Below, piece after piece: positions 1-64,000 of a stretch of 64,000 bases of DNA (positions are counted from its first letter, which is position 1; every line of letters starts with the position of its first letter). The translations under genes and the position numbers were made by a program. Source of the stretch: Takakia lepidozioides. Its lineage: Eukaryota; Plantae; Bryophyta. The stretch lies in NCBI GenBank assembly GCA_030704615.1, contig CM060734.1, positions 5,766,001 through 5,830,000 of the forward strand. The letters are read 5' to 3'. Below the pieces are notes generated by a model. The model worked only from the letters and a program-made list of their open reading frames with translations, did not search any database and was not told where the DNA came from.

Positions 1-1258
1 TTGGGCCTTCGGTCGGAAGGGAAGAAGGTAATTACGACCTTGGCACTCGTCCTTTCATTTCTTAGGAGTCTTGAAATGCGGTGCCGCATTCGATTTCTAA
101 TCGTTCCCCACTGTGTATGCAGACGAAGCAGTTCGATGCATACTTCTTTGTGAAGGAGAACTCCACCTTGCTTTCCGGAAGGAGGGATTGTTGGTTGACC
201 CGAACTGCGACCCCATCGATTACGACGTCATGTTCAACAACGTTCCCACGGAACTTCTCCCTCATAGCCTCACTTCAACTGAACCCCTGCGGTATTCACG
301 CACTCGGAGCCCTGCCTTCATTCAGACAATTATGGAGACATGCACTGACGTGGAGGGCACAGTGCTCGACCTCATCTGTGGGACAGGTATGCATAATCTT
401 GTTGTATGTTTTTATGCAAACTCTCGTTATGCTTTCATTCGCAACATCTGAAGGGCCATGTCATAATGTGTGGATGGCATTGTAACAGGTGCCTCAATGG
501 GGGCTGGGCGGTTTTCCGACCGGCACCTCTTTGCCTACGAGGAGGACACAAGCGTTTGGGGATCCCATCTGGAAGGGCTGCAACGGAATGTGAAGGCTCC
601 CATCGAAGTCAAAGACTCCTCGGATTCGTCGGAGTCGGAGGAAGAGACAGTGGACATTGATGCCGAGGAGAACCCGGAATACAAGTGAGTGCAAACATTG
701 TAAGTTTGCAAAGCCTTCTGGGTGATTTTTTGTCAAACGCATTTCCGGACTGTGTTCTCATTGGTCTCTATGGTGATTGTTATATGCAGGATTGGAGGAT
801 CCAGGTCGAAACATGTAAGGCCTACACTTCCTGCCAGGAAGAATCTCCCGTTCTTTGCGAGGGCCGACTTCATGACGAGCCCGGTGAAGGACTACTCCCT
901 TCCTAGTTATGCAGCTAAACTCGCAAATACAGCGATTAGACGATGTGAGAATCCCAGTAAAGTAGAGCAGATTTTGGAGAGGGCTAGGGAGGACAGAAGG
1001 ATAAGGAAAGAGTTAGCAACAGCTGAGGCAGGTAGACGGGTGCGAAAGTTCATATGTGATTCAGCGGATGAGAGCGATGCAGACAGGGAGGACGACGAGC
1101 CAACGGAGATGAGATGGTCGGTTCCGCAAGGTGAAGATGGGATTTTCGAAAGCCTGGCCAACGACCAGTCCGCTGGAGATGAGAAAGGCAATGACGGGGT
1201 GGAGGCGGAGCAGGACAGTCAAGAACAGGCCGACAGTAGTGATGATTTTCAAGATTAA
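1..1258 (+). CDS. 3' part of a spliced gene encoding an N4-cytosine/N6-adenine DNA methyltransferase-like protein with an acidic C-terminal tail; exons about <1-27, 123-386, 489-684, 790-1258
   Basis: Canonical GT-AG introns join ORFs 113-451, 470-688 and 722-1258 in frame. The spliced peptide RTRSPAFIQTIMETCTDVEGTVLDLICGTG|ASMGAGRFSDRHLFAYEED resembles the SAM-binding half of beta-class amino-MTases (KP..L...I...GD.VLDPF.GSGTT..AA...R..IG.E). The catalytic (D/S/N)PPY motif is not visible and may lie upstream of the window. Confidence 0.6.
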
Positions 1259-1395
1259 TGCAATTTTAATGAACTCTCTGTACATTTAAATTCAATTCCA
1301 GAGTATATAAAATGGAATTCTCCCCGTCCTTCATGTCCCCTCTCCCATGTGCTTCTAAACGACAACATCGTCCAAACCTGGTCCCTCCCAAAATC

Positions 1396-2312
1396 AGAAA
1401 TGCGGCACCGCATTTCAATGTCTGAACGGAAATGTGGAAACTGAAAAAACCTCATTTGGAAATGCGGCACCGCATTTCCAAAACCGGGGCAAGAACAAAT
1501 TTCCGATTCATGGTTTGGACATCAGAAACTGTTCGGACAAACGGAAATGCGGTGCCGCATTTCCGTTTCCGACACGGCAGTTTTGCCGATTGGCAGCTCC
1601 TTCCATGGATGTAAATCGAAATGCGGAGGGTCGAACATGGAAATGCGGTGCCGCATTTACCTTTTGGAGATGGACATTTTCCAACTGCAGACCCATCGAC
1701 GTTCTTGGGCTCCCAATTCCATGATGCTAGACGGGAATGCGGCACCGCATTCCATTGTCCAATAAGAAATTTCGATGACGTACATGGAAATGCGGCGCCG
1801 CACTTCCAAAAGGGACATCGATGTTGGCCCAATTCCAGACCCTTTGATGGAAATGCGGCACCGCATTCCATCGTCCTATAAAAACTTACATTGTCCTATA
1901 AAAACTTTCAATTGCCCAACATGGGAAATGCGGCGCCGCATTTCCAAAACAGACATCGTTGTTTGTCCAATTCCAGACCCGTGTGGGCATTCCGTCTTGA
2001 TGGACGGAAATGCGGCACCACATTCCATTGTCCGATTCGATATTTTGATGACAGACATGGAAATGCGGTGCCGCATTTCCAGAACGGACATCGTTGTTTG
2101 TCCAATTCCAGACCCTTCGACGGAAATGCGGCACCGCATTCCATTGTGCTCTCCAAAAATGTTGTGCCGCATTTCATTGTCCGGTACGAAATTTCGATGA
2201 CGGACATGGAAATGCGGTGCCGCATTTCAAGTATGGACATGGACAAGCATTACCGACTGGACATGCTTGGATAGTGCAAGGTCGAATATGGTGTTGCGGC
2301 GCCGCATTTCAA
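1396..2312. repeat. Array of at least 12 palindromic GGAAATGCGG(C/T)(A/G)CCGCATTTCC motifs with higher-order repeated spacers, typical of transposon-internal/subterminal repeats
   Basis: Copies at about 1397, 1459, 1543, 1639, 1733, 1786, 1849, 1924, 2006, 2060, 2122 and 2208. Spacer segments such as catcgttgtttgtccaattccagaccc recur. The same motif is at 73-91. Confidence 0.9.
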
Positions 2313-2752
2313 ATTCGAAATATGGTAATGCCATGTCAAGAAATGAAATGTTGTACAACATTTCTGTTACGACGACAGCGGAGGAAAGGGAGCTGCCAGA
2401 AAAAGCTTCATGGAGAAAATGGAATGCGGGGCCGAAATTTCGAGCTTCGGCGTGTACATGTTTCCTACAACTCGTACATGGATTTTCTTCACCTCAGGAC
2501 TGTGATATCGCTGACTCTGGTATATTCATATGGATAGACACATTGTAGAAATGAGACCTCAAATTGTAAACAGTGGGCCAATTACGGCAGTTCTTGAACA
2601 CGATGAAACACAAGCACACAGAAGTGAGGTACGATGGGTTGTTTTATTGATCGAACACGGTGTCTCACATTTAGCAGCTCTAGACAAATCTAAGCCCTTC
2701 CTCCTTCTACATGGGTGTCACCAAGTCGACGGAACTTCGATAGCCCTCAAAA

Positions 2753-3418
2753 CTAACTCATTACTGATGTGGCATCTCGAGGTAAACTGCAATGCGGTCG
2801 ATCTGGTGCCCTTGTGGAGCTGACGAGAATGTCATACCCATCAATCATACCACCATCATACATCGACAAGGTCACGGTGGGCCTCCTGTGCCCGTGCGAT
2901 TCGTCTTCGCAACTCAGCCGAATGTCTCCATACACTGGAAAAGCGGAGTGAACTCCACGAATATAGTTTTCCCCTGTGCCGTCCTCCCTGGTCCACTGGC
3001 AGCAGTTCCAGCGCCAAAGTGAGGCCGTGCGTGATTTGTCCGGCATCCCATTCCAGCTTGGTATATCGAGGTCAACAATTTTCAGGACCCACGGACCGCA
3101 TTGACCCTCGCCCTCACCTCGCTCAAAGCGGTAATAGCCCTCCAGATACTCCATTGGCGCAAAGACTCCCGATTGATTCCAGATGCGTCTGTGAAAAGTG
3201 AAAGCCAGACAATGATGTCTCCTGATTGTGGTATTGAACATAGCATAATCGTGGCCATGATAAGGGCAGTCAGTAGGATATCGCGGCACGGCATCCCTGA
3301 AAAAGAGTAGCGCAGTACGCTCAATGACAGCAGCTCCCGGATGGAGGAGGTAGCAGCGCGGTGGCTGGAAGAAATTCAAGCAAACGCTGCAATTCGTCAC
3401 AAATACTCCAGGGCACAT
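2753..3418 (-). CDS. Unknown protein, paralogue A of a divergent pair
   Basis: 221-aa ORF sharing RWNCCQWT and LSMYDGGMIDG with ORF 3696-4295 on the opposite strand. Confidence 0.45.
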   Translation of the reverse strand: MCPGVFVTNCSVCLNFFQPPRCYLLHPGAAVIERTALLFFRDAVPRYPTDCPYHGHDYAMFNTTIRRHHCLAFTFHRRIWNQSGVFAPMEYLEGYYRFERGEGEGQCGPWVLKIVDLDIPSWNGMPDKSRTASLWRWNCCQWTREDGTGENYIRGVHSAFPVYGDIRLSCEDESHGHRRPTVTLSMYDGGMIDGYDILVSSTRAPDRPHCSLPRDATSVMS

Positions 3419-3546
3419 TTAAATTTCCCCCCTACTGCAGGCGATGAAGATTGGCTCATCCATGGATGTAGCCGATTCAGTTTCCTTCCTGCCATGCAAC
3501 TAGGTGGCAGTAAAGTGCCAGGTGGGCCTATAGCCACTTGAGACGA

Positions 3547-3609
3547 CGAAGTCCATCCCCCCTTCGATGTAAATGCGGCGCCGAATTTCCATCCGGGGGA
3601 TGGACTTCG
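3547..3609. repeat. Hairpin between the two divergent ORFs
   Basis: cgaagtccatccccc (3547-3561) is the exact reverse complement of gggggatggacttcg (3595-3609). The loop contains the aaatgcggcgccgaattt motif. Confidence 0.85.
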
Positions 3610-3695
3610 GTGGCAGATTTCAAACTATACCCCCGTGGATGATAAAGAGGTATCGGTTCATCCACCGCTGGCTTGTTGAACACGTTACACGATGA

Positions 3696-4295
3696 TTGGT
3701 GGGTACTACTTGTGACCCAGATGGTCGTCCATTATTGGAGCCCGCACTGCTCATTCCGCTTCTCATCATTTCGAAAAATCTAAGGGCTTCGTTGCTGTCC
3801 CGCAAGGTGATTTTCATCGGCATCAAAACACGTCCTCAGGGTCCTCCTTTGCAAGGATGTCGTGCTTCTGGAACCGGGACCGACTGCCCTTATGGAGGCA
3901 TCGAATTAGCAATGTATTCGGGCCACATCGGGAGACATCGTTATCTGGTACAGAAGATACAGGTTCGAATGTGGAAAACATTGCATGTGCTATGCCCGGT
4001 TTTGTTGCGGTGGAACTGCTGCCAGTGGACGTGGGTGGACTCCATCGGAGAGACTTATACTCCAGAAGGAGTGCCGCTCATCTTCTCCATTGTATGGGGG
4101 ACATTTGCATTGGTGTGGACGGCGAAAAACGTGAAGCTTTCCATATTCGATGGTGGTATGATTGAAGGGCACCAGGACTGTGGTGAACATCAACAGGGGC
4201 GGTACAACAGGATGCAATCCAGTTTTACCCTAGGGACAGCCCCGAAGACTCATGAGCTAGTTGTGAGAGCAGTCGAAGTCCCATTGACAACGTGA
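3696..4295 (+). pseudogene. Unknown protein, paralogue B of the divergent pair (probably frameshifted)
   Basis: Contains LLRWNCCQWT and LSIFDGGMIEG, matching ORF 2753-3418. Confidence 0.45.
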
Positions 4296-4702
4296 CTTGT
4301 ATTCAGAAGGCACAGGGCTAAAGATTTGTTTGCCACATCAGCACAGTAGACGTGCTTCAAATGCAATTCATGTGGATCAATAAAAACCCCATGTAGCCCC
4401 TAATTTTGTTTATTCTGTATCCATGCCGTTCCCAAAATTGCATCATTCCTCATTTTGTTGGAGGGGAGTGTGGGTTGGATTTTGCAAGTGGCTGGTAGGC
4501 TGAAATGGCGCCCCCATTGTACAGATCAGTACCACCCTACATTCGCGAAACATTGCCTTTCAATGTTAATTCTAAACAACATTGCCGAACCTCCTTCATC
4601 GCGGAGGTCCTTCTCCCCTATGACCGTGACACCCTACACCCTATTCCCGCGGACACTCATTTCCGGAAAATAGTCATGCTCATGTTTTGTTCGACACTTA
4701 CG

Positions 4703-7700
4703 AGGCACCCTACCGGTTGAGCCACAGGGAGTTGGTCGAGCTGAAGACTCAGCTCAAGGATTAATGTCAAAGGGGTAATCCGGCCGAGTAAGTAAGTCAC
4801 CGTACGGAGCCACGGTGCTATTCGCAGACAAGAAGGATGGGAAGTTTGCGGATGTGTGTCGATTACAGGGCTCTGAATAAGGTGACTATCAAAAACCGGT
4901 ACCCTTTGCCAAGGATCGACGACCTCTTCGATCGGTTGGCAGGAGCGAAGTATATTTCAGACGAGACGACTTGCCGCTCGGCTATCATCAATTCGGGTGG
5001 CAAGGAGATGAGAGGGAGAAGACCGCGTGTAGGACAGGTATGGTTCATATGAGTTCTGGTGATGCCTTTTGGGCTCACCAATGACACCAGTGACATTTAG
5101 CACGCTGATGAAAAGCTTTTTCAGGAGTGGTTGGATGACTTTGTGATCGTGCTACATCGACGACATATGGTGTACTCGAAAAAAAAGAGAGGAGCACCTG
5201 AGAGCACCTCAAAAGGGTTGTTCCCAAAAATTGCGAGAAGAGAAGAGGAAGCTGTATGCCAAAGCCTTCAAAAGGCGAATTCGGGCGGTCACGAAAGTGG
5301 AGCTCTTGGGGCATGTGATTACACAGGATGGGATCAAATGGGATGACAGGAAAGAGTGAGGGCCACGATCTTTGCCCGACTGGGAGCCTCCGACTTCGGG
5401 TCCGAGGAGTGCGTTCCTTCTAGGCTCGCCTCCTATTTACCGGAAGTATGTGAGAAATTTCTCCAGATCGAGAGGAGACATGTCGGACCTTCTGTGTAAT
5501 CCAAAGTCTGGGTATGGGAACACATTTTGTGCCCAAGCTTTGCCGAATTGAAGCCGCCGGGGATGCGGAAGCCTCCAGTCTTGAAAATCCCGGAGTTCGA
5601 TCGTCATTTGAGATTCATACAGATGCGTCGGACTTCGCCGATGGGGTGTATTGCCTTAGCAGATGGACGTCCAGGGCTTACGAGAAAGCAAGAAACTGAA
5701 TGAAGAAATGCGAGCGACGGTGGCCGACGCACAAAAGAGATGAAGGCGGTGGTGCATTGCCTGAGCTTGTGCGCCACTATGTGGGTTCCAACCCATGTGA
5801 AGGTGTTCACGGACAATGTCACAGTGAAGTATTTTGAACGCAGCAAAGTTGTCCCCAAAACACCTTAGGGAATGGCAAGATACTTGCGGTGTCGACGTGG
5901 ATATCCAGTATCAAACCGCCGAAACGGGACAATGTGGTGGCGATGCTTTAAGTAGAAAGCAGATAGCCCCCCGCTCCTGTTGCGTGCACATGGCGAGACG
6001 GCGCTCAAAAGGAAGATCCAGAAAGCTTGTGTCGGAAGGATGAGGCTTGCGAAGTCCGTGATGCATGACTTAGGAGGGGGTTTAAATCGCAGTCCCACTT
6101 GCAAAATGGACTGCCTCCGGTATAAGCCAAAAACGTCTCTACGTGCCGAAGGAGAGGCAGGGATCAGCGGATAGTCTCTTGAGAGAATGCCATGATAGCC
6201 CGCCTGCGCGCCACGGCCGGAGCCAAGCGCACTGCCCGGCAATCTTGAAGAAGAAAGAGTATTTCTGGCCCAAACTGAGGAGGAGGCAGAGGAGTATGTC
6301 AAGACATGCACCAATGCCAACAAAACCGAGCGAGCTACAAACAGCAAGCGGGGCTGTTACAACCCTTGCCGATTCAAGAGGGGACTTGGAAAGCGTCTCG
6401 ATGGATTTCATGCTGCTATGCCGCTGTCAAGAAGGATTCGATGCAATCATGGTGGTGGTGGATAGGTTCAGTAAAAATGGGCCATTTCATCCCCACCAAG
6501 GCGACGCAACGGCAGGGCAGGAGACATGACGACTTTACTTTGCCAACGTCTTAAAGCATCATGGAGTCCCAAAGGATATGTGTCTGGACCGCGATCCAAA
6601 GTTTACCAGTAATTTTGGAGGACACTTTGGAAGAAGATGGGGACGAGCCTGAAGGAAGATGAGCGCCGCCTTCCAACCTACGACGGACGGCCAAACGGAA
6701 AGAGCTGAATCCGTAGTGAAGCAATTCTTGCGCAGAATTACGTGTCGGCAGACCAATCAGACTGGATGGAAACTTAGACGCGGCAGAGTTCTGTTATAAT
6801 AACACAAAACACTCTGCAATGGGAGTTTCCCTTTTCGTATTGGTCTATGGAAAAGCACCTATGGTGCCGACAAGTTGGGCCGCCCAGGACGTTGAAGAAC
6901 CGCGTAGTAGCGGAGAGGTACTAGAAGAACGCGAGCATTTGTTGAAGCTCGCAAAGCACAACATTGCCAAAGCTAGGAAACGGTATGTATGAAAGGCAGG
7001 CGAATCGGAAGCGCGAGAAGGAACGCCGGAAGTGAAGTTTGAGGCAGGCACGGAGGTCTGGTTGAACATCAAGAATTTCGACTACCTCCGGAAGTGAGTC
7101 CGAAGTTCGTACCTCCATATGCGGGACCCTTTCGCATTCGGAAGCCGTATGAATGAGGATGTGTATGAATTGGAGCTGCCAGCAAACAGCAAGGTGCACC
7201 CAGTATTCCATGTCTCCCTTTTGAAGCCTTACTTCAAAGATGAAGCGCGTCCGAATCGGCATCAAATGTTGCGTCCGCCACCTATGCTATTGGATCATGA
7301 AAATGAACCTGAGTACGAGGTGGAGCCAGGAGAGTAGTACTTAAATCGAGGAGGTTCAAAGACCGAGAACGGAGTATCTCGTGAAATGGAAGGGCTATCA
7401 TCATGTGGAGGGCATTGCGGGGGCGTTGCCTCAGAAATGGGAAACGCATCTGAGGCAGTTGCACAGCGTTCGATGGGCGACCTCAAAAGCGGAAGAAACG
7501 TTGATGGGGACATCAACCTTGGAGCGTGGGGGAGGAAATATGCATGCTTAGCACGGTTTTTAGCTAGCTCAGGAATCCGATTGCAAAAAACTTTGTATTG
7601 TACAAAAATTTTATTTATAAAAGGAAATGGGTTCCAAATATTGTGCGTCCTATTGTGTTTGAATGGTGATGCACATGGTGTGGTTGGCTAGTGTGTAGAA

Positions 7701-9147
7701 TGCATGCTAGCCTTACAAAGTGGGAGAGGTACATTGGGTAATCGTGTGCTTGCGCAGTGCCGAACCGGTGAATCCCATCCAAGGGGCAAAGGAAACATGC
7801 GCCTTCTTTGGGAGTTCACGTGCTAAGTGCCCGCACCTGGCGAGCCGTGCGCGCTACTATAACTGCCCCGCTACCGAGGTGGTTGCCCTTGTAGTGCGGG
7901 CTAACGCGGAAGCTACGCCTGCTTCCGTTCACGTACTATAACGTGTAGCCTCGGACGAAGTCGTAGTGCGGCTTCGACGTATTCCCGTACCTCAGGCCAG
8001 CATTCCAAGGCGGACCCAATTGTAGTGATTGGGGTCGCACGGTTGGTTCAAGGTTATCTTCCTAGTCAAAGAGGGTTCAAGGTGAACCCTTGCTCAAGGT
8101 GATGCCAAAGCGGCATCACGAGCGGTCGGCAAGCAATGTTGTTGCCAGTTAAGGCGATTCGATCCTCGGGTAGGATCGTTCCTGGCTTGAAGTAGGCCAA
8201 GAAGAGTGCACTGGGAGGAGCTGGAGAGGCTCCACCCTTGGCCGGGACTTGGAGAAGTCGGGCCGAACTAGCTAGTGGAGAGTGGAGTCAAGTGTGGGGT
8301 TTGGTTCTTTGCCATGGGACGCCATGGTACGGAAACAAACTCCTGATGTGCGACGCCCACAACTTGGATGTTCGTTTTACAAAAATGACAAGTCGATGAG
8401 GACCATCGACTCCTGTGGTAGGGTGTGTGTCGCGGCCCTTGCCTTGAAGGCAGGGGTCGGGACACATGAGGGGCTGCCCCTGTGGTGGGGGCAGCGGCAG
8501 ACGATAGGTATGGGGCGGCTGAAGCACCCTTGAGTGCCCCAAGGCACTCAAGGAGGAGGAGCGCTTCACTAGGTGGAGGCCCCGCACACCGGGTTGCGGT
8601 GGGGGTGGCTCCACAAGAGGTGGTGGTAGCTTAGCGGGACTTAGTGGTGGGTGGATAGGACTCACCATGGGGGCGGAGACCTCGTGGTGGGAGTCAGTGG
8701 GCAGTCTTGAGACTCATCACAGTCCATAGGGGCCGTGGTGGCGGGCCAAGACTCACCGGGAGTCGAGGGTTTTCGTGGTGGTTCGCCCATTAAAATGGCA
8801 TGGCTGTGTGTCAACCCCCGCGGACAGCTACAGAAGTATATATAGGGAGTAGTAACCCGAGAACGCGGGCAAGCCCGTTGGTGACCAAAAACTAGGGAGA
8901 AGCGTGCGAACCGGGGAAAAGCGAACCAAAGAGTGGGGAGCTTCCGGACTGCCATCTACCAAAGGGAATTCCTCTAGGCCCAAAGGGGGTGGAGGGTTTA
9001 TTTAGTGGAAGCGAAAGGGGGACCGTTACGTCCCGGTGAGCAGCCGAAGTTCAAGTTGAGCCGGCGGCCAGGTTGGGAGTCAGGCGCACGCATCAAAGCG
9101 AGTAACTATGAATTGAAGGGGAGCTTACCGAGGTGAGGTGCGCGACA
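4703..9147 (+). mobile_element. 5'-truncated, frameshift-rich copy of the chromodomain Ty3/Gypsy family (RT-RH-IN-chromo, 3' UTR, LTR 8428-9147)
   Basis: [69 protein letters not shown] and EPEYEVE are present. The DNA is collinear with the reverse complement of 46147-50460. The LTR runs TGTCGCGG...GCGCGACA. Confidence 0.93.
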
Positions 9148-10377
9148 TAGCCCCTCAAATAGGTGGGAACCACTTCCACCCGATCCTCGTCACTCAACTT
9201 GGCCGCCCGAAGTACTGTTCTAGCTCCAGAGCCAGGTTGAGTGCCTTCGATTTTGGACGCCCCGAAGGTGCCGGGTTACTTAGGCTTCACCCTTAAACTT
9301 TGCCCTTAGTGGAAGTGGCATTAGCCGCCTTCAACACGTCTTTCAACGTCCCGCCAAACTGCGCAACAACCCTTCCCAAAAGGCTGCTGGCATGGGAGAC
9401 ATCTGTTGGTCTGTCGGAGCTCTCTGGATTCCTCGGGCTCTGACTCCTCAGATTCCTCCCGTTCTTGAGTGGCCTTGTTTTCAAAAGCATGCATCGCTTC
9501 CTCAAACGGCTGCTTCGGTGACACGTCGCTCCCATCGGGCTCAACAAGATTATCATCTTTCAGGTCGCTCCGCTTTCCGCTTTGGTTTGCCCAACCCCAG
9601 ATGAGGCGATCCCAAGGACGATCGCGTACTAAACTCTAAGCTCTGATACCAAGTGTCGCGCACCTCACTTCGGTAAGCTCCCCCCTTCAAGTCATAGTAC
9701 TCGCTTTGATGCGCGCGCCTAACTCCCACCTGGCCGCCGGGCCAACTTGGAGCTTCGGCGGCTCACCCGCAGGACATAACGGTCCCCCTTTAATCCCCCA
9801 ACAGACCCTCCACCAATTTGGGCCTAGTGGAAGTCTCCTTTGGTAGATGGCAGTCCGCGATAGCTCCCCACTCCTTGGTCGTTTCCGGCTCGCTCGCTTA
9901 CTCAATAGTTTTGGTCACCAACGGGCTTGCACCGTTTCTCGGTTTACTACTCCCTATATATACTTCTGTGACTGTCCGCGGGGGTTCCACAAACAACACC
10001 ATTCTTTTATGGCGAACCACCACGAAGACCCTCGATTCCGGTGATGAGTCGCGCGTGAGTCTTGGTCCACCACCACGGCCCCATTGGACCGTGGATGAGT
10101 CCCAAGACTCCCCACAACTCCCACCACAGGGTCTCCGCCCATGTGAGTCCTATGCCACCCCCACTAAGTCTCGCTACAGCTACCACCACCCTCGTGGAAC
10201 CACCCCCATCGAACCCGGTTGCGGGGCTCCACCTAGTGAGCCGCTCCACCTCCTTGAGTGCCTTGGGGCACTCAAGGGTGCTTCAGCCCCCGCATCTATT
10301 GTTCGCCACCGCCCCCACCACAAGGGCAGCCCCTCTCGTGTCCCGACCCCCTGCCCTCAAGGCAAGGGACCGCGACA
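9148..10377 (-). mobile_element. 5' end of a second copy of the same chromoviral family: 5' LTR 9654-10377, Met-tRNAi PBS and gag start
   Basis: PBS tggtatcagagc on the - strand at about 9640-9651. The sequence matches 51845-53078, and the gag start reads MSPKQPFEEAMHAF. Confidence 0.92.
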
Positions 10378-12052
10378 CTTGTGTAGAAGCGTGCTCCCAC
10401 CTTGGATGATGCAGAGACACAGTTTGCATGTATACGGGCTTGGTGGACAACGTCAGGTGCTGTAAAGAAATCAGACGAGAGAGCAATGGTCAGTTGGCTA
10501 GCATGGTGGCATTATCGTTTCCTCAGTTTTTGGCGACTATATGCGGGAGGTGAGTTGGACGAATTCACATCCCGTTCAATATTATGCTAGTAATATTTTG
10601 TAACTTGCTTGTAACCTAAACATGTGTATGTGAAGGAAATGTGTCTGGACTCCGACACCGACATGCCGACAACAAACATGGCCGAATCAGTACATTATTC
10701 TTGGCGTGCCTCCTCTGCGGCGCATCTGGTGGACATCCTCACTGCCACAATGGAGGACATTGTGAGGTCAATTATCAACAATGCAGGTACAACGAGTTCT
10801 TGAAAGGGAAACAGTGGGGCTTGGGGCCGAACAGGCAGGAAATGCTGATGCGGACTGCCTCCAGATCGAAGAATCCTCGCAAGTGGACGGCAGCCTTGCG
10901 AGAGGGCCTTCGGGACATGCCATTGCTTCGAAGAGGCCAACACATGGAAGGAGATGTTCACACCCGTCCAGTGAGACGAAGACTTGACGAGGCACCTGGC
11001 GGAGAAGAGGATTCATGGCGAGCTGACAAGAATATTTGCACGTTACCTCGTGGTCCCGTGATGTTGCCCGAGGAGGTCTCGTCGAGCACCGCAAGTTCTG
11101 CACGTTTAAGATCGCCATCTCCTTTGAGCACAGGGCACGTGCCCAAGGAACATAACGAGCCATCTGTAGTAACGCAGTACAACATACCTATTGTGGAGAC
11201 AAGAGTGTCGGAGTCACAGTGGAGAATTGCAAGGACATTGCCGGCATTTCGAGGGAAATACTGCGCCATCCGGGTGGATACGAGAGCACGCCGTGGTGAG
11301 ATGATTCGGAGGAACCCACACGGTGCTGTACCTGCACCTTGTTTCAGCGGCAGATTTTTGACTCCCACATTCTCTCACGCCACAACGCAGACGTTTTGGT
11401 TCTGTAGGCACGACATAATGACCTGTGTATTTGGCAAGCCCAAGTACGGGATTCATGGAATGTCGGAGCCTCCGGGCGTCTGGCCTGTTGCACCGGGTTG
11501 CAACATCTTTGAGAATGAGGCGGATGCTCTTTCTGCAGCAGGATTTCGAATGGTGCAACGCACAGACGTCCCGGCCCACTCGTTTCCAGTTCCTCAGACC
11601 CAGCCATTGTAGACTGCTCGGTCCAGTACAGACGGATTGGACAATTATGCACATCCCACAATGTGATTCGAAAGAGTGAAGAGACGACACCCTCCCAACA
11701 AGTTGAATGAGACTCAGATTGCCAATGCTCTTGGGATGGCTTGCACTATTCAGAGCTCAATGGACGTACCCCCACCCGGCCTTGGGTGTGTTTATCGGAT
11801 GGCAACGGCCGGCTCAGCTGTATGCGACGACGTATACACAATTACGATTGGAGTGGAGCCGACTTGCAATTGTACGGACTTCTCGTTGATGGAAGCAAAG
11901 AATGGGTCAAAGTAATATCCGTGCAAGCATCTATATTACATTTACCTGAAGAGGTTGAGGATGAACATGACTATTGATGACTTTATTTATGCACCAGCGT
12001 TGAGCGTGCATGAGCTGCACAAACTCCTTCGCCGGGATTCCAGAAATCATTG
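10378..12052 (+). pseudogene. Mutator-like (MULE) transposase C-terminal part with SWIM zinc finger, disrupted and 5'-interrupted by the LTR
   Basis: MPTTNMAESVHYSW from 10663 resembles the MULE TN.AES motif carrying the third catalytic residue. AWWTTSGA...WLAWWHYR lies upstream. A SWIM signature TCNCTDF...*YPCKHLYYIY at about 11860-11945 contains an in-frame stop. Frameshifts are present. Confidence 0.7.
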
Positions 12053-12329
12053 ATGGGACAAAGAGAATCCACCATATGGATATTTGCAATTGTATTTTGA
12101 TGCATTAGACTTTGTTTTGCAGTGTAATGAATTGCACCCCAAAACTCCTGGAATGAGACAGACAATATTAAAGTGATGTTTTTTAAACACTATGGACTGC
12201 TGGATATCCGTTGACGTCCAGTGGCAATTCAATGTCAAAACAGAATCAATACAAAGATGGCGGTAGGAAAAATTTGCAAATCTTCCAGAAAACTGAGTTC
12301 CAACAGTTGCAGTTGATGGGGCCATTTCT

Positions 12330-12853
12330 GGAAAAATGGCGCCGAATTTCCCTATTTTGGGCCAAAAACTGGCTAAGTCCCAACATGTACGGGAACGATG
12401 TCTGAAAAAATGGCGCCGAATTTCCAGTTACATGGCCCAGAACTGCCCGGCACCATGTACCCAAATTCGGCGCCACATTTTCAAATTTTGGGCTTACACT
12501 TCAATCAAGTTGGGACCTATAACCGCGAAATTCGGCACCATTTTTTGCCGGAGACACCTATTACTGCGCAATACGTCGCCGATTTCTCCGCTTGCGGAAC
12601 CTATTACCGCGAAATTCGGCGCCATTTTTGCATATGTCGCTCGGAATTCGCATGAGCGGAAGACGAAATATCATGAGCACTGCTCTCAAAACTACAATTT
12701 CTACTTCAAACAATGAATATTATATTGGTTTTTTCTGACACATTCCATTAAAATAATATTTTTAATATTTTTTATTTCCAAAATTTGTACTTCTGCTCAT
12801 GAAAACCGATTGTCTTACTACTCCGCTCATGCTCATGAAATAGCTAACCTCTG
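12330..12853. repeat. Subterminal repeats and candidate right terminus of the DNA transposon
   Basis: aaatggcgccgaattt occurs direct (12335, 12408) and inverted (12463, 12528, 12612), followed by repeated ctcatg/catgag motifs. The core is related to the motifs at 1396-2312 and 3571-3590. The partner TIR and TSD are not visible in the window. Confidence 0.55.
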
Positions 12854-13860
12854 CGAGGAAGGAAGGATATCGTGTAGAGGCCATTGATGCCCTCTCTTAG
12901 ATTCTGATTCATCCAAACACTTACACATCCGTTACACAGTACACAGGAGTAACACTTTTCAAAGAACACCAGCCGCCCTAAGCTTCGTGCTGATCCCTTT
13001 TATAAACGAAGGCTCATGATCTTATCCAACAGAATGGCAAGCCCTGATTGGCTGCTTGGATTCCAGCCAGGTGCCCATCCAGATAGGATGCCACCTCTTC
13101 TAACTTAGAGATAAACTAGCTGTTAGCATAAGACATTCCTGTTTGTAAATAGATCTGTCAGTGGGGTTCATCCATACTTTCCCCAACGGCCATTCATCCA
13201 CCTTTATTATTGTACGTTCACCAAGATGTCGAAAAAACAGGCAGAGGGAATCTAGCCATTACAACCTCATATATATATTTTCCCCTTGTACTTTTTTTTG
13301 TTTTTCCCCTGCATGCTTTATTTCCCCTCGAAGTCTTTTTTGTTTTTGCCCTATATGATTAACTTTCCCATTATGGCTTTTCCCCTTTCCCCAATGAATC
13401 TTCCCTAGGTGCTTTCCACTGGTGTCCTCATTTCCCCACGACTATCCCCTGTTATTTCTTCCTTCTACTGTGCTAATTGCACCAAGTATATGTAAGAATC
13501 ATGCATATGCCACCATGCAATCATGTAAGAATCATGCACATGCAATTGTATGCAAGAATCACTTCATTCCATTGAATAATGTGCGTCCCATCCATTTTAG
13601 ATCTAGAGCAATGTGTGAGTAGTTTACAGTAGAGCTTCCAGCTCTAACCGGAATGTGGTAATGCCGAGTCCACATCCATACCCTGTAGGTTAGCATGCTT
13701 CCACCATTTTGCTGCACCTCAGCTGACAAATGCATGTCCAACTCAGTTTCTGAGAACTTCAATATTATATCTGTTTGTTGTCATGCTGATGTCTTTCCCC
13801 AAGCTGGTCCTGCTATAGCCATCCTCCAATGTAAAAATTGCAGGATAAGAAAGAAGCAGC

Positions 13861-14938
13861 TTACTCTAGCAACTGTTTGGCAAGTGTAGATGACTTCTTT
13901 TCACGAATAGAAAACACACAGCTTTGGCTCCAAGACCTTAATCCAATCCCCAAAGCCACAGAAGGTTGCCTCTCCACCAGCTGACAAGGCTTGGGCTGGC
14001 ATTCATCTTGGATGAATGTTGCTGAAGCTGCTGCAGCTGCCACTAGTGCCGCTGCAGCCTCATCTACTTCTCGTTTCTCACGTGCCTTCCCTGCCTGCGA
14101 ATAGCTGACCCCCACGAATGGTCGTGAGGTTACACCAAAAAGCTGCGACTAACATAGTCCAGCCATCTATTGACAAAATTCACTCAATACTCTTATATCA
14201 CAGCACATTCATGCAGGGACGTGTAATTGCCTCAGACAACTTCCGCGAAAACCTTGGTACTATAAGGAGGAAGAAAGAATTTAGACAACAAAAATGATAT
14301 CATGAACAAACTTGCAACGTATTCCGACGACTTCAAGTTTCACCTAGTTGTTACTGCAGAAACAAGATAGTGCTTGAAGGTAGCATACCTGGCCCGACCT
14401 CAATATGTTAGTAGGTCATGCGTCTGCACTGATCCATCATGTAATTGATTTTTGGTGCGAAATGTGCAGCTTGATCTCTTTGATATTTGCGGAGAAGCCT
14501 CAATTATCACCTTTATCCCAGTACCATAACTCATACGACACCAATACAAAACTTGCATGACATGCTGCTTCGTAGTGCACCGGTAGTCATTCTAAGAGCG
14601 CAGTGTCTATGCTGGCTCTGATCTGTAGGTTCCAAAGGTTCTGAAACCAACCACTAACACTTCCAAACTTACTTGCAACGAAGCACATAAACGTTAGTGG
14701 ACAGCCCAACGCATCCCTTCCGGCTTCTGAAATGCTTCAATACACGCTCCTTCAGAGCGAGACCTACACACAATGTGGAAACTACCTTGGATGCGGCATC
14801 GTCTGTGCCGAAATCGCCGGTCTTGGAGATCCCATCCAGGTCACCCTCCAAATCACCTTCCATTTCTTCCGGGATCTTGCCCCCATACACTTCGTGCTCC
14901 TCACGAATGAAGTTGATTTGCGCAGCGGCAACACCGAC
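13861..14938 (-). pseudogene. Possible degenerate spliced gene of unknown function
   Basis: Protein-like segments (VGVAAAQINFIREEHEVYGGKIPEEMEG...; LRLLRKYQRDQAAHFAPKINYMMDQC; AREKREVDEAAAAL) are bounded by plausible splice sites, but contain stops and a frameshift. No family was recognised. Confidence 0.25.
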
Positions 14939-17900
14939 CTTGCAGACACAACCCCGCTCACCAAATCTGCTCCTACGCTGCCTCCCTGCTACATGCACGT
15001 TCTCCCTCATTTGAAGCCCTAACACTACATTGGCATGGGGTTTCGGGCACAGTTCGAGGATTTCGTTAGTCACATTCCGTTACCTCTATCGGCGGGGCCG
15101 CTTTCCTGTTAACGGTGCGCAACAATCCGATTGGATACCATATCCGTTAGGTGAAATATATATAACCCCATAGCCTTCATACAGGTAATGTGAGTGTCCC
15201 TTCCAAATCGGCCGAGCGGTTACAAAGAATCGTCCCTTGACATTCTACCTGTGGCTATCGCAGTAACAACAAAAGTGACACTATGTACAGGCGGAGATTT
15301 GCAAAAGAGTAACGTCTGGCTTGATCATTTCAGCCCTTTTTGAGCTCTTCACAAATTGAAGGAAAAGCTCAGAAGCTTCGGAAGCTCAGAAGCTTGTACT
15401 GGTCAGTGATCTCTGTGGAACCCAGGCCTCTCAATTTGTTATTAATGTCACCCCTGCAGCAGGTCATACCAGCAAAGAGAGGTGAGGGAGGTCCTTTTAG
15501 CCATTTCAGCCAGCAGTAGGTACACAACTCAGCAGTACCTATTTGAGCCCATGCTCAAGAGGGAGGCGGTGGTGGTCTCATGACAGTAAGCACCCATTCC
15601 CCAAAGGAAGGTTTTACTACACCAAGTACGCAAGCAAGGGCACATATATAGGTAGGGAAGTTCACTTGGCTCTGAAAGATCCTTTCATGCCAATTTCTTC
15701 CACTCTCACTGGCCAATGCCGTTGCATCTTCACTCTGTCCTTCAGGTCTTCATCCCTAGAATTCATCCCTCTCCCTCTTGCCCTGCCATGGATTAAAAGA
15801 GTACATGTAAGAGCCTTAAATTCGGTTTTGCACAATTATCTAGTGCAATAAGAGCATGCACTGGACTAAAGCACAGCTCTTAAACTATTCTAGAGGGTGC
15901 CGCTTTCAAGGGTGCAGATCTATGATAGCATCAAGAGAATGCTCAAAAGCCAACAAGCCTGAGATTTGCAGCAGAAATCAATCAAAATTGGAGCCAAAGT
16001 AGATAGTGAAACATGTCTTTACACTAAGAAGTTGCAGTTGCAGTCGCAACTTCCTTCCAACCGCCAGCCACATTGAGCTCAGATCGACGTCAAATTGCTA
16101 CATCTGAGGTCAGGAGCAAATCGAGAGAGATGACCTGCAGGGGAGGGGCATGCTTCACACTTCTAGACTTTCATTGTTCGATTTCATCAACATCCAACCG
16201 TTGTAGAGGGATTAGAGTGGGAGGCCGCGGCCCTGTGAGGGCCTTATGGTCCTTTAGGGGTTAAAGTCCAACCAGTGGGTATATTGGCTGGGTAGTATTA
16301 ATCTTGTCTGATTCCTTGGGATTCAGTCCCTGCCACTGTTTCGTAGGAAATTTCCTCCTCAGAGGATGTTTGGATCGTAGAACACTTACTACAGTGTGTG
16401 TGCCTTATGGTGTTAAAAGGGATTTTAATTTTTTTCCCCGAATAATCCCAAATAATCTGTAAGGGCTTCGCCCTCCAGTTTTCTTTTTATAATAAAGCTA
16501 TTCAGCGATACAATCCCCCTGTCTCAAAAAAAAAAAACCTAATAAAGCTCCAGGGGCACCGTCCCCTTTCTCTAGAAAATAATAATAATAATAATAATAA
16601 AGTAGAAAAACAAAAATAAATTAAAAATTAAAAATAAAATAGAAAAGCTGGAGGGGAAGACTAAGGGGAAATTCCCGTAGGATTTAGGAACTCGCACTGG
16701 CACAGACTGATATGGCACCCGATCGACCCACCGCAATGCTGATCGACAATGCAAGTGCGAACACAGGTGAATAGTTAACAATCGCAGGCAACTCCTGCAT
16801 GACTTTGTCTTCTTGATGACGGCCCATCTCCAGTTTATGGAGCTAAGTCCTTGCATTGTGTGAGCTCTGGAATTGTGGCCAGCAGTATAGAATTGCAATT
16901 GCAATATGTCGTGTGAGTTGTGAGCTGTTATGTGTGTCTGTATGATCCGCATGCTCGATCTCTCTCTTTTTGGCAATGTATGACACATGCGCATGTTGAA
17001 TGATGTCTTCGGTAGCCGTAACCTACCTTTTCCTTGGGATAGAGGATATTGAATTACCGCATATATTTCGGCCGTGGATGCTTTGGCTGGTGCACTGTCC
17101 TCATGTCACCTGCTACCATTCATAGACAGACAACGGCAGAAGATACGTTTTTTGTAGTGTTGTTGGGTATGCCCAAGTGCTGCTATAGGAGAACCGCCCA
17201 GTGAAGTTGAAAAGTACATAGCATTTATCTGTCAGATGTGAATGCAAGACGGCTGAATGCTGTGTACCTGTTGCTGTCTGCATGCATCAAACCCTAATAC
17301 CTCACCACCACTTCGTTGAAAATCCTTCCTCAAATCTCAGTGCAGTAGTTTGCAAAATGGTCTATATGTAGGTATCGTTGTCTTCTCCAGACTGAATTAT
17401 GAAAGGCTCCGCTTCAAATAAATTTGAGTGGAACTAAACACATTTTGTAGGCAAATCTGCGAAGAATTGGATCGTGTGAACTAGCAAAGAGTATCAGATG
17501 ATGGAGGATTTACATTGGAGACAACAGATTGGGAAGACTTGGACACAGCTTCCATTGTTTCCATTGTGGCCTGGTTAGAAAGGCCATGTGATAGGCAGGC
17601 ACAATGCTCAGAACTTAGTTTCACTGGTAGTTAGTGTGGTTGTTTTTTGGGTTATCAAAAGAGGTGCCCATACATTGTCTGCAGGTTGACCACTTGTTGC
17701 ACTGAGCAGCCTTGGGCACTTTGTCACGCTCAAGTTATTGACATGCCCTAGATAACTCTGCAGGTTTAATTGCATTGTTGATTAATGGTGCATTTTTTTT
17801 GTGGAAGGAATGGAGGCCCTTTTGATGAGCCGGTCATAAGTAGCATGTCCTTGGGTCCTTTGCCGCCGCAACCTCTCCAGAGAGGGGAGCGATGGCTATT

Positions 17901-20277
17901 GTGTTTACAATGTATTTTTTGAAAATGGCGCTTGCCCTAAAAGTACGAGGCATGTACGAGACAATATAGGGAATGGATCTGCCAGGTGTATGAAGCCGCT
18001 ATCTTCTTCCCGCTCACATCGCCTCGAGCCCCGCCACCCTCTCCCGTTCCTTCGAGAGATCCCTTGCTTCACACTGTTCCGTGGCATGTCTCTATGATCT
18101 CTATAGCTTCAAGTTTTTCTTCCTTACTTTTGGCTTAGGCATTTTAAGGGTGTATGGAACCTGCGTTATTGTAGATCTGTGAGTTCTTTGCATTTCTGAT
18201 GAGCGCTACCTACTTTAGTACCTTGTTTTTTGATTGCATGTGGATTTGCACTTTGCTACTATCTAGCCTTGTATCTCACTTTGATGCTGTGCAGCTGGAG
18301 TAGAGCTAGTGCGGCAGATTGCTTTCATTTTGAATTTGAAAGCAAAGAACTTGGAGGCCATGGCATTCCCTCCAGGGGCCACACAGATTGTAATGGCTTG
18401 GGCTATTGGAATTGGGGCTACTAAAGATCAAGCATTAAGGTGTGCCAAGTGCTTGAACACTAAGCATTTGGTGTCTTTGCCAAAACCCCAGCGGAAGTTT
18501 AAGTGGCCTATGTTGTTGAAATACAGCCTTGTATTTTCTTTTCATACCTTCTGGTTACACCAGTTACCTCTCTATGTTTAGAGGATAGAAGAACATATTC
18601 TTGGATGCTTTGTGAAATGCTCTAAAGTTTATATCTGAACTCGTCCGCTATATGTATCATGCCTGTAGGTAGTGAGGGCATGTGCATGACACTCAGTTTA
18701 ATTTTGGCGTGAAAGTAATAAGCATGCAGACCAGCTAAGACTTTTGAGGTGGCCTACATTCAAAGCATGGGCCTGAAGATCTAGTGTTAGAAGATCAGTA
18801 CATACTCTAACACAAGATCTTCAAGTGCATGCATTGGATAAGGCTTCACAGGTAAAGACATCAGCGAAAAAATTTACAAAGAGGTTTCTGGTGACATCCT
18901 CAAATCTGTAATTGTATCAGATGTCATTCACGACACTACCCTCATGTCTATATATGCTGAACGGAGCTGTCCCATTTGACAGATTGATTACCTTCGGGAT
19001 ATTACATGTTCATATGTAAAGGGGGCAACACTTGGTGCCTGGGCATGCCAGTGGGTTCAACTCCCACTTGGGTCTTGCACTGAACTTGTATTCACTTTGC
19101 AAAGAAGCCTTCCCCTTTTGGTTGCACTTGGAATTTTTTATATGAACTCGCAAACAATACACACAACTTTGACCAACATTTTAAGACTTAGGCATGTTTC
19201 TCTCCAACGTTTAAATCACAAATTTGGTGTGTTCCCCAAATGTGGCCACGGACTATATTTGGTTAGAGACATGAATTGGGGTTTAGCCAAAATTCTCTGT
19301 TTTTACTATTTCTGATTTAGAAAAGCTTATAGGGGGATGGTATGCAAATTTGGCAGTCTTGCCATAGTTGATCATAGCTACTTTGCTTTTAGCAAGGGTG
19401 GCTATTGGCGGGCAAAAGTAGAATAGCCAGAAATATTGTTCACAACTTCACTACCCCATCCAGGTCAGGTACAAAGGAGGCCCCATCAAATCTGCATATT
19501 TTGAAGTGAAAATTTTCATACATATGCTTGACTTGATTATGGACTAGAATCCATTCCCAATTTCCCATGTTTTTTGGAAAATATTTCCGTGGTTTATTTT
19601 GCCATCCAACATTTGACAGAGCCAGCTATGTTGATTTCACCATTGGCCCAAGATCAAACTTTATAATCTCGGAAATCCAACGGTGGTTTCCTGTTTTTTT
19701 TTCGGCATTGGATGCGGAAGGTAGGTGGGCATCCAACCCTCCGGTGGACAAGACTGGTTCATCCACAATCTAGAGCTATGGTCCCCAACCTGCTAGGGGG
19801 TCTGGTCTGCCAGGCCAATTTCCAGCCCACCCAAGGGAACTTTAAGGGTTAAAGTTTAGAGGACACTCTCAAAAGACAGAGTGAAGAAGGAACAAGAGAG
19901 ACGATTAAGTCCATTGTCTTTAGTGATCGTTTGAGAGTATTAGGTTTATTTGCGGGGAATTAAAACCCCATTGGAAATTTTAAAATGTCAGACTTTCCCT
20001 GCGAGTTTCCCTCTTATTATAAAGGTCACAGAGGGAATTTTTCAAGGGAAAGTCTAACTTTCCCTCCAACTTCCCCTCTGGAGCCAACGGGGGATTCTTC
20101 AAGGGAATTGTACTTTCCCTTTTTTAGGGCTCTCTAATGAGGGGAAACGCCTTCTCATACCCTCTGTGCCATAGTGGGGAAGTCTCAAAAGCTCCTTGTG
20201 ATATATATATGATCAACATCTGATAGTAAAGACTGAGTACGAAGCACGAGGAGAGAAGGAGGGAGGGAGGGAGGGAT

Positions 20278-23200
20278 ATGGCAGCGGCGTCGCATGTGTC
20301 TCAGCGTAGGGCGGCGCCGGATATGGCCCTTCCGCAAGCAGAAATTAACTGGGATAGGTGATCTTCATCACTCATAGCACGATTCTAATTTTTCACTCTG
20401 TCGGGCTGGTTTCTGATAGTCTTATATTTTTGCAAGTTATTTGAGGATTGGGTTGGTTCTCAGCGTGTTGGAGAATCTACAAGCTTAGGGATTAAGACCA
20501 GCCTGGAGTTTCAATAGTGCTCGTGTACAGCGACAATCCGATCCAGCAACCAGCTGCATTTTTAGTAGCTAGTCGTAAATGCCCGATATCCCTACGCTGA
20601 TCAGCTCAGCTCAATCCTAGTTTTTGTTCGCTGTGATACAGCTAAAATCATTTTTCTTTTCTTCGCTATTGTTTCTGATAGCGATTGCCCTCCACTAACC
20701 GTTTCATTACCTTCATCAGGACTCGATATTACTCGCGTAATAAAATCTCCAAGCTCGTCTTTGGAATCTTTGGACGCTTCCAATTTATTTTCTCTTTTCT
20801 TTTTTGACTTGGCCATTCGAATTAGAGGCTAAAATTCTACTGCGTACACAGAAAGTTGAAGGCTTGATGCTATACCCAGCCAGTTGGCACCTTACCTTTT
20901 GTTGCAGCCTTGCTTCTGCAACCAAGTCTATTTGTATTATCCGATTTGTGAGTAACAAACAGTCAACCTACTATTGCATCAATTGTCTGTGAAAATTAAA
21001 ATGCTTTCAGCTGCATTTGGGCGTGTCCTTTTTTACCTTGAAAATCTCTGTTGGAATTGTTAATAGTGCACATCACAATTTTGAAGCCTTTATGTAATTG
21101 CTGACATTTGACACAACACAAAAAATTAAGAGAAGGAGACTGCATAGCAGGATTTTGAACAGCAATGTGGAATTTGAAGCCTTGATCAATATACCCGGCA
21201 ACTGAGCTGGTCAGCTTTTGTTGCAGCCTCAATTTGTGCAAGTATTTGAGAAATACGAGTGACAAACAGGTCACCTGTTTGGGCATGAATAGTTTTAATT
21301 TGCACTGCTGGTTAAGTTGTAGCCATGGATATATGCTTCTCTTCTCTCAATGGCCAGTATGTGTACATTCATGGTATAGTTCCTTATCATCAAATTATGT
21401 CTATTAGTGTTGTAGGGGGCCTAGTGAGTCTTTTGAACTCCTGCTGACAATTTGGGCAGAGCCCCTTTCTGCATGGATTCAGTCAGGGAAGGCCTGTATG
21501 ATGGAACCATGGGCATTTTTCTTGACTGCTAAAACAATAGAACCACTCTGAGTTCAGAGAGTTCTTTGTAATCCACTGTCATCCAATCAGTCAAGGAAGC
21601 ATGCTGAGTACAAGACTGAGGGGTGTGAAGTGGATTGCAGACTAGACAAGACCAAGTTTTTCTTGGTGGGCGCAGGGCTTTTCTCTGGGGTCTCTGGGTT
21701 CCTCTACCCAATCTCTGTGGTGAAGACAAGAATGCAAGTGGCGAGGGCTGATGCGGTTCACACAACAGCACCATCAATTTTCAGACATGTACTTAGATCT
21801 GAGGGCATTTCAGGCCTCTATAGGGGTTTTGGCCTCGTTATCACTGGGGCAATTCCGAGTAGAATAGTTTTTATGACCACTTTGGAGACCACAAAGGCTT
21901 TCACTTTGAAAATCACGGAAAGGTTGGAGTTACCAGAGACCGCTGGGGCAGCCATAGCCAATGGCACTGCAGGGCTATTGTCATCACTTGCTTCTCAGAC
22001 TGTTTTTGTCCCTCTTGACGTGGTAGGGCAATTGCTTGCATGTTCTGCACCATCCCTGTGGCAGTTGTACTTCTTCAGTTGTTTTCCTTTACCTGCTGAT
22101 AGTTTTTCGAGGTGGAATATGGCATTTTAAATTATGTGTATTTCCTTGGCAGTACTTTGGAGTAGGAGTAGGAGCTTACAAATTCCTAGTCGCTCACTGA
22201 TCTTAATAAAGAAATAAATCAATGACTATTTTGTGTTTTACGTTCAATAGGAATGACTCTTCTACTTAACTCTTCTGTTTTTCACAAAAACTTGCACACA
22301 TAGACTTGGCCAGATGGATATGGGCAAGCACAATCTATGAGTACAATCCACGATATTGCAGGGTAACATCCATCCCTCCATCATTATGTCTTTGATTGTA
22401 GATGACTCTCAGGCTTGAACGAATTGCCAACAGGTGAGTCAGAGACTTATGGTGCAAGGCACGCGAGGAGCGACCAAATATGCTGGAAGCATGGATGCTA
22501 TCCACAAAATTCTGAAAGCTGATGGTATTCGAGGGCTTTATCGGGGATTTGGGATGTCTGTGCTAACTTACTCTCCATCCAGTGCTGTATGGTGGGCTGC
22601 TTATGGATGTAGCCAGCGCCTCATTTGGAGGTGGGTTTTGTCTTTGTTAACATCAAATATGTTAACTGGGGAGAGATATGAAGCCTGCTGGGTTTTGTCT
22701 TCCCATCTCTTCTCGGTTTCATACCCTCTGTATCTCTGTCCTTTCTCTGAATTAAATTGCTACAAGTTTAAATCTCATATTAGTTTGGCCCAACTTGCAG
22801 ATACCTTGGATATGGAGCCGGCAAAGAGAAGGAGCTGCCTAGTCAGGCGGAAGTGGTGTTGGTCCAGGCCTGTGGGGGTGTAGTTGCTGGCGGCACAGCA
22901 GCCATTGCAACGACTCCCATGGATACCATCAAAACCCGTTTGCAGGCATCAATCAATACAACACCATGCTGTTTTACATGAAGTCTTGGACCTGATTAGC
23001 TAATGCCTTTACCCTGCTCAGTGGAGTGGAACATGTATGCTAGGACTTTTTTGCATGCTGATAACGTGTGCACAGGACCGGGGATGGCGTTCGTTGGGAA
23101 CACCCCACTGCATCCTGGTAAACAGGTTTTCACAGGAAGGCGCAGTGGGGCCATCCCCCAAAAATGCAGTGCTAGTCAGACCTACAGTGGGGAAGAGATT

Positions 23201-23878
23201 CTTTCCCCAGCCTTACCTGTCTAAATAGTCTAAAAGTAGGCTCCTGTTCTGGCTTTATGTGAACGTGCTGTAGGGGCATCTAAAACAGATTTGCACCGCC
23301 ATAAGCCAGTTTCTGTTTGCAAGTTAGACAGGGAGCTCCAGGTTGCACAGGTTCTGACAGTTACCATCGTTATATCTCTCTTTTTCAATTGGGTGTACCT
23401 TGAAGTCTGGGACCGTGTAATTTTCTTGTGGTCCTACAGTCGATTTGTTCTCCCCCACAGCTTTGTGTTCTTCTTCCCTTCTACCACACTCAGTGACTTC
23501 CATAGACTGGCGCAGGTGATGGTAAACGAAGGGGAGGGCCGACCCACCATAAAGGAGATAGTGAAACAGCTCCTCAGGGATGATGGCTGGCGGGGATTTT
23601 ACAAAGGGTTGGGCCCACGCTTCCTCAGCATGTCTCTTTGGGGCACCTCCATGATTACCACTTATGAGTTTCTTAGTATGTTGCATTGCCCCCACTATAT
23701 TGGGCTGCTCTCTTCTGACCGTTCTATGACTGTTTCGGACTGATGTTACTTTTATCTTCTGTTTTCAGATTTGCAATATAATTCAGTGTTTGGACAGCTG
23801 GATGAAGGTGCCTAACCAGTGTGTTCTCTGTTGAATATGGTGGATGCAGAACGGCTATCTGTCAAGCAGGATACTTGA
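20278..23878 (+). CDS. Mitochondrial substrate carrier family protein (SLC25A44-like); exons 20278-20357, 21641-22022, 22434-22630, 22801-22945, 23516-23675, 23850-23878
   Basis: The N-terminus reads EINWDRLDKTKFF. Three carrier signatures are present (PISVVKTRMQ, PLDVVSQRLM, PMDTIKTRLQ), plus GLYRGFG and GFYKGLGPRF. Exon phases are consistent and the CDS ends KRLSVKQDT*. Confidence 0.92.
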
Positions 23879-25199
23879 CATTCCTTAATGGGTCAAGTGA
23901 GAGCTTCTCACTATGCAGCTGTGTTCTAGTAGCATGTCTGAGTTGAGTGTAGTGTTAGATACTCTACGAGGGAGGCTTATGTTATCCAACAGAATCTGGC
24001 TTTTCATTAGCATTCATTGAAGACACCTGCTTAGCGTAATAACAACCCACGAAATTCAAGTTGGATATATTCATATTATTTTGTGGCTTTCCCAAGAAAG
24101 CTCTGCCACTCTTCTTATTCATGCCTCTAGACTATGGCTATCCTGCTCTTGTCCTCATATACAGATATACGCTAAGAGTTGTCCAGAGCAGTGGTAGGAG
24201 AAGACAAAATTCATTACACTCGATGGATGGTGGGCGGGTTTAGATTGGTAGTGGAGGAATTTTGAAGACTAGTTTTTCTTCAAGCCTCTGTTATTGATAT
24301 CAATTGTTGAGGTATTACCCGTGGCTCTCCTCTCTTGTTCTCTCCCTGTTTTAAAAGAACGCGTATGTTTATGCTTTTCGGCATCGGATCCATTCATAAG
24401 TTTATTTGTCTCTGCTATGTTCTTCATTTTGTGACATGAGTACATAGCAACAATATAGCAGATTCGTGCAGATCCTTAGAATTGAGTAACTTCATATTTT
24501 GTCTGTCCTCTCCTAAAATTTTGACCATCAGATTGTCCTGCCCTTGTATCGGGCAGCTAGCTCTGCTTTGGGATGTAGAGATTTTGGTCATGGAACAACA
24601 TGAGGAATCTCGGAGCACAGCAGATGTTCAAAGAGATCGAAATCACTTAGACAGTCTTCTTATTAAAATTGCTGTCATTGTTTATCATAATCCTCCAACT
24701 CTTTCATTCTGTGTTGGAGAATGAAAGAGTTGGACTGTTTTTCTTCTTTAAGTCTTGGATTTACTAACCATGTCTACTTTTCCCTTGCAAGTTGGTTATG
24801 GGATTCGAGAGTAGGCTAAGTACAATGTAACAACCATGCCGTTAGTTGGGCTGAAGGTTATCAGGGACAATCTGTACATGTCTAAAGGGACATGAAAAAC
24901 GGGAAATATTTGTTTCCAACTGTCATGCTTTCAGGATTTCCAAATGCCCTTGTTTTGTCTCTTTAGGACAAATCTTCCAGGGTCTGACCTTAAACCTATG
25001 TCCGCTTTTGTAGAACACCAGAATGTGAGCCTGTCTGCACTCATCAATTTATTTTCACTTGCCAAATGATATGGCAGATTATAAATGTTTGCTACCTCAA
25101 GGTGAAGGTGAAATGAAGGTCACACTTATGTTTACAGCATTGTTCTTTTAGTCCATTCTCTTGATTCCCTTTTTACCCAATGATTTTTTTGTTGCTGTC

Positions 25200-27020
25200 C
25201 TGACAGTGAAGGGGGTTTAGTTAGGGGAGGATCCAATCAGCCAACCAAAAGCATTTTGTTTTGTTGAAGCTTTCTTTGGCAAGCTTATGCACCTTCTAAA
25301 TGTCGCCTTCTGAGCTCTTTCTCCAGGTCTTTCTTGATAGATCGATTGGTACGAAGGGTTGTCTTAGAGTCATTCAGAGTTTCTTCCTCAATTCTGTCTT
25401 CTCCATCTTCCTTCTCAGCGACCTTGAAACATTCTCGCCTTATTGATTATCCCAGGGACATTGGTCTATCAAAGTCTTCCATGAAAGACTGACTGAAAGA
25501 CATCGTACCTGTGCAGGATGTTTCTCAATCTTGTCTTGTCCACCATTCCACTCCAGTCTGGCAAAGAAGCTGGCGCCATGTAAATTGTCTCTCAGGCATG
25601 AGGGACTTTGGGGCAGAGGAGAGACACATATGTCAGTTTTATCTTCCAAGGCTGTTGGGAATGAAGCTTCCTACTCAGGATGTTTGGTTGCTGCCTCTCT
25701 GAATCTTGGGCAATTCTGTAGGAATTCTCCAAGACAGTCCTGGAGGTTACAGTTGCTAGGGAACTTTCAGCTTTCTTCAGTGCTTGCTTTTCTTTTCATA
25801 GCCTCCTCCAACATACTACGGTTCGCTCCAGCCTGGATTTGAGTGAGGTCGCCTCGGTCTTGGGCTGGGCAGAAACCTTGCTTAAGACCCAAGCTGCCTT
25901 GGATAGCTGGGGGCCCAGTAGAGGCTTGGCCCAAATTTCCAGTTTTGCCTACTGCTGGCTCTTTTGGAAGAGGTTCGTAGCCCCTAATGCTACAGCTTCC
26001 AATGGCAACTTAGAAATATCTGCAAGCATGTGAATGTGTCGATAAGTTTCAGTACAAAGCTCTGTCACTAAGAGTTCTGAGACGTGACGTGACCTGAGCT
26101 CTGGAGTTGACGATGCAAAGTTATGTACTCATCTTTTCCCCTCGCAATAACCAGTTGACACAATACTTCAGCTTGAGGGCTGCCTCCTTAGACTGCCTAG
26201 GTGCACAAAGATTGCATGTAGCACGGGCATAAGATTGGACATAGTTTGAGGACCCTCTTTATCCTCTTCCAGTAATTTTTGGAAAACAGCCAAGCATTTT
26301 ACTAGATTCCTTTCCTTCAGAGCAATGGAGTCTGCCAACTGTTTGGAGAGCTTCTGGCATATCGATCTAGGCTCCCGCAGCTTTACCAAGAAGTGGTGAT
26401 TAGGAGAAACAAAACTCCAACCTGCAGACTCCCAGCAGGAGCTAATATCAGCAACCATTGTTGGGATTGATAAGAGACTGGGATTAAGCGTAACATAACC
26501 TCTTCCTTCAACTCTACGTCATGGATACCCAAGTTAAAGCCACCTCCAAGTGGTCAAATTCAGGAAAAGCAGGACCCATCGGCGATGAGCACGACCAAGG
26601 TAATAAAACTGAAGAGCAATAGATTTGGTCCAATCTAGTCATCCGTAGACCAGGGGGCGCTCGGTTATTGGACCACGAGAACTGAAAAAAAGATTCTGCT
26701 GACTAGGGATGGATGCATCCAAAAACCATACGGACAAACAAATGGCTTCCCAGGAGTACCGTTCTTCCAGGGAGAGTGTGTGATCTGCAAAACCTGAGTG
26801 ATCATCAGTCAACTGAATCATGTTGAAATCACCTGCCATCACCCAGTGGTCAATATTTTGACAAAATCTTAACTTTCAACAAGTCCCAAAGCTCAATTCC
26901 CTCTGCAGAAACATTGGGAGCATATTTATTAACTAAACCAACCAGCCCATTGGTGCCAAGAGAACACAAACATGCAAATTGGACTCTGCCTTGCACCCAG
27001 ACATCCACATTTGAGATAGA
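25200..27020 (-). mobile_element. Degenerate L1-like LINE ORF2 fragment (APE endonuclease region)
   Basis: APE motifs LVNKYAPN and WVMAGDFNMI at about 26810-26940, with many stops. Boundaries are approximate. Confidence 0.65.
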
Positions 27021-27143
27021 TCCAGTCAGGGAGGGGGGGGGGGGGGGCAAGATTGCAGTCCCTCCCTTGGCATCCACAAAAGTGCGATTCCACCACGCTG
27101 CTTGAAAAGGCCACATGGAGCCTCCTAATGCTGCGAATTTCGT

Positions 27144-27217
27144 GTGATGAAGGATTCATATACCCAGTAAAGACACCACAATGGTTATCACCCATTGTAA
27201 TAGTGCCCAAGAAAAAT
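27144..27217 (+). mobile_element. Short Ty3/Gypsy RT N-terminal fragment
   Basis: GFIYPVKTPQWLSPIVIVPKKN matches the Gypsy GxIxP...W.SP.V.VPKK motif. Confidence 0.6.
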
Positions 27218-29856
27218 TACAGAGATAGACCCACTCAAAATACCACACCATGCCACGACAGACCCCAACCTCCACCCACCCCATACAACAATATGCCAGA
27301 TACCCCTACCCATCTCCAAATAACCCCAGCAACGTCCTCCCCAATCTGCCCGCACAACCCTGAAAACCCCAATGCCTTCATCATAGAAGCTATTCTTGGA
27401 ATTAAAACCCAAACGTCAGTAGACCCCTTCGAAGCCACTTGTGTGGATACATTTTATTACTGTAAATGGGCTGGTTACCCACCAGACAATAACACATGGC
27501 AAATTGAAGACGACCTCTTTGGCCCACACAATGATTGCGACCCTGACCACAATCTCACCCTCCTGACCACCTTCCACAAACGCACCAACACCAATTACCT
27601 GACTCACATTCATCAACAACACACTTCCCCCGCACAACCCGAAGACAACCGATACATACATAACCCGTTAATTGCCCCTAACATACACATATGCACGACC
27701 GAATGTCACCCTGATAAAGACATAGATCATGACTCCCCAATGATCCGTATAGGCCCCCGCCTCTCCAATATCTACGCTCAAAACGGCCGTTTTATTGGTC
27801 TTATCCCCAATGACAGGCTAACATGGCTTTGGGAAAAATATTCCACCACAAACACTAATTCACAAATCTTACAACCTCCCAAACAAGACTTTGCCACCGA
27901 ATTATGCTCGCTCACAGAACGCTACCTCAAAGATGTCCCCCCCAACAAACCACGTATCCTTAGCAGACTAGCAATGGCATGCGCTCATAACACTATACCC
28001 AAGGACATTCTAGCACTACTCATCCATTCCTTCCAACTTACTCACTCATATTACTCCAGCCTGCTCACATGTCCTATGGAATTCACTACATTTGCAAGTC
28101 CATACCACGGAGATTGTATCTTCGGAGCCACGGGTACTGCCACTCAACACACCTGGGCTGGCAGAGGCCTTGCTCACCCTCCCCCTGGAACCTCCACTCA
28201 TGAAGCTCTCCAATGGGCACGCTTCACTGCTCATTCCTCCCCCCACGCCCTCACCATACTCATACTCACCCAACAACAATCACCCAATGACTCCCACCCT
28301 CTCCTACGCCTCCCGCCAGGGGTTAATTTACTAGCCACAATCGAACCCAACCAGCTTAAATATGTGCATACCCCACCCCTTCCCAAATACCTTAGACAAA
28401 GGGAACCCACCCTAACCCTAATTTTGCATGTCCAACACTCCTCCCCCATCAATATACCGATACCCTTTTTGAGCCACTTCAAACAACTGCTAACCCTGAC
28501 GCACAAAATAAAGGCTATCACCCTCCACCCTCCACCCATCGTTCATCCACCACCTCCTATGACTCTGCACCAACCATTTCATTTCCCAAAATTAAACCAA
28601 ACAAAGCTTGGGAAAGGGCGCTGCCGCGCCCCCCCCCAGGCTACCACACCAATATCCACACCCCCTATTCCCTCACTATACCGACAAACTATCCCCCTCA
28701 GATACCCCCCATCTAACTCCCATTATACTGACGGATCCCTCACTAAACCAAATGCTGGCTACAGAGTATATCATGCCGCCACTAACCAAGGCACTGCCCT
28801 CCGACTTCCTGGCCCTGCCACCATATTACGAGCTGAACTTATGGCCATCTTCGCCCTGCTAGATGCATTCCCTCCTCCATACTTCATCTTCACAGATCTC
28901 CGTACCTCACTCTTTTTTATCTGAAACCACATATCCCGCCCCTCCTCCCACCATCACCACCTAGACCGCAACCTCATTACAGCCATTGTTAACCTCGTTA
29001 TTTCCAAAAGCCACCCTATCCACCTCCTCAAAGTTTGTTCGCACACTGGCATTAAAGGTAATGAGGCTGCGGATCTACTTGCTCAGACAGACACCTCTAA
29101 ACCCCCAGTGGACCTTACAGATGACCCTATTCACATTGCTCATACCCACCCATTTTGGTTCATACACCCAGTCCCAGACCCCCCCCCGCACCCAAACCAA
29201 TCCGTAATCTTATGACCACTATCACCCGTGAAACGAACAAACAAGCTGCAACATCTATTAGCCACAACAAATTCCACATTAAAAAATGGACCCAGTCCAC
29301 AGTCCTCCACCATAAGCTATCAAACCACTTCTGGCACACCAAAGCCACTACCGATGCAGAAATCCGACAAACACTCAAATTGAGGTACGCCCAATACAGG
29401 GACCACCAACGTAAACACATCTTCTGGCCACATCTTTTCCCATCTCCATATTGCCCACTATGCTCAAATACCCACCATGAACGTGACACCTGGCCACACC
29501 TCCTTAGCCAATGTACCCATCCAATCATTCGTGGCCTTCATATCACTCGTCACAACCACGCAGTTTGGCACATCCATAAACTCCTTCTGAGCCACACTGA
29601 AACTAGGTGGTTCTCACTCATTAACGCCGGCACCTACCAAGGCCGACCACCAAACCACATTGTACCACCGTGGCTGCTCCCATATACATGTACCCATTCA
29701 CCATGCACCTGCCCCGCCAGACTCTGCCATGATATTCTCCTTGTCAAATGCCTCCCACTAACACCCCACCACCCACTACACCATCCCCACAAATCACCAT
29801 CCACTTCATCGAATTTACATATTGTAATGATCGCTACCCCAATGATTCGATCTTGG
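27218..29856 (+). mobile_element. 3' part of a non-LTR retrotransposon (Dualen/RandI-like): chromodomain, PCIF1-like MTase-like region, RNase H, CCHC finger, restriction-like endonuclease
   Basis: Chromodomain FIIEAILG...YYCKWAGYPPDNNTWQIEDDL (27377-27520). RNase H HYTDGS / RAELMAI / IFTD / SHTGIKGNEAAD (about 28720-29080). Finger CPLC..DTWPHLLSQC followed by RHN. Endonuclease RLCHDILLV...IHFIEFTYCND. Frameshifts are present and RT is missing. Confidence 0.75.
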
Positions 29857-30996
29857 AAGAATTTGGGATCCTGGAAGGAAGTGTTTTTGAGTGTAAGGAC
29901 TTCAAGTCCTGCTTAATATATAAGCATATGACAACATATCCCACAATACATCCGCAGAAGGTGATTTGTTTGCGAGGACGCAAACAGATGAGTGTGGGAG
30001 TATGTCATGTATTCATGTATGTAATGGTGAAGAAGCTTGAGGGGATGTAGTGCATAAGAAAAATAGAGTGATTCTACAGGAGGATATAGTTTGAAATAGG
30101 AGTGGGGCTCTTTATTAGTTTCTTCTAAAGTTATTATCAGCAATTTTTATTTTTTTTATCTTAAAGAAAATGGTGGAGACATTATGATGAAGGAAGAAGA
30201 CATGTTCATGGCTGAGAAACTTGTGATTGTCAAGACGATGAAGTGGAAGAACCACCTGCCAAGAAGATTATGACTTAGTTTTTTCTTAAGAGATGGTGTT
30301 TGCGGAGGCGCTGCACAACTAGGAGTAGGGCTATGTAGAATAATAGAAAATTCTTTGTGGAGTAGCATTTAGAATTGGAGTGCAAATGAACAAGAATTGG
30401 ATGTGAAATTGCACTATGGGGTTCGATAATTTGATAGAATTGGGTAGGATGATAGAACGGAAGTAAATTCAGATAATGGGGATGATAATTGGTAGGAATG
30501 GGGTTATTATGATAGATGTTAGCCCATTGAATCAGTGCTAGGTAGTTATGGTAGTTAGAGTAGGACACTATGAGTTCAGCTGAACTGATGTATTCATGGT
30601 CATTCGAGCGAGAGTGTTGAGGCCCTAGCACATGAGATGCTAGTTTGTCGTTTACAATAGTTTAAGTAAAAGATAAGAAAAATATGAGTAGTGTGATGAG
30701 ACAAAGATATGATGAAAGACTCTGTAAGCTTCATGTTAATGTGATGAGATGTTGGAGTTTAATGGGAAGAATTTTGTGTGAAAGAAAAAGATGAGGATTA
30801 TTTAATGAAGTGTGCAGATCAATATGAGAGGAATTTAATTGAGATGAATATTAAGACATTTATTGTTGGGAGCCAATTAGAAGTAGATATAGTGTTCTAA
30901 TCGCGACATAACAATTCAATTGTGTGCTTTCCCTGCGAACGAACCTTAGAACTAATTAATCCTTTTCTTTAGGATTGATTATAGTTTTATCCTACA
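29857..30996 (+). repeat. LTR-like direct repeat, copy 1, of an AT-rich (Athila-like?) element that hosts the DNMT retrotransposon
   Basis: Near-identical to 42643-43761. It ends ...tatcctaCA and is followed by tctttttgacgccgc, which resembles the Athila-type tttggcgccg PBS. Confidence 0.75.
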
Positions 30997-31052
30997 TCTT
31001 TTTGACGCCGCTTTGAGTGGGCTATTTTAGAACATTATATTATTGATAAAAG

Positions 31053-32242
31053 TGTCGTGCGCATACATATCGCTACACAACTACATCGTTGTCCAAAACC
31101 ACACAACACATGTGCACACCACACACTTGTATATCACTAATCCACCACTAGTGCAGCCACTAGGCTATAACTAGTCAGTCACTAGGCTGCCACTATGTTG
31201 CCCACTATGACAGTCACTAGTCCACACAATGATAAAGAAGAAGAATACAAGCATGAGCTCACAAATCTGAAGCATAAACTCATGCATATATAACCTCATC
31301 ACTCAAATACAAGTCAAGCCAAGTGCACCCCACACCATGGGGAATCCACACTACGGCGCCATAGCTAGACATGGTGAGGCTCAACTCGAGAAAGATGAGC
31401 CTCCCGCGCTTGCCATGAAGATAACCACTCCAGGGCCTAAATCTGCCTTGACCCCTGGATTGACACTTGGGCCAATCCAAATGTCAATATGTAAAAGCTA
31501 GCTATTTCCTAGCTAGTTTAACACTTGTGGTAAAATAACTTGACAGATGTCGTGCGCATACATATCGTTACACAACTACATCGCTGTCCAAACCCACACA
31601 ACACATGTGCACACCACACACTAGTATATCACTAGTCCACCACTAGTGCAGCCACTAGTCCAACCACTAGGCTACAACTAGCCAGTCACTAGGCTGCCAT
31701 TATGTTGCCCACTATGGCAGTCACTAGTCCACACAATGATAAAGAAGAAGAATACAAGCACGAGCTCACAAATCTGAAGCATAAATTCATGCATATATAA
31801 TCTCATCACTCAAATACAAGTCAAGCCAAGTGCACCCCACACCATGGGGAATCCACACTACGACGCCGTAGCTAGGCGCGGTGAGGCTCAACTCGAGAAA
31901 GATGAGCCTCCCGCGCTTGCCGTGAAGATAACCACTCCAGGGCCTAAATCTGCCTTGACCCCTGGATTGATACTTGGGCCAATCCAAATGTCAATATGTA
32001 AAAGCTAGCTATTTCCTAGCTAGTTTCACACTAGTGGTAAAATAACTTGACAGCTGTCATGCGCATACATATCGCTACACAACTACATCGCTGTCCAAAA
32101 CCACACAACACATGTGCACACCACACACTAGTATATCACTAGTCTACCACTAGTGCAGCCACTAGTCCAACCACTAGGCTACAACTAGTCAGTCACTAGG
32201 CTGCCATTATGTTGCCCACTATGGCAGTCATTAGTCCACACA
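31053..32242 (-). repeat. 3' terminal tandem repeat block Y-X-Y-X-Y: Y 32055-32242, X 31737-32052, Y 31548-31735, X 31230-31545, Y 31053-31228
   Basis: X is 316 bp in both copies and matches 40750-41065. Y is 188 bp (176 bp in the outer copy). Junctions on the + strand are TGACA-gc-TGTCA and TGACA-ga-TGTCG. Confidence 0.93.
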
Positions 32243-32502
32243 ATCGCCCCCCTAGCTGGTGCTTAGGTCCCTCTAAGTCCGGATAGCCACAAGATGTGAT
32301 AGTGACCATAGCCTCATTAAATCCTCCACCACTGTCCCTACTACACTCAAACTCGATAGATCAAGAGGCCGGGTGCAAGAGTCGCCCCATCGTTAGTCGC
32401 CGTCTTGCAACCTGTGAACTTGAGCCTGGGATCTCGTGTATTGACTCTTATGAGCTTGGCCTCCCATGTCTTGTTAGCTGCCTCTAGTCATGTCCACTGC
32501 CA

Positions 32503-34008
32503 CTATCCCAAGCAGTGTGGATATAACCAATCTCCATCAGGAACCCTCTCAAGAGGTGGTGTCAAGCATCCCATATGCCAACCTCTTGAGCATCGATCAC
32601 ACACCAGCATGGTGGCTGCCCCTTTGGCAGACCCACAGAGCATGCACCTCAAACCTGCAGGTACCACTGCCAAGTTTGGGTCAACTCTGCCATCGACATT
32701 GGGAATGTGACATGGCGCACAATTACGTACATGGTCTTTCCAAGTCATGCCATCCCGACCCTCCAAGATCAGGACTCCTGAGGGCAACACCTCTCGAATC
32801 CTTAGAATAACACGCCCTGCAGTGACATCTAGGGTCGTAGGAGCAGTCTGCTGCAAATAAACATAGTCACCAGGGCTAAACCTCCGAACCCCAGGACGAT
32901 ATCCTCCACCGCGTATAGTGGCATACCTCAAAGTATCACAATGTTGTGCAATGGCAAGGTTCTCAAAAGCCATGGGCATGATTTTCTTGAACAACTCTGC
33001 ACGCTGACCACATGCACGTACCCACACGTCTGGATCGTCAAGGTTAAGGACTTGAGCAGTGTCTCTACGAATGGCTGCAGGCAAATCCGGCTCTCGGCCA
33101 AAGAGAAAGAAATATGGTGAGAAGGAGGCAAGTGATGCTTGCTTGCTAAACCTGTAGCCCATGGCTAACCAAGGTACCTGAAGATCCCAATCTCCTAGGT
33201 GTCCCTTCTGCAAGCCGTACTTGCGTAAACCCCTCTTCACCGTCTGAACAACTATCTCTGCCAAGCCATCGGCCTCAGGATGATCCCAAGAAGTGGTGCG
33301 GTGGTCTATCAAGGCTTTATCACACAAAGTCTGAAACTCCCCCAAGAACTCTCTCCCTTGGTCCGCGAGTACCTCAGCTGGAGCACCGAATCGGCTAAGC
33401 GCACGATCCAAGAATGCATACGCAGCCCCCTCACTAGCCTTGTTAGGCAATGGAACCAACTCAATCCACTTGGAGAAGTGCTCCACCATCACCAACACAT
33501 ATATGTGGTGGCGCATAGTCAGTGGCAACGGTCCTGCGAAGTCAAGACTCCACCTGTAGCCCAATCCCATGATTAGTAAAGGATGCAACTGTGGTGTAGG
33601 GGCGTTGAATGAAGCACGCACCCTGTCACACACCATGCACCTAGCCACGAACTGTTGCACCTCTGTATGCATACCACGCCACCAATACTGCCCCTGCAGT
33701 AAACTGTGAGTGCGTCGCACTCCAAAATGCCCCAACTCCTCATGGGCATGCCGCACTAATCGTGCACGCTGTATGGGGTGAGGCACAATCCTCACCTGAC
33801 CATCCTCCCACACTCGAAGTAGGTGTATCCCCTCCCACTTGAACCTCTGGGCTCGTTGCAGGATCCGATCTCTCTCCCTAGCAGTCACAGCGGCTGCTGT
33901 GTCTCCCGTGCGGAGGTAGTCCAACACAGCCAAATCCTCATGTATATCTCTGGCACCACCTGGCTCATCACTAGCCTCAGGGTCCTCAGACACTCCGTCT
34001 ACAATCAT
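32503..34008 (-). CDS. Integrase (HHCC + DDE) with C-terminal PHD finger
   Basis: HEELGHFG...CMVC; WSLDFAGP, ADQGREF, DGLAE. PHD finger CMLC...VCDRCSRGWHMGCLTPPLERVPDGDWLYPHC, with the penultimate Cys replaced by Tyr. Confidence 0.93.
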   Translation of the reverse strand: MIVDGVSEDPEASDEPGGARDIHEDLAVLDYLRTGDTAAAVTARERDRILQRAQRFKWEGIHLLRVWEDGQVRIVPHPIQRARLVRHAHEELGHFGVRRTHSLLQGQYWWRGMHTEVQQFVARCMVCDRVRASFNAPTPQLHPLLIMGLGYRWSLDFAGPLPLTMRHHIYVLVMVEHFSKWIELVPLPNKASEGAAYAFLDRALSRFGAPAEVLADQGREFLGEFQTLCDKALIDHRTTSWDHPEADGLAEIVVQTVKRGLRKYGLQKGHLGDWDLQVPWLAMGYRFSKQASLASFSPYFFLFGREPDLPAAIRRDTAQVLNLDDPDVWVRACGQRAELFKKIMPMAFENLAIAQHCDTLRYATIRGGGYRPGVRRFSPGDYVYLQQTAPTTLDVTAGRVILRIREVLPSGVLILEGRDGMTWKDHVRNCAPCHIPNVDGRVDPNLAVVPAGLRCMLCGSAKGAATMLVCDRCSRGWHMGCLTPPLERVPDGDWLYPHCLG

Positions 34009-34026
34009 CCATGTTGTAGGTTCAAC

Positions 34027-35478
34027 CTAACCTCCCGATGGCAAGATACACAAAAATACAGATGCGTGCCATCCCGGCACCATCTCCTCGTCCGTCTCAC
34101 CATGCCACCGAGCTCCAGTGTCATCCTGTTGGCTCGTGCATGGATTGCGACTCAATCCATCCACATCCCGATTGACCAAACCCGGTCGATGCACAACCTG
34201 AAAGTCATACTCCTGAAGTATGAGTGCCCACCGTGCAAGCTTCCCCGTAAGCTTGTCTGACTCCATCAACCACTTGAGTGGCTGGTGATCCGTGACAAGG
34301 ATGAAAAGATTGTCGTATAGATAGCACCTGAAGTGTGCCACGGCCCACACTGCAGCTAAGCACTCTCCCTCATATGAGCTGTAGTTAGCCTCTGCAGCGT
34401 TGTTCAAGCGACTAGCATAAGCCACTACGAACTCTCTTCCCTCATCATCCACCTGTGTGAGCACCGCTCCAAGCCCCAGCATGCTCCAATCCGTATGCAG
34501 CTGAAAGGGACGCCCCCTGATAGGTCGTCTTAGGATAGACGCCGAGGTCAACCTCGCCTTGAGCTCTTGAAAAGTTCGTTCCTGCTCATCTTCCCACTGC
34601 CACTCCTGGTCCACCTTGGTCAGCTTGGTTAGAGCCTTTGCAATGGTACTAAATCCCTTGACAAACCGTCTATAATAGTATGCCAACCCCATGAAAGCTC
34701 GAACTCGGCTCACATCCGTGGGGCGTGGAATTTGTGCAATGGCATCTACCTTAGTCTGCTGTACCCCCAATCCTCCAGGATATATCATGTGACCCAGATA
34801 CTCAATCTGGTTGTGGAAAAACTTGCACTTCCCCGGATGCAACTTCAATCTGTGCGCTCTCAAGCGCTCCAATACCACCTGAAGGTGTCTCTCATGCTCC
34901 TCCACCGTAACACTAAAGATGATGATGTCATCTATGTAGCACCGAGCAAAGTCCACCCCTGTTAGAATCCTATCCATGACTCTTTGAAACTCTGCAGGAG
35001 CATTCTTAAGCCCAAATGGTAAGAACCGCCACTGATATAGGCAATCATTGCCGTGCTCATTGATCCCCCAGAATGCCGTCTTCTGCTTGTCCGCCTCCTT
35101 GATTGGCAACTGGTGATATCCGGATCGTAAATCCAAAGTGCTAAAGACCTTAGCATGCCCGATGGCATCAAAGATCTCCTCTGGTGTTGGCATGGCATAC
35201 TTATCGGACTTGGTTTGACGATTTACAGGCCGGTAATCACCGCACATACATCTCTCCGTCCAATTGCCATAGACATCCTTCTTGGCTAGCATCACTGTGG
35301 CTGAAGCATACTCTCCACCAGAGAGCTCCACCAAACCTGCCTCCCAGAGATCTTGAGTCCTCATCTGAATCAAAGACCTCTCCATGTCACTGTATCTATA
35401 GGGTCTCCGAAAGATTGGCATGTCAATGGCCAACTCAATACGGATCTCTTGACCCTTCAGTGCTCCCAAGTCCTTCAA
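34027..35478 (-). CDS. Ty3/Gypsy reverse transcriptase + RNase H
   Basis: CGDYRPVN, LDLRSGYHQ, LPFGLKNAP, YIDDII; RNase H motifs HTDWS, EGECLA, TDHQPL, DGLSR. Confidence 0.96.
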   Translation of the reverse strand: MKDLGALKGQEIRIELAIDMPIFRRPYRYSDMERSLIQMRTQDLWEAGLVELSGGEYASATVMLAKKDVYGNWTERCMCGDYRPVNRQTKSDKYAMPTPEEIFDAIGHAKVFSTLDLRSGYHQLPIKEADKQKTAFWGINEHGNDCLYQWRFLPFGLKNAPAEFQRVMDRILTGVDFARCYIDDIIIFSVTVEEHERHLQVVLERLRAHRLKLHPGKCKFFHNQIEYLGHMIYPGGLGVQQTKVDAIAQIPRPTDVSRVRAFMGLAYYYRRFVKGFSTIAKALTKLTKVDQEWQWEDEQERTFQELKARLTSASILRRPIRGRPFQLHTDWSMLGLGAVLTQVDDEGREFVVAYASRLNNAAEANYSSYEGECLAAVWAVAHFRCYLYDNLFILVTDHQPLKWLMESDKLTGKLARWALILQEYDFQVVHRPGLVNRDVDGLSRNPCTSQQDDTGARWHGETDEEMVPGWHASVFLCILPSGG

Positions 35479-35939
35479 ACTGCAGGCAAAGCAATTCCTG
35501 TAAGCCCTCAGGAACCGCCGTATACGTCGTCTCTCTCCTCCGGTGACAATGGGTCCAATGTCAGGCTCCCAATTGTCCTCTGTAACTGCAACCTTAAGTC
35601 CAGTGGGCTTAGAGGTAGAGGACTCGTCCAGTGGTTACTATGTTGCAACCTCTTGAGCAGTACTCCCTACCTGCTCAGTCAGTGACGAGGCCTCATCCTA
35701 CCCCATCATCTCATCCTCAAGGACTTCCTCCACCCGAGAAAAATCTCCAACCTCATCTATCACCGCCACCTTGGCTGCCAACTCCCTCTGAACCTCGAGC
35801 ACCTCCCACGTGTGCCATGGATGCCTGCACCCCGTGGTCCTCACATGCTCGCCCCCACTCACTGCCTGTACCATCTCGGTAGGCAGAGAGACCATCGAGG
35901 GAAGTGTACTCCGCACTCTGCGTTGCTCAGCCATAGCCA

Positions 35940-36900
35940 AGCTGATAATCCAGGTCAAGCAATTGAGATCCATTGCTTGCCCCAACCCCTGACGACGTGA
36001 TGCCTCAGAAAAAGACGACACCGCCGTGGTACCAGTGGTAAAACCCATTGCCCGCTCACGCTTGTCAGCATTAGGCTCCACTAACTGCTACAATTGAGCA
36101 TCCCACAGGAGGCCAGGTCCACTATCCCGGAAAGCATGCGATCCTGGGAAGCTGAGCAGTGTAGGTAATGCTGCTCGTGGTTGACCCACCTTGTTGACCA
36201 CTGCCAAAGGCAAACGGTCATCGTGTCTTACATGCTGAGACTGCGTCCCTGTCTCCAGAATGTTATCCACTATGAGATGTGCTGGCCGCTGCACCCCATC
36301 AAATGCACGCTTGAGCAGTGCGGGTGGCATCAAGTTAGTCCATCATAGCCGTGGACGATGAGCCCGTGACCCCACTGTAGCTGCATCTAGCAACACTGCT
36401 GACCCAAGCCACGACTGGACTTGATGCACACTGGCCATCACCCTAGCCCGAGAATCGCCCATCAGTGGCACATTCTCCAAGATGTATACTAGAAATACAG
36501 CCTGATGAAGCTGCAAGTGGCGCAAAACCCGCACCATCTCCCAAAACAGACCCGACCTCGAGTCTCGCAATCCATTGCCATGCCCGGCTGATGAATGCCC
36601 TTGGCAGGGCCAACCCACTACCAGATCAATGGAGCCAACCCGCTCCAAATCCTGCGCCCCCAGCAACGAAATGTCTGCTGGCAAGGCCTGCTGATATCCA
36701 CGAACTGTAGACACCGGCAACAACTTAGGGTACCGCTGCACCAACTGAGCAATATGGCGAAGTGAAACGCGTTGTGCAGTCTCATCCTCTCCACATACAG
36801 GTAACGCCGAACTCGTATACCTGCCTGTAAGACAGCAGCCAATCCGGTGCTGATCCCGCCAAACAAGTCCAGAAGACAAATGCCTTCATTTGGATACTGC
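35940..36900 (-). pseudogene. C5-cytosine DNA methyltransferase domain within pol (one frameshift, two premature stops)
   Basis: Motif I LLDLFGGISTGL (about 36840-36880); II YLYVE; IV DLVVGWPCQG (PCQ at 36601-36609); V DSRSGLF; VI ILENV (ENV at 36469-36477); VIII AHRPRL; IX RERAMGF; X LGQAMD. All are in canonical order. Confidence 0.92.
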
Positions 36901-37280
36901 CACACAATAGGTGTGGTGTCCAATGGAGACAACTGAGGTGGTCCTGGTGCAATCCCCGCACTCTCCTCCTCTCCTGACGTTACAAAAGCCTCCACCCAGG
37001 CTTGTTGCATCCGTCGATCAGCATCCCGCTGCAAATCCTTGCTCGTGCCCCACAATGGAGTCTGAGCAACCATGGTAGGCAACTCCGCCATACCATACAT
37101 GTCATCCTGCTCTCCCGGAGGTGGCACATCCTCTGAATGAGCGTTGCCCTCAAGCAACTCTCCAGGCCAATTCACTGCCGCTGTGAATGCTGCTAGTGTC
37201 GATATCTTGCCTCGCTGGGCAACCGCAACTCCTCCTATGAACGTCACATTGAGCTGCACACGCCGGCCCTTCCCTGACTG

Positions 37281-37733
37281 TCATCCAGGCCTATAGGAAG
37301 CTGACTCCTCCCAAAAATCTAGGGTAAAGCCCATGGGGTACAACATTGCCCAACCAACCAGGACATCGTACGAGACCGCGTCTGTCACAATGGCCTTGGC
37401 TCGCATCACTGAGCCATCTGTAGGGTGATCCGGCCATAGTCTGATAGCCAACTCACGCCGTGTCATGCCCCGAGCCTGCTCTGATCCTCCCAAAGATGTC
37501 TGTATCTGGAAAAGACAAGGCTCCATATCCGCCTTCGTGAGGCCCAAGCCTGCAATATCAGCTCTGCCCAACATCAATGGCTGAGCTCCCGAGTCCAACG
37601 AGACCCGCAGTGGCCGGTACCTCTTGCCTGCCGGTCCACTCAAACAGAAAATGTCATCCTGGTTGTCTAACATGACAACTCCAGGTGTCACCATGGCGCG
37701 CTCAATGGCTGGCCTAGCTGGCAGCTCCATCAA
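37281..37733 (-). CDS. Retropepsin-type aspartic protease
   Basis: VSLDSGA catalytic motif and YDVLVG C-terminal motif. Confidence 0.85.
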   Translation of the reverse strand: MMELPARPAIERAMVTPGVVMLDNQDDIFCLSGPAGKRYRPLRVSLDSGAQPLMLGRADIAGLGLTKADMEPCLFQIQTSLGGSEQARGMTRRELAIRLWPDHPTDGSVMRAKAIVTDAVSYDVLVGWAMLYPMGFTLDFWEESASYRPG

Positions 37734-38372
37734 CCTGGCAGTTGCAGCTTGCTATGGCGCCGCCGTGGCAGTCTTGACCCTCAAATCCGAGGATCCCTCC
37801 GGCACTACACCTCCCATTATCTCTGCAGAAGATGAAGTAATATCCCCACTCTCACAGAGTGTAGCTGTCAGCCTGAACACCTCAGCTGGTCTTACCTCCG
37901 GCGTCGCAATCATGGTAGCCGAGAACAATGGAGCCTGGCACACAGATGTGGCCACTCTTAGCAGCACACTAGCTGCCGTAGCCTTGGCAACACTAGGTAG
38001 TGGTGCTACCCGTGTAGCTCTCCCCAATGGCATAGTAACCTCCGCCTCGGTAACAGTCGGGCAAGAACTAGGTGCCATGGATGGCGTCGACATTGTCTCC
38101 GCCAATGTAAATGACTAAGGAAGCCTAGCCTGACGGCTTGCCTCCCCACACTGTGGATCCAACTCCACCTCTGCACCTCGTGGCTCAGGAACTCGTGTTG
38201 CTCCTCGAGTCACGGCTGCAACAGACTCCACCTGCACTAGTGGTAGTGCTGCTCCGCACATGAATCCCATGCCTCCCATATCTCCTCCCTCAGGAGCAGG
38301 AGGTGGACCATCCGGCCTTGGAGCCGGTACCACCTGAGCTATAGCCATGGCAGCGAGCTTCTGCTCTAGCTG

Positions 38373-38690
38373 CTAAAGCCAGTTGGCCAAGCCTTGGTCA
38401 ATACCCTGACCTCCGTGTCCTTGGCCATGTTGAGCTTGCCCTTGGCCTACACCCCGTGCCTGGCCACCTCGTCCTCTTTGGGCTGTTCCCCCTCGCCCCC
38501 GGCTACCATTGTTCCCTTGGAACTGACCTGGGCGCAACTCGGGATGCAAACCATAACATTGGGCCTCTCCATGCCCGTGCTTGCCACAATGCCTACACTG
38601 CAATTGTGCAGGCTGTGCATATACCAGCCCTTGGCCTCCCTTTGGACAATCCTTCTTGACGTGGGGTCCTCCACATGTCCAACACACCAC
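38373..38690 (-). CDS. Gag C-terminal zinc knuckles and RG-rich segment (upstream capsid region not found)
   Basis: CWTCGGPHVKKDC and CRHCGKHGHGEAQC, followed by RGRGG repeats. Confidence 0.75.
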   Translation of the reverse strand: MVCWTCGGPHVKKDCPKGGQGLVYAQPAQLQCRHCGKHGHGEAQCYGLHPELRPGQFQGNNGSRGRGGTAQRGRGGQARGVGQGQAQHGQGHGGQGIDQGLANWL

Positions 38691-38778
38691 ATCCGCCCGT
38701 TGTTGGCCTGCAAATGAAGGGAGAGACCCCTACATCTGAGGTCCTCTCTGCCCTTCCCTGAGCTTCACTTGAGCCCCC

Positions 38779-39210
38779 CACAGCCCGTTACAGCCCCACA
38801 GGCCACAGGGCACAGCCTGACACAGCCCGTCACAGCCCCACAGGCCACAGGGCACAGCCTGACACAGCCCGTCACAGCCCCACAGGCCACAGGGCACAGC
38901 CTGACACAGCCCGCCACGGCCTGTCACAGCCCCTCACAGCCCCTCACAGACCCACAGGCCATAGGGCACAGCCTGTCACAGCCTGTCACAGCCCTACACA
39001 GGTCACAGCCCCAAAGGCCACAGCCTGTCACAGCCCATCAGAGCCCTACACAGGTCAGAGGGGTCATAGCCCCAAAGGCCACAACCTGTCATAGCCTGTC
39101 ACAGCCCGTCACAGCCCCATAGGCCACAGGGCACAGCCCCTCACAGGCCCTCACAGCCCTACATAGGTCACAGGGGTCACAGCCACAGCCTATCACAGCC
39201 CCTCACAGCC
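38779..39210. repeat. 42-bp minisatellite in the leader of the DNMT element
   Basis: Three near-perfect copies of cacagcccgtcacagccccacaggccacagggcacagcctga (38779-38904), then degenerate copies. Confidence 0.9.
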
Positions 39211-40733
39211 CATCCATGGCCACTCATGGCAGTTTAGCCATTTCTCCAAGGGGTTTAGCCACGCCACGCTAGGGTTTGTGTCTCTTGGACTCTAGGCTTC
39301 TTTGCACCGAGCTATGGCGGCTGTGAAGAAAACAACAAGGTATTCTTGTTCTTTCGGCTCCCACACACCACCAATAGTAGCCCTAAGCCATGAGGAAGAT
39401 GGTTGCCACAAACCAAGCATTCTTTCTCACTTAGACTCCCCAAACACGCCACTAAACTCAATGGCAAACAACCAAGCCTTGCTGGTTTGTAGCCCTGGTG
39501 AGCACTGATTCAAGCGTTTCCCTTGGCCATAGCATCTGTCTTAGAGCCTATTCCATCCCCCTACACCTGCCACTTCAAGAGCCATGCTCTATCTAGGCTT
39601 GAGGTTGAAACCCCAACTCAGAACACGCTCTACAAGTGTCGGACTGTCACATAAGAGCAGATCAGCCCCTTACCTTCTCTTCTAATTCTCTAAAGCTTGA
39701 AAACAAAAGCCCAATGGACTGAAGGCATGCTCCACACATGCCCCACTCTCACCAACAGAGAATCAGCCCCTTTGCTTTCTTTCTTGCACCCACCAACCTG
39801 AAAATACACGCTTCAGCGGGCTGGAAGCATGCTCCACACCCTACAGGGAAACCAGCCCCTTCCTTCATTTCTTGCACTCCCAAACCTGAAAGTACAAGCC
39901 TTCATCAAGCTGAAAGCATGCTCCACACATGCATTGCTCTCACATAAGGGAAGTCAGCCCTTCCCTCTTCCTTGCTTGTCCTCCAAGCTTGAAGATGGAA
40001 GCTTCAATGAGCTGAATACATGCTCCACACATGCAACCTCTTCACATAAGAGGTATCAGCCCCCTATCTTGGCTCCTTAGCTCCTTGATGGTCTCTAAGA
40101 CAAGACTAAGCACTCCACAGCCCTTGCCAAGCTACTAAAACCCTAAGGCTTACATTTCCAGCCACAAGACACTCCTCTTGTGGTGCAAGAGCTCTTCTTC
40201 CAAGCTCTGAAACCCTAGGTGCACATTCCATGGCCTTGCCGCACCTCTTAGCTCCTGTTCCAGCCCTGCTCTTGCCATGACAAGAGCCCTCTCAATGCTG
40301 AAGCCCGAGATTGAAACCCAATCTCAACATACTCCTCAAAGTGCACTGATTTGCCCCAAGCCAAATCAGCCCTTTCGCTTGGTCTTGCAATCCTTCACAC
40401 AATGAAAGTTCGCATTCCCAAGTCCAGTTCTCAGCTTTGCCACCAAAGCCACTATAACCTGCTCTTGACTGGTCCTCTTCTCAATCGTGCTTGTTCATGC
40501 ATGTACACAATCTGAAACCATCAAGGTGCTCTGGAATTACCTGCAGCATGGTGCTTTCATCTCTGAAGTTGAAGATCGAATGCCAAGGTCTACCACCTCG
40601 TAACCCACATCGCCTCCGCTTCTAGCAACCAAGAGCTCCACGGTGCTCCTTGCATAACAACCTGGTTTCTCTCATTCTCAAGCAAAAACCACAAGTGCTA
40701 CAACTAACTCGTATCTGGCACTGACAGATATGA

Positions 40734-40750
40734 GCTCATCTTTCTCGAGT
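40734..40750 (-). promoter_or_regulatory. Putative self-priming primer-binding site
   Basis: gctcatctttctcgagt (40734-40750) is the exact reverse complement of actcgagaaagatgagc (40904-40920) inside the adjacent repeat X. There is no TGG start as in a tRNA-type PBS. Confidence 0.65.
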
Positions 40751-41065
40751 GATAAAGAAGAAGAATACAAGCACGAGCTCACAAATCTGAAGCATAAACT
40801 CATGCATATATAACCTCATCACTCAAATACAAGTCAAGCCAAGTGCACCCCACGCCATGGGGAATCCACACTACGGCGCCATAGGTAGGCGCGGTGAGGC
40901 TCAACTCGAGAAAGATGAGCCTCCCGCGCTTGCCGTGAAGATAACCACTCCAGGGCCTAAATCTGCCTTGACCCCTGGATTGACACTTGGGCCATCCCAA
41001 ATGTCAATATATAAAAGCTAGCTATTTTCTAGCTAGTTTCACACTAGTGGTAAAATAATTTGACA
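40750..41065 (-). repeat. 5' terminal repeat X of the DNMT element
   Basis: 316 bp, TG...CA, near-identical to 31230-31545 and 31737-32052. Confidence 0.93.
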
Positions 41066-41229
41066 AAATAAACGTTGGATCAAAAGAGAAACTGAATTAT
41101 GAAGCTTGTGAGGTTAGGGCTTTGAAAAAAAAAAATTTGTCGGGGATTTTGTGTTTTTAGACTTTTGTTTTTCTATGGTTTCAATTTTTTAATTTTCTTG
41201 GATGTGAAACAATTACATACCTATTCGAG

Positions 41230-42560
41230 ATGGAGCAATTTGTTCCTACAACCCCTAGGGAAGCATATCTTTATAATTATTATGTGAACTTTCAGAGTGT
41301 GAATCGTGATCTGACTGTTCAATTGAATTTGGCTCAAACGAGGAATTTGGAAGAGATCCGGGCAAAAGATCTTGAAGCTGAAGCTTTGCTACAAAGAAAT
41401 GATGAGCATTTTCAAAGTGAGATTTCGACCTTGAAGGCAAAGTTAGATACAATCTCAATCGAGAAGGAGAAATTATTACTGGATAATGAAATTTTGCAAG
41501 AAGAAAATCAACTCTTATACATGAAGGTGCAATTTCTGGATGATCAAGTTGCCACTCTTTTATCAGAGAAAGTAAGTTTTGAGCAAGATAATGCAATGGC
41601 TATTCAACAATGTAAAGAAATTGCCTTGGAGGTCGTGCAAATAAGGGACCAATTCACTCAGTTGAGAAATTTGGAAGATAACACAATTTTTGAGGCAAAG
41701 CTAAATTCTTGCAATTATCAAAAATCGCAAATTTATTTGGAGGAGATCAATTTGGACGTGTGTTCAAATTTTGATACATTGAAGGTCATTGAGGAAAACT
41801 CAAGTTGGAATGGTGATTGTGACAAATTGCTTCAATTTTGTGCTTACAAACAACAATGCAAGTGTATTACCATGGAGGTGATGATATTTTCATTTCTTTT
41901 GAAATTGATACAATTGTGAAAGTCATGACCACAAAGAAGACCAAGAAAATGGTTAATAATTATCCCATGATTGAAGAACAATTGGACCTTTTGGATGGAT
42001 ATGAGGCCAATACTGCCAAAGTGATGATAGTGAATAATTTACAACCAATTGATCTATCTAAGAGCATCATTGATTGTGAAGGACTATGTGTTATAAATCA
42101 GCCAAAAAAGTTGGAAGCTGATTTTTTCCAACAGACTTTCATTATGAGACTTTTTCCAAGAGATTCTAATTTTTTTTTACAGATAGTATTTCAATTTGGG
42201 AAATTGAGAACCAAGATAATTTGGACAATTATAAAGTTTCAATGGGAAATCAAGATTTTGGTGGACTATCCGAGTCTATTGTATGCACAATTGGTGAAGC
42301 AACCCGATCCATCGATTGGGCAATTGAAGAAAGAGCTTAGCTGTTTTCATGTATGCGGTACATTTCAAATTTCGAATAATGATCAACAAAAAGTTCACAG
42401 TTTTGGATTAGCTGTGATGATACAATCAACAAATGGTGATGCGGTCTTCTCTGAAAACAATTGGATTCCTAGTCTACAAGATCATGAATTGCCTCGGAGT
42501 TCATCTCAACAGTTAAGAAAGAGCTTGGTGCTAAACATTCATTCGATACTATATCACTAA
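41230..42560 (+). pseudogene. Coiled-coil ORF(s) of the AT-rich host LTR element
   Basis: Overlapping ORFs 41230-41919 (E/L/Q-rich heptads) and 41838-42560 lie between the two 1.1-kb direct repeats. No enzymatic motif was recognised. Confidence 0.4.
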
Positions 42561-42642
42561 TTCCTTCAGGAGATAATCCAATTAAATATATATATATATC
42601 TCTTCATATAAGACATTTTATAAATTGGCAACGATGGAGCTC

Positions 42643-43761
42643 AAGAATTTGGGATCCTGGAAGGAAGTGTTTCTGAGTGTAAGGACTTCAAGTCGTGCTT
42701 AATATATAAGCATAGGACACCATATCCCACAATACATCCGCAGAAGGTGATTTGTTTGCGAGGACGCAAACAGATGAGTGTGGGAGTATGTCATGTATTC
42801 ATGTATTGTGAAGAAGCTTGAGGGGATGTAATGCATAAGAAAAATAGAGTGATTCTACAGGAGGATATAGTTTGAAATAGGAGTGGGGCTCTTTATTAGT
42901 TTCTTCTGAAGTTATTATCAACAAATTTTATTTTTTAATCTTAAAGAAAATGGTGGAGACATTATGATGAAGGAAGAAGACATGTTCATGGCTGAGAAAC
43001 TTGTGATTGTCAAGACGATGAAGTGGAGGAACCACCTGCCAAGAAGATTATGACTTAGATTTTTCTTAAGAGATAGTGTTTGCGGGGGTGCTGCACAACT
43101 AGGAGTAAGGCTATGTAGAATAATAGAAAATTCTTTGTGGAGTAGCATTTAGAATTGAAGTGCAAATGAACAAGAATTGGATGTGAAATTGCACTATGGG
43201 GTTCGATAATTTGATAGAATTGGGTAGGATGATAGAACGGAAGTAAATTCAGATAATGAGGATGATAATTGGTAGGAATGAGGTTATTAGGATAGATGTC
43301 AGCCCATTGAATCAGTGCTAGGTAGTTATGGTAGTTAGAGTAGGACACTATGAGTTCAGCTGAACTGATGTATTCATGGTCATTCGAGCGAGAGTGCCGA
43401 GGCCCTAGCACATAAGATGCTAGTTTGTCGTTTTCAGTAGCTTAAGTAAGAGATAAGAAGAATATGAGTAGTGTGATGAGACAAAGATTTATTGAAAGAT
43501 TCTGTAAGCTTCATGTTAATGTGATGAGATGTTGAAGTTTAATGGGAAGAATTTTGTGTGAAAGAAAAAGATGAGGATTATTTGATGAAGTGTGCAGATC
43601 AATATGAGAGGAATTTAATTGAGATGAATATTAAGACATTTATTGTTGGGAGACAATTAGAAGTAGATATAGTGTTCTAATCGCGACATAGCAATTCAAT
43701 TGTGTGCTTTCCCTGCGAACGAACCTTAGAACTAATTAATCCTTTTCTTTAGGATTGATTA
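42643..43761 (+). repeat. LTR-like direct repeat, copy 2, truncated just before the LTR end
   Basis: Near-identical to 29857-30981. Confidence 0.85.
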
Positions 43762-46109
43762 GAACTGGTTCTTCACAACATGAAGGACACTGTTGAGAAG
43801 GCTAAGGCACGTTATGGGTACTTTTGCTGCCTTGGTTGATTCTTACAAGACCAGGATGGAAAGTTACAACGACAGGTGAAGGCATTCCAATGCAAAGAGG
43901 AGCAAGAACTGAGAAGTTATACTCGTCAGCAGGTCGATGATCACATTCTTCAGCTATGGTTGAACGGCGAGCCGGTGGATGGCAAGGTACCTCGCAAATT
44001 GACTAGGGAAGAAATCATTTCCAACAGCAAGTGCAGGCCATTGCCACCAATACTATTGACGGAGTCTATAGTACAATACCTGATTTGCAGGAAGACATAG
44101 ACACTGTTCAGATTCAAGTGGATGAATTAATCTCTGGCATGGAGAAGCGGCAACAATTGGAGGTCAACGAGGCAAAGCTATACAGGTCTTGGATACAGTG
44201 GCTATAGTATCACACTCACCCAAGGTATCACATGTGGACTTGAGCACTCCAGTGCCAGACACTCAGCTTGCTGTCTGGAATGAACCCTTTGTTCCACCAC
44301 AGACTTTTGCTCAACAGGCCTATAATGATGTTGTACTTCTACCTCTTCGGCAGATTCCCCAAGTCATGGAAATGGCTTGAAAACATTTCACACATGTGCA
44401 GTCATTGGGGCAATATTACCACATCATGCGTCATTGGTTGCCATTGGCAACAAGGCACAGAGTTTTTGATGCGAACACACAGTTGTAGGATCACGCCTTT
44501 GCTTAGTGCTCGCACGGTGCAAGTGACATGATGAAGGAGTTGCTGGCATTCCAAGTTATTCATGGTCTGGTGTCGACCAAAACCAAAGAGACAGCCAACA
44601 TTGTCATGAGATGTGGTACTTACTATGCAGCCTGTTTTCTTCTCAGATACCAAATCGAGCGACAAACAATGCATCAGAGGTATCTCTCTTTTCCCAATGG
44701 ACCTCAATGGCAACTGCCTTTGCCTCCCCAGTTTACATATCATGATGTCAGGCTCATGCTCCAGCATGACACACAGCTCCGGTCTTGGTTTCAAACGGCT
44801 CAAGATCACCTGAGACAGATTCTCTGGGATCATAATCATCTTTTTCTTAAGGGGCAGATGGCTAGGCAATGGCTTGAGACCTCCAAGCATCTCCACAAAC
44901 CACCCAATTACACGGAGTGTGCACTGCGCACATATACTGCTCTGGCTAGGAAGAAAGTAGACAGAGCTTGTCTTGACAATGTTCCAGACATGGTAGGCAT
45001 TGATGGGATGCCAATGGACCTATTAGTTCAGCACAGGAGCCAGAAGGGCCAGCATAATGCGAAGGAACCCCATGTCTCGAGTTCGTCCAGTAAAGATGTG
45101 TTGGACATGGCGGAGCAGTATGAACAGGTCATGGGTGACAGAGCAAGGAGGAGTTCTCCCATTCCTGAAGGGCTTCCCAACTATATTAGGCCAGGACAAT
45201 CAGCTCCAATCAGCAGACAGCCATCTCCGCCACGGACCGATGCAGTTCGGGCTAAAACTCTAAGCCCTTGTACCGAATCTCGTCCACGAAAATGTGCCTG
45301 TTCACCAAGGTATGAAGACCCCACACATTAACCGTGAGGGCACGGCTTTTTTGGAGGAGGGATAATGTTATAGGGCTGTCTGGGACTTAGGCAGAATTGG
45401 GGTTTTTGTGGGTACCCCTAAATTTTGCGCAGCTGTGGTGCTTCATGACTGTGTGATCACAGCCCGACACAGGTCACAGGTCACAGGCGCTGTTACCACA
45501 GACGGGGAACAGGAGGCGGGAACACCACCAGCAGGGACACAATATAGTTACGAGCTAATTGGCGGTTAGAGGCACGGTTAGACAGTTATAGCTTGCAGGT
45601 GAAGAGCCAGCGGAAGGAGGGGGAACGGATCACTTCTTGGATCGCTTCTGGCATTAGGGGGAGAGTACGATCTTGGAGCATAGAGATGGAGAGTACACAG
45701 AGGAAGAGATGATCTGATGTTGTTTGATACATGCAAGCTGTAGAGATGTACTGTAGGGCAGAATAGAGACACCATGGCTTTGGCCTGATACTTGATAGAT
45801 ATTAATATGATTCATATTTCATATATACACTGTGTAGAGAGAACTGAGTGAAGCTGTGGAATGAATGCTTAAGTAGATGGAACATGGTAGATTGCAGAAG
45901 CAATCTGATACTTAAGCCTAGGCAGTAAGGGAACTTACTAAACATGAATGCAAGAAGGAATAGATATAGGAAAGCACCCCCATGATACACTAGCTGTAGG
46001 TCATGACTGTTTGTTCTGAGCGGGAGGAGTACTTAGAGATATCCAACTCTTCTATCTGGAGTTTCCACCTCAGATAGCTAAGGGATGGGTGAGTAAAAGC
46101 CGCTCAACA
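43762..46109 (+). mobile_element. 3' end of another LTR element: unknown ORF 44528-45331, PPT and LTR about 45366-46109
   Basis: ccgtgagggcacgg...ggaggagggataa is followed by TGTTA at 45366, a typical Gypsy 3' end. The candidate LTR end is ...CAACA at 46109. No partner LTR is present. Confidence 0.55.
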
Positions 46110-46146
46110 TCCATGTGTTTCATTTTTCCTTAGCAGTGGCGCCTCG

Positions 46147-49100
46147 TGTCGCGCACCTCACTTCGGTAAGCTCCCCTTCAAGTCATAGTTACTCGCTTTG
46201 ATGCGTGCGCCTAACCCTCTAACTGGCCGCCGAGCCAACTCGGAGCTTCGGCTGCTCACCGGGACATAACGGTCCCCCTTTACTCCTCCACAAGACCCTC
46301 TCCCAATTTGGGCCCAGTGGAAATTCCCTTTGGTCGATGGCAGTCCGGAATAGCTCCCCACACCTTGGTCGCTTTCCGGCTCCCACGCTTACTCACTAGT
46401 TTTTGGACACCAACGGGCTTGCACCGTTCTCGGGGTTACTACTCCCTATATATACTTCTGTGACTGTCCGCGGGGGTTTCACAAACAACCATGCCATTTT
46501 ATGGCGAACCACCATGAAAATCCTCGATTCCCGGTGATGAGTCGCGGTGAGTCTTGGCCCACCCACCACGGTCCCATTGGACCGTGATGAGTCCCAGACT
46601 CCCCACGACTCCCTCCACAAGGTCTCCGCCCCATGGTGAGTCCTATGCCACCCCCACTAAGTCCCACTAAGCTACCACCACCCTTGTGGAACCACCCCCA
46701 CCGCAACCCTGTGTGCGGGGCTCCACCTAGTGAGCGCCTCCGCCTTCTTGAGTGCCTTAGGCACTCAAGGGTGCTTCAGCCCCCGCAACTAATGTTGCCA
46801 CTGCCCCCACCACAGGGGCAGCCCTCACGTGTCCCGACCCCCTGCCCTCAAGGCAAAGGGCCGCGACACACACCCTACCAACAGGGAGTCGATGTCCTCA
46901 TCGACTTGTCCATTTTGTAGAAACGAACATCCAAGTTGTGGCGTCCCACATCAAGGAGTTTGTTTCCGCACCATGGCGTCCCATGGCTAAGAACCAAACC
47001 CCCACTTGACTCTACTCTCCACTAGCTAGTTCGGCGACTTCCTCCAAGTCCCGACCAAGGGTGGAGCCTCTCAAGCTCCTCCCAGTGCACTCTTCTTGAC
47101 CCACTTCAGGGCCAAGGAACGATCCTCCCCGAGGATTGAATCGCCTTACTGCAACAATATTTGCTTGCGACCGCTCGTGATGTCGCTTTTGGCATCACCT
47201 TGAGCAAGGGTTCGCCTTGAACCCTTTTTTTACTAGGAAGATAACCTTGAACCAACCGTGCGCCCCAATCACTACAATTGGGTCCGCCTTGGAATGCTGT
47301 GGCCTGAGGTACGGGGAACACGCCGACGAAGCCGCACTACGACTTCGTCCCGAGGCTACACGATTATAGTAACGTGAACGGAAGCACGTAGCTTCCGCGT
47401 TAGCCCGCACTACAAGACAATCCCTTGGTAGCGCAGGTTAAGTACGCGTACAGCCAGGTGCGCACTAGCACATGAACTCCCAACGAAGGTGCAAGTTTCC
47501 TTGCCCCTTGGGTGGGAGTCACTCGATTTCGGCACTACACAAACACACGATTAATCCAATTTACCTCTCCCACTTTGTAAGCTTAGCATGCATTCTACAC
47601 ACTAGCCAACCATACCATGCATCACCATTCCAAACCCAAACAAAATTAGGACGCACAACATTGGAAACCATTTCATTATAACAAAATTGTACAAACAAGT
47701 TTTTGCAATCGGATTCCTGAGCTAGCTAAGCCGGGCTAAGCATGCATTTCCTCCCCACGATCCAAGGTTGATGTCCACTCAACGCTTCTTCCGCTTTTGA
47801 GGTCGCCCTTCAAAAATGTAACCGCCTCGATGCGTTTCCCATTCTGAGGCACGAACCCAAGATGCCTCCACATGATGATAGCCCTTCCATTTCACGAGAT
47901 ACTCCGTTTCTTGATTCTTGAACCTCCTCGACTTAAGCACTGCCTCCACCTCGTACTCAGGTTCATTTTCATGATCCAACAGCACAGGTGGCGGACGCAA
48001 CACTTGATGTCGATTCAGACGCGTTTCATCTTTAAAGTAAGGCTTGAAAAGGGAGACGTGGAATATCGGATGCACCTTGCTGTTGCCTGCAGCTCCAATT
48101 CATACACATCCTCATTCATAACCTTCCGGATGCGAAAGGGTCCCGCATACTGAGGTACGAACTTTGGACTCACTTCCGGAGGTAGTCGAAAATTCTTGAT
48201 GTTCAACCAGACCTCTTGCCTCAAACTTAACTCCCTCCGCTTCCGATTCGCCTGCCGTTCATACCGTTTCCTAGCTTTTGCAATGTTGTATTTTGCGAGC
48301 TTCAACAAACATTCGCGTTCTTCCAGCACTGCCGCTGCTGCCGGTTCCTCAACGTCTTGGGCGGCCCAACTTGTCGGCACCAGAGGTGCTTTTCCATAGA
48401 CCAATACGAAAGGGGAAACTCCCGTTGCGAAGTGTTTTGTGTTATTATAACAGAACTCTGCCGCATCCAAGTGCTCCACCCAGTCCGATTGAGCCGACAC
48501 GTAATTCCGAAGATCTGCTTCACCACGGAATTCACCTTTCCGTTTGGCACGTTGTCGTAGGTCGGAAAGGCGGTGCTCATTTTGAGCCTCTGTCCCCATT
48601 TTTTCCAAAGTACCCTCCAAAATTTACTAGTAAACTTTGGGTCGCGGTCCGAGACAATATCCTTCGGGAATCCATGATGCTTGAAGACGTGGGCAAAGTA
48701 AAGTCGCCCCGTCTCGTTGCCGTCTCCTTGGTGGGGATGAAATGGCCCATTTTATTGAACCTATCCACCACCACCATGATTGCATCGAATCCTTTTGACA
48801 GCGGCATAGCAGTCATGAAGTCCATCGAGACACTTTCCCAAGACCCCTCTGGTTTTAACAGCCCCGCTTGCTTTTTGTACTCGCTCCGGTTTTGTTGGCA
48901 TGTGGTGCATGTCTTGACATACTCCTCGGCCTCCTCCCTTATTTTGGGCCAGAAATACTTTTTTTTCAAGAGTGCTGCGGTGCGCTTGGCTCCGCCGTGG
49001 CCCGCAAGCGGGCCATCATGGCATTATCTTAAGAGACTATCTCTAATCCCTCCCTTTGGCACGTAGAGACGCTTTTGCTTGTACCGGAGTAATTCATTTT

Positions 49101-52100
49101 GCAAGTGGAACTGCGATTAACCCCATCCTCAAGTCCCGCATCACGGACTTCGCCATTTCATCCTTCCGGTAAGCCTTCCGGATCTTCCTCTGGAGCGCCG
49201 TCTCGCCCTTGTACACTAACATGAGCTGCTGCTTTCTACTTAAAGCATCGGCCACCACATTGTCCCGTCCCGGTTTGTACTAGATATCCACGTCGAACAC
49301 CGCCAAAGTGTCTTGCCACCTAAGTTGTTTTGGGGACAACTTAGGCTGCGTGGCAAAATACTGCACCGTGACATTGTCCGTGAACACCTTCACCGGGTCG
49401 GAACCAACATAGTGGCGCCAAAGCTCAAGGCAATGCACCACCGTCTTCATCTCTTTCTCGTGCGTTGGCCACCGCCGCTCCACTTCCTTCAGTTTCTTAC
49501 TTTCGTAAGCCACCGGACGTCCATCCTGCATGAGTACACCTCCAATCGCGAAGTCCGACGCATCCGTATGAATCTCAATGGCGGTCGAACTCCGGGATTT
49601 TCAGGACTGGAGCTTCCGCCATCCGCTGCTTCAACTCGGCAAAAGCTTGGCCACTAAAGGTGTTCCATACCCAGACTTTGGATTTACACAGGAGGTCTGA
49701 CAGTGGCCCCGCGATCTTGGCGAAATTTCTCACATACTTTCGGTAATAGGAGGCAAGTCCTAAGAAGGATCGCACTCCTGGGACCGAAGTCGGAGGCTGC
49801 CAGTCCAAGATTGCTCTCACCTTTCTGTCATCCATTTTGATCCCATCCTGTGTAATCACATGCCCCAAGAACTCCACTTTTGTGACCCTGAATTTGCACT
49901 TTGAAGCTTTGGCATACAGCTTCCCTTCCCGTAATTTCTGGAACACCCTTTTGAGGTGCTCCAGGTGCTCTTTTCTTTTGTTTCGAGTACACCAAGATGT
50001 CGTCGATGTACACGATCACAAAGTCGTCCAACCACTCCTGGAAAAGGCTGTTCATTAGCGTGCTGAAGGTTGCGGGTGCGTTGGTGAGCCCAAAAGACAT
50101 CACCAAGAACTCATAAGAACCATACCTTGTCCTGCATGCAGCCTTTTCCTCATCTCCTTCCGCCACTCGAATTTGATGATAACCGGAGTGCAAATCGATC
50201 CAGCTGAAATACTTCGCTCCTGCCAACCGATCGAAGAGGTCGTCGATCCTTGGCAAAGGGTATCGGTTTTTGATAGTCACCTTATTCAGAGCCCTGTAAT
50301 CGACACACATCCGCAGCGTCCCATCTTTTTTATCCGCGAATAGCACCGGGGCTCCGTAAGGTGACTTACTCGGCCGGATGTACCCCTTTGACATTAGATC
50401 CTTGAGCTGAGTCTTCAGCTCGACCAACTCTTTGTGGCTCAACCGGTAGGGCGCCTTGACAGGCGGCTCCGATCCCGGTATCACCTCAATCTTGTGGTCA
50501 ACTCCTCTTCGCGGTGGCAAGCCGCTTGGTAAATCCTCCGGCATCACATCCTGATATTTCTCCAAAATCCCCTTGATCCAATCTGGGCTCGACTCCCCAT
50601 CGTCTTCTCCTTTCACTTGTCTTATGTAGAGCAAAAACTGGGGCTCGTGTGGCTCCTCCACGGCCCACTATTTCCCTGACAACAGGTTTATTCGTCCTCC
50701 CACTAGGTTGGGCGTTTCCGACACTCTTAAAACTTCGCCACCATTCCCACACGGTAGCGTGACTATTCTCTTGCGGCCATCTATGACCGCTCCTGATTTG
50801 CTCAAAAAGGTCATCCCCAAAATGAGATCCACTCCATCGATCTCGCAAATGGTGAAGTTCTCACGTCCCTCCCAACTCCCGAGCTGAAGAGGAACATCGA
50901 ACGCCAACCTCGTCGCCAATTGTGGTTCTCTTTTAGCAAAACGCACCTCAATAGAAGCCCCCACTTCACTTGTTGGGAGTCCCAGCTTCCGTGTCATTGC
51001 CGGTGTCATGAAGGAGTGTGACGCTCATATGTCCATCAACAACGACACGTTAGTTCCGGAAATTATCCCACTCACGAATAATAACTGACTCCCTTTGTGC
51101 AGGGCGCCAGTTTCCTGGTACAACTCACAAGAGTAGTTGCCTACCTTGCAAGTCTTGGCAACCACTGCCTCCACCAAGCGGCTAATGGAATCCTCGGACA
51201 ACTCCGTGGTTGCCCGAATCATGTTCAATTGTCGGGGTTTCGCGCACTTTTTGGCCATGTGCCCGGGTTCCCCGCAATTAAAGCACTCCATCAAAGGTTG
51301 CCTTCTGCCCGCCATAAGCCGCCGCACCTGGTTTTCTTTTTGGGGCACCGGGTGCCGTCTTGACGTGTGAGGGCCCTCCTTTCGATTTCCATGTGCCATT
51401 GTCGCCGCGTGGCCTATCCCACTTCTTTTCCGGTCGGAAAGAGTCACCCTCCCGCCGGACCTTCTTGTGGTTCAGCTCCATACGGCCTTGCCTTTCGCCC
51501 CTAGGACATCCGAGAAACATTCAGCCCTTTCAATTGCCTCGTTCAAAGTCTTAGGTGGCTTCTCCTCCAACTTCCGCCTGGCCCATAGGGCCAGTCCCGC
51601 CACAAAGTTGAAGACCATTTCTGGTTCTGCCATGTCCGCGACTTCGAGCAACAGCACATTGAAAGCCTGAACATATCCGTGGATGTCATCCGTTTGCTTC
51701 AAATTCCTCATCTTGTCCCGGGCGAGCCAGGACGCGTTGATGGGCACAAACTGTCTCTTCATAAGTTCCTTGAACCCACCCCAATTCAAGGTTTCCGGGT
51801 TTGGACCTCGGTCGTGAAGGCGTTTCTGCCACCATTGTTGAGCATAGCCCCTCAAATAGGTGGGAGCCACTTCCACCCGATCCTCGTCACTCAACTTGGC
51901 CGCCCGGAAGTACTGCTCTAGCTCCAAGAGTGTTGAGTGTCTTCCGATTTCGGATGCCCTCGAAGGTGTCGGGTTCCTTAAGCTTCACCTTAAATTTTGC
52001 CTCAGTGGAAGTGGCATTAGCCGCCTTCAACACATCTTTCAACGACCCGCCAAACTGCGTCAACAACCCTTCCCAAAAGGCTGCTGGAATGGGAGGCATC

Positions 52101-53078
52101 TGTTGGTCTGTCGGAGCTCTCAGGAATTCCTCGGGCTCCGACTCCTCAGATTCCTCCCGTCCTTGAGCGGCCTCGCTTCCAAAGGCATGAATTGCTTCCT
52201 CAAATGGCCGCTTCGGTGACACGTCACCCCCATCGGGCTCACCAGGATCATTATCTTTCGGGTCGTTCCGCTTTCACTTTGGCTTGCCCGACCCCATGAT
52301 GAGGCCGATCCTAAGGACGATTGCGTACTGAACTCTAAGCTCTGATACCAAGTGTCGCGCACCTCACTTCGGTAAGCTCCCCTTCAAGTCATAGTTACTC
52401 GCTTTGATGCGCGCGCCTAACTCCCTAACTGGCCGTCGGGCCAACTCGGAGCTTTGGCTGCTCACCGGGACATAACGGTCCCCCTTTACTCCTCCACAAG
52501 ACCCTCTCCCAATTTGGGCCTAGTGGAAATTCCTTTTGGTCGATGGCAGTCCGGAATAGCTCCCCACACCTTGGTCGCTTTCCGGCTCCCACGCTTACTC
52601 ACTAGTTTTTGGACACCAACGGGCTTGCACCGTTCTCGGGGTTACTACTCCCTATATATACTTCTGTGACTGTCCGCGGGGGTTTCACAAACAACCATGT
52701 CATTTTATGGCGAACCACCACGAAAACCCTCTATTCCCGGTGATGAGTCGCGGTGAGTCTTGGCCCACCCACCACGGTCCCATTGGACCGTGATGAGTCC
52801 CAAGACTCCCCATGACTCCCTCCACAAGGTCTCCGCCCCCATGGTGAGTCTTATGCCACCCCCACTAAGTCCCACTAAGCTACCACCACCCATTGTGGAA
52901 CCACCCCCACCGCAACCCGGTGTGCGGGGCTCCACCTAGCGAGCGCCTCCGCCTCCTTGAGTGCCTTGGGCACTCAAGGGTGCTTCATCCCCCGCAACTA
53001 ATGTTGCCACTACCCCCACCACAGGGGCAGCCCCTCACGTGTCCCGACCCCCTACCCTCAAGGCAAAGGGCCGCAACA
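46147..53078 (-). mobile_element. Full-length chromodomain Ty3/Gypsy retrotransposon; LTRs 52353-53078 and 46147-46868; TSD cctcg
   Basis: 5-bp TSD cctcg at 46142-46146 and 53079-53083. Met PBS at 52339-52350. Gag, knuckle CFNCGEPGHMAKKC, protease, RT YIDDIL, RNase H, integrase and chromodomain YEVEAVL...YLVKWKGY are present, with multiple frameshifts. Confidence 0.96.
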
Positions 53079-53083
53079 CCTCG

Positions 53084-53455
53084 TCACGTGGCGAGGCGTC
53101 ACTTGATGCTTTTAAATTTAAAAAAAAAACGATCGCCACACCGCGGGTCGTTGGATTTTTTTTAAAAAAACGACGCAACCGCCGCATGGCGGTCGCTATA
53201 TTTTAAAAAAACAAAAAAAGAACGGCCGCCAAATGGCGGTCGCTGCATTTTTTTAGATATATTAAAAAAGCGACCGCCAAACTGCAGTCGTTTTATTTAA
53301 GAAAACAAAATAAGCGACTGCCATTTGGCGGTCGCGTAATATTTTTAATATACAAAAAGCAGCGACCGCCCTTATGGCGGTCGCTTCATCTTAGAAAAAC
53401 CCAAGTTAGGGAAAAAGATCGACCGCCTTTGTGGCGGTCGCTTCATTTCCTTGTG
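53084..53455. repeat. Array of gcgaccgcc-n-ggcggtcgc palindromes ending ...CCTTGTG; probable arm of a CACTA/EnSpm-like DNA transposon
   Basis: About 7 hairpin copies separated by A-tracts. The terminus reads CACAAGGA on the - strand, and the same 8-mer ends a repeat-rich block near 20199. Confidence 0.55.
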
Positions 53456-54790
53456 ATGCATAGCGTGGTTGGCTAAATATGTAGAATGCATGCTAGCTTA
53501 CAAAAGTAGGAAGAGGTAAATTGGACAAGTCGTGTGTTTGCATAGTACCGAAAATCGGGTGATTCCCATCTAAGGGGCAAGGAAACTTGCGCCTACTTTG
53601 GGAGTTCACGTGTTAGTGCGCACTTGGCATGCGCGTGTACTATAACTGCGCTACCGAGGGGGTTGCCTTGTAGTGTGGGCTAACGTGGAAGCTACGCGCT
53701 TCCGTTCACGTACTATAACCGTGTAACCACGAGACGAAGTCTTAGTGCGACTTCGGCGTGTTCCCGTACCTCAGGCCAACATCTCAAAGCAGGCCCAATT
53801 GTAGTGATTAGGGCGCACGGATAGTTCGAGGTTCTCTTCCTAGTCAAAGGGGATCAAGGGGAACCCTTGCTCTAAGTGATGCCAAAATGTGGCATCATGA
53901 GCGGTCGCAAGCAATGTTGTTGCAGTACGACGATTCGATCCTCGGGGAGCACCGTACCTTTGGCTATGAAGTGGGCCAAGAAGAGTACACTGGGTGGGGC
54001 TTGAGAAGCTCCACCATTGGCCGTGACTTGGAGGAGTCGGCCGAACTAGCTAGTAGGGAGTAAGAGTCGAGTGAGAGTTTGGGACAAACTCCTTGATGTT
54101 GGACGCCACAACTTGGATGTTAGTTTCTGCCTTGAGGGCAGGGGGGTCGGGACACAAGAGGGGCTGCCCTTGTGGTGGGGGCAGCAGCAGCAAGTAGGAA
54201 TAGGGGCTGAAGCATGGCACTCAAGAGGGCGGAGGCGCTCACTAGGTGGAGCCCCGCCAACCGGGTTGCGGTGGGGGGGGGCTACACTGGGGCGGTGGTA
54301 GCTTAGGGAGTCGTAGTGGGGGTAGCATAGAACTCACCACGGGGCTGAGGCCTTGTGGTGGAAGTCGTGGGGAATCTTGGGGCTCACCACGGTCCATTGG
54401 GACTCACCACGACTCATCACGAGGAGTCGAGGGTCGTGGCGGTGGTTCACCATAAAAGGACTTGGCTGTTTGTGAGACCCTCGCCGACACCTACAAAAGT
54501 ATATATAGGGAGTAGTAACCTCGAGAACGGTGCAAGTCCGTTAAGCGACCAAAGCTAGTGAGCAAGCAAGCGAGCCGGAAAGCGACCAAAGTGTAGGGAG
54601 CTCTTTCGGACTGCCTATAACCAAAGGAAATTTCCATTGGGCCCAACTGTTCGAGGGTCTCGTGGGGGAGTAAGGGGGGACCGTTATGTTCCGGTGAACA
54701 GCCGAAGCCCCGACTTTGGGAGTTAGCCTAGGTGCGCGCATCAAAGCGAGTAACTATGACTTAAATGGGAGCTTACCGAAGTGGGGTGTG
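53452..54790 (+). mobile_element. Older, diverged 3' UTR + LTR remnant of the chromoviral family
   Basis: Collinear with 7665-9147 with internal deletions. It is followed by a short inverted fragment of the same family at 54821-54870. Confidence 0.85.
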
Positions 54791-54994
54791 CGATAGCAAT
54801 GCTTCTCAAAGCCCTAAGAACCAAGGGCCGCGACACACACCCCTACCAGCAAGGAGTCGATGTCCTCATTTTCACTTTTGCACTACGTGCAACACCTTGT
54901 AACACAAGAGCTATTTTCCCAAGCTCTCTTCTCAAGCTTTCAAGCTCTTCAACACCCAAGTGCGCAACTCTCTTTGCATGAAACCACATCACAC

Positions 54995-55346
54995 CAAGAG
55001 CATATATAACCCTTCCAAGTACAATCCCACTCTATCACTCTATAATAGTCAAGCCAATGGCACCTTAGCTAAAGGAATCCACCATACAACACTCCCACAC
55101 ACTCCTACTCATGAACTAGAGCCATGGAGGTGAGAGAGGCTCGGAAGGCTCAACTACGAGAAGATAAGTATTCCTAAGCCTCACGTGGAGATAAGCCTCT
55201 CCACGTCCCAAGTGAGGTTCACCACCTCACTTGGCACATGGAACCAAATGAAGTCCCAATGCCAACAAATAAAAAAATATATATGTATAAAGTCCTAATT
55301 AGTTAGAAATAACTATTTCTAACTAACCATGACTAAAACCATGACA
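54995..55346 (-). repeat. Diverged relative of terminal repeat X
   Basis: Shares ordered blocks with X (catatataacc, atcactc, agtcaagccaa, ggaatccac, ggctcaact.cgagaa, ctattt) and ends in TGACA at 55346. Confidence 0.6.
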
Positions 55347-55616
55347 CGGGGAGTACAGTCAAATGGCGGCCGAGAATAAATAGAGGTGGTAAATACCGAG
55401 GCATGATTAAAGGCATCAGTGTTGGTCGGTTTAGGATGAAGGCTCGATATTCATTAGGATGTCGTTTCTAGTTCGTCTCATCATGCCAGGAAGGAAAACA
55501 CACGAGAAAGGTTGAAATCGCTTATGTCCTTGGATGGATGCTATGATCAGGTTCACCGACGCTGGAGAGAGGGTATGGTGAGGAGGGGGGGGGGGGAATC
55601 TGGAAAAATGAGGTAG

Positions 55617-55647
<31 letters not shown>
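55617..55647. repeat. (CT)n microsatellite
   Basis: Directly visible. Confidence 0.95.
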
Positions 55648-55649
<2 letters not shown>

Positions 55650-56328
55650 GAAGTTGCCTAATGCGAAGATATGGTTTGGAGAACATGCCTTATGTACCAG
55701 TTTGTTTATTATTATTATTATTATTCGTAAAAATGCCTAACCGGCTATAGGGGTACGGTAATGCATAGGCATGCCCACAGGGTTCCCAAAAGTCCTTGCA
55801 GATTCCCGCTCGCCTTATGGTAAGGCGTCAGCGAATCGGAAGGTTGAAACATGGAACGTTGGCCGACGGGCAGGCGACGTGAGTATAGCCAAACGTTGGC
55901 GAAACACGATCTCATACCCCAATACACGGTCCACGCTCCGCCACCGCTTCAGCCGGTGGCAGAAACCGGCGGCCGATCCACATCCGTGGGGGCGCATTGA
56001 TGTCCACCGGTTATTTCCCGTTACAGGCGCGGGTGGATACCATCCTCCAAACTGAGGGGAGGAGTGTGGGAGGGGGATGGAATGTCTGTGTAAAAACGGT
56101 CGCATTGGTGGCCTCTGGAGTGCGTGGAGTTTGTGGATTGCAAGGAGAAAGTAAGCTGAAGGAAGCAGTGCAAAATTGGCGGAGGAGGAGAGAGGTCATT
56201 GGAACGGGCAGAGAGAGTGACTGGGTGTGTATTTGGAGAGAGAAAGAAAGAAATCACAATGTCCACAGGGGCAGAGTGATAATACGACAGGCTTGCGGAG
56301 GGAGATTCGCCTGAGGAAAAGCTGCAAA

Positions 56329-59300
56329 ATGGCAGGGTTAGGCCTGCTAGGACGAGTAAACATCTCACCACACTCCCGAGCCTTTGAATGCAGTCTAGCA
56401 TCACAACCCATAGATTCCCTTCCCTCTTGTCTCAAGCGGCATTCTTCTTCTTCTTCCTGTTCCTCCCATTGTTCGTACGCACATCTTCCTCCCTCGAAAA
56501 AAACGGCCTCATCAGTGTCCGTATCAGCCCGCAATGGCTGGACACAGGGGCCCAATGTCAATGTGTCACAGGTCGCGGCAATTCCAGCTCAAGCCGAGGT
56601 CGCAGTGACCTGGGGGATGACAGTGGGCCAGGCGGCACTCCAGGGACCCCGTGAGGAGATGGAAGACGAAGTGGTGGTGGAATCCGATGGACCCAATGGG
56701 TTCGTGTATGCTGCTATCTTTGATGGCCATGCGGGGTTCTCATCAGCTCAATTCCTTAGGTGAGTCCTTGGGGTGGAGAGAAGGAGACTGATAACTTCCG
56801 GTTCTTCTCATCAGCTAGAAAAAGGTGGAAGTGAGTTCCCTGGGGGAGGGCAAAAAAGCAAGGGATAGTCCCAGTTCATTTTCAAATAGAAGATTAATTA
56901 CTTCGCCAAACTTGTAGTAGTGAAGTAGGAATCGCCGGGTCAGGACAGCTCCCATTCAGTATCCATTTTGTTAAAGGTGGTGATTGAGACGGCGGAATTT
57001 AATCTAATATGAATACCGATCAGATGAGTACCGTCTGTACAGCTATGGGCAATGGGATTGCGAGCATCGCATTTAATTTGCGGGAGAGAGTTCTGCTGCT
57101 TTGCAAATAAAAGTGAATTCGATGGGTATTTTGTGTCTGGAAGAGGTTTTGTTGCTGAAAAACGAAGGGCTTTCGCATGTGTGAAATCTTCGGGTCTGTT
57201 TAGGATCGTCTGGGCAAGTTGACAAGGTGTGTTTCGTATCTATTTGCTCGGAATGGTATTGTCAATTGTTCGATACCTTTCTCCCTATTTCTGCCTATGG
57301 CATCATGTTGAGGATACCATCCAAAAGGACTGCACCCCTCTCTACTCGGTGTTGGTGTCTCTAAATAGTGCCTAAACTGACTACCCCCGTGCTACTGGGT
57401 TCTGGGGTCAATTCTGCACCACATGCATTGACTCTCCTATGGTGAAGATCTCTTTGGCCTCAAAACCAGGCCTTCAGCAGGGTGGAGTGGCGCCCATTCC
57501 ACTCTCTCCTCATCCTGTTTTTGGTCCTTTTTTTGCTCTCTCTTAGTCAGGTTTGTGGTCTATGACCACATCTACATCAAGCAGAGTCTAATGAGTACAA
57601 CCCTTCTTTGTCTCTCTCTCTCACTCTCTTTCCCCACATCTCCCACCTACCATTCATCTCTTTGGCCTTTGAATAATGTGTTCCTAGAGACGAGCTCTAC
57701 AAGGAGTGTGTGACAGCATTGGAAGGAGGTTCATTGTTGGAGTCCAGTGATTTGAGGGAGGCTGAGGCAGCGCTCACCCATGCTTTCCTGCGAGCTGATA
57801 AACGGCTACTTTCACTGTAAGCTTTTGTCCCGCTACAATATCATGGAGAACAAGATGATGATAGTAGTAGCCCGTGCCTCAGAGAGAGAGAGATATTTCA
57901 GATGTTTGGAGATTATAAATGGCCTCAACTTGGGTGCAGTGTGCAAATAATTCTGCATTTGTGAAGGTCAAATGCTGTGCTGTTAGTAGACTATTGCTCT
58001 ACTTACTTCTAATCATATAGGTTTCAAACCTTAGGGGACTAATCTGTATGTGAGGGAGGCTGGGGTGTGAATGACAGCAGTTGAGAGAGTAGGACACTAA
58101 TTCACATTCCTGTAGAGACATTAAGTCATCTGATGGACAACTCTGTAGCAGTGGGTGAATTGAAAGTCTCAGAGGTATTTAACACATTGCATTTAACTGC
58201 CAAGCCACATTCAAGTGAAGGAATTGTTCCCATCTGTGTTGTTTTGATATCTGGTAAACATTGTTGAATGGCTTGAACTATATAGCTATTTACCAGTACC
58301 AGTTAGTGTATCCAAGCTGGTTCCGTGGGTCATTCCAACCAAATGAATTCCTTCTCTATTGCAGGATAGTGATCCTTACACCCTTGATGAGAACACCATT
58401 GCCTGAGTCAACCTCCTTGTGGCTTATCATATATGTATGTGACATAGACGCAGTCCAGTAATATATGAAAAAGCTTTAAGGACCGAGGACAGTCTCTTGA
58501 GGTTGACTCCAGCAAAACAAAGCAATTGGCACACGGGACCTTTTTCTGACACAGCTGAGTTTGAAGGACACTAGCAGATTGATGTCCATCATGTGCAGAC
58601 TTGATTATACCCATGGAACTCCAGACCTGGAACATCCCTTCAAAGTGGGCAGTGTCATTGGGGTAACAAGCTCATGTCTGTATCAGTCTGTCTGCACTAC
58701 TCAAGAGGCCACTGACACGTGAGAATATGTAAGCTAGCCACTTGGAGCTGCAACAAATCATCCCAAATTTGTACCATAGGTATAATGCTCACATGAAAAG
58801 GCTTGCAGCTGCATGTCCAATGTCACTAGCTTGAGCTATGGTTGCTGTGGTTGGGAGATGCAGGTTGGAAGAGAGCATTGCAGGGCGAGAGAAGGAGTCA
58901 GGATCAACTGCCACTGTTATGCTTGTGCGCACTGATCGATTGGTGATGGCTCATGTGGGGGACTCGCGTGCGGTGGGTAATGGCTCATGCCAGCTCCGCA
59001 TCTCTCGTGAAATAGATACGTGGATGATGGTGTGAGCTTTAGAATGAAAAGGAGCACAACTGTGTACGAGAGGAGAAAGGATGTTTGTGGCCAAGTGACA
59101 CAGGGTACCATAGTGAATAGAAAGCTTGACTTACATTTGCAGACACTATATGTTTGTACCATGAGTACATTCAGATCAGTACATGACATATGCGGTCTAT
59201 TTTTTCATCTCTTCGTATGGCTCGTCGCTGATTATGGCAATAACCTGGTGGGTGGAATGGTGTAGCCAACAGCTACATAGAATGTTGAAGTGTCTCTCCC

Positions 59301-62300
59301 TCTCTCTCTCTACCAACATTGGTGTATTCTGATGTGAGTTTACATGTTGTCCTTCTTTGTCCCATGGATAAAGATTATTTTTTTCTCTCTGTCTCTGTCT
59401 CCGTCTCTCTCTTTGAGGAAAGGAAAGGACTCCAGATTGTCTCTGTGAAATGAATACGTCTCTGATTATGTGCAGATCTTGAGTCGAGCTGGGAAAGCTG
59501 AGGAACTCTCATCAGATCACCGCCCACATGGCAACAGCAAAACTTCTTTAGCAGAAGTCAAGCGAATTCAGGCAGCAGGTGGCTGGGTGTGTGCTACTCA
59601 TGACCGGCCCCTGTCCTGTCTGGTCCCTTAAACCTCCCTGCTGTATGCAATGGGTGAATGAAGGAATACCAGCACAGTTGGTTTTGTCATTCCCCTAATA
59701 GACACAGTTTATTTACTTGGCTCTTAGTGAAGGAAAGCCGTTTGTCTGCTGTCTGGCGCAGGTCAGCCATGGACGAGTTTGTGGGTCTCTGTCTGTCTCT
59801 CGTGCCTTTGGAGATGTCCAATTCAAGTCTCAAAAGAAAGAGTATGTACAATGCCATCTCATAAGTAAATAACTGAACCACAGAACAGAGAGGGATTGTT
59901 CACATAATTGTCAGAATGTTCTTGCCACAGGTTATGGGCCAGGACCCACAACTGTGACAGAGCAGGAGAAAAGATTGTAAAGGAGGGAGAATACACTCAT
60001 AAGACATTGTTTGCTGTAGTCTTGTGGCCACAGACCCTAAAGGAGAGAGTAAGAGAGGTCAACAACGGTGCCAAGAAAACACGAAGTGATTCATATTCTG
60101 CTTTAGCAGAGAACGATTGTCTTCTCACCAACAACATACTAATGTGTAGCTATTTCAACCCACTAATGGTCCTTTCCAGGTGTTCTCGCTTTCTCTCTCT
60201 GCTGTTTGCCCCCTCCACCCCCCAGAGGGAAACGGTTCCATCCTGTCCCTGGACCCTCGTGGCTCCCCGTGGACATTATAAAGTTTCTCTTTCTTTTCTC
60301 TCTCCACCCTTTGAAGCCACAGAGTGTCTTGCAGTGCATGTTTGTCAAATGAGTCAAATGTAGGGCTTAGAGTACCAGTGCTAGAATCCACATGGTATCT
60401 TGTAGCATGCTAAGCCCTAATTCTTGGTGATGTTGGCTTTGGAAGAGCAATTGATTATTCGGGTTCATTCAAGACCCTAGTTGGGAAAACCCACATGACT
60501 GACTCTGGGATGATGAATTTTCCGTGGGGACTATACTTTTGATGATATATCATAGCCAGCATTTGCAGGTAGTGGCCAATGAGTCATGTCTTCCCATCCA
60601 TTTCTCTCTACAGTCTTCCCGAATTGTTACTGCAGCCACATGTCTCCCTTCTGTGTCAGGAATAGGATAGTAGTTCTGTAATCACATAACATTTCTGGAT
60701 ATCATGTAAACTGCCAGGTTTGCAACCGATTAACGTTCAGTGAACCCAGTAAATAGATTGTTGATCTCAGGAGTGGTTGGTGGTGGCAGAATGCTTGCAG
60801 AGGGAATAAAGGGAAGGCGTTGGACAGAAGCATTTATATCTACGTGGGTTTCCTAAGGACTCTTATACATGCTGGTAGCTAGCAGAAAGTTTCTTTTTTA
60901 GTTTCAAAAGGAAGCTAAATATGTCTTACAAAAGAATCTCTTGCACACTCTCTCTCTCTCTCTTCAGAGATCTGAAGACAGTATTCATTTTCTGATACAC
61001 TGTCCGGGGTTCTCTCACCAAAGAGACGCTCTCTTCAAATCTATTCAGGGAATTGTGCCTGTACCCCTGTTTACCCACTTTGAAAGTCTTGAGGCTGAGC
61101 CAAAAGCCCAGGCCCTCCTGAAGCCTAGTTTTTGGGCAAATCACACACAGCAGATTGATGCTTGTGTGAAGGGATTTCTAGAGGATATCTGGAAAACCCG
61201 GATTAATTCTTTATATGGAGGTAAGTCTTACTACCAACGTCAGCCCCTGACAGAGGTAGGTTCTGTCCCTTTTGTTCCCGCTCAAACTGGGCGCGGGGTC
61301 AATGGCCACAAGGCTACGGCAAACAACGTCTTATGAGTACAATCTCTCTCTCTCTTCCCCCTCTCTTCTTCCTCTGTCGGGACCATGAGTAGGGCTATGG
61401 TCACAAGCAAGACAAACCTAATGGTTATATGTTTCTCATGTAGTCTCAGAATCTCATTTGGAAGTCTTCTTGAATGAGTATGTTTTCCTTGTCAGGAAAA
61501 ATCTTCATGGTGAATGGGTGGTGGCATCACCTGATACAAATCAATTGTTTTTAGATGAAGATGCAGAGTTTATTCTTTTGGCATCAGATGGCTTGTGGGA
61601 TTCGTTCAAGAGGTACGACCTTGCCTCTGCCATTACTTGTATCTTCTGATCTTATAGAACACAATTACAGAAACAGATACAAAAAAAAAACAGTCCGTTC
61701 ATGTGGATCCATAGCCTTACCTCCCTACACTTGCAGGATTAGGTATGGGCACAGAGCTTCTTATGAGTTTGTACACCACAAGTGCTCAAGTCCTGGGTTC
61801 AGAAGGAAAGGTCCTTGATGTTCCCCTCAGAAAGCTGCTAACTGAAGATATCACAACTACAGAGATTAAGGGTGTTTATGTGCTGGCAGTGCTGATGCTT
61901 CACAATTTGTGAGGAAGCAACTGAAGGAGCATGGGGACTCACAGGTATCTGCCACTTGCCATCTGATCGACCATTTGTCATTCATTAAGAGGTTTCACCA
62001 TCTAGAAGGTTCTTGGGAGGACCATGTAACCTAAGAACTAATGATGTGCCTGACTGAGAGATAGGGCTGGGACCAACACTCTCTACTGTATTGTGAGCTC
62101 GGGGATGCCCTAATGGATTGGCTTTTCAATGCAGCGTGCAGCTGAAGCTATTGCCAAAGCAGCTTTGGTTAGTAATACTCTCTCTCTCTCTCTCTTTCTC
62201 AGTTCATGGTGGGCAATGCAGAAAAGATGTTCAACATATAATCTATTCATCGGGTTGATCAAATCTTAATTAAGGATGCAGTAGGTCTTGCACTTTGCTA

Positions 62301-62858
62301 ATTGTGGTTTGGTTTGGTCTATCCTGCTGGATCAACACTGAGATAGAGAGAAATATGCTCATATGACTCTGCATGCTGTAGTAGCTTTGTGGCAACAGAC
62401 CCTCCACTGGTTGGACAGCAGGAAAGGGCGCAAAGGGTTTCTGGCAAGGGAACAAGTAGATTACTACCATCCTGTGAAGGCCTGCTCCATTAGTGAGACT
62501 CTGCTGTTGTACATGAAGTTGGTTCTGTGCTTAAAAGAGCTCCCTTAAAAAGTCATTCACTGAGTGAGAGAGTTAAGGAGTTCTGGGGGGGGGGGTGTGT
62601 GGAAGATGGTTCTGGCTACCATTAACAACAGCTGACTACAAATAAATTTGTGTGGTTCTCCCTGGTGCATTCTGGAGTTATGCTCTAGGAACCCATACTG
62701 TAGGTGTTAGCAGCAGGAAAAGATAGCCAGATGATTTAAGGAAAATTATATCTGACCATGGACAAATTCCAGTGTGATTCTTGCTGACAGAACTGTTCCT
62801 GGATCTTGCAGATGCGAAATGGGCAAGACAACGTTAGCATTATCATCATTGATTTCGG
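56329..62858 (+). CDS. PPH1: Chloroplast protein phosphatase 2C, PPH1/TAP38-like; exons 56329-56759, 57688-57816, 58864-58972, 59476-59586, 59762-59841, 60790-60843, 61496-61612, 61890-61944, 62135-62167, 62812-62858; last exon not identified
   Basis: Ser-rich transit-peptide-like N-terminus, then [76 protein letters not shown] and [12 protein letters not shown]. All introns are GT-AG with consistent phase. Confidence 0.9.
60940..61375 (+). mobile_element. 5'-truncated non-LTR retrotransposon 3' end inside a PP2C intron
   Basis: [10 protein letters not shown] finger remnant. The ORF ends [15 protein letters not shown], followed by atgagtacaat and a (CT)-rich tail. Confidence 0.65.
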
Positions 62859-64000
62859 GTATTTATCGCTCTGTTCTGCTCTCTGTGGCTCTCTCCCTGT
62901 ATTTGTGAAGCAAGTTTATGGCATGTCAAGGCTACTGTGTCTATCACCATCTGTCCCTCTTTGAAACACTGGGGTTAAAACCCCCGCATCCAACTACCAG
63001 AGGGTTAGTAGTCTGTGGTGATCCCCTCTCCTGGATCTCTCCCTTTCATGCTTGAGGGCTAGTCTCTGGAGGATACCAACCCTCGTGGAGTGGGTGAGGA
63101 CTAAAGTGTGAAACTCGCTCCGAGATTGCACGTTGGATAGCTGTCAACAGTTCATTAGATGGATACTGGAGTATTCATTTAATGGTTGGTCATAGAAAAT
63201 GAGAAACATCTTGTTGACTTCAACTCGTTACATATCTGGGTTGACACCAAGATGACACATGGCTTGGTGACAGTAGTATGAAAAGGGTGTGCGACTAGAG
63301 GAAAGAGGCTGTTATGATTGAAAGCCAGATGGTGTTGCAGGAGATTGTACCAACCAAATGGAGCAGCTCAAAATTCATTGTTTGGGGTATCAAAATGGTG
63401 GTGATAACAGGGGAAGATCAGGAGGCAGATTATATGTTTGGTGAATTGATTTTCAGTATTAATAGCCAAGTGGAGACATACTCCATCAGTTTTTGACGTG
63501 GGAATTTGCATGTACAACCCTATTCATCTGGATTTTCTTTCTACATTATTTGGTTAGCTCACAATGTACATGTTCGACCCTGCTCATGGTCGGTTACTCT
63601 ATAGAGAGTAGAGATTACACACTTGCAAGGTGAATGCAACTGGTGATGCCATAGCGGCCGGGGAAGTGACAGCCCCTTGCACGCCAAGCATGTATGCTTG
63701 GAGGAGAGCAGCTGCACCTGAAAGACGGTAGTAAGCCCCCTGGAGGGGAACCTGTCATAAGAGGCAACCTCATATGGACTTTGAATTGCTGTCATTTGTG
63801 TTTCTTAACCTCAGTACTTGGAATTTCTCTTGACATAGCTGATCAATTTCTAGAGTCAGGCAACCAAAAGTTGTGTTTGTATAAATCAAGAGCGTTTCAG
63901 TGGTGTTGTGTGTAGTACGGTTTTGAGGACTGAAAATGTTGGGTGTGAATCAAATGTAAATTGTTTCTTCCCAAAGTCAAGTCGCAAGCCCTGGTTGGCC

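Follow-up and report, generated by a model that had tools for sequence, protein, structure and literature searches.

The first 1258 nucleotides of a 64,000-nucleotide stretch of the genome of the bryophyte Takakia lepidozioides (GenBank assembly GCA_030704615.1, contig CM060734.1, positions 5,766,001 to 5,830,000 of the forward strand; below, the window) contain the terminal part of a gene that belongs to a high-copy, transposon-like repeat family. The explanation preferred here, held with moderate confidence, is that 3-1258 comprises the final four exons of a repeat-borne gene, that these encode the C-terminal half of an amino-methyltransferase of the N6_N4 type with circular permutation, and that the gene serves as an accessory gene of a DNA transposon. 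For the predicted product of the window gene, sequence comparison makes a robust case for a cofactor-binding unit and a weak case for the class of enzyme to which this unit would belong.

The four exons, spliced by coordinates (Table 1), form an open frame of 317 codons. The original prediction spoke of an uninterrupted spliced frame. The frame is indeed open over its whole length, but only in the reading chosen there; over 123-167 the relatives described below fit another reading frame better in four of four comparisons. Intron 2 interrupts motif I, and splicing joins VLDLICGTG to ASMGAGRFSDRHLFAYEED (in the product VLDLICGTG-ASMGAG...FAYEED). The conserved block in exon 2 reads LVDP..DP...D.(L/M)(Y/F)N ... 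SPAF(I/M)QT..ETC...VLDL..GT. Exon 3 continues after helix B with an acidic serine-rich stretch, and from this stretch to the C-terminus the product counts 178 residues, among which 44 D+E and 25 K+R. None of the four single-exon translations matched anything in Pfam at E<=10. Upstream of base 2 the contigs of other gene copies extend further. The window is eukaryotic and plant-like in character: its introns are short and of GT..AG type, it contains remnants of Ty3/gypsy elements, and it includes a gene for a mitochondrial carrier. The stretch was also present in a run labelled 'plant metagenome'. An Rfam search of 1-14000 gave no match.

Table 1 Features of the left part of the window, with the basis on which each was placed
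Feature	Position	Strand	Basis
Terminal part of upstream exon, truncated where the window starts; GT donor at 28	3-27	+	Sequence reading, splice check
Intron 1, 95 nt, GT..AG, with one palindrome copy inside (73-92)	28-122	+	Palindrome scan, splice check
Exon 2, conserved block of the family and first half of motif I	123-386	+	Five relatives, frame comparison
Intron 2, 102 nt, GT..AG, inside motif I; same break point in relatives	387-488	+	Splice check, relatives
Exon 3, rest of motif I, then helix A, strand 2 with acidic end (motif II), helix B	489-684	+	Alignment to class I motifs I-II
Intron 3, 105 nt, GT..AG	685-789	+	Splice check
Last exon, charged tail, no recognised domain; TAA at 1256-1258 ends the spliced methyltransferase-like frame	790-1258	+	No Pfam match, composition
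Array of 14 GAAATGCGGYRCCGCATTTC palindromes	1397-2310	.	Palindrome scan, direct reading
Hybrid palindrome, with a G-type half-site and a T-type half-site	3570-3589	.	Half-site scans
Ty3/gypsy fragment, between gene and remnant	4.8-7.3 kb		Pfam on ORFs
Large inverted repeat, 1.9 kb, between gene and remnant	8.45-10.35 kb		Repeat listing
Decayed MULE-like remnant, TTNMAES string and SWIM-like CxC..CxH	10452-12053	+	Direct reading
Second array, T-type (GAAATTCGGCGCCATTTTT), five sites	12332-12629	.	Repeat listing, half-site scans

Relatives of the family were sought with HMMER among 1.84 billion representative proteins, using the exon-2 frame and a threshold of E<=1e-3, which was reached by eight proteins. 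Five of these (P0003, P0004, P0006, P0008 and P0009) are true relatives, showing 33-43% identity to the window; all are short unnamed or 'hypothetical' ORFs on metagenome and genome contigs. They have in common the pattern L-V-D-P..D-P...D-x-L-Y-N ... S-P-A-F-M-Q-T-L-x-E-T-C-S...V-L-D-L..G-T-G. Their similarity opens at the start of exon 2 and closes at G-T-G, which supports the splice sites, and in P0004 and P0008 intron-like sequence directly follows G-T-G. The three remaining proteins (P0002, P0005 and P0007), which were the top phmmer matches, were rejected as relatives. They are tandem-repeat proteins whose score was summed over five to six stretches; BLASTP showed six near-identical repeats in each, at ~25% identity, and the family profile matched P0002 with P 0.75 when the window row was included and P 0.3 when it was omitted. 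No methyltransferase was found among the phmmer matches in the 1.84 billion proteins, and a word-index search of longer proteins with exon 2 found nothing.

A scan of metagenome contigs yielded five loci (L001-L005) from 48 pattern matches. L001-L003 seem to be a single locus present in three assemblies, and L004-L005 a second one. All five have in-frame stops in the homologous exon and are decayed copies. An exon-3-like reading restarts in L001 and L004 after an AG at the matching intron position and is conserved between both. The 12 ORFs tested around the related loci comprise one of sterol-methyltransferase type (~6 kb off), two ion-channel exons, one with a chance-level match to a viral glycoprotein and eight without a match. 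The relatives outside the window are few in number, decayed, and situated next to ordinary genes.

The nature of the encoded protein was studied by hhalign comparison with a family alignment made up of the window core, the five relatives, and the sequences of L001 and L004, with X wherever these were read through; the exon-3 pieces of the latter two were chosen by eye and may bias the profile comparisons that include them. The family matched a set of 20 Methyltransf_25 proteins from five bacterial genomes with a probability of 95.0% (P 3.9e-8, 45 columns), and with a probability of 95.2% (P 2.6e-8, 44 columns) when the window row was omitted. Since this match spans a helix, strand 1 and motif I, helix A, and then strand 2 and motif II, the presence of a genuine Rossmann-type SAM-binding unit (motifs I-II) in the predicted product is well supported. 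The matched part includes the glycine loop of motif I, which follows strand 1, and the acidic residue in which strand 2 ends. Profile comparison thus bears out the expected Rossmann fold over motifs I-II, whereas structure prediction was uninformative: the AlphaFold model of exon 2, made with 7 sequences, had a pLDDT of 43.8 and was unusable. A PDB profile search with the exon-2 family returned chance matches only (E 0.26 or worse), and the ESM Atlas gave no usable match for exon 3.

Several comparisons point weakly to the N6_N4 (PF01555, beta) class. The family matched 19 PF01555 proteins (8 YhdJ-type and 11 diverse) with a probability of 63.4% (P 6.8e-5, 56 columns), which became 44.4% (P 2.3e-4, 67 columns) without the window row. 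Comparison with 79 YhdJ orthologues gave a probability of 23.4% (P 8.7e-4) over 101 colinear columns, query positions 8-116 corresponding to YhdJ 132-253; none of 100 column shuffles scored as high (maximum 25.6 vs 29.5), and reversal of the alignment led to P 0.6. The conserved block starts ~70 residues before motif I and stops ~25 residues past motif II; the acidic serine-rich stretch and the charged tail follow. Such a layout would be expected for a permuted enzyme and not for a canonical one. Taken alone, the part before motif I matched YhdJ 132-151 in the right order with P 0.018, exceeding all 100 shuffles; the corresponding values were P 0.1 with the diverse PF01555 set, 0.35 with PrmA and 0.39 with the class I set. 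Within this part (K/H)SPAF occupies the place expected of an HPxxKP-type loop before motif I, at upstream-only P values of 0.018-0.1. In the ESM Atlas the top three clusters for exon 2 were all PF01555 (0.86, 0.85 and 0.81), which by the rules of the tool count as a lead only. In Pfam, residues 41-77 of P0003 fell on positions 149-188 of the 221 of PF01555 with E 0.13; a match to this family was seen in one of seven family members, and no other methyltransferase family appeared. The PF01555 hit by which the original prediction could have been confirmed was therefore not obtained, as the best score was 12.6 bits and the gathering cut-off of 26.7 bits was not attained by any family member or exon translation.

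The location of the catalytic motif was considered in the same comparison. The PF01555 domain of YhdJ covers residues 34-251, with DPPY at residue 40. Because the family aligns with YhdJ 132-253, the catalytic half would be encoded upstream of the window, in agreement with the earlier statement that the N-terminal half lies outside it. A YhdJ HMM run on six-frame translations of the window and of L001-L005 gave a best E of 1.8, and the DPPY strings encountered were isolated. A reading of D-x-(L/M)-(Y/F)-N as a degenerate form of DPPY was rejected, as this string aligns with P-Y-N near residue 170 of YhdJ and not with motif IV.

It may alternatively be proposed that the gene encodes a canonical, unpermuted class I fragment, being either a host piece that was captured and then amplified by the repeat or a gene that lost strands 3-7, with no amino-methyltransferase involved, and we regard this as rather unlikely. 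The Methyltransf_25-type match is the best profile match of the family, and the single window protein likewise matched class I (P 3.9e-5) better than N6_N4 (P 0.013). Moreover, PrmA alone matched the family with P 6.1e-4, the V-L-D-L-x-C-G-T-G loop resembles the class I consensus, and on the motif I-II unit the class I set outscores the N6_N4 set (50.5 vs 35.9). This unit cannot assign the class, however, since over it the class I set and the PF01555 set also match one another (P 2.8e-8). The class I match is furthermore limited to its 45 columns from helix to strand 2; nothing beyond strand 2/helix B aligns to class I, and strands 3-7 in canonical order have no counterpart after motif II. The conserved block upstream of motif I, where P values of 0.35-0.39 stand against 0.018 and 0.1 for N6_N4, also speaks against a canonical fragment, as do the Pfam and ESM leads, which are PF01555 only. 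A recent capture fits poorly because diverged relatives in other genomes, at 33-43% identity, have the same exon structure. Weighing these comparisons, we consider the beta-class (N6_N4) reading of the gene about evenly poised between acceptance and rejection. Of the amino-methyltransferase-like gene originally proposed, the SAM cofactor-binding unit has been retained (P 3.9e-8), but the N6_N4 class is weakly supported, with PF01555 scores below the cut-off.

The claim that the gene is part of a transposon-like repeat was supported. In a DNA run of the organism (X1) 7309 contig pieces fell on 1-2600, 2697 of them at >=99% identity, 2912 at 95-99% and 1700 at 90-95%, and in a second run (X5) the summed contig depth was 222-307 over 1-1401 compared to 0.4-1.6 over 13077-14000; these figures are a rough sign of many copies and not a copy count. 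The whole of 1-13076 is repetitive in the X5 run while 13077-14000 is near-unique, which places the end of the repeat block near 12.9-13.1 kb. A contig of another copy connects the first palindrome array (at 2230) to 2514, and the repeat unit therefore extends past this array. Without defined element termini one might think of an ordinary single-copy host gene, or of an open frame arisen by chance next to a palindrome satellite. This is scarcely credible in view of the DNA run of the organism, in which contig pieces of 90-100% identity number in the thousands, the conserved relatives with an identical intron position, the methyltransferase unit at P 3.9e-8 and the palindrome copy within intron 1.

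Two contigs allowed a comparison between copies of the repeat gene. The X7 contig, 2.5 kb long with roughly 1 kb extending upstream of base 2, covers 2-1416 with 131 differences, and the X6 contig covers 360-1161 with 67 differences. Both run uninterrupted across the introns and represent genomic copies, since the introns are retained. All records matching the gene were contigs, among which no spliced junction was seen at any of the three introns, and no RNA run was among the sequencing runs listed for the stretch; these records therefore carry no information on expression. Four of the six indels listed for X7 and both of those for X6 are located in introns; intron 3 harbours both X6 indels and two of the six listed for X7. 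This mostly intronic position of the indels hints at past constraint on the exons. The copy in the window itself carries a frameshifting 1-nt deletion after 167 relative to the family, because an extra T behind 167 is present in 103052 of 165976 of the depth in the organism's DNA run, as well as in the X6 and X7 contigs, and because the relatives favour the other frame. As the frameshift breaks the family frame, the window copy is probably non-functional.

The gene had been described as flanked by a palindromic motif family, and this proved correct. The palindrome GAAATGCGGYRCCGCATTTC (<=3 mismatches) occurs 16 times in the 64 kb, all within 73-3589, while 0.00 occurrences were expected and 0 of 100 shuffles contained any. 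One of these sites is located in intron 1, at 73-92, 14 make up the first array and one is the site at 3570-3589. In the first array the palindromes are 33-96 nt apart and two flank types alternate; degenerate palindromes continue beyond 2310 up to ~2440 (2343-2362 and 2421-2438 were read directly). The half-site AAATKCGGYRCC (<=1 mismatch) gave 35 matches vs 1.5 expected (best shuffle 6), confined to 74-3588 and 12338-12623. At 12.3-12.6 kb the half-site is a one-base variant, with AAATTCGG instead of AAATGCGG, and the T-type variant GAAATTCGGCGCCATTTTT gave 6 matches vs 0.01 expected. G-type half-sites range from 74 to 3582 and T-type half-sites from 3577 to 12623. The hybrid palindrome forms the centre of an inverted ORF pair, 2753-3418 (-) and 3696-4295 (+); a word-index search with ORF 2753-3418 gave no homologue. 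The T-type array begins just past the SWIM-like remnant. The motif had been said to recur up to the transposase end; sites are indeed present there, at 12332-12629, but they are T-type and differ by one base. The central dinucleotide of the 16 palindromes is CG in 4, CA in 6 and TG in 6, a distribution that fits decay of methylated CpG and may reflect such decay.

The remnant at 10.4-12.05 kb harbours a TTNMAES string at ~10680, which we take to be a mark of a MULE-like transposase. The CxC...CxH string at ~11862-11935 contains an in-frame stop, and Pfam matched neither SWIM half. ORFs in 10387-12053 gave no Pfam match to a MULE/DDE transposase domain, and a word-index search of longer proteins with the piece 10615-10803 found no homologue. 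The MULE/SWIM transposase named in the original prediction is represented by these two strings, in decayed form and without a Pfam match or homologue.

It was also proposed that the gene is cargo of a Mutator-like element to which this SWIM remnant belongs; on this reading the palindrome arrays would be its internal and subterminal repeats. The half-sites of the two arrays are only one base apart, with the hybrid site at 3570 between them, each array starts 140-280 nt past the end of a plus-strand coding region, and 1-13076 is repetitive throughout, up to the block end near 12.9-13.1 kb. We nevertheless judge this proposal quite improbable. The remnant has no Pfam match or homologue, and between it and the gene lie ~9 kb of other, nested repeats, among which the Ty3/gypsy fragment and the large inverted repeat. 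No inverted partner for 12600-13150 or 2300-2600 was found anywhere in the window, nor was the gene found to be surrounded by terminal inverted repeats and a target-site duplication of 9-11 bp; the left end of the element, if any, lies outside the window. Among the matches listed, no contig joins the gene to the SWIM remnant. The palindromes are absent from all five related metagenome loci, and none of the 12 ORFs tested around these loci is a transposase. A location of the gene inside the same Mutator-like element as the remnant found no support. The tie between gene and MULE/SWIM remnant consists of the related half-sites only and is unproven. The carrier of the gene is likely a DNA-transposon-like repeat.

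In the preferred explanation, that of a permuted N6_N4-type accessory gene, an intact copy would bind SAM with its G-loop (G-T-G) and with the acidic residues that close strand 2. Exons upstream of the window would supply the catalytic strand-4 motif as well as the part that recognises the target, and the enzyme would methylate an exocyclic amino group in DNA, N6 of adenine or N4 of cytosine. The 20-22-bp palindromes, which lie in an intron, at 3570 and in a 0.9-kb array starting 140 nt after the stop codon, are predicted binding sites of an element-encoded dimeric protein, which may be a transposase or the methyltransferase-like protein itself; this role is modelled on the subterminal and other non-coding repeats of plant DNA transposons. 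A much further-reaching prediction is that a plant DNA-transposon family would possess its own active beta-class amino-methyltransferase, writing 4mC or 6mA on GC-core palindromes (GCGGCGCCGC, CpG-centred) and so altering host 5mC-based silencing, or marking copies for the transposase, in a VANC-like but enzymatic manner. By analogy such a system can be imagined, and at present we consider it very improbable. What the finding offers at present is a lead, because the window truncates the gene, its copy has a frameshift and the enzyme class is weakly assigned.

The closest bacterial system is PF01555 with YhdJ of Escherichia coli. In both, a helix leads into V-L-D-x-x-x-G-x-G, this loop is followed by small hydroxyl residues, strand 2 has an acidic end and the domain stops soon after, the family being colinear with YhdJ 132-253. 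The window gene differs in that it remains below all curated thresholds, has D-L for D-P-F in motif I and (K/H)SPAF for HPTQKP, has its presumed DPPY half outside the window, and is eukaryotic, intron-containing and multi-copy.

Among eukaryotes, few amino-methyltransferases have been reported in land plants (PMC4738411). MpDN4MT1a/b of Marchantia (bioRxiv 10.1101/2021.02.12.428880) and N4CMT of bdelloid rotifers (PMC8885841) are beta-class 4mC enzymes encoded by host genes, with shown activity. They resemble the predicted window protein in being of a prokaryote-type amino-methyltransferase fold encoded in a eukaryotic nuclear genome, but they are active and present in one or two copies, whereas the window gene is high-copy and known from sequence alone.

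Mobile elements with methyltransferase-like modules have been described as well. DIRS1 retrotransposons carry a PCIF1-derived methyltransferase domain, with copies predicted to be inactive (PMC4738411), and DAM-carrying retrotransposons have been described (bioRxiv 10.64898/2026.05.21.726589). The likeness is that of a mobile element equipped with a nucleic-acid methyltransferase-like module. The domains of DIRS1 and DAM elements, however, are portions of retrotransposon polyproteins and fall into different methyltransferase groups, whereas the module in the window is a separate intron-containing gene by palindrome arrays, in the style of a DNA transposon. Transposon-borne methyltransferases that were met in an open-access keyword search were located in retrotransposons, and in this search no PF01555-like gene on a plant DNA transposon was described.

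VANDAL elements, which are Mutator-like, encode the anti-silencing accessory protein VANC, and its short target motifs are repeated in non-coding regions (PMC5735166). They offer a parallel of a plant DNA transposon that combines an accessory gene with repeated short non-coding motifs; for the window, binding of the protein to the palindromes is a prediction by analogy. VANC is not known to be a methyltransferase. From each of these closest systems the window gene differs in being sub-threshold, multi-copy and a separate intron-containing gene. If the preferred explanation is true, a separate intron-containing N6_N4-like gene, in high copy beside palindrome arrays, would represent a new way to carry a DNA-modifying module, and 4mC or 6mA on the palindromes would become a testable question.

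The central dinucleotides of the palindromes were compared between the two forms found in the window. Among the 16 G-type sites (including those at 1397-3589) the centre is CG in four, CA in six and TG in six, and in the array of the T-type, a one-base half-site variant, at 12332-12629 it is CG in four of the five sites and CA in the remaining one. The T-type count covers the five array sites; a sixth T-type match belongs to the hybrid palindrome at 3570, which combines one half of each type and was counted among the 16 G-type sites. Such CG, CA and TG centres fit the pattern expected of methylated CpG after deamination.

The hybrid palindrome is flanked by two related, inverted ORFs, neither of which gave a match in a Pfam search; a homologue search with the minus-strand ORF found none. 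Further downstream, the large imperfect inverted repeat resembles a fold-back element inserted beside the MULE-like remnant, the decayed MULE/SWIM-like stretch at 10452-12053 (+). In several sequencing runs contig depth at this repeat was the highest of the region, and contigs joined opposite strands there.

Coordinates of the accompanying features (window positions, except for the metagenome locus L003)
Feature	Position	Strand	Details
Related ORF pair, inverted orientation	2753-3418; 3696-4295	-; +	221 and 199 codons; inverted repeats I5, I12, I21
Large imperfect inverted repeat	8453-10350		arms ~8453-9104 and ~9698-10350, 72-97% complementary
Mitochondrial-carrier repeats	21552-23743	+	three ORF pieces; Pfam E 3e-19, 3e-14, 4e-7
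Open frame	27020-28924	+	634 codons; chromodomain, weak PCIF1_WW, weak RNase H
Ty3/gypsy-type pol	32503-35634	-	RVT_1, RNase H, integrase zinc-binding and core domains
Sterol-methyltransferase-type ORF	L003 6895-8073	+	393 codons, intron-less; Methyltransf_11 and Sterol_MT_C

The mitochondrial-carrier repeats apparently belong to an ordinary host gene with introns. At its C-terminal end, the integrase ORF of the Ty3/gypsy-type pol carries a PHD finger, which scored 34.4 bits at a cut-off of 24. On L003, a metagenome contig of 66 kb, ~6 kb separate the sterol-methyltransferase-type ORF from the methyltransferase-like gene's decayed relative; this ORF has no kinship with the family of that gene.

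In the 634-codon frame the Pfam match to the chromodomain (27.9 bits) lies above the cut-off, whereas those to PCIF1_WW and RNase H are weak, at 16 and 16.4 bits for cut-offs of 31.1 and 25.8, respectively. The window may thus contain, in this frame, a second mobile-element-borne module of methyltransferase type, unrelated to the methyltransferase-like gene at 3-1258, because DIRS1-type retrotransposons are reported to carry a PCIF1-derived methyltransferase domain that is probably inactive (PMC4738411).

Follow-up and report, generated by a model that had tools for sequence, protein, structure and literature searches.

The window analysed here, a 64,000-nucleotide stretch of contig CM060734.1 of the moss Takakia lepidozioides, contains a decayed member of a Ty3/Gypsy retrotransposon family, widespread in green plants, in which a DNMT3-like DNA methyltransferase (DNMT) domain is accompanied by a PHD finger on the integrase. 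On the minus strand the element encodes, in order, a Gag remnant, a protease (PR) and the DNMT3-like domain, followed by reverse transcriptase (RT), RNase H (RH), integrase (INT) and the PHD finger (Table 1). An earlier sequence-only reading had placed it at 32503..38690; this span is too short, as the element reaches from 31053 to 41065. The flanks of these borders agree at three of four bases, a degenerate 4-bp target duplication, and 41065 is also the exact point at which an independent contig departs from the window. Profile matches to RT/RNase H (34030-35634) and to integrase and PHD (within 32506-34026) lie on the minus strand. The protease is matched by PF13650 (E 2e-4) in the unbroken relative L030, whilst Pfam gave no match on the decayed zinc-knuckle stretch.

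Table 1. Positions of the element and its parts in the window
Feature	Position	Strand	Remarks
Whole element	31053..41065	minus	termini TGTCA...CGACA
5′ terminal repeat A1, 316 bp, without B before it	40750..41065	minus	
Predicted self-primer, 17 nt within A	40904..40920	minus	exact complement of sequence just downstream of A1
Predicted primer-binding site	40734..40750	minus	pairs with stretch in A; not a tRNA test
Tandem repeats in 5′ leader, 10/42/52-bp and 89-bp units	38779..39928		
Two CCHC zinc knuckles, Gag remnant	38556..38684	minus	read from translation
Aspartic protease	37275..37682	minus	DSG at 37584-37598
DNMT3-like C5 cytosine methyltransferase domain, broken	35938..36881	minus	motif order unrearranged
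Family-conserved stop ending the Gag-protease-DNMT frame	35638..35640	minus	RT next, same frame
Reverse transcriptase and RNase H	34153..35571	minus	YIDD 34927-34938
DDE integrase with HHCC zinc finger	32704..33951	minus	one private-looking stop upstream at 34027
PHD finger, integrase C-terminus	32506..32652	minus	seventh cysteine lost in window copy
Polypurine tract directly before B1	32244..32253	minus	
Repeat B1	32055..32243	minus	
B/A junction (B then A)	32048..32059		palindrome TGACA-GC-TGTCA; element ends abutted, 2-nt spacer
A2 (31737-32052) joined directly to B2 (31548-31736)	31548..32052	minus	
Extra unit A3 (31230-31545) and B3 (31053-31229)	31053..31545	minus	past second B/A junction 31541-31552

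Domains and decay of the window copy

The C5-methyltransferase motifs lie between protease and RT, as had been claimed, and on the minus strand. In the customary numbering, motif I (36843-36872) is read in the upstream frame, and IV follows at 36598-36627, VI at 36469-36486, VIII at 36346-36360, IX at 36040-36057 and X at 35965-35985. PF00145 matches at 36346-36885 (E 1.2e-10, 41.8 bits, cut-off 22). Profile searches favoured DNMT3A/B/C (E 6e-18 to 6e-14) over HaeIII (1.7e-7) and DRM (7e-7), and with the structure model (pLDDT 96.3) all 29 rows listed by Foldseek were DNMT3 (TM 0.67-0.75 by query). Judged by sequence and modelled fold, the methyltransferase is a C5 enzyme domain of DNMT3 type; it is intronless, with catalytic residues present.

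The PHD finger also has profile support (PF00628, E 2.3e-8, 34.4 bits, cut-off 24), and its best solved relatives are CHD4, KDM5A/B PHD1, ATXR5, PHF21A, BAZ2 and UHRF1. None of 63 complete PHD fingers of the family has an aromatic side chain two positions ahead of the third cysteine, and this absence marks PHD fingers that read unmethylated K4. The sequence-only reading had set the finger where chromoviruses carry their chromodomain; the position holds, but the kinship does not, since the RT groups elsewhere, outside the clade of a Haematococcus chromodomain element and the angiosperm rows. A profile search for the chromodomain (PF00385) found none in the window element or in L030, the PHD finger standing in its place. 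A chromovirus is ruled out by this finger at the integrase C-terminus together with the RT position among the rows compared.

The frameshift (located at about 36786-36789) and the two stops (36343 and 36088) noticed earlier are real, and both stops are private to the window copy, other copies in four public runs reading otherwise, but the copy is more broken than reported. Another 10 stops interrupt its frame between 34027 and 38732, motif IV has a one-codon gap, and the PHD finger is damaged (Table 1). Residues 1-271 of Gag of a Marchantia relative have no detectable match in it; the Gag N-terminus was probably deleted, because coding similarity starts abruptly at 38777, and other copies show loose ends at 38778. 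Decay by C-to-T change, proposed from the same stops, is borne out. CpG is depleted (o/e 0.35-0.70), which is equally well explained by host methylation.

A conserved stop and the range of the family

The DNMT had been described as part of pol. This description does not fit the window's clade, in which a conserved stop parts it from RT and the DNMT ends the Gag-protease frame. At this stop no other letter is listed in the window's family, whereas four neighbouring stops are private; it is a family feature and not decay, and the DNMT therefore closes ORF1 instead of lying in an uninterrupted pol. Of 30 close loci that contain both domains, 29 have a stop with a CAR-YY-N-like linker hexamer (24 CAACCC, three exact CARYYA, two variants), and TAA serves as the stop in about a third of close loci. 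In L030 both frames are unbroken, at 1369 and 1047 aa. Five of nine Marchantia ORF1 proteins stop 71-82 aa past the DNMT domain, and ORF2-only proteins measure 1033-1083 aa, one of them from a Coleochaete transcriptome. CARYYA is described as a readthrough signal in the accessible part of PMC4132726, so that with a stop conserved in such a context the DNMT would be made at the level of Gag. Such dosage is not universal, because CAACCC is not exact CARYYA, some stops are TAA, and relatives exist with DNMT and RT in one open frame (38 proteins and 14 of 30 distant loci).

The DNMT region has 59 homologues, the best (63-70%) being Marchantia proteins, and the closest named relatives are liverwort and moss proteins, as fits a host among the non-seed land plants. 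Relatives occur in Marchantia, Calypogeia, Sphagnum, Coleochaete, Closterium, Klebsormidium and chlorophytes. Metagenome loci share the order PR-DNMT-RT-RH-INT-PHD, whilst 29 proteins have a chlorophyte-type order, RT-RH-DNMT-INT-PHD, with the DNMT between RNase H and integrase-PHD. The pairing of writer and reader, suggested before as a feature of this genome, is real but not peculiar to it, since a large clade in green plants commonly has both. The DNMT is dispensable in some relatives: three proteins (P0162, P0168 and P0169) leave no space for it, and the PHD finger is missing from Closterium-like members. The loci cannot count DNMT-less copies, because all were fetched with DNMT patterns, and four insertions were each assembled twice (L018/L020, L033/L035, L046/L047 and L049/L050).

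The proposed kinship to charophyte Gypsy-DNMT elements found support in the Klebsormidium nitens protein P0133, which groups with the window in a quick RT tree (SH-aLRT 89 in a 22-row fork and 98 in a 32-row fork) and shares one clade with it in the DNMT tree (FastTree 1.0). RT and DNMT distances correlate across 57 proteins (Spearman 0.635; 0 of 999 permutations). From its name and domains (PR-DNMT-RT-RH-INT) we infer that P0133 is the published KnitGypsy-Dnmt3 element. The window element belongs to the KnitGypsy-Dnmt3 lineage as a branch of land-plant type, and is a variant rather than the same family, because in the window's clade the DNMT is not in the ORF of RT.

Neutral evolution of the domain had been named as grounds for doubt. 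Pooled dN/dS of the DNMT was 0.10 in the unbroken clade (three pairs), 0.49 in decayed close loci (RT 0.41) and 0.37 in distant loci (RT 0.32), indicating purifying selection about as strong as that on RT.

Split repeats and a proposed replication cycle

The family has no ordinary LTRs; its repeats follow the plan A-coding-(B-A)n-B. None of 26 5′ ends has B before A, and all start with TGTCATG. Forms with n = 0, n = 1 and n = 2 (the window) were seen; the n = 0 and n = 2 forms could also come from recombination between B repeats. Among nine elements with both ends, six have perfect 4-bp target duplications, two match at three of four bases and one has none. The A/B joins are precise at 10 of 11 junctions, and the B/A palindrome with its 2-nt spacer has the form that staggered cleavage behind CA on each strand would require.

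In eight of eight elements, a predicted self-priming duplex of 12-21 Watson-Crick pairs lies at position 145-167 of A, formed by three different sequences. In seven elements its score clearly exceeded that of every one of 12 control windows, and in one it did so marginally; the fold gave z -5.6. As in Tf1, the primer site would pair with the predicted 5′ end of the element RNA. A TATA-like box stands 20-35 nt upstream in five of the eight, and the window's A has none at the expected distance. Together, the split repeats, the palindrome, the 4-bp duplications and the Tf1-like duplex point to a DDE integrase that inserts circular cDNA.

The reading we favour, and hold to be somewhat on the probable side, joins these parts into one cycle. 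Transcription would begin inside A, and the first bases of the RNA would fold onto the site after A, priming reverse transcription without a tRNA. Most ribosomes would halt after the DNMT and a minority read through into RT-RNase H-integrase-PHD, so that the methyltransferase is likely packaged with Gag in many copies, where it likely methylates the element's own cDNA. Reverse transcription would give B+A repeats at both cDNA ends, B following the polypurine tract and A preceding the primer site. The cDNA would then circularise and integrase open the circle at the internal TGACA-NN-TGTCA palindrome, yielding A-coding-(B-A)n-B with a 4-bp duplication, whilst the PHD finger probably anchors the complex on nucleosomes whose H3K4 is unmethylated.

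The DNMT3 fold may instead persist because it binds or shields DNA, on the cDNA circle or in the particle, while transferring few methyl groups or none. Such a structural role fits dosage at the level of Gag, motif IV is GWEC rather than GWPC in 26 of 93 domains, and one Pleodorina copy lacks the PC motif. We consider it unlikely, as the catalytic cysteine, the motif VI glutamate and one motif VIII arginine are invariant across 48 aligned sequences, and the SAM-binding motif I is retained in 85 of 93. The sole published test of a Gypsy DNMT3 recorded in the accessible text of PMC5890265 cuts both ways: the Klebsormidium enzyme gave no methylation in yeast, but human DNMT3B also failed there.

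Still less probable is an active enzyme aimed, together with the integrase and guided by the PHD finger, at host chromatin, whether where the element inserts, at genes nearby or on competing elements. In DNMT3A the catalytic domain is coupled to an ADD domain that reads H3K4me0, and the 29 proteins of chlorophyte-type order, with the DNMT close to the PHD reader, resemble this pairing. In the window's clade, however, writer and reader are split by the stop and by protease sites and lie in different frames, and DNMT and PHD have been lost independently among relatives.

The same parts could also work by another route, pol being made from a spliced or internal transcript and the ends by template switching on linear cDNA. 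The precision of the A/B joins would be expected from templated joining no less than from clean ligation, and bypass of the gag-pol stop of Candida Tca2 is questioned in the accessible part of PMC2194720. We regard this route as improbable, given that the stop keeps its frame, distance and CAR-YY context across diverged subfamilies and that the B/A palindrome and spacer suit the staggered cut. A single capture, in this copy, of a methyltransferase fragment from the host or a bacterium, or a chimeric assembly, in either case under neutral evolution, has only the heavy decay of the window copy in its favour and can be dismissed as very improbable: the DNMT keeps its position in dozens of loci and named genomes, other copies in the four public runs span DNMT and RT alike, and dN/dS is well below 1.

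Significance and comparison with known systems

The role of retrotransposon DNMTs has been a question since 2018, the Gypsy case consisting of one alga and a negative yeast assay. The lineage is now found in liverworts and mosses, including many annotated Marchantia polymorpha proteins, and since this species has host methylation mutants, the role of the DNMT becomes testable in a land plant. The capture, so far placed in a single charophyte, now likely falls at the base of green plants, or else transfer was repeated; in bryophyte genomes the family is a source of mis-annotated ‘host DNMT3’ genes. Tentatively, we suggest an ancient Ty3 clade of all green plants but seed plants, which would have kept its DNMT3 since before the chlorophyte-streptophyte split, loaded its particles with enzyme through a leaky stop, primed itself, and integrated a methylated circle by a retroviral-type integrase steered by an H3K4me0 reader. 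On this view, tools that find LTRs would miss the clade, as no LTR pair would ever be shown. If true, it would be unusual among LTR elements for a DDE integrase to use an abutted-end circle. The split repeats would account both for the clade's omission from a paired-LTR survey (PMC6317226, accessible part) and for the lack of algal non-chromoviruses in that survey. Searches of an open-access library turned up no account of the family in land plants or chlorophytes, nor of its PHD finger or stop.

KnitGypsy-Dnmt3, for which de Mendoza et al. (2018, PMC5890265) placed the capture within the K. nitens lineage, shares with the window element, as far as the accessible account goes, the Gypsy pol order RT-RNase H-integrase, an intronless unrearranged Dnmt3-like domain under purifying selection, and DIRS-like A-coding-B-A-B repeats, to which the window adds one A-B. 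It differs in having DNMT and RT in one ORF (as in P0133), where the window's clade has a conserved stop, and in being known from one alga rather than from bryophytes, other charophytes and chlorophytes; that text contains no PHD finger, readthrough, self-priming or target duplications. SymbioDIRS-Dnmt3, whose enzyme performs de novo CG methylation in yeast according to the same partial source, has a Dnmt3 domain and, like the DIRS/PAT/Ngaro elements, A-coding-B-A-B repeats. Both SymbioDIRS-Dnmt3 and DIRS/PAT/Ngaro use a tyrosine recombinase as described, and DIRS/PAT/Ngaro make no target duplication; they are ruled out by the DDE integrase and the 4-bp duplications (six of nine) of the window's family.

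By description in the accessible part of PMC6317226, Tf1/sushi and Tcn1 likewise have a primer site that complements their own repeat and not a tRNA, but are chromoviruses with ordinary LTR pairs, unlike an element with PHD, DNMT and split repeats. Phygy, the REXdb non-chromovirus of moss, also compared by partial description, is set apart by its paired LTRs and NCGN target preference, the window's family having no paired LTRs and NCGN in none of its six perfect duplications. PHD fingers are known and widespread on retrotransposons, with REM1 of Chlamydomonas and CR1-like LINEs as the examples in the accessible text of PMC6673714; in the window's clade, the finger forms the C-terminal end of the integrase in elements that bear a DNMT3. 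EpiLTRs/DAM-LTRs (bioRxiv 10.64898/2026.05.21.726589) are LTR elements that also combine DNA methyltransferase and chromatin reader, but the accessible part of that preprint gives them DAM, a DNMT4-related enzyme and a chromodomain, a set absent from the window element, which is thus no EpiLTR; it reports them from Cymbomonas and Euglena, and itself sets them apart from streptophyte Gypsy-DNMT3 elements.

Domains and decay of the copy in the window

The coding unit lies on the minus strand, and its Pfam matches to a C5 DNA methyltransferase (DNMT; E 1.2e-10) and a PHD finger (E 2.3e-8), together with those to reverse transcriptase (RT), RNase H and integrase, all exceed the curated cut-offs, in agreement with the sequence-only reading of a Ty3/Gypsy unit carrying both modules. 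The methyltransferase motifs follow the unrearranged order, spanning 36872 to 35965 on the minus strand. The element, including its DNMT, is covered throughout by contigs of four public runs, with tens of contigs per place, so that it belongs to a multi-copy family in Takakia lepidozioides (sequencing depth was not taken as copy number); public run X12, possibly of RNA, continues into a different flank at 41065.

Compared with the copies in the four runs, only the window copy has the stops at 36343, 36088, 35698 and 35635, while the family stop between DNMT and RT is covered and has no alternative letter among the differences listed, absence from that list being no proof. C-to-T decay, as proposed earlier, is borne out by 35 of the 47 private differences listed, a place being tallied where at least about 90% of the depth differs from the window copy, with overlaps and one flank row removed. 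These 35 fall in CG (10), CHG (9) and CHH (16) contexts, against a background of 12, 18 and 70%; neither CpG content nor decay context distinguishes self-methylation from host methylation. The copy had been described as disabled by one frameshift and stops; the frameshift (near 36787) and the stops at 36343 and 36088 stand, but the damage is more extensive, with 10 more in-frame stops, a one-codon gap in motif IV, loss of one PHD cysteine, and absence of the Gag N-terminus, which is probably deleted. The copy is inactive on several counts.

Features of the window
Feature	Position	Strand	Remarks
Decayed DNMT/PHD element	31053-41065	minus	
PHD finger	32506-32652	minus	integrase C-terminus
Family stop	35638-35640	minus	between DNMT and RT
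DNMT domain	35938-36881	minus	
1.1-kb direct repeats flanking the element	29857-30981, 42643-43761		96% alike
AT-rich frame between the 1.1-kb repeats	41161-41919		coiled-coil-like; no convincing Pfam match
AT-rich frame between the 1.1-kb repeats	41823-42560		no convincing Pfam match
5'-truncated non-LTR-like fragment	27020-29916	plus	chromodomain (PF00385, E 2e-6), RNase H (PF00075, E 9e-11); no RT found
Other decayed Ty3/Gypsy copies	46100-53100, 4800-10400, 53500-54700		paired repeats
RT	49831-50667		among chromovirus rows; Tf2-like SH3 downstream
Exon of mitochondrial carrier gene	21552-22130	plus	PF00153, E 3e-19; sole host gene seen in the window

The C-terminus of the non-LTR-like fragment is a cysteine/RHN/PD-E-like stretch with no Pfam match, which we take to resemble a restriction-like endonuclease.

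A family with a DNMT3-like enzyme and a PHD finger

Protein matches to the DNMT region number 59, led by those of Marchantia polymorpha (63-70% identity) and including Sphagnum fallax; hosts found later, all named as in the source records, are Calypogeia fissa, Klebsormidium nitens, Closterium, Coleochaete scutata, Tetraselmis striata, Pleodorina starrii and Haematococcus. Seed-plant proteins are absent from the DNMT-bearing matches, and the available part of the Ceratopteris genome paper (PMC9477723) mentions no DNMT/PHD Gypsy family. Among 80 metagenome loci (the best 80 of 311 confirmed matches), every sufficiently long one has the order Gag-PR-DNMT-RT-RH-INT-PHD. Two orders occur across 177 proteins: the DNMT precedes RT in those with streptophyte names and in Tetraselmis, and lies between RNase H and integrase in Pleodorina and Haematococcus, with 29 complete RT-RH-DNMT-INT-PHD proteins. 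Proteins of this second order (P0034-P0056, P0137-P0175) fall with those of Pleodorina and Haematococcus in an RT clade that has support and in which the DNMT is relocated inside pol; many are misannotated in metagenomes as bacterial transposases, and one cluster as cyanobacterial. The DNMT is absent from three family members and the PHD from the Closterium-like ones; both modules are thus accessories. Two further proteins have unusual domain content: P0150, a Gypsy protein that falls immediately outside the clade (PR-RT-RH-PHD-INT with a Dam adenine methylase match, PF05869), is possibly a DAM-LTR element with a PHD, and P0225, in which a family-like DNMT domain accompanies a GAG-pre-integrase match (PF13976), could belong to a Copia-type element or be chimeric.

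The family profile scores ten orders of magnitude better against DNMT3A/B/C than against bacterial enzymes or DRM, and the model of an unbroken domain (pLDDT 96.3) has only DNMT3 structures among its listed neighbours. Since a search for host DNMT3/DRM sequences returned element proteins only, the DNMT3 assignment rests on comparison with solved structures. All of 48 domains keep the catalytic Cys, Glu and Arg; in a set of 93, motif IV is GWPC in 53 domains and GWEC in 26. Neutral evolution of the domain, recognised beforehand as one of the observations that would count against the reading, was checked: dN/dS is well below 1, amounts to 0.10 for the 3 sequences of the unbroken clade, and tracks that of RT in decayed groups (0.49 vs 0.41, 0.37 vs 0.32), where mutation after insertion has raised all values.

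Constraint is less clear for the PHD, with dN/dS of 0.05 in one pair, of 0.23, and of 0.90 in 8 short, decayed sequences. Its best solved relatives are CHD4, PHD1 of KDM5A/B, ATXR5, PHF21A, BAZ2 and UHRF1, and the cage position is non-aromatic in all 63 complete family PHDs. By comparison with PHD structures, a finger of this kind is predicted to bind H3 tails unmethylated at K4, which would place it away from active promoters.

In RT trees (quick and FastTree) the DNMT/PHD proteins stand apart from the rows of chromoviruses and of animal Gypsy elements (SH-aLRT 98 for the 35-row fork in the quick tree), and the nearest rows to the window element are Marchantia and the metagenome locus L004 (97). 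The Klebsormidium nitens protein P0133 (PR-DNMT-RT-RH-INT) shares both its RT group and its DNMT group with the window element, and RT and DNMT distances are correlated across 57 proteins (Spearman 0.635; 0/999 permutations). In the RT-only tree two probable Tat RTs attach close to the group's base by a long branch. The trees, whose deep forks are weak, and the distances fit one old capture of the DNMT followed by one relocation; transfer between hosts may have taken place as well.

A conserved stop between DNMT and RT

The DNMT had been placed in pol, between protease and RT. The position holds, but in the window's clade a conserved stop assigns the domain to Gag-protease. DNMT and RT share a frame, and the linker stop with its hexamer is found in 29 of the 30 close loci with both domains, which include at least four pairs that are the same insertion. 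The hexamer is CAACCC in 24, CAGTTA or CAATCA in 3 and a one-letter variant in 2, and its distance from RT is mostly constant; other copies of the window's own family fit CARYYA, the readthrough hexamer of tobacco mosaic virus (PMC4132726). In the metagenome locus L030, the stop is the meeting point of two intact frames, 1369 and 1047 codons long, and there are proteins consisting of ORF2 alone, of the length seen in L030, one from a Coleochaete transcriptome. Stop, frames and ORF2-only proteins together make the DNMT the tail of Gag-protease in the window's clade, where more of it would be made than of RT and integrase. The motif is confined to close loci in our sample: 0 of 30 distant loci have it, and the linker is open in 14. 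DNMT and RT occupy one frame in 38 proteins, some being gene models over broken copies. In 8 folds, the RNA 3' of the stop shows no evident common structure.

Termini, integration and comparison with known elements

The terminal repeats are split into A and B. The window element reads A-coding-B-A-B-A-B, with no LTR pair and with equal divergence among its three A copies (3.8-4.4%); relatives have A-coding-B-A-B and A-coding-B forms, and no 5' end among 26 has a B ahead of A. The outer 1.1-kb direct repeats were rejected as LTRs, as they lack TG/CA ends and the element's own termini lie inside them. A polypurine tract directly precedes B and the primer site directly follows A, so that B+A is the repeat made by reverse transcription; nonetheless the element starts at A and terminates at B. 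The internal B-A junction consists of both termini abutted around two bases, in the window as a palindrome. Of the 9 elements for which both ends are available, 6 have perfect target duplications of 4 bp, two match at 3 of 4 bases and one does not match. The sequence after A pairs with A position 145-167 in all 8 elements, by sequences that differ among three subfamilies, and a TATA-like box lies ahead of the pairing stretch in 5 of the 8. Tf1 has the same arrangement, with a primer site complementary to its own repeat (PMC6317226).

The simplest reading is that self-primed cDNA would form with B+A at both ends and close into a circle, which integrase would open at the B-A palindrome; circles of one, two or three repeat units could then give the three observed forms. 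We infer the circle, since recombination between B copies can also give short and long forms. The metagenome locus L015:8523-17162, whose 4-bp duplication is perfect, stops after B1, as do six other 3' ends, and such A-coding-B copies could be either one-repeat circles or B-B recombination products.

The PHD, the readthrough-type stop, self-priming and circle-type ends are undescribed in the literature searched; Fig. 4c and Supplementary Figs 13-14 of PMC5890265 may already show the PHD. According to that paper (de Mendoza 2018), DIRS enzymes methylated CG in yeast, and the Klebsormidium Gypsy enzyme and human DNMT3B did not. The open question of what a retrotransposon DNMT does becomes testable in Marchantia. 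The family observation is real, general and conserved, and the element is a variant of land-plant type within a lineage described from a single alga, whose KnitGypsy-Dnmt3 has a repeat structure called DIRS-like in the 2018 figure legend (PMC5890265); the window element has the same structure with one extra unit.

Follow-up and report, generated by a model that had tools for sequence, protein, structure and literature searches.

The window, that is, the whole stretch of 64,000 nucleotides from Takakia lepidozioides analysed here, contains on its minus strand a Ty3/gypsy retrotransposon (31053..41065) in which the PBS (primer-binding site) position is occupied by the reverse complement of a segment of the element's own 5' repeat. 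Where would the primer for the reverse transcription of such an element come from? An earlier note on this DNA had put forward self-priming as a candidate answer. The analysis below leads us to the view that the 12 to 17 nucleotides that follow the 5' repeat, which we call S', likely bind a primer taken from the element's own RNA, which we call S, as in Tf1.

To our knowledge, self-priming has been shown experimentally only in elements of fission yeast; in plants, it is a prediction based on sequences. Passages of PMC4600332 describe it for Tf1, in which a 5' segment of the mRNA is the primer, and present it as a proposal for Tj1. Passages of PMC6317226 predict it for most plant chromoviruses of the Tcn1 clade, in mosses and club-mosses, and for the TAR copia elements; they also give an operational definition of a self-primer, namely at least 10 bp in the 5' LTR that are complementary to a stretch starting 0 to 5 bp after the LTR. 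In the window element, this complementarity extends over 17 of 17 nucleotides.

The element and its relatives

The element is 10,013 bp long, with termini 5'-TGTCA...GACA-3', as delimited by self-BLAST, by its junctions and by Pfam. It is flanked by AAAT (41066..41069) and AAAG (31049..31052), the two halves of a putative 4-bp target-site duplication, which match at three of four positions. Read along the minus strand, on which all its features lie, it has the order B1 - S' - leader - gag - PR - DNMT - RT/RNase H - IN-PHD - PPT - A1 B2 A2 B3 A3, where A and B stand for the two halves of a repeat, PR for the protease, DNMT for a DNA methyltransferase, RT for the reverse transcriptase, IN for the integrase and PPT for the polypurine tract.

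A protein-guided scan of metagenome contigs yielded 27 loci, numbered L in what follows, whose reverse transcriptases are 51-80% identical to that of the window; related loci are absent from the viral contigs and the genome contigs scanned. The coding parts of the metagenome loci have about 72-76% DNA identity with the window, and BLAST detects no similarity between their repeats and those of the window. The order PR-DNMT-RT-IN is found in all loci that cover the region (L001, L002, L003, L007, L012, L017, L026 and L027), and is kept even in L026/L027, which are distant relatives.

The polyprotein of the window element reads gag-PR-C5 DNA methyltransferase-RT-RNase H-integrase-PHD. The gag piece (38376..38729) has two CCHC zinc knuckles in translation, and tblastn matches it to L017, L003, L007 and L001; the aspartic protease (37284..37751), recognized in translation by its LDSGA motif, also has tblastn matches in relatives. 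Next comes the C5 cytosine DNA methyltransferase module (35701..37280), identified by PF00145 (E 1.2e-10) and by translation: it is broken in the window by one frameshift and by stops, and its FGG, PCQ and ENV motifs are readable. The reverse transcriptase and RNase H (34030..35634; PF00078, PF17917, PF17919) have the Ty3 reverse transcriptase (4ol8) as best solved relative, with E 2.4e-69. The last coding part (32506..34026) is an integrase with an H2C2 zinc domain (PF17921) and an rve core (PF00665), which carries a C-terminal PHD finger (PF00628, E 2.3e-8); Pfam finds no Chromo domain in this open reading frame.

The repeats are arranged in an unusual way. The half B1 (40750..41065) is 316 nt long and, by self-BLAST, 96% identical to 31737-32052 and 31230-31545; it is preceded by flanking sequence and followed by S'. 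At the other end of the element, a polypurine-type tract, AGCTAGGGGGGCGA (32244..32257), stands directly upstream of A1 and belongs to a non-coding stretch (X 8778-8827), the only one for which blastn detects conservation with the metagenome family. Then come A1 (32055..32243), of 189 nt, which reads TTGTGTGG...GACA; B2 (31737..32052), again of 316 nt, joined to A1 by GACA-GC-TGTC, a 10-bp palindrome; A2 (31548..31736), with the B2|A2 junction ...TATCA|TTGTGTGG; B3 (31230..31545), which belongs to an extra unit and is joined to A2 by GACA-TC-TGTC; and finally A3 (31053..31229), the 3' terminus of the element, which closes with GACA after 177 nt.

Taken together, A and B form a unit of 507 bp that has every canonical LTR signal, with the polypurine tract before A and the PBS position after B. 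In these two features, as in its PR-RT-RNase H-IN order and its reverse transcriptase closest to Ty3, the element resembles a canonical Ty3/gypsy element (Metaviridae). Unlike such an element, it does not have the same full LTR at both ends within its target duplication: the 5' end has only B, and the 3' end is an A. The earlier note had taken the 5' repeat, which it called X, for the element's own LTR. That it is a repeat unit of the element is borne out; it is, though, the B half of a split direct repeat rather than a plain LTR.

An inverted match at the repeat boundary

The half B1 contains, in this order, a TATA-like TTATCTT, S, and a putative R-U5 region. On the minus strand the repeat closes with ...TTCTTTATCA at 40750, and the putative primer-binding site S' (40734..40750), which reads ACTCGAGAAAGATGAGC, begins at that very A: B1 and S' share this base. 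Its partner S, the putative self-primer (40904..40920), reads GCTCATCTTTCTCGAGT, corresponds to positions 146-162 of B, and is followed by TGAGCC. A repeat search in the window returns these two arms as a 17-nt inverted match, 100% complementary, with 153 nt between them, in agreement with the earlier note on both the perfection of the match and its contact with the end of the repeat.

The same note had stated that the element has no tRNA-type PBS led by TGG, and that the neighbouring chromovirus has one of Met type. Both statements hold. TGG is absent from the first 20 nt past the repeat boundary of the window element, and the tRNA-iMet-type TGGTATCAGAGC is present at 52339-52350 and at 9640-9651, as the PBS of the window's chromovirus copies, which have a chromodomain ORF nearby; the element studied here, unlike these copies, has no PBS of this type. 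ARAGORN reports no tRNA gene in the window, and none in the 27 metagenome loci.

How unusual is such a match? Allowing up to 3 mismatches, the pattern of the 17-mer has in the window four exact matches and one with 3 mismatches, versus 0.18 expected from shuffles, and none of 100 shuffles reaches five matches. The exact matches include a copy of S in each of the two full 3' repeat units (31384-31400 and 31891-31907). We also scanned the whole window for exact inverted matches of at least 12 nt with a loop of 60-400 nt: once the palindromic tandem-repeat blocks at 1397-2429 and 12332-12629 are set aside, S:S' is the sole inverted match of at least 15 nt. The probability that a complement to the 17 nucleotides following the repeat occurs by chance anywhere in the 316-nt repeat is about 2e-8.

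The two arms are also paired in predicted RNA structures. The fold of the RNA running from 40920 to 40730 has a predicted energy of -85.8 kcal/mol (z -8.0) and is closed by the S:S' stem; the corresponding S-to-S' fold of the metagenome locus L017 is predicted at -57.8 kcal/mol (z -2.9), and S:S' is again the closing stem. In the window, S is also part of a local hairpin, GAGGCTCA...TGAGCCTC.

Compensated changes between two families

The earlier note had suggested looking for compensatory changes among diverged copies, and such changes are found. In the metagenome locus L017/L018, the 17 nt counted from the last base of B1, ACTCAAAGAACTATGTT, pair over 17 of 17 positions with AACATAGTTCTTTGAGT, which occupies positions 164-180 of B; the loop is 158 nt long, close to the 153 nt of the window. 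The comparison involves two independent lineages only, the window family and the metagenome family, and gives the following counts: 10 of the 17 pairs have other letters on both sides when the window is set against L017, and no pair has changed on a single side. Restricted to the core of 12 pairs, 5 have changed on both sides, none on one side, and 7 are the same. The counting was done with a script that took the repeat boundary and TGAGCC as its fixed points; MAFFT misaligned S and S' between the families. Two features are common to both families: the motif TGAGCC comes right after S, and the duplex goes no further than the repeat boundary. A relative that keeps the pairing with other letters, in a duplex that ends at the same boundary, supports the self-priming candidate at the level of sequence comparison.

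Other copies of the metagenome family keep the pairing to different extents. L007 and L020/L021, which are independent copies, retain 12 contiguous pairs from the boundary; the degenerate copy L004/L005 has only 7 contiguous pairs left. In L003 and L013, also independent, B1 lacks S, owing in both to the same deletion, about 29 nt long, that spans a local hairpin. A third lineage was sought: the contigs of L001/L008 stop before S, those of L026/L027 extend only 2.3 kb upstream of RT, and the 27 metagenome loci contain no further 5' ends beyond those compared.

Could the match be due to chance, or be an inverted repeat acting at the level of DNA, as a site of recombination or a site for the integrase, and have no role in RNA? 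Nothing specific speaks for such a site, except that palindromic sequences do matter in this element, as seen in the A|B junction GACA-NN-TGTC. The chance expectation computed above and the fact that all 10 positions differing between the families are compensated both argue against this explanation, as does the location of the integrated termini, which are at other sites, where B starts and where A ends, with target duplications beside both; we consider this explanation highly improbable.

We now turn to variation within the family of the window. In contigs of this family from four runs, X2 (2164 contigs), X6, X5 and X11, there is no variant in S at a level of at least 2%, and the loop between S and S' has six variable positions. 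The first 13 nt of S' have no listed variant. The only listed change in S' is 40737 C>G, at its 14th nucleotide, with 19% of the depth in X2 and 41% in X6; it is also present in an X7 contig of organism B. No listed row has a compensating change at its partner, position 40917: the pairing is therefore not maintained at positions 14-17. In one diverged X12 contig the change 40914 G>A is present; with an unchanged S', it would produce a G-U pair. Counted from the boundary, the first 12-13 nt are thus fixed within each family, and the positions beyond them drift.

These data also bear on the possibility that S:S' is a structural stem of the leader, involved in packaging, dimerisation or the control of translation, and that the true primer is a host RNA, for example an internal fragment of a tRNA. 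Retroviruses are known to have leader stems in which the PBS region takes part, and the local hairpin of which S is a part in the window would suit a structured leader. Three observations speak against this reading. The duplex ends, in both families, at the repeat boundary, which is the required place of the 3' end of a primer; only the 12-13 nt proximal to this boundary are fixed, which is better explained by a primer of set length than by a stem; and the PBS letters of the two families differ at 5 of the 12 core positions, so that one conserved tRNA or other host RNA cannot fit both. With TGG also missing, a leader stem combined with a host primer seems to us rather improbable.

A possible self-priming mechanism

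Returning to priming by the element's own RNA, which we prefer, the sequences suggest the following course of events. Transcription would begin at or just inside S, at about 40916-40920, and the 5' end of the RNA would then pair with S' by folding back. A cut by RNase H at the 3' end of the duplex would free an RNA of 12-13 nt, which would prime minus-strand strong-stop DNA across the R-U5 region of about 150 nt. In each cycle S' would be recopied from the primer, and changes in S would pass to S'. Such recopying would explain the covariation, with no need for selection on double mutants, and also why only 12-13 nt are fixed. Moreover, the repeat boundary is where minus-strand DNA starts, so the 3' end of a primer must pair exactly there: S does, in both families.

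The fixed core of 12-13 nt suggests a primer of that length, and an RNA start near 40916, inside S. Tf1 has a primer of 11 nt, to which the length derived here is close. The metagenome family has a TATAAAG 31 nt upstream of the 12-nt core, counted to the core's first base, a position that fits a start of transcription at S; the window family has only TTATCTT, a weak TATA-like motif some 24 nt upstream of S.

A variant of this scheme keeps S as the primer and changes its origin: instead of folding back from the 5' end, S would be supplied by the copy in B2 or B3, close to the 3' end of the same RNA, or by a second RNA packaged with it. The presence of the same 17-mer in both full 3' units (see above) is what this variant needs, and L003, which has lost S from B1, still has it in B2; however, L003 is a dead copy with many stops, and says little on function. 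Against the variant, the loop is short and constant (153 and 158 nt) and the predicted local fold is strong, two features that favour pairing in cis, and the TATA box of the metagenome family, 31 nt upstream of the core, would place S at the 5' end of the RNA. We consider a primer of 3' or foreign origin to be unlikely.

Here, the sequence-based prediction of self-priming in plants gains comparative support, in the form of compensated changes and a fixed core of 12-13 nt, and is extended to a lineage that has no chromodomain.

Permuted copies with integrase-type duplications

The integrated copies of this lineage have a permuted form with split direct repeats, B-internal-A-B-A, to which the copy in the window adds one extra A-B. 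The complete copies L017 and L003 read B1-internal-A1-B2-A2, with termini TGTCA...GACA. Target duplications of 4 bp are AAGG in L017, TCTC in L003 and TGTT/TGTT in L007 (complete); in L021, as in the window, the two halves match at 3 of 4 positions. The duplicated bases lie next to the first bases of B on one side and next to the last bases of A on the other.

The same picture emerges when the ends are taken separately. The five independent 5' ends of the metagenome loci (L017=L018, L007, L003, L013 and L020=L021) all begin with TGTCA beside unrelated flanking sequence, and in none of the five does an A precede B. The 3' ends are of two kinds, each found in four independent loci: PPT-A-B-A|flank in L017, L014, L003=L022 and L012, and PPT-A|flank in L015, L007=L019, L021 and L011. 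For the family of the window, the X7 clone contig of organism B and two X12 contigs depart at 41065-41069 into unrelated sequence, and the 24 X2 contigs that continue past 41065 have an agreement of only 0.51 with the sequence of the A end. It follows that the B end is the normal 5' terminus of the family. The X12 contigs, which may or may not derive from RNA, are deeper over B than over the leader; we take neither this nor their departure at 41065/41066 as evidence on expression or start sites.

Another reading of the layout was rejected, in which the 5' repeat is a truncated LTR and the whole element an accidental permuted insertion inside an outer element bounded by 1125-bp repeats: independent insertions have identical termini, and 4-bp duplications of their own.

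The junctions between the halves are informative. In the A|B junction GACA-NN-TGTC, NN is GC, AT, AC and AC in the metagenome copies, and GC and TC in the window, and the integrated termini are the two halves of this junction without NN. The B|A junction is precise in the family of the window, with 7 X2 contigs in full agreement, and it varies in the metagenome copies, which have +A, +G, GAA, or an insert of 21 nt; this insert finishes in CCGAG, which resembles the end of the polypurine tract.

We sought a way to obtain B-internal-A-B-A by reverse transcription alone, and none was found that works on paper. A route through a circle, derived from the anatomy of the junctions, can be proposed with lower confidence than the priming scheme. 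Reverse transcription would yield its usual product, (A-B)-internal-(A-B), whose ends would then be joined, creating the B|A junction; the DDE integrase would open this circle at GACA-NN-TGTC, inside the repeat; and the opening would produce the permuted form B-internal-A-B-A, with its TGTCA...GACA ends and its 4-bp duplications. Stated in general terms, the tentative proposal, which we would not yet call probable, is that this bryophyte lineage of Ty3/gypsy elements has altered its mode of genome entry, that self-primed reverse transcription makes an ordinary LTR-ended DNA, that the integrase ignores the ends of this DNA and opens a circle with one or two LTRs at the palindromic GACA-NN-TGTC internal to the LTR, and that the provirus would consequently always be B-internal-A or B-internal-A-B-A.

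The opening of a circle also predicts a mirror form, B-A-B-S'-internal-A, which is found at none of the five independent metagenome 5' ends; the copies L015 and L011, of which only the 3' part is available, could be mirror forms. Copies without the terminal B-A could equally have arisen by recombination of A with A after insertion.

Circular DNA is usually regarded as a dead end in the integration of LTR elements. If the proposal is true, a closed circle would be an obligatory or regular integration intermediate for a retrotransposon with a DDE integrase, and the element using this route would also encode a cytosine methyltransferase of its own, along with a chromatin reader of PHD type.

Comparison with known systems

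In its putative priming, the element resembles Tf1/Tf2 of Schizosaccharomyces pombe, the Tf1/sushi group, Tj1 of S. japonicus and Tcn1: the PBS directly after U5 is complementary to a segment of the LTR, or of the 5' region of the mRNA, in place of the 3' end of a tRNA. Contrary to the Tf1/sushi and Tcn1 chromoviruses, it has no chromodomain, a PHD finger being found in its place; a DNA methyltransferase stands between its PR and its RT; and its integrated form is permuted.

In its repeats, the element resembles the elements of the DIRS order (PAT-like, Ngaro), with a single repeat half at the 5' end and three halves in a row at the 3' end. This terminal arrangement is the one expected if a circle with a tandem repeat is opened inside the repeat. 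Elements of the DIRS order rely on a tyrosine recombinase and are not known to duplicate their target; the present lineage differs from them by its DDE integrase (PF00665), its TG...CA termini and its 4-bp duplications. The pairing of a DIRS-like repeat layout with the chemistry of a DDE integrase points to integration from circular DNA.

The closest described element is KnitGypsy-Dnmt3 of Klebsormidium nitens, a Gypsy-type element whose Pol includes a DNMT and which is described as having 'the structure of repeats ... of a DIRS retrotransposon' (de Mendoza et al. 2018, PMC5890265). Compared by description, the two share a C5-DNMT inside pol and DIRS-like split repeats combined with Gypsy domains; they differ in their hosts, which here are land plants (the moss of the window, Marchantia, Calypogeia and Sphagnum). 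The main text of PMC5890265 does not contain the terms 'primer binding' and 'PHD', nor its supplement 'KnitGypsy', 'split direct' and 'integrase'; as far as the text of that paper was seen, self-priming, target duplications, TGTCA...GACA termini and a palindromic junction are not described for KnitGypsy-Dnmt3. The literature searched yielded no description of DNMT-bearing or split-repeat Gypsy elements of bryophytes. The element as a whole unites a DNMT with a PHD finger, with putative self-priming, and with split direct repeats flanked by duplications of integrase type. Software that looks for LTR elements by expecting the same repeat at both termini and a PBS for a tRNA is likely to annotate copies of this kind wrongly.

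Finally, the DNMT piece gives an idea of the host range. It has 47 homologues, several of which are fused to RT (P0005, P0009, P0041 and P0042). Homologues with 62-76% identity come from Marchantia polymorpha, Calypogeia fissa and Sphagnum troendelagicum, where they are annotated as hypothetical proteins; the lineage is thus widespread in bryophytes, and this DNMT- and PHD-bearing Gypsy family, whose copies are circular permutations with integrase-type duplications, spans liverworts and mosses. Among solved structures, the DNMT piece has weak matches of similar score to M.HhaI/M.HaeIII, at E of about 2e-3, and to DNMT3B, at about 6e-3.

Variants of the repeat among relatives of the element

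The hairpin of S, the putative self-primer carried by half B of the repeat unit, is absent from the 5' repeat of two relatives from metagenome contigs, L003 (1766-2075) and L013 (4608-5010), where an identical deletion removes about 29 nt. The two loci are independent insertions, and L003 retains S in its 3' repeat. The loss of the hairpin may be an event that recurs during reverse transcription.

At their 3' ends, loci L007, L021, L015 and L011 pass from the polypurine tract and half A to the flank, without a terminal B-A; L007 and L021 are complete B-internal-A copies with 4-bp duplications. Copies ending in this way arose either directly, for instance as a one-LTR circle that was opened, or through A-by-A recombination.

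Coding modules and leader

The polyprotein of the element contains a C5 cytosine DNA methyltransferase module (35701-37280, minus strand) flanked by protease and RT, a position that is kept in every metagenome relative covering the region. Homologues of the module are present in Marchantia, Calypogeia and Sphagnum, several of them as RT fusions. In P0047, a more distant polyprotein of 1652 aa from ENA, the methyltransferase domain lies between RNase H and integrase and not, as in the element, between protease and RT. Relocation of the module, or more than one gain of it, is possible. The integrase of the element ends, at its C-terminus, with a PHD finger (PF00628; 32506-32650, minus strand), where chromoviruses have a chromodomain.

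The long leader from S', the putative primer-binding site, to gag holds two tandem-repeat blocks on the minus strand, at 38757-39211 and 39709-40062, whose repeat periods are about 42-52 nt and about 102 nt.

Surroundings of the element

Two copies of a 1125-bp direct repeat, 96% identical (29857-30981 and 42643-43761), enclose the element together with flanks of 71 bp and 1577 bp. The repeat lacks TG...CA ends and has no obvious target duplication, and neither of the two plus-strand ORFs of the 1577-bp flank (41161-41919 and 41823-42560) has a Pfam match. Either a non-autonomous element or a segmental duplication could account for the structure.

Tandem units, each bearing a 16-22-nt palindrome of the AAATGCGGCACCGCATTT type, form two blocks (1397-2429 and 12332-12629) that look satellite-like. 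The window also contains chromovirus-type copies at 4703-10378 and 46146-54793, with the PBS TGGTATCAGAGC at 9640-9651 and 52339-52350 (minus strand); the LTRs at 46146-46869 and 52352-53079 are 96% identical to each other. A plus-strand ORF with a chromodomain lies at 27020-28924.
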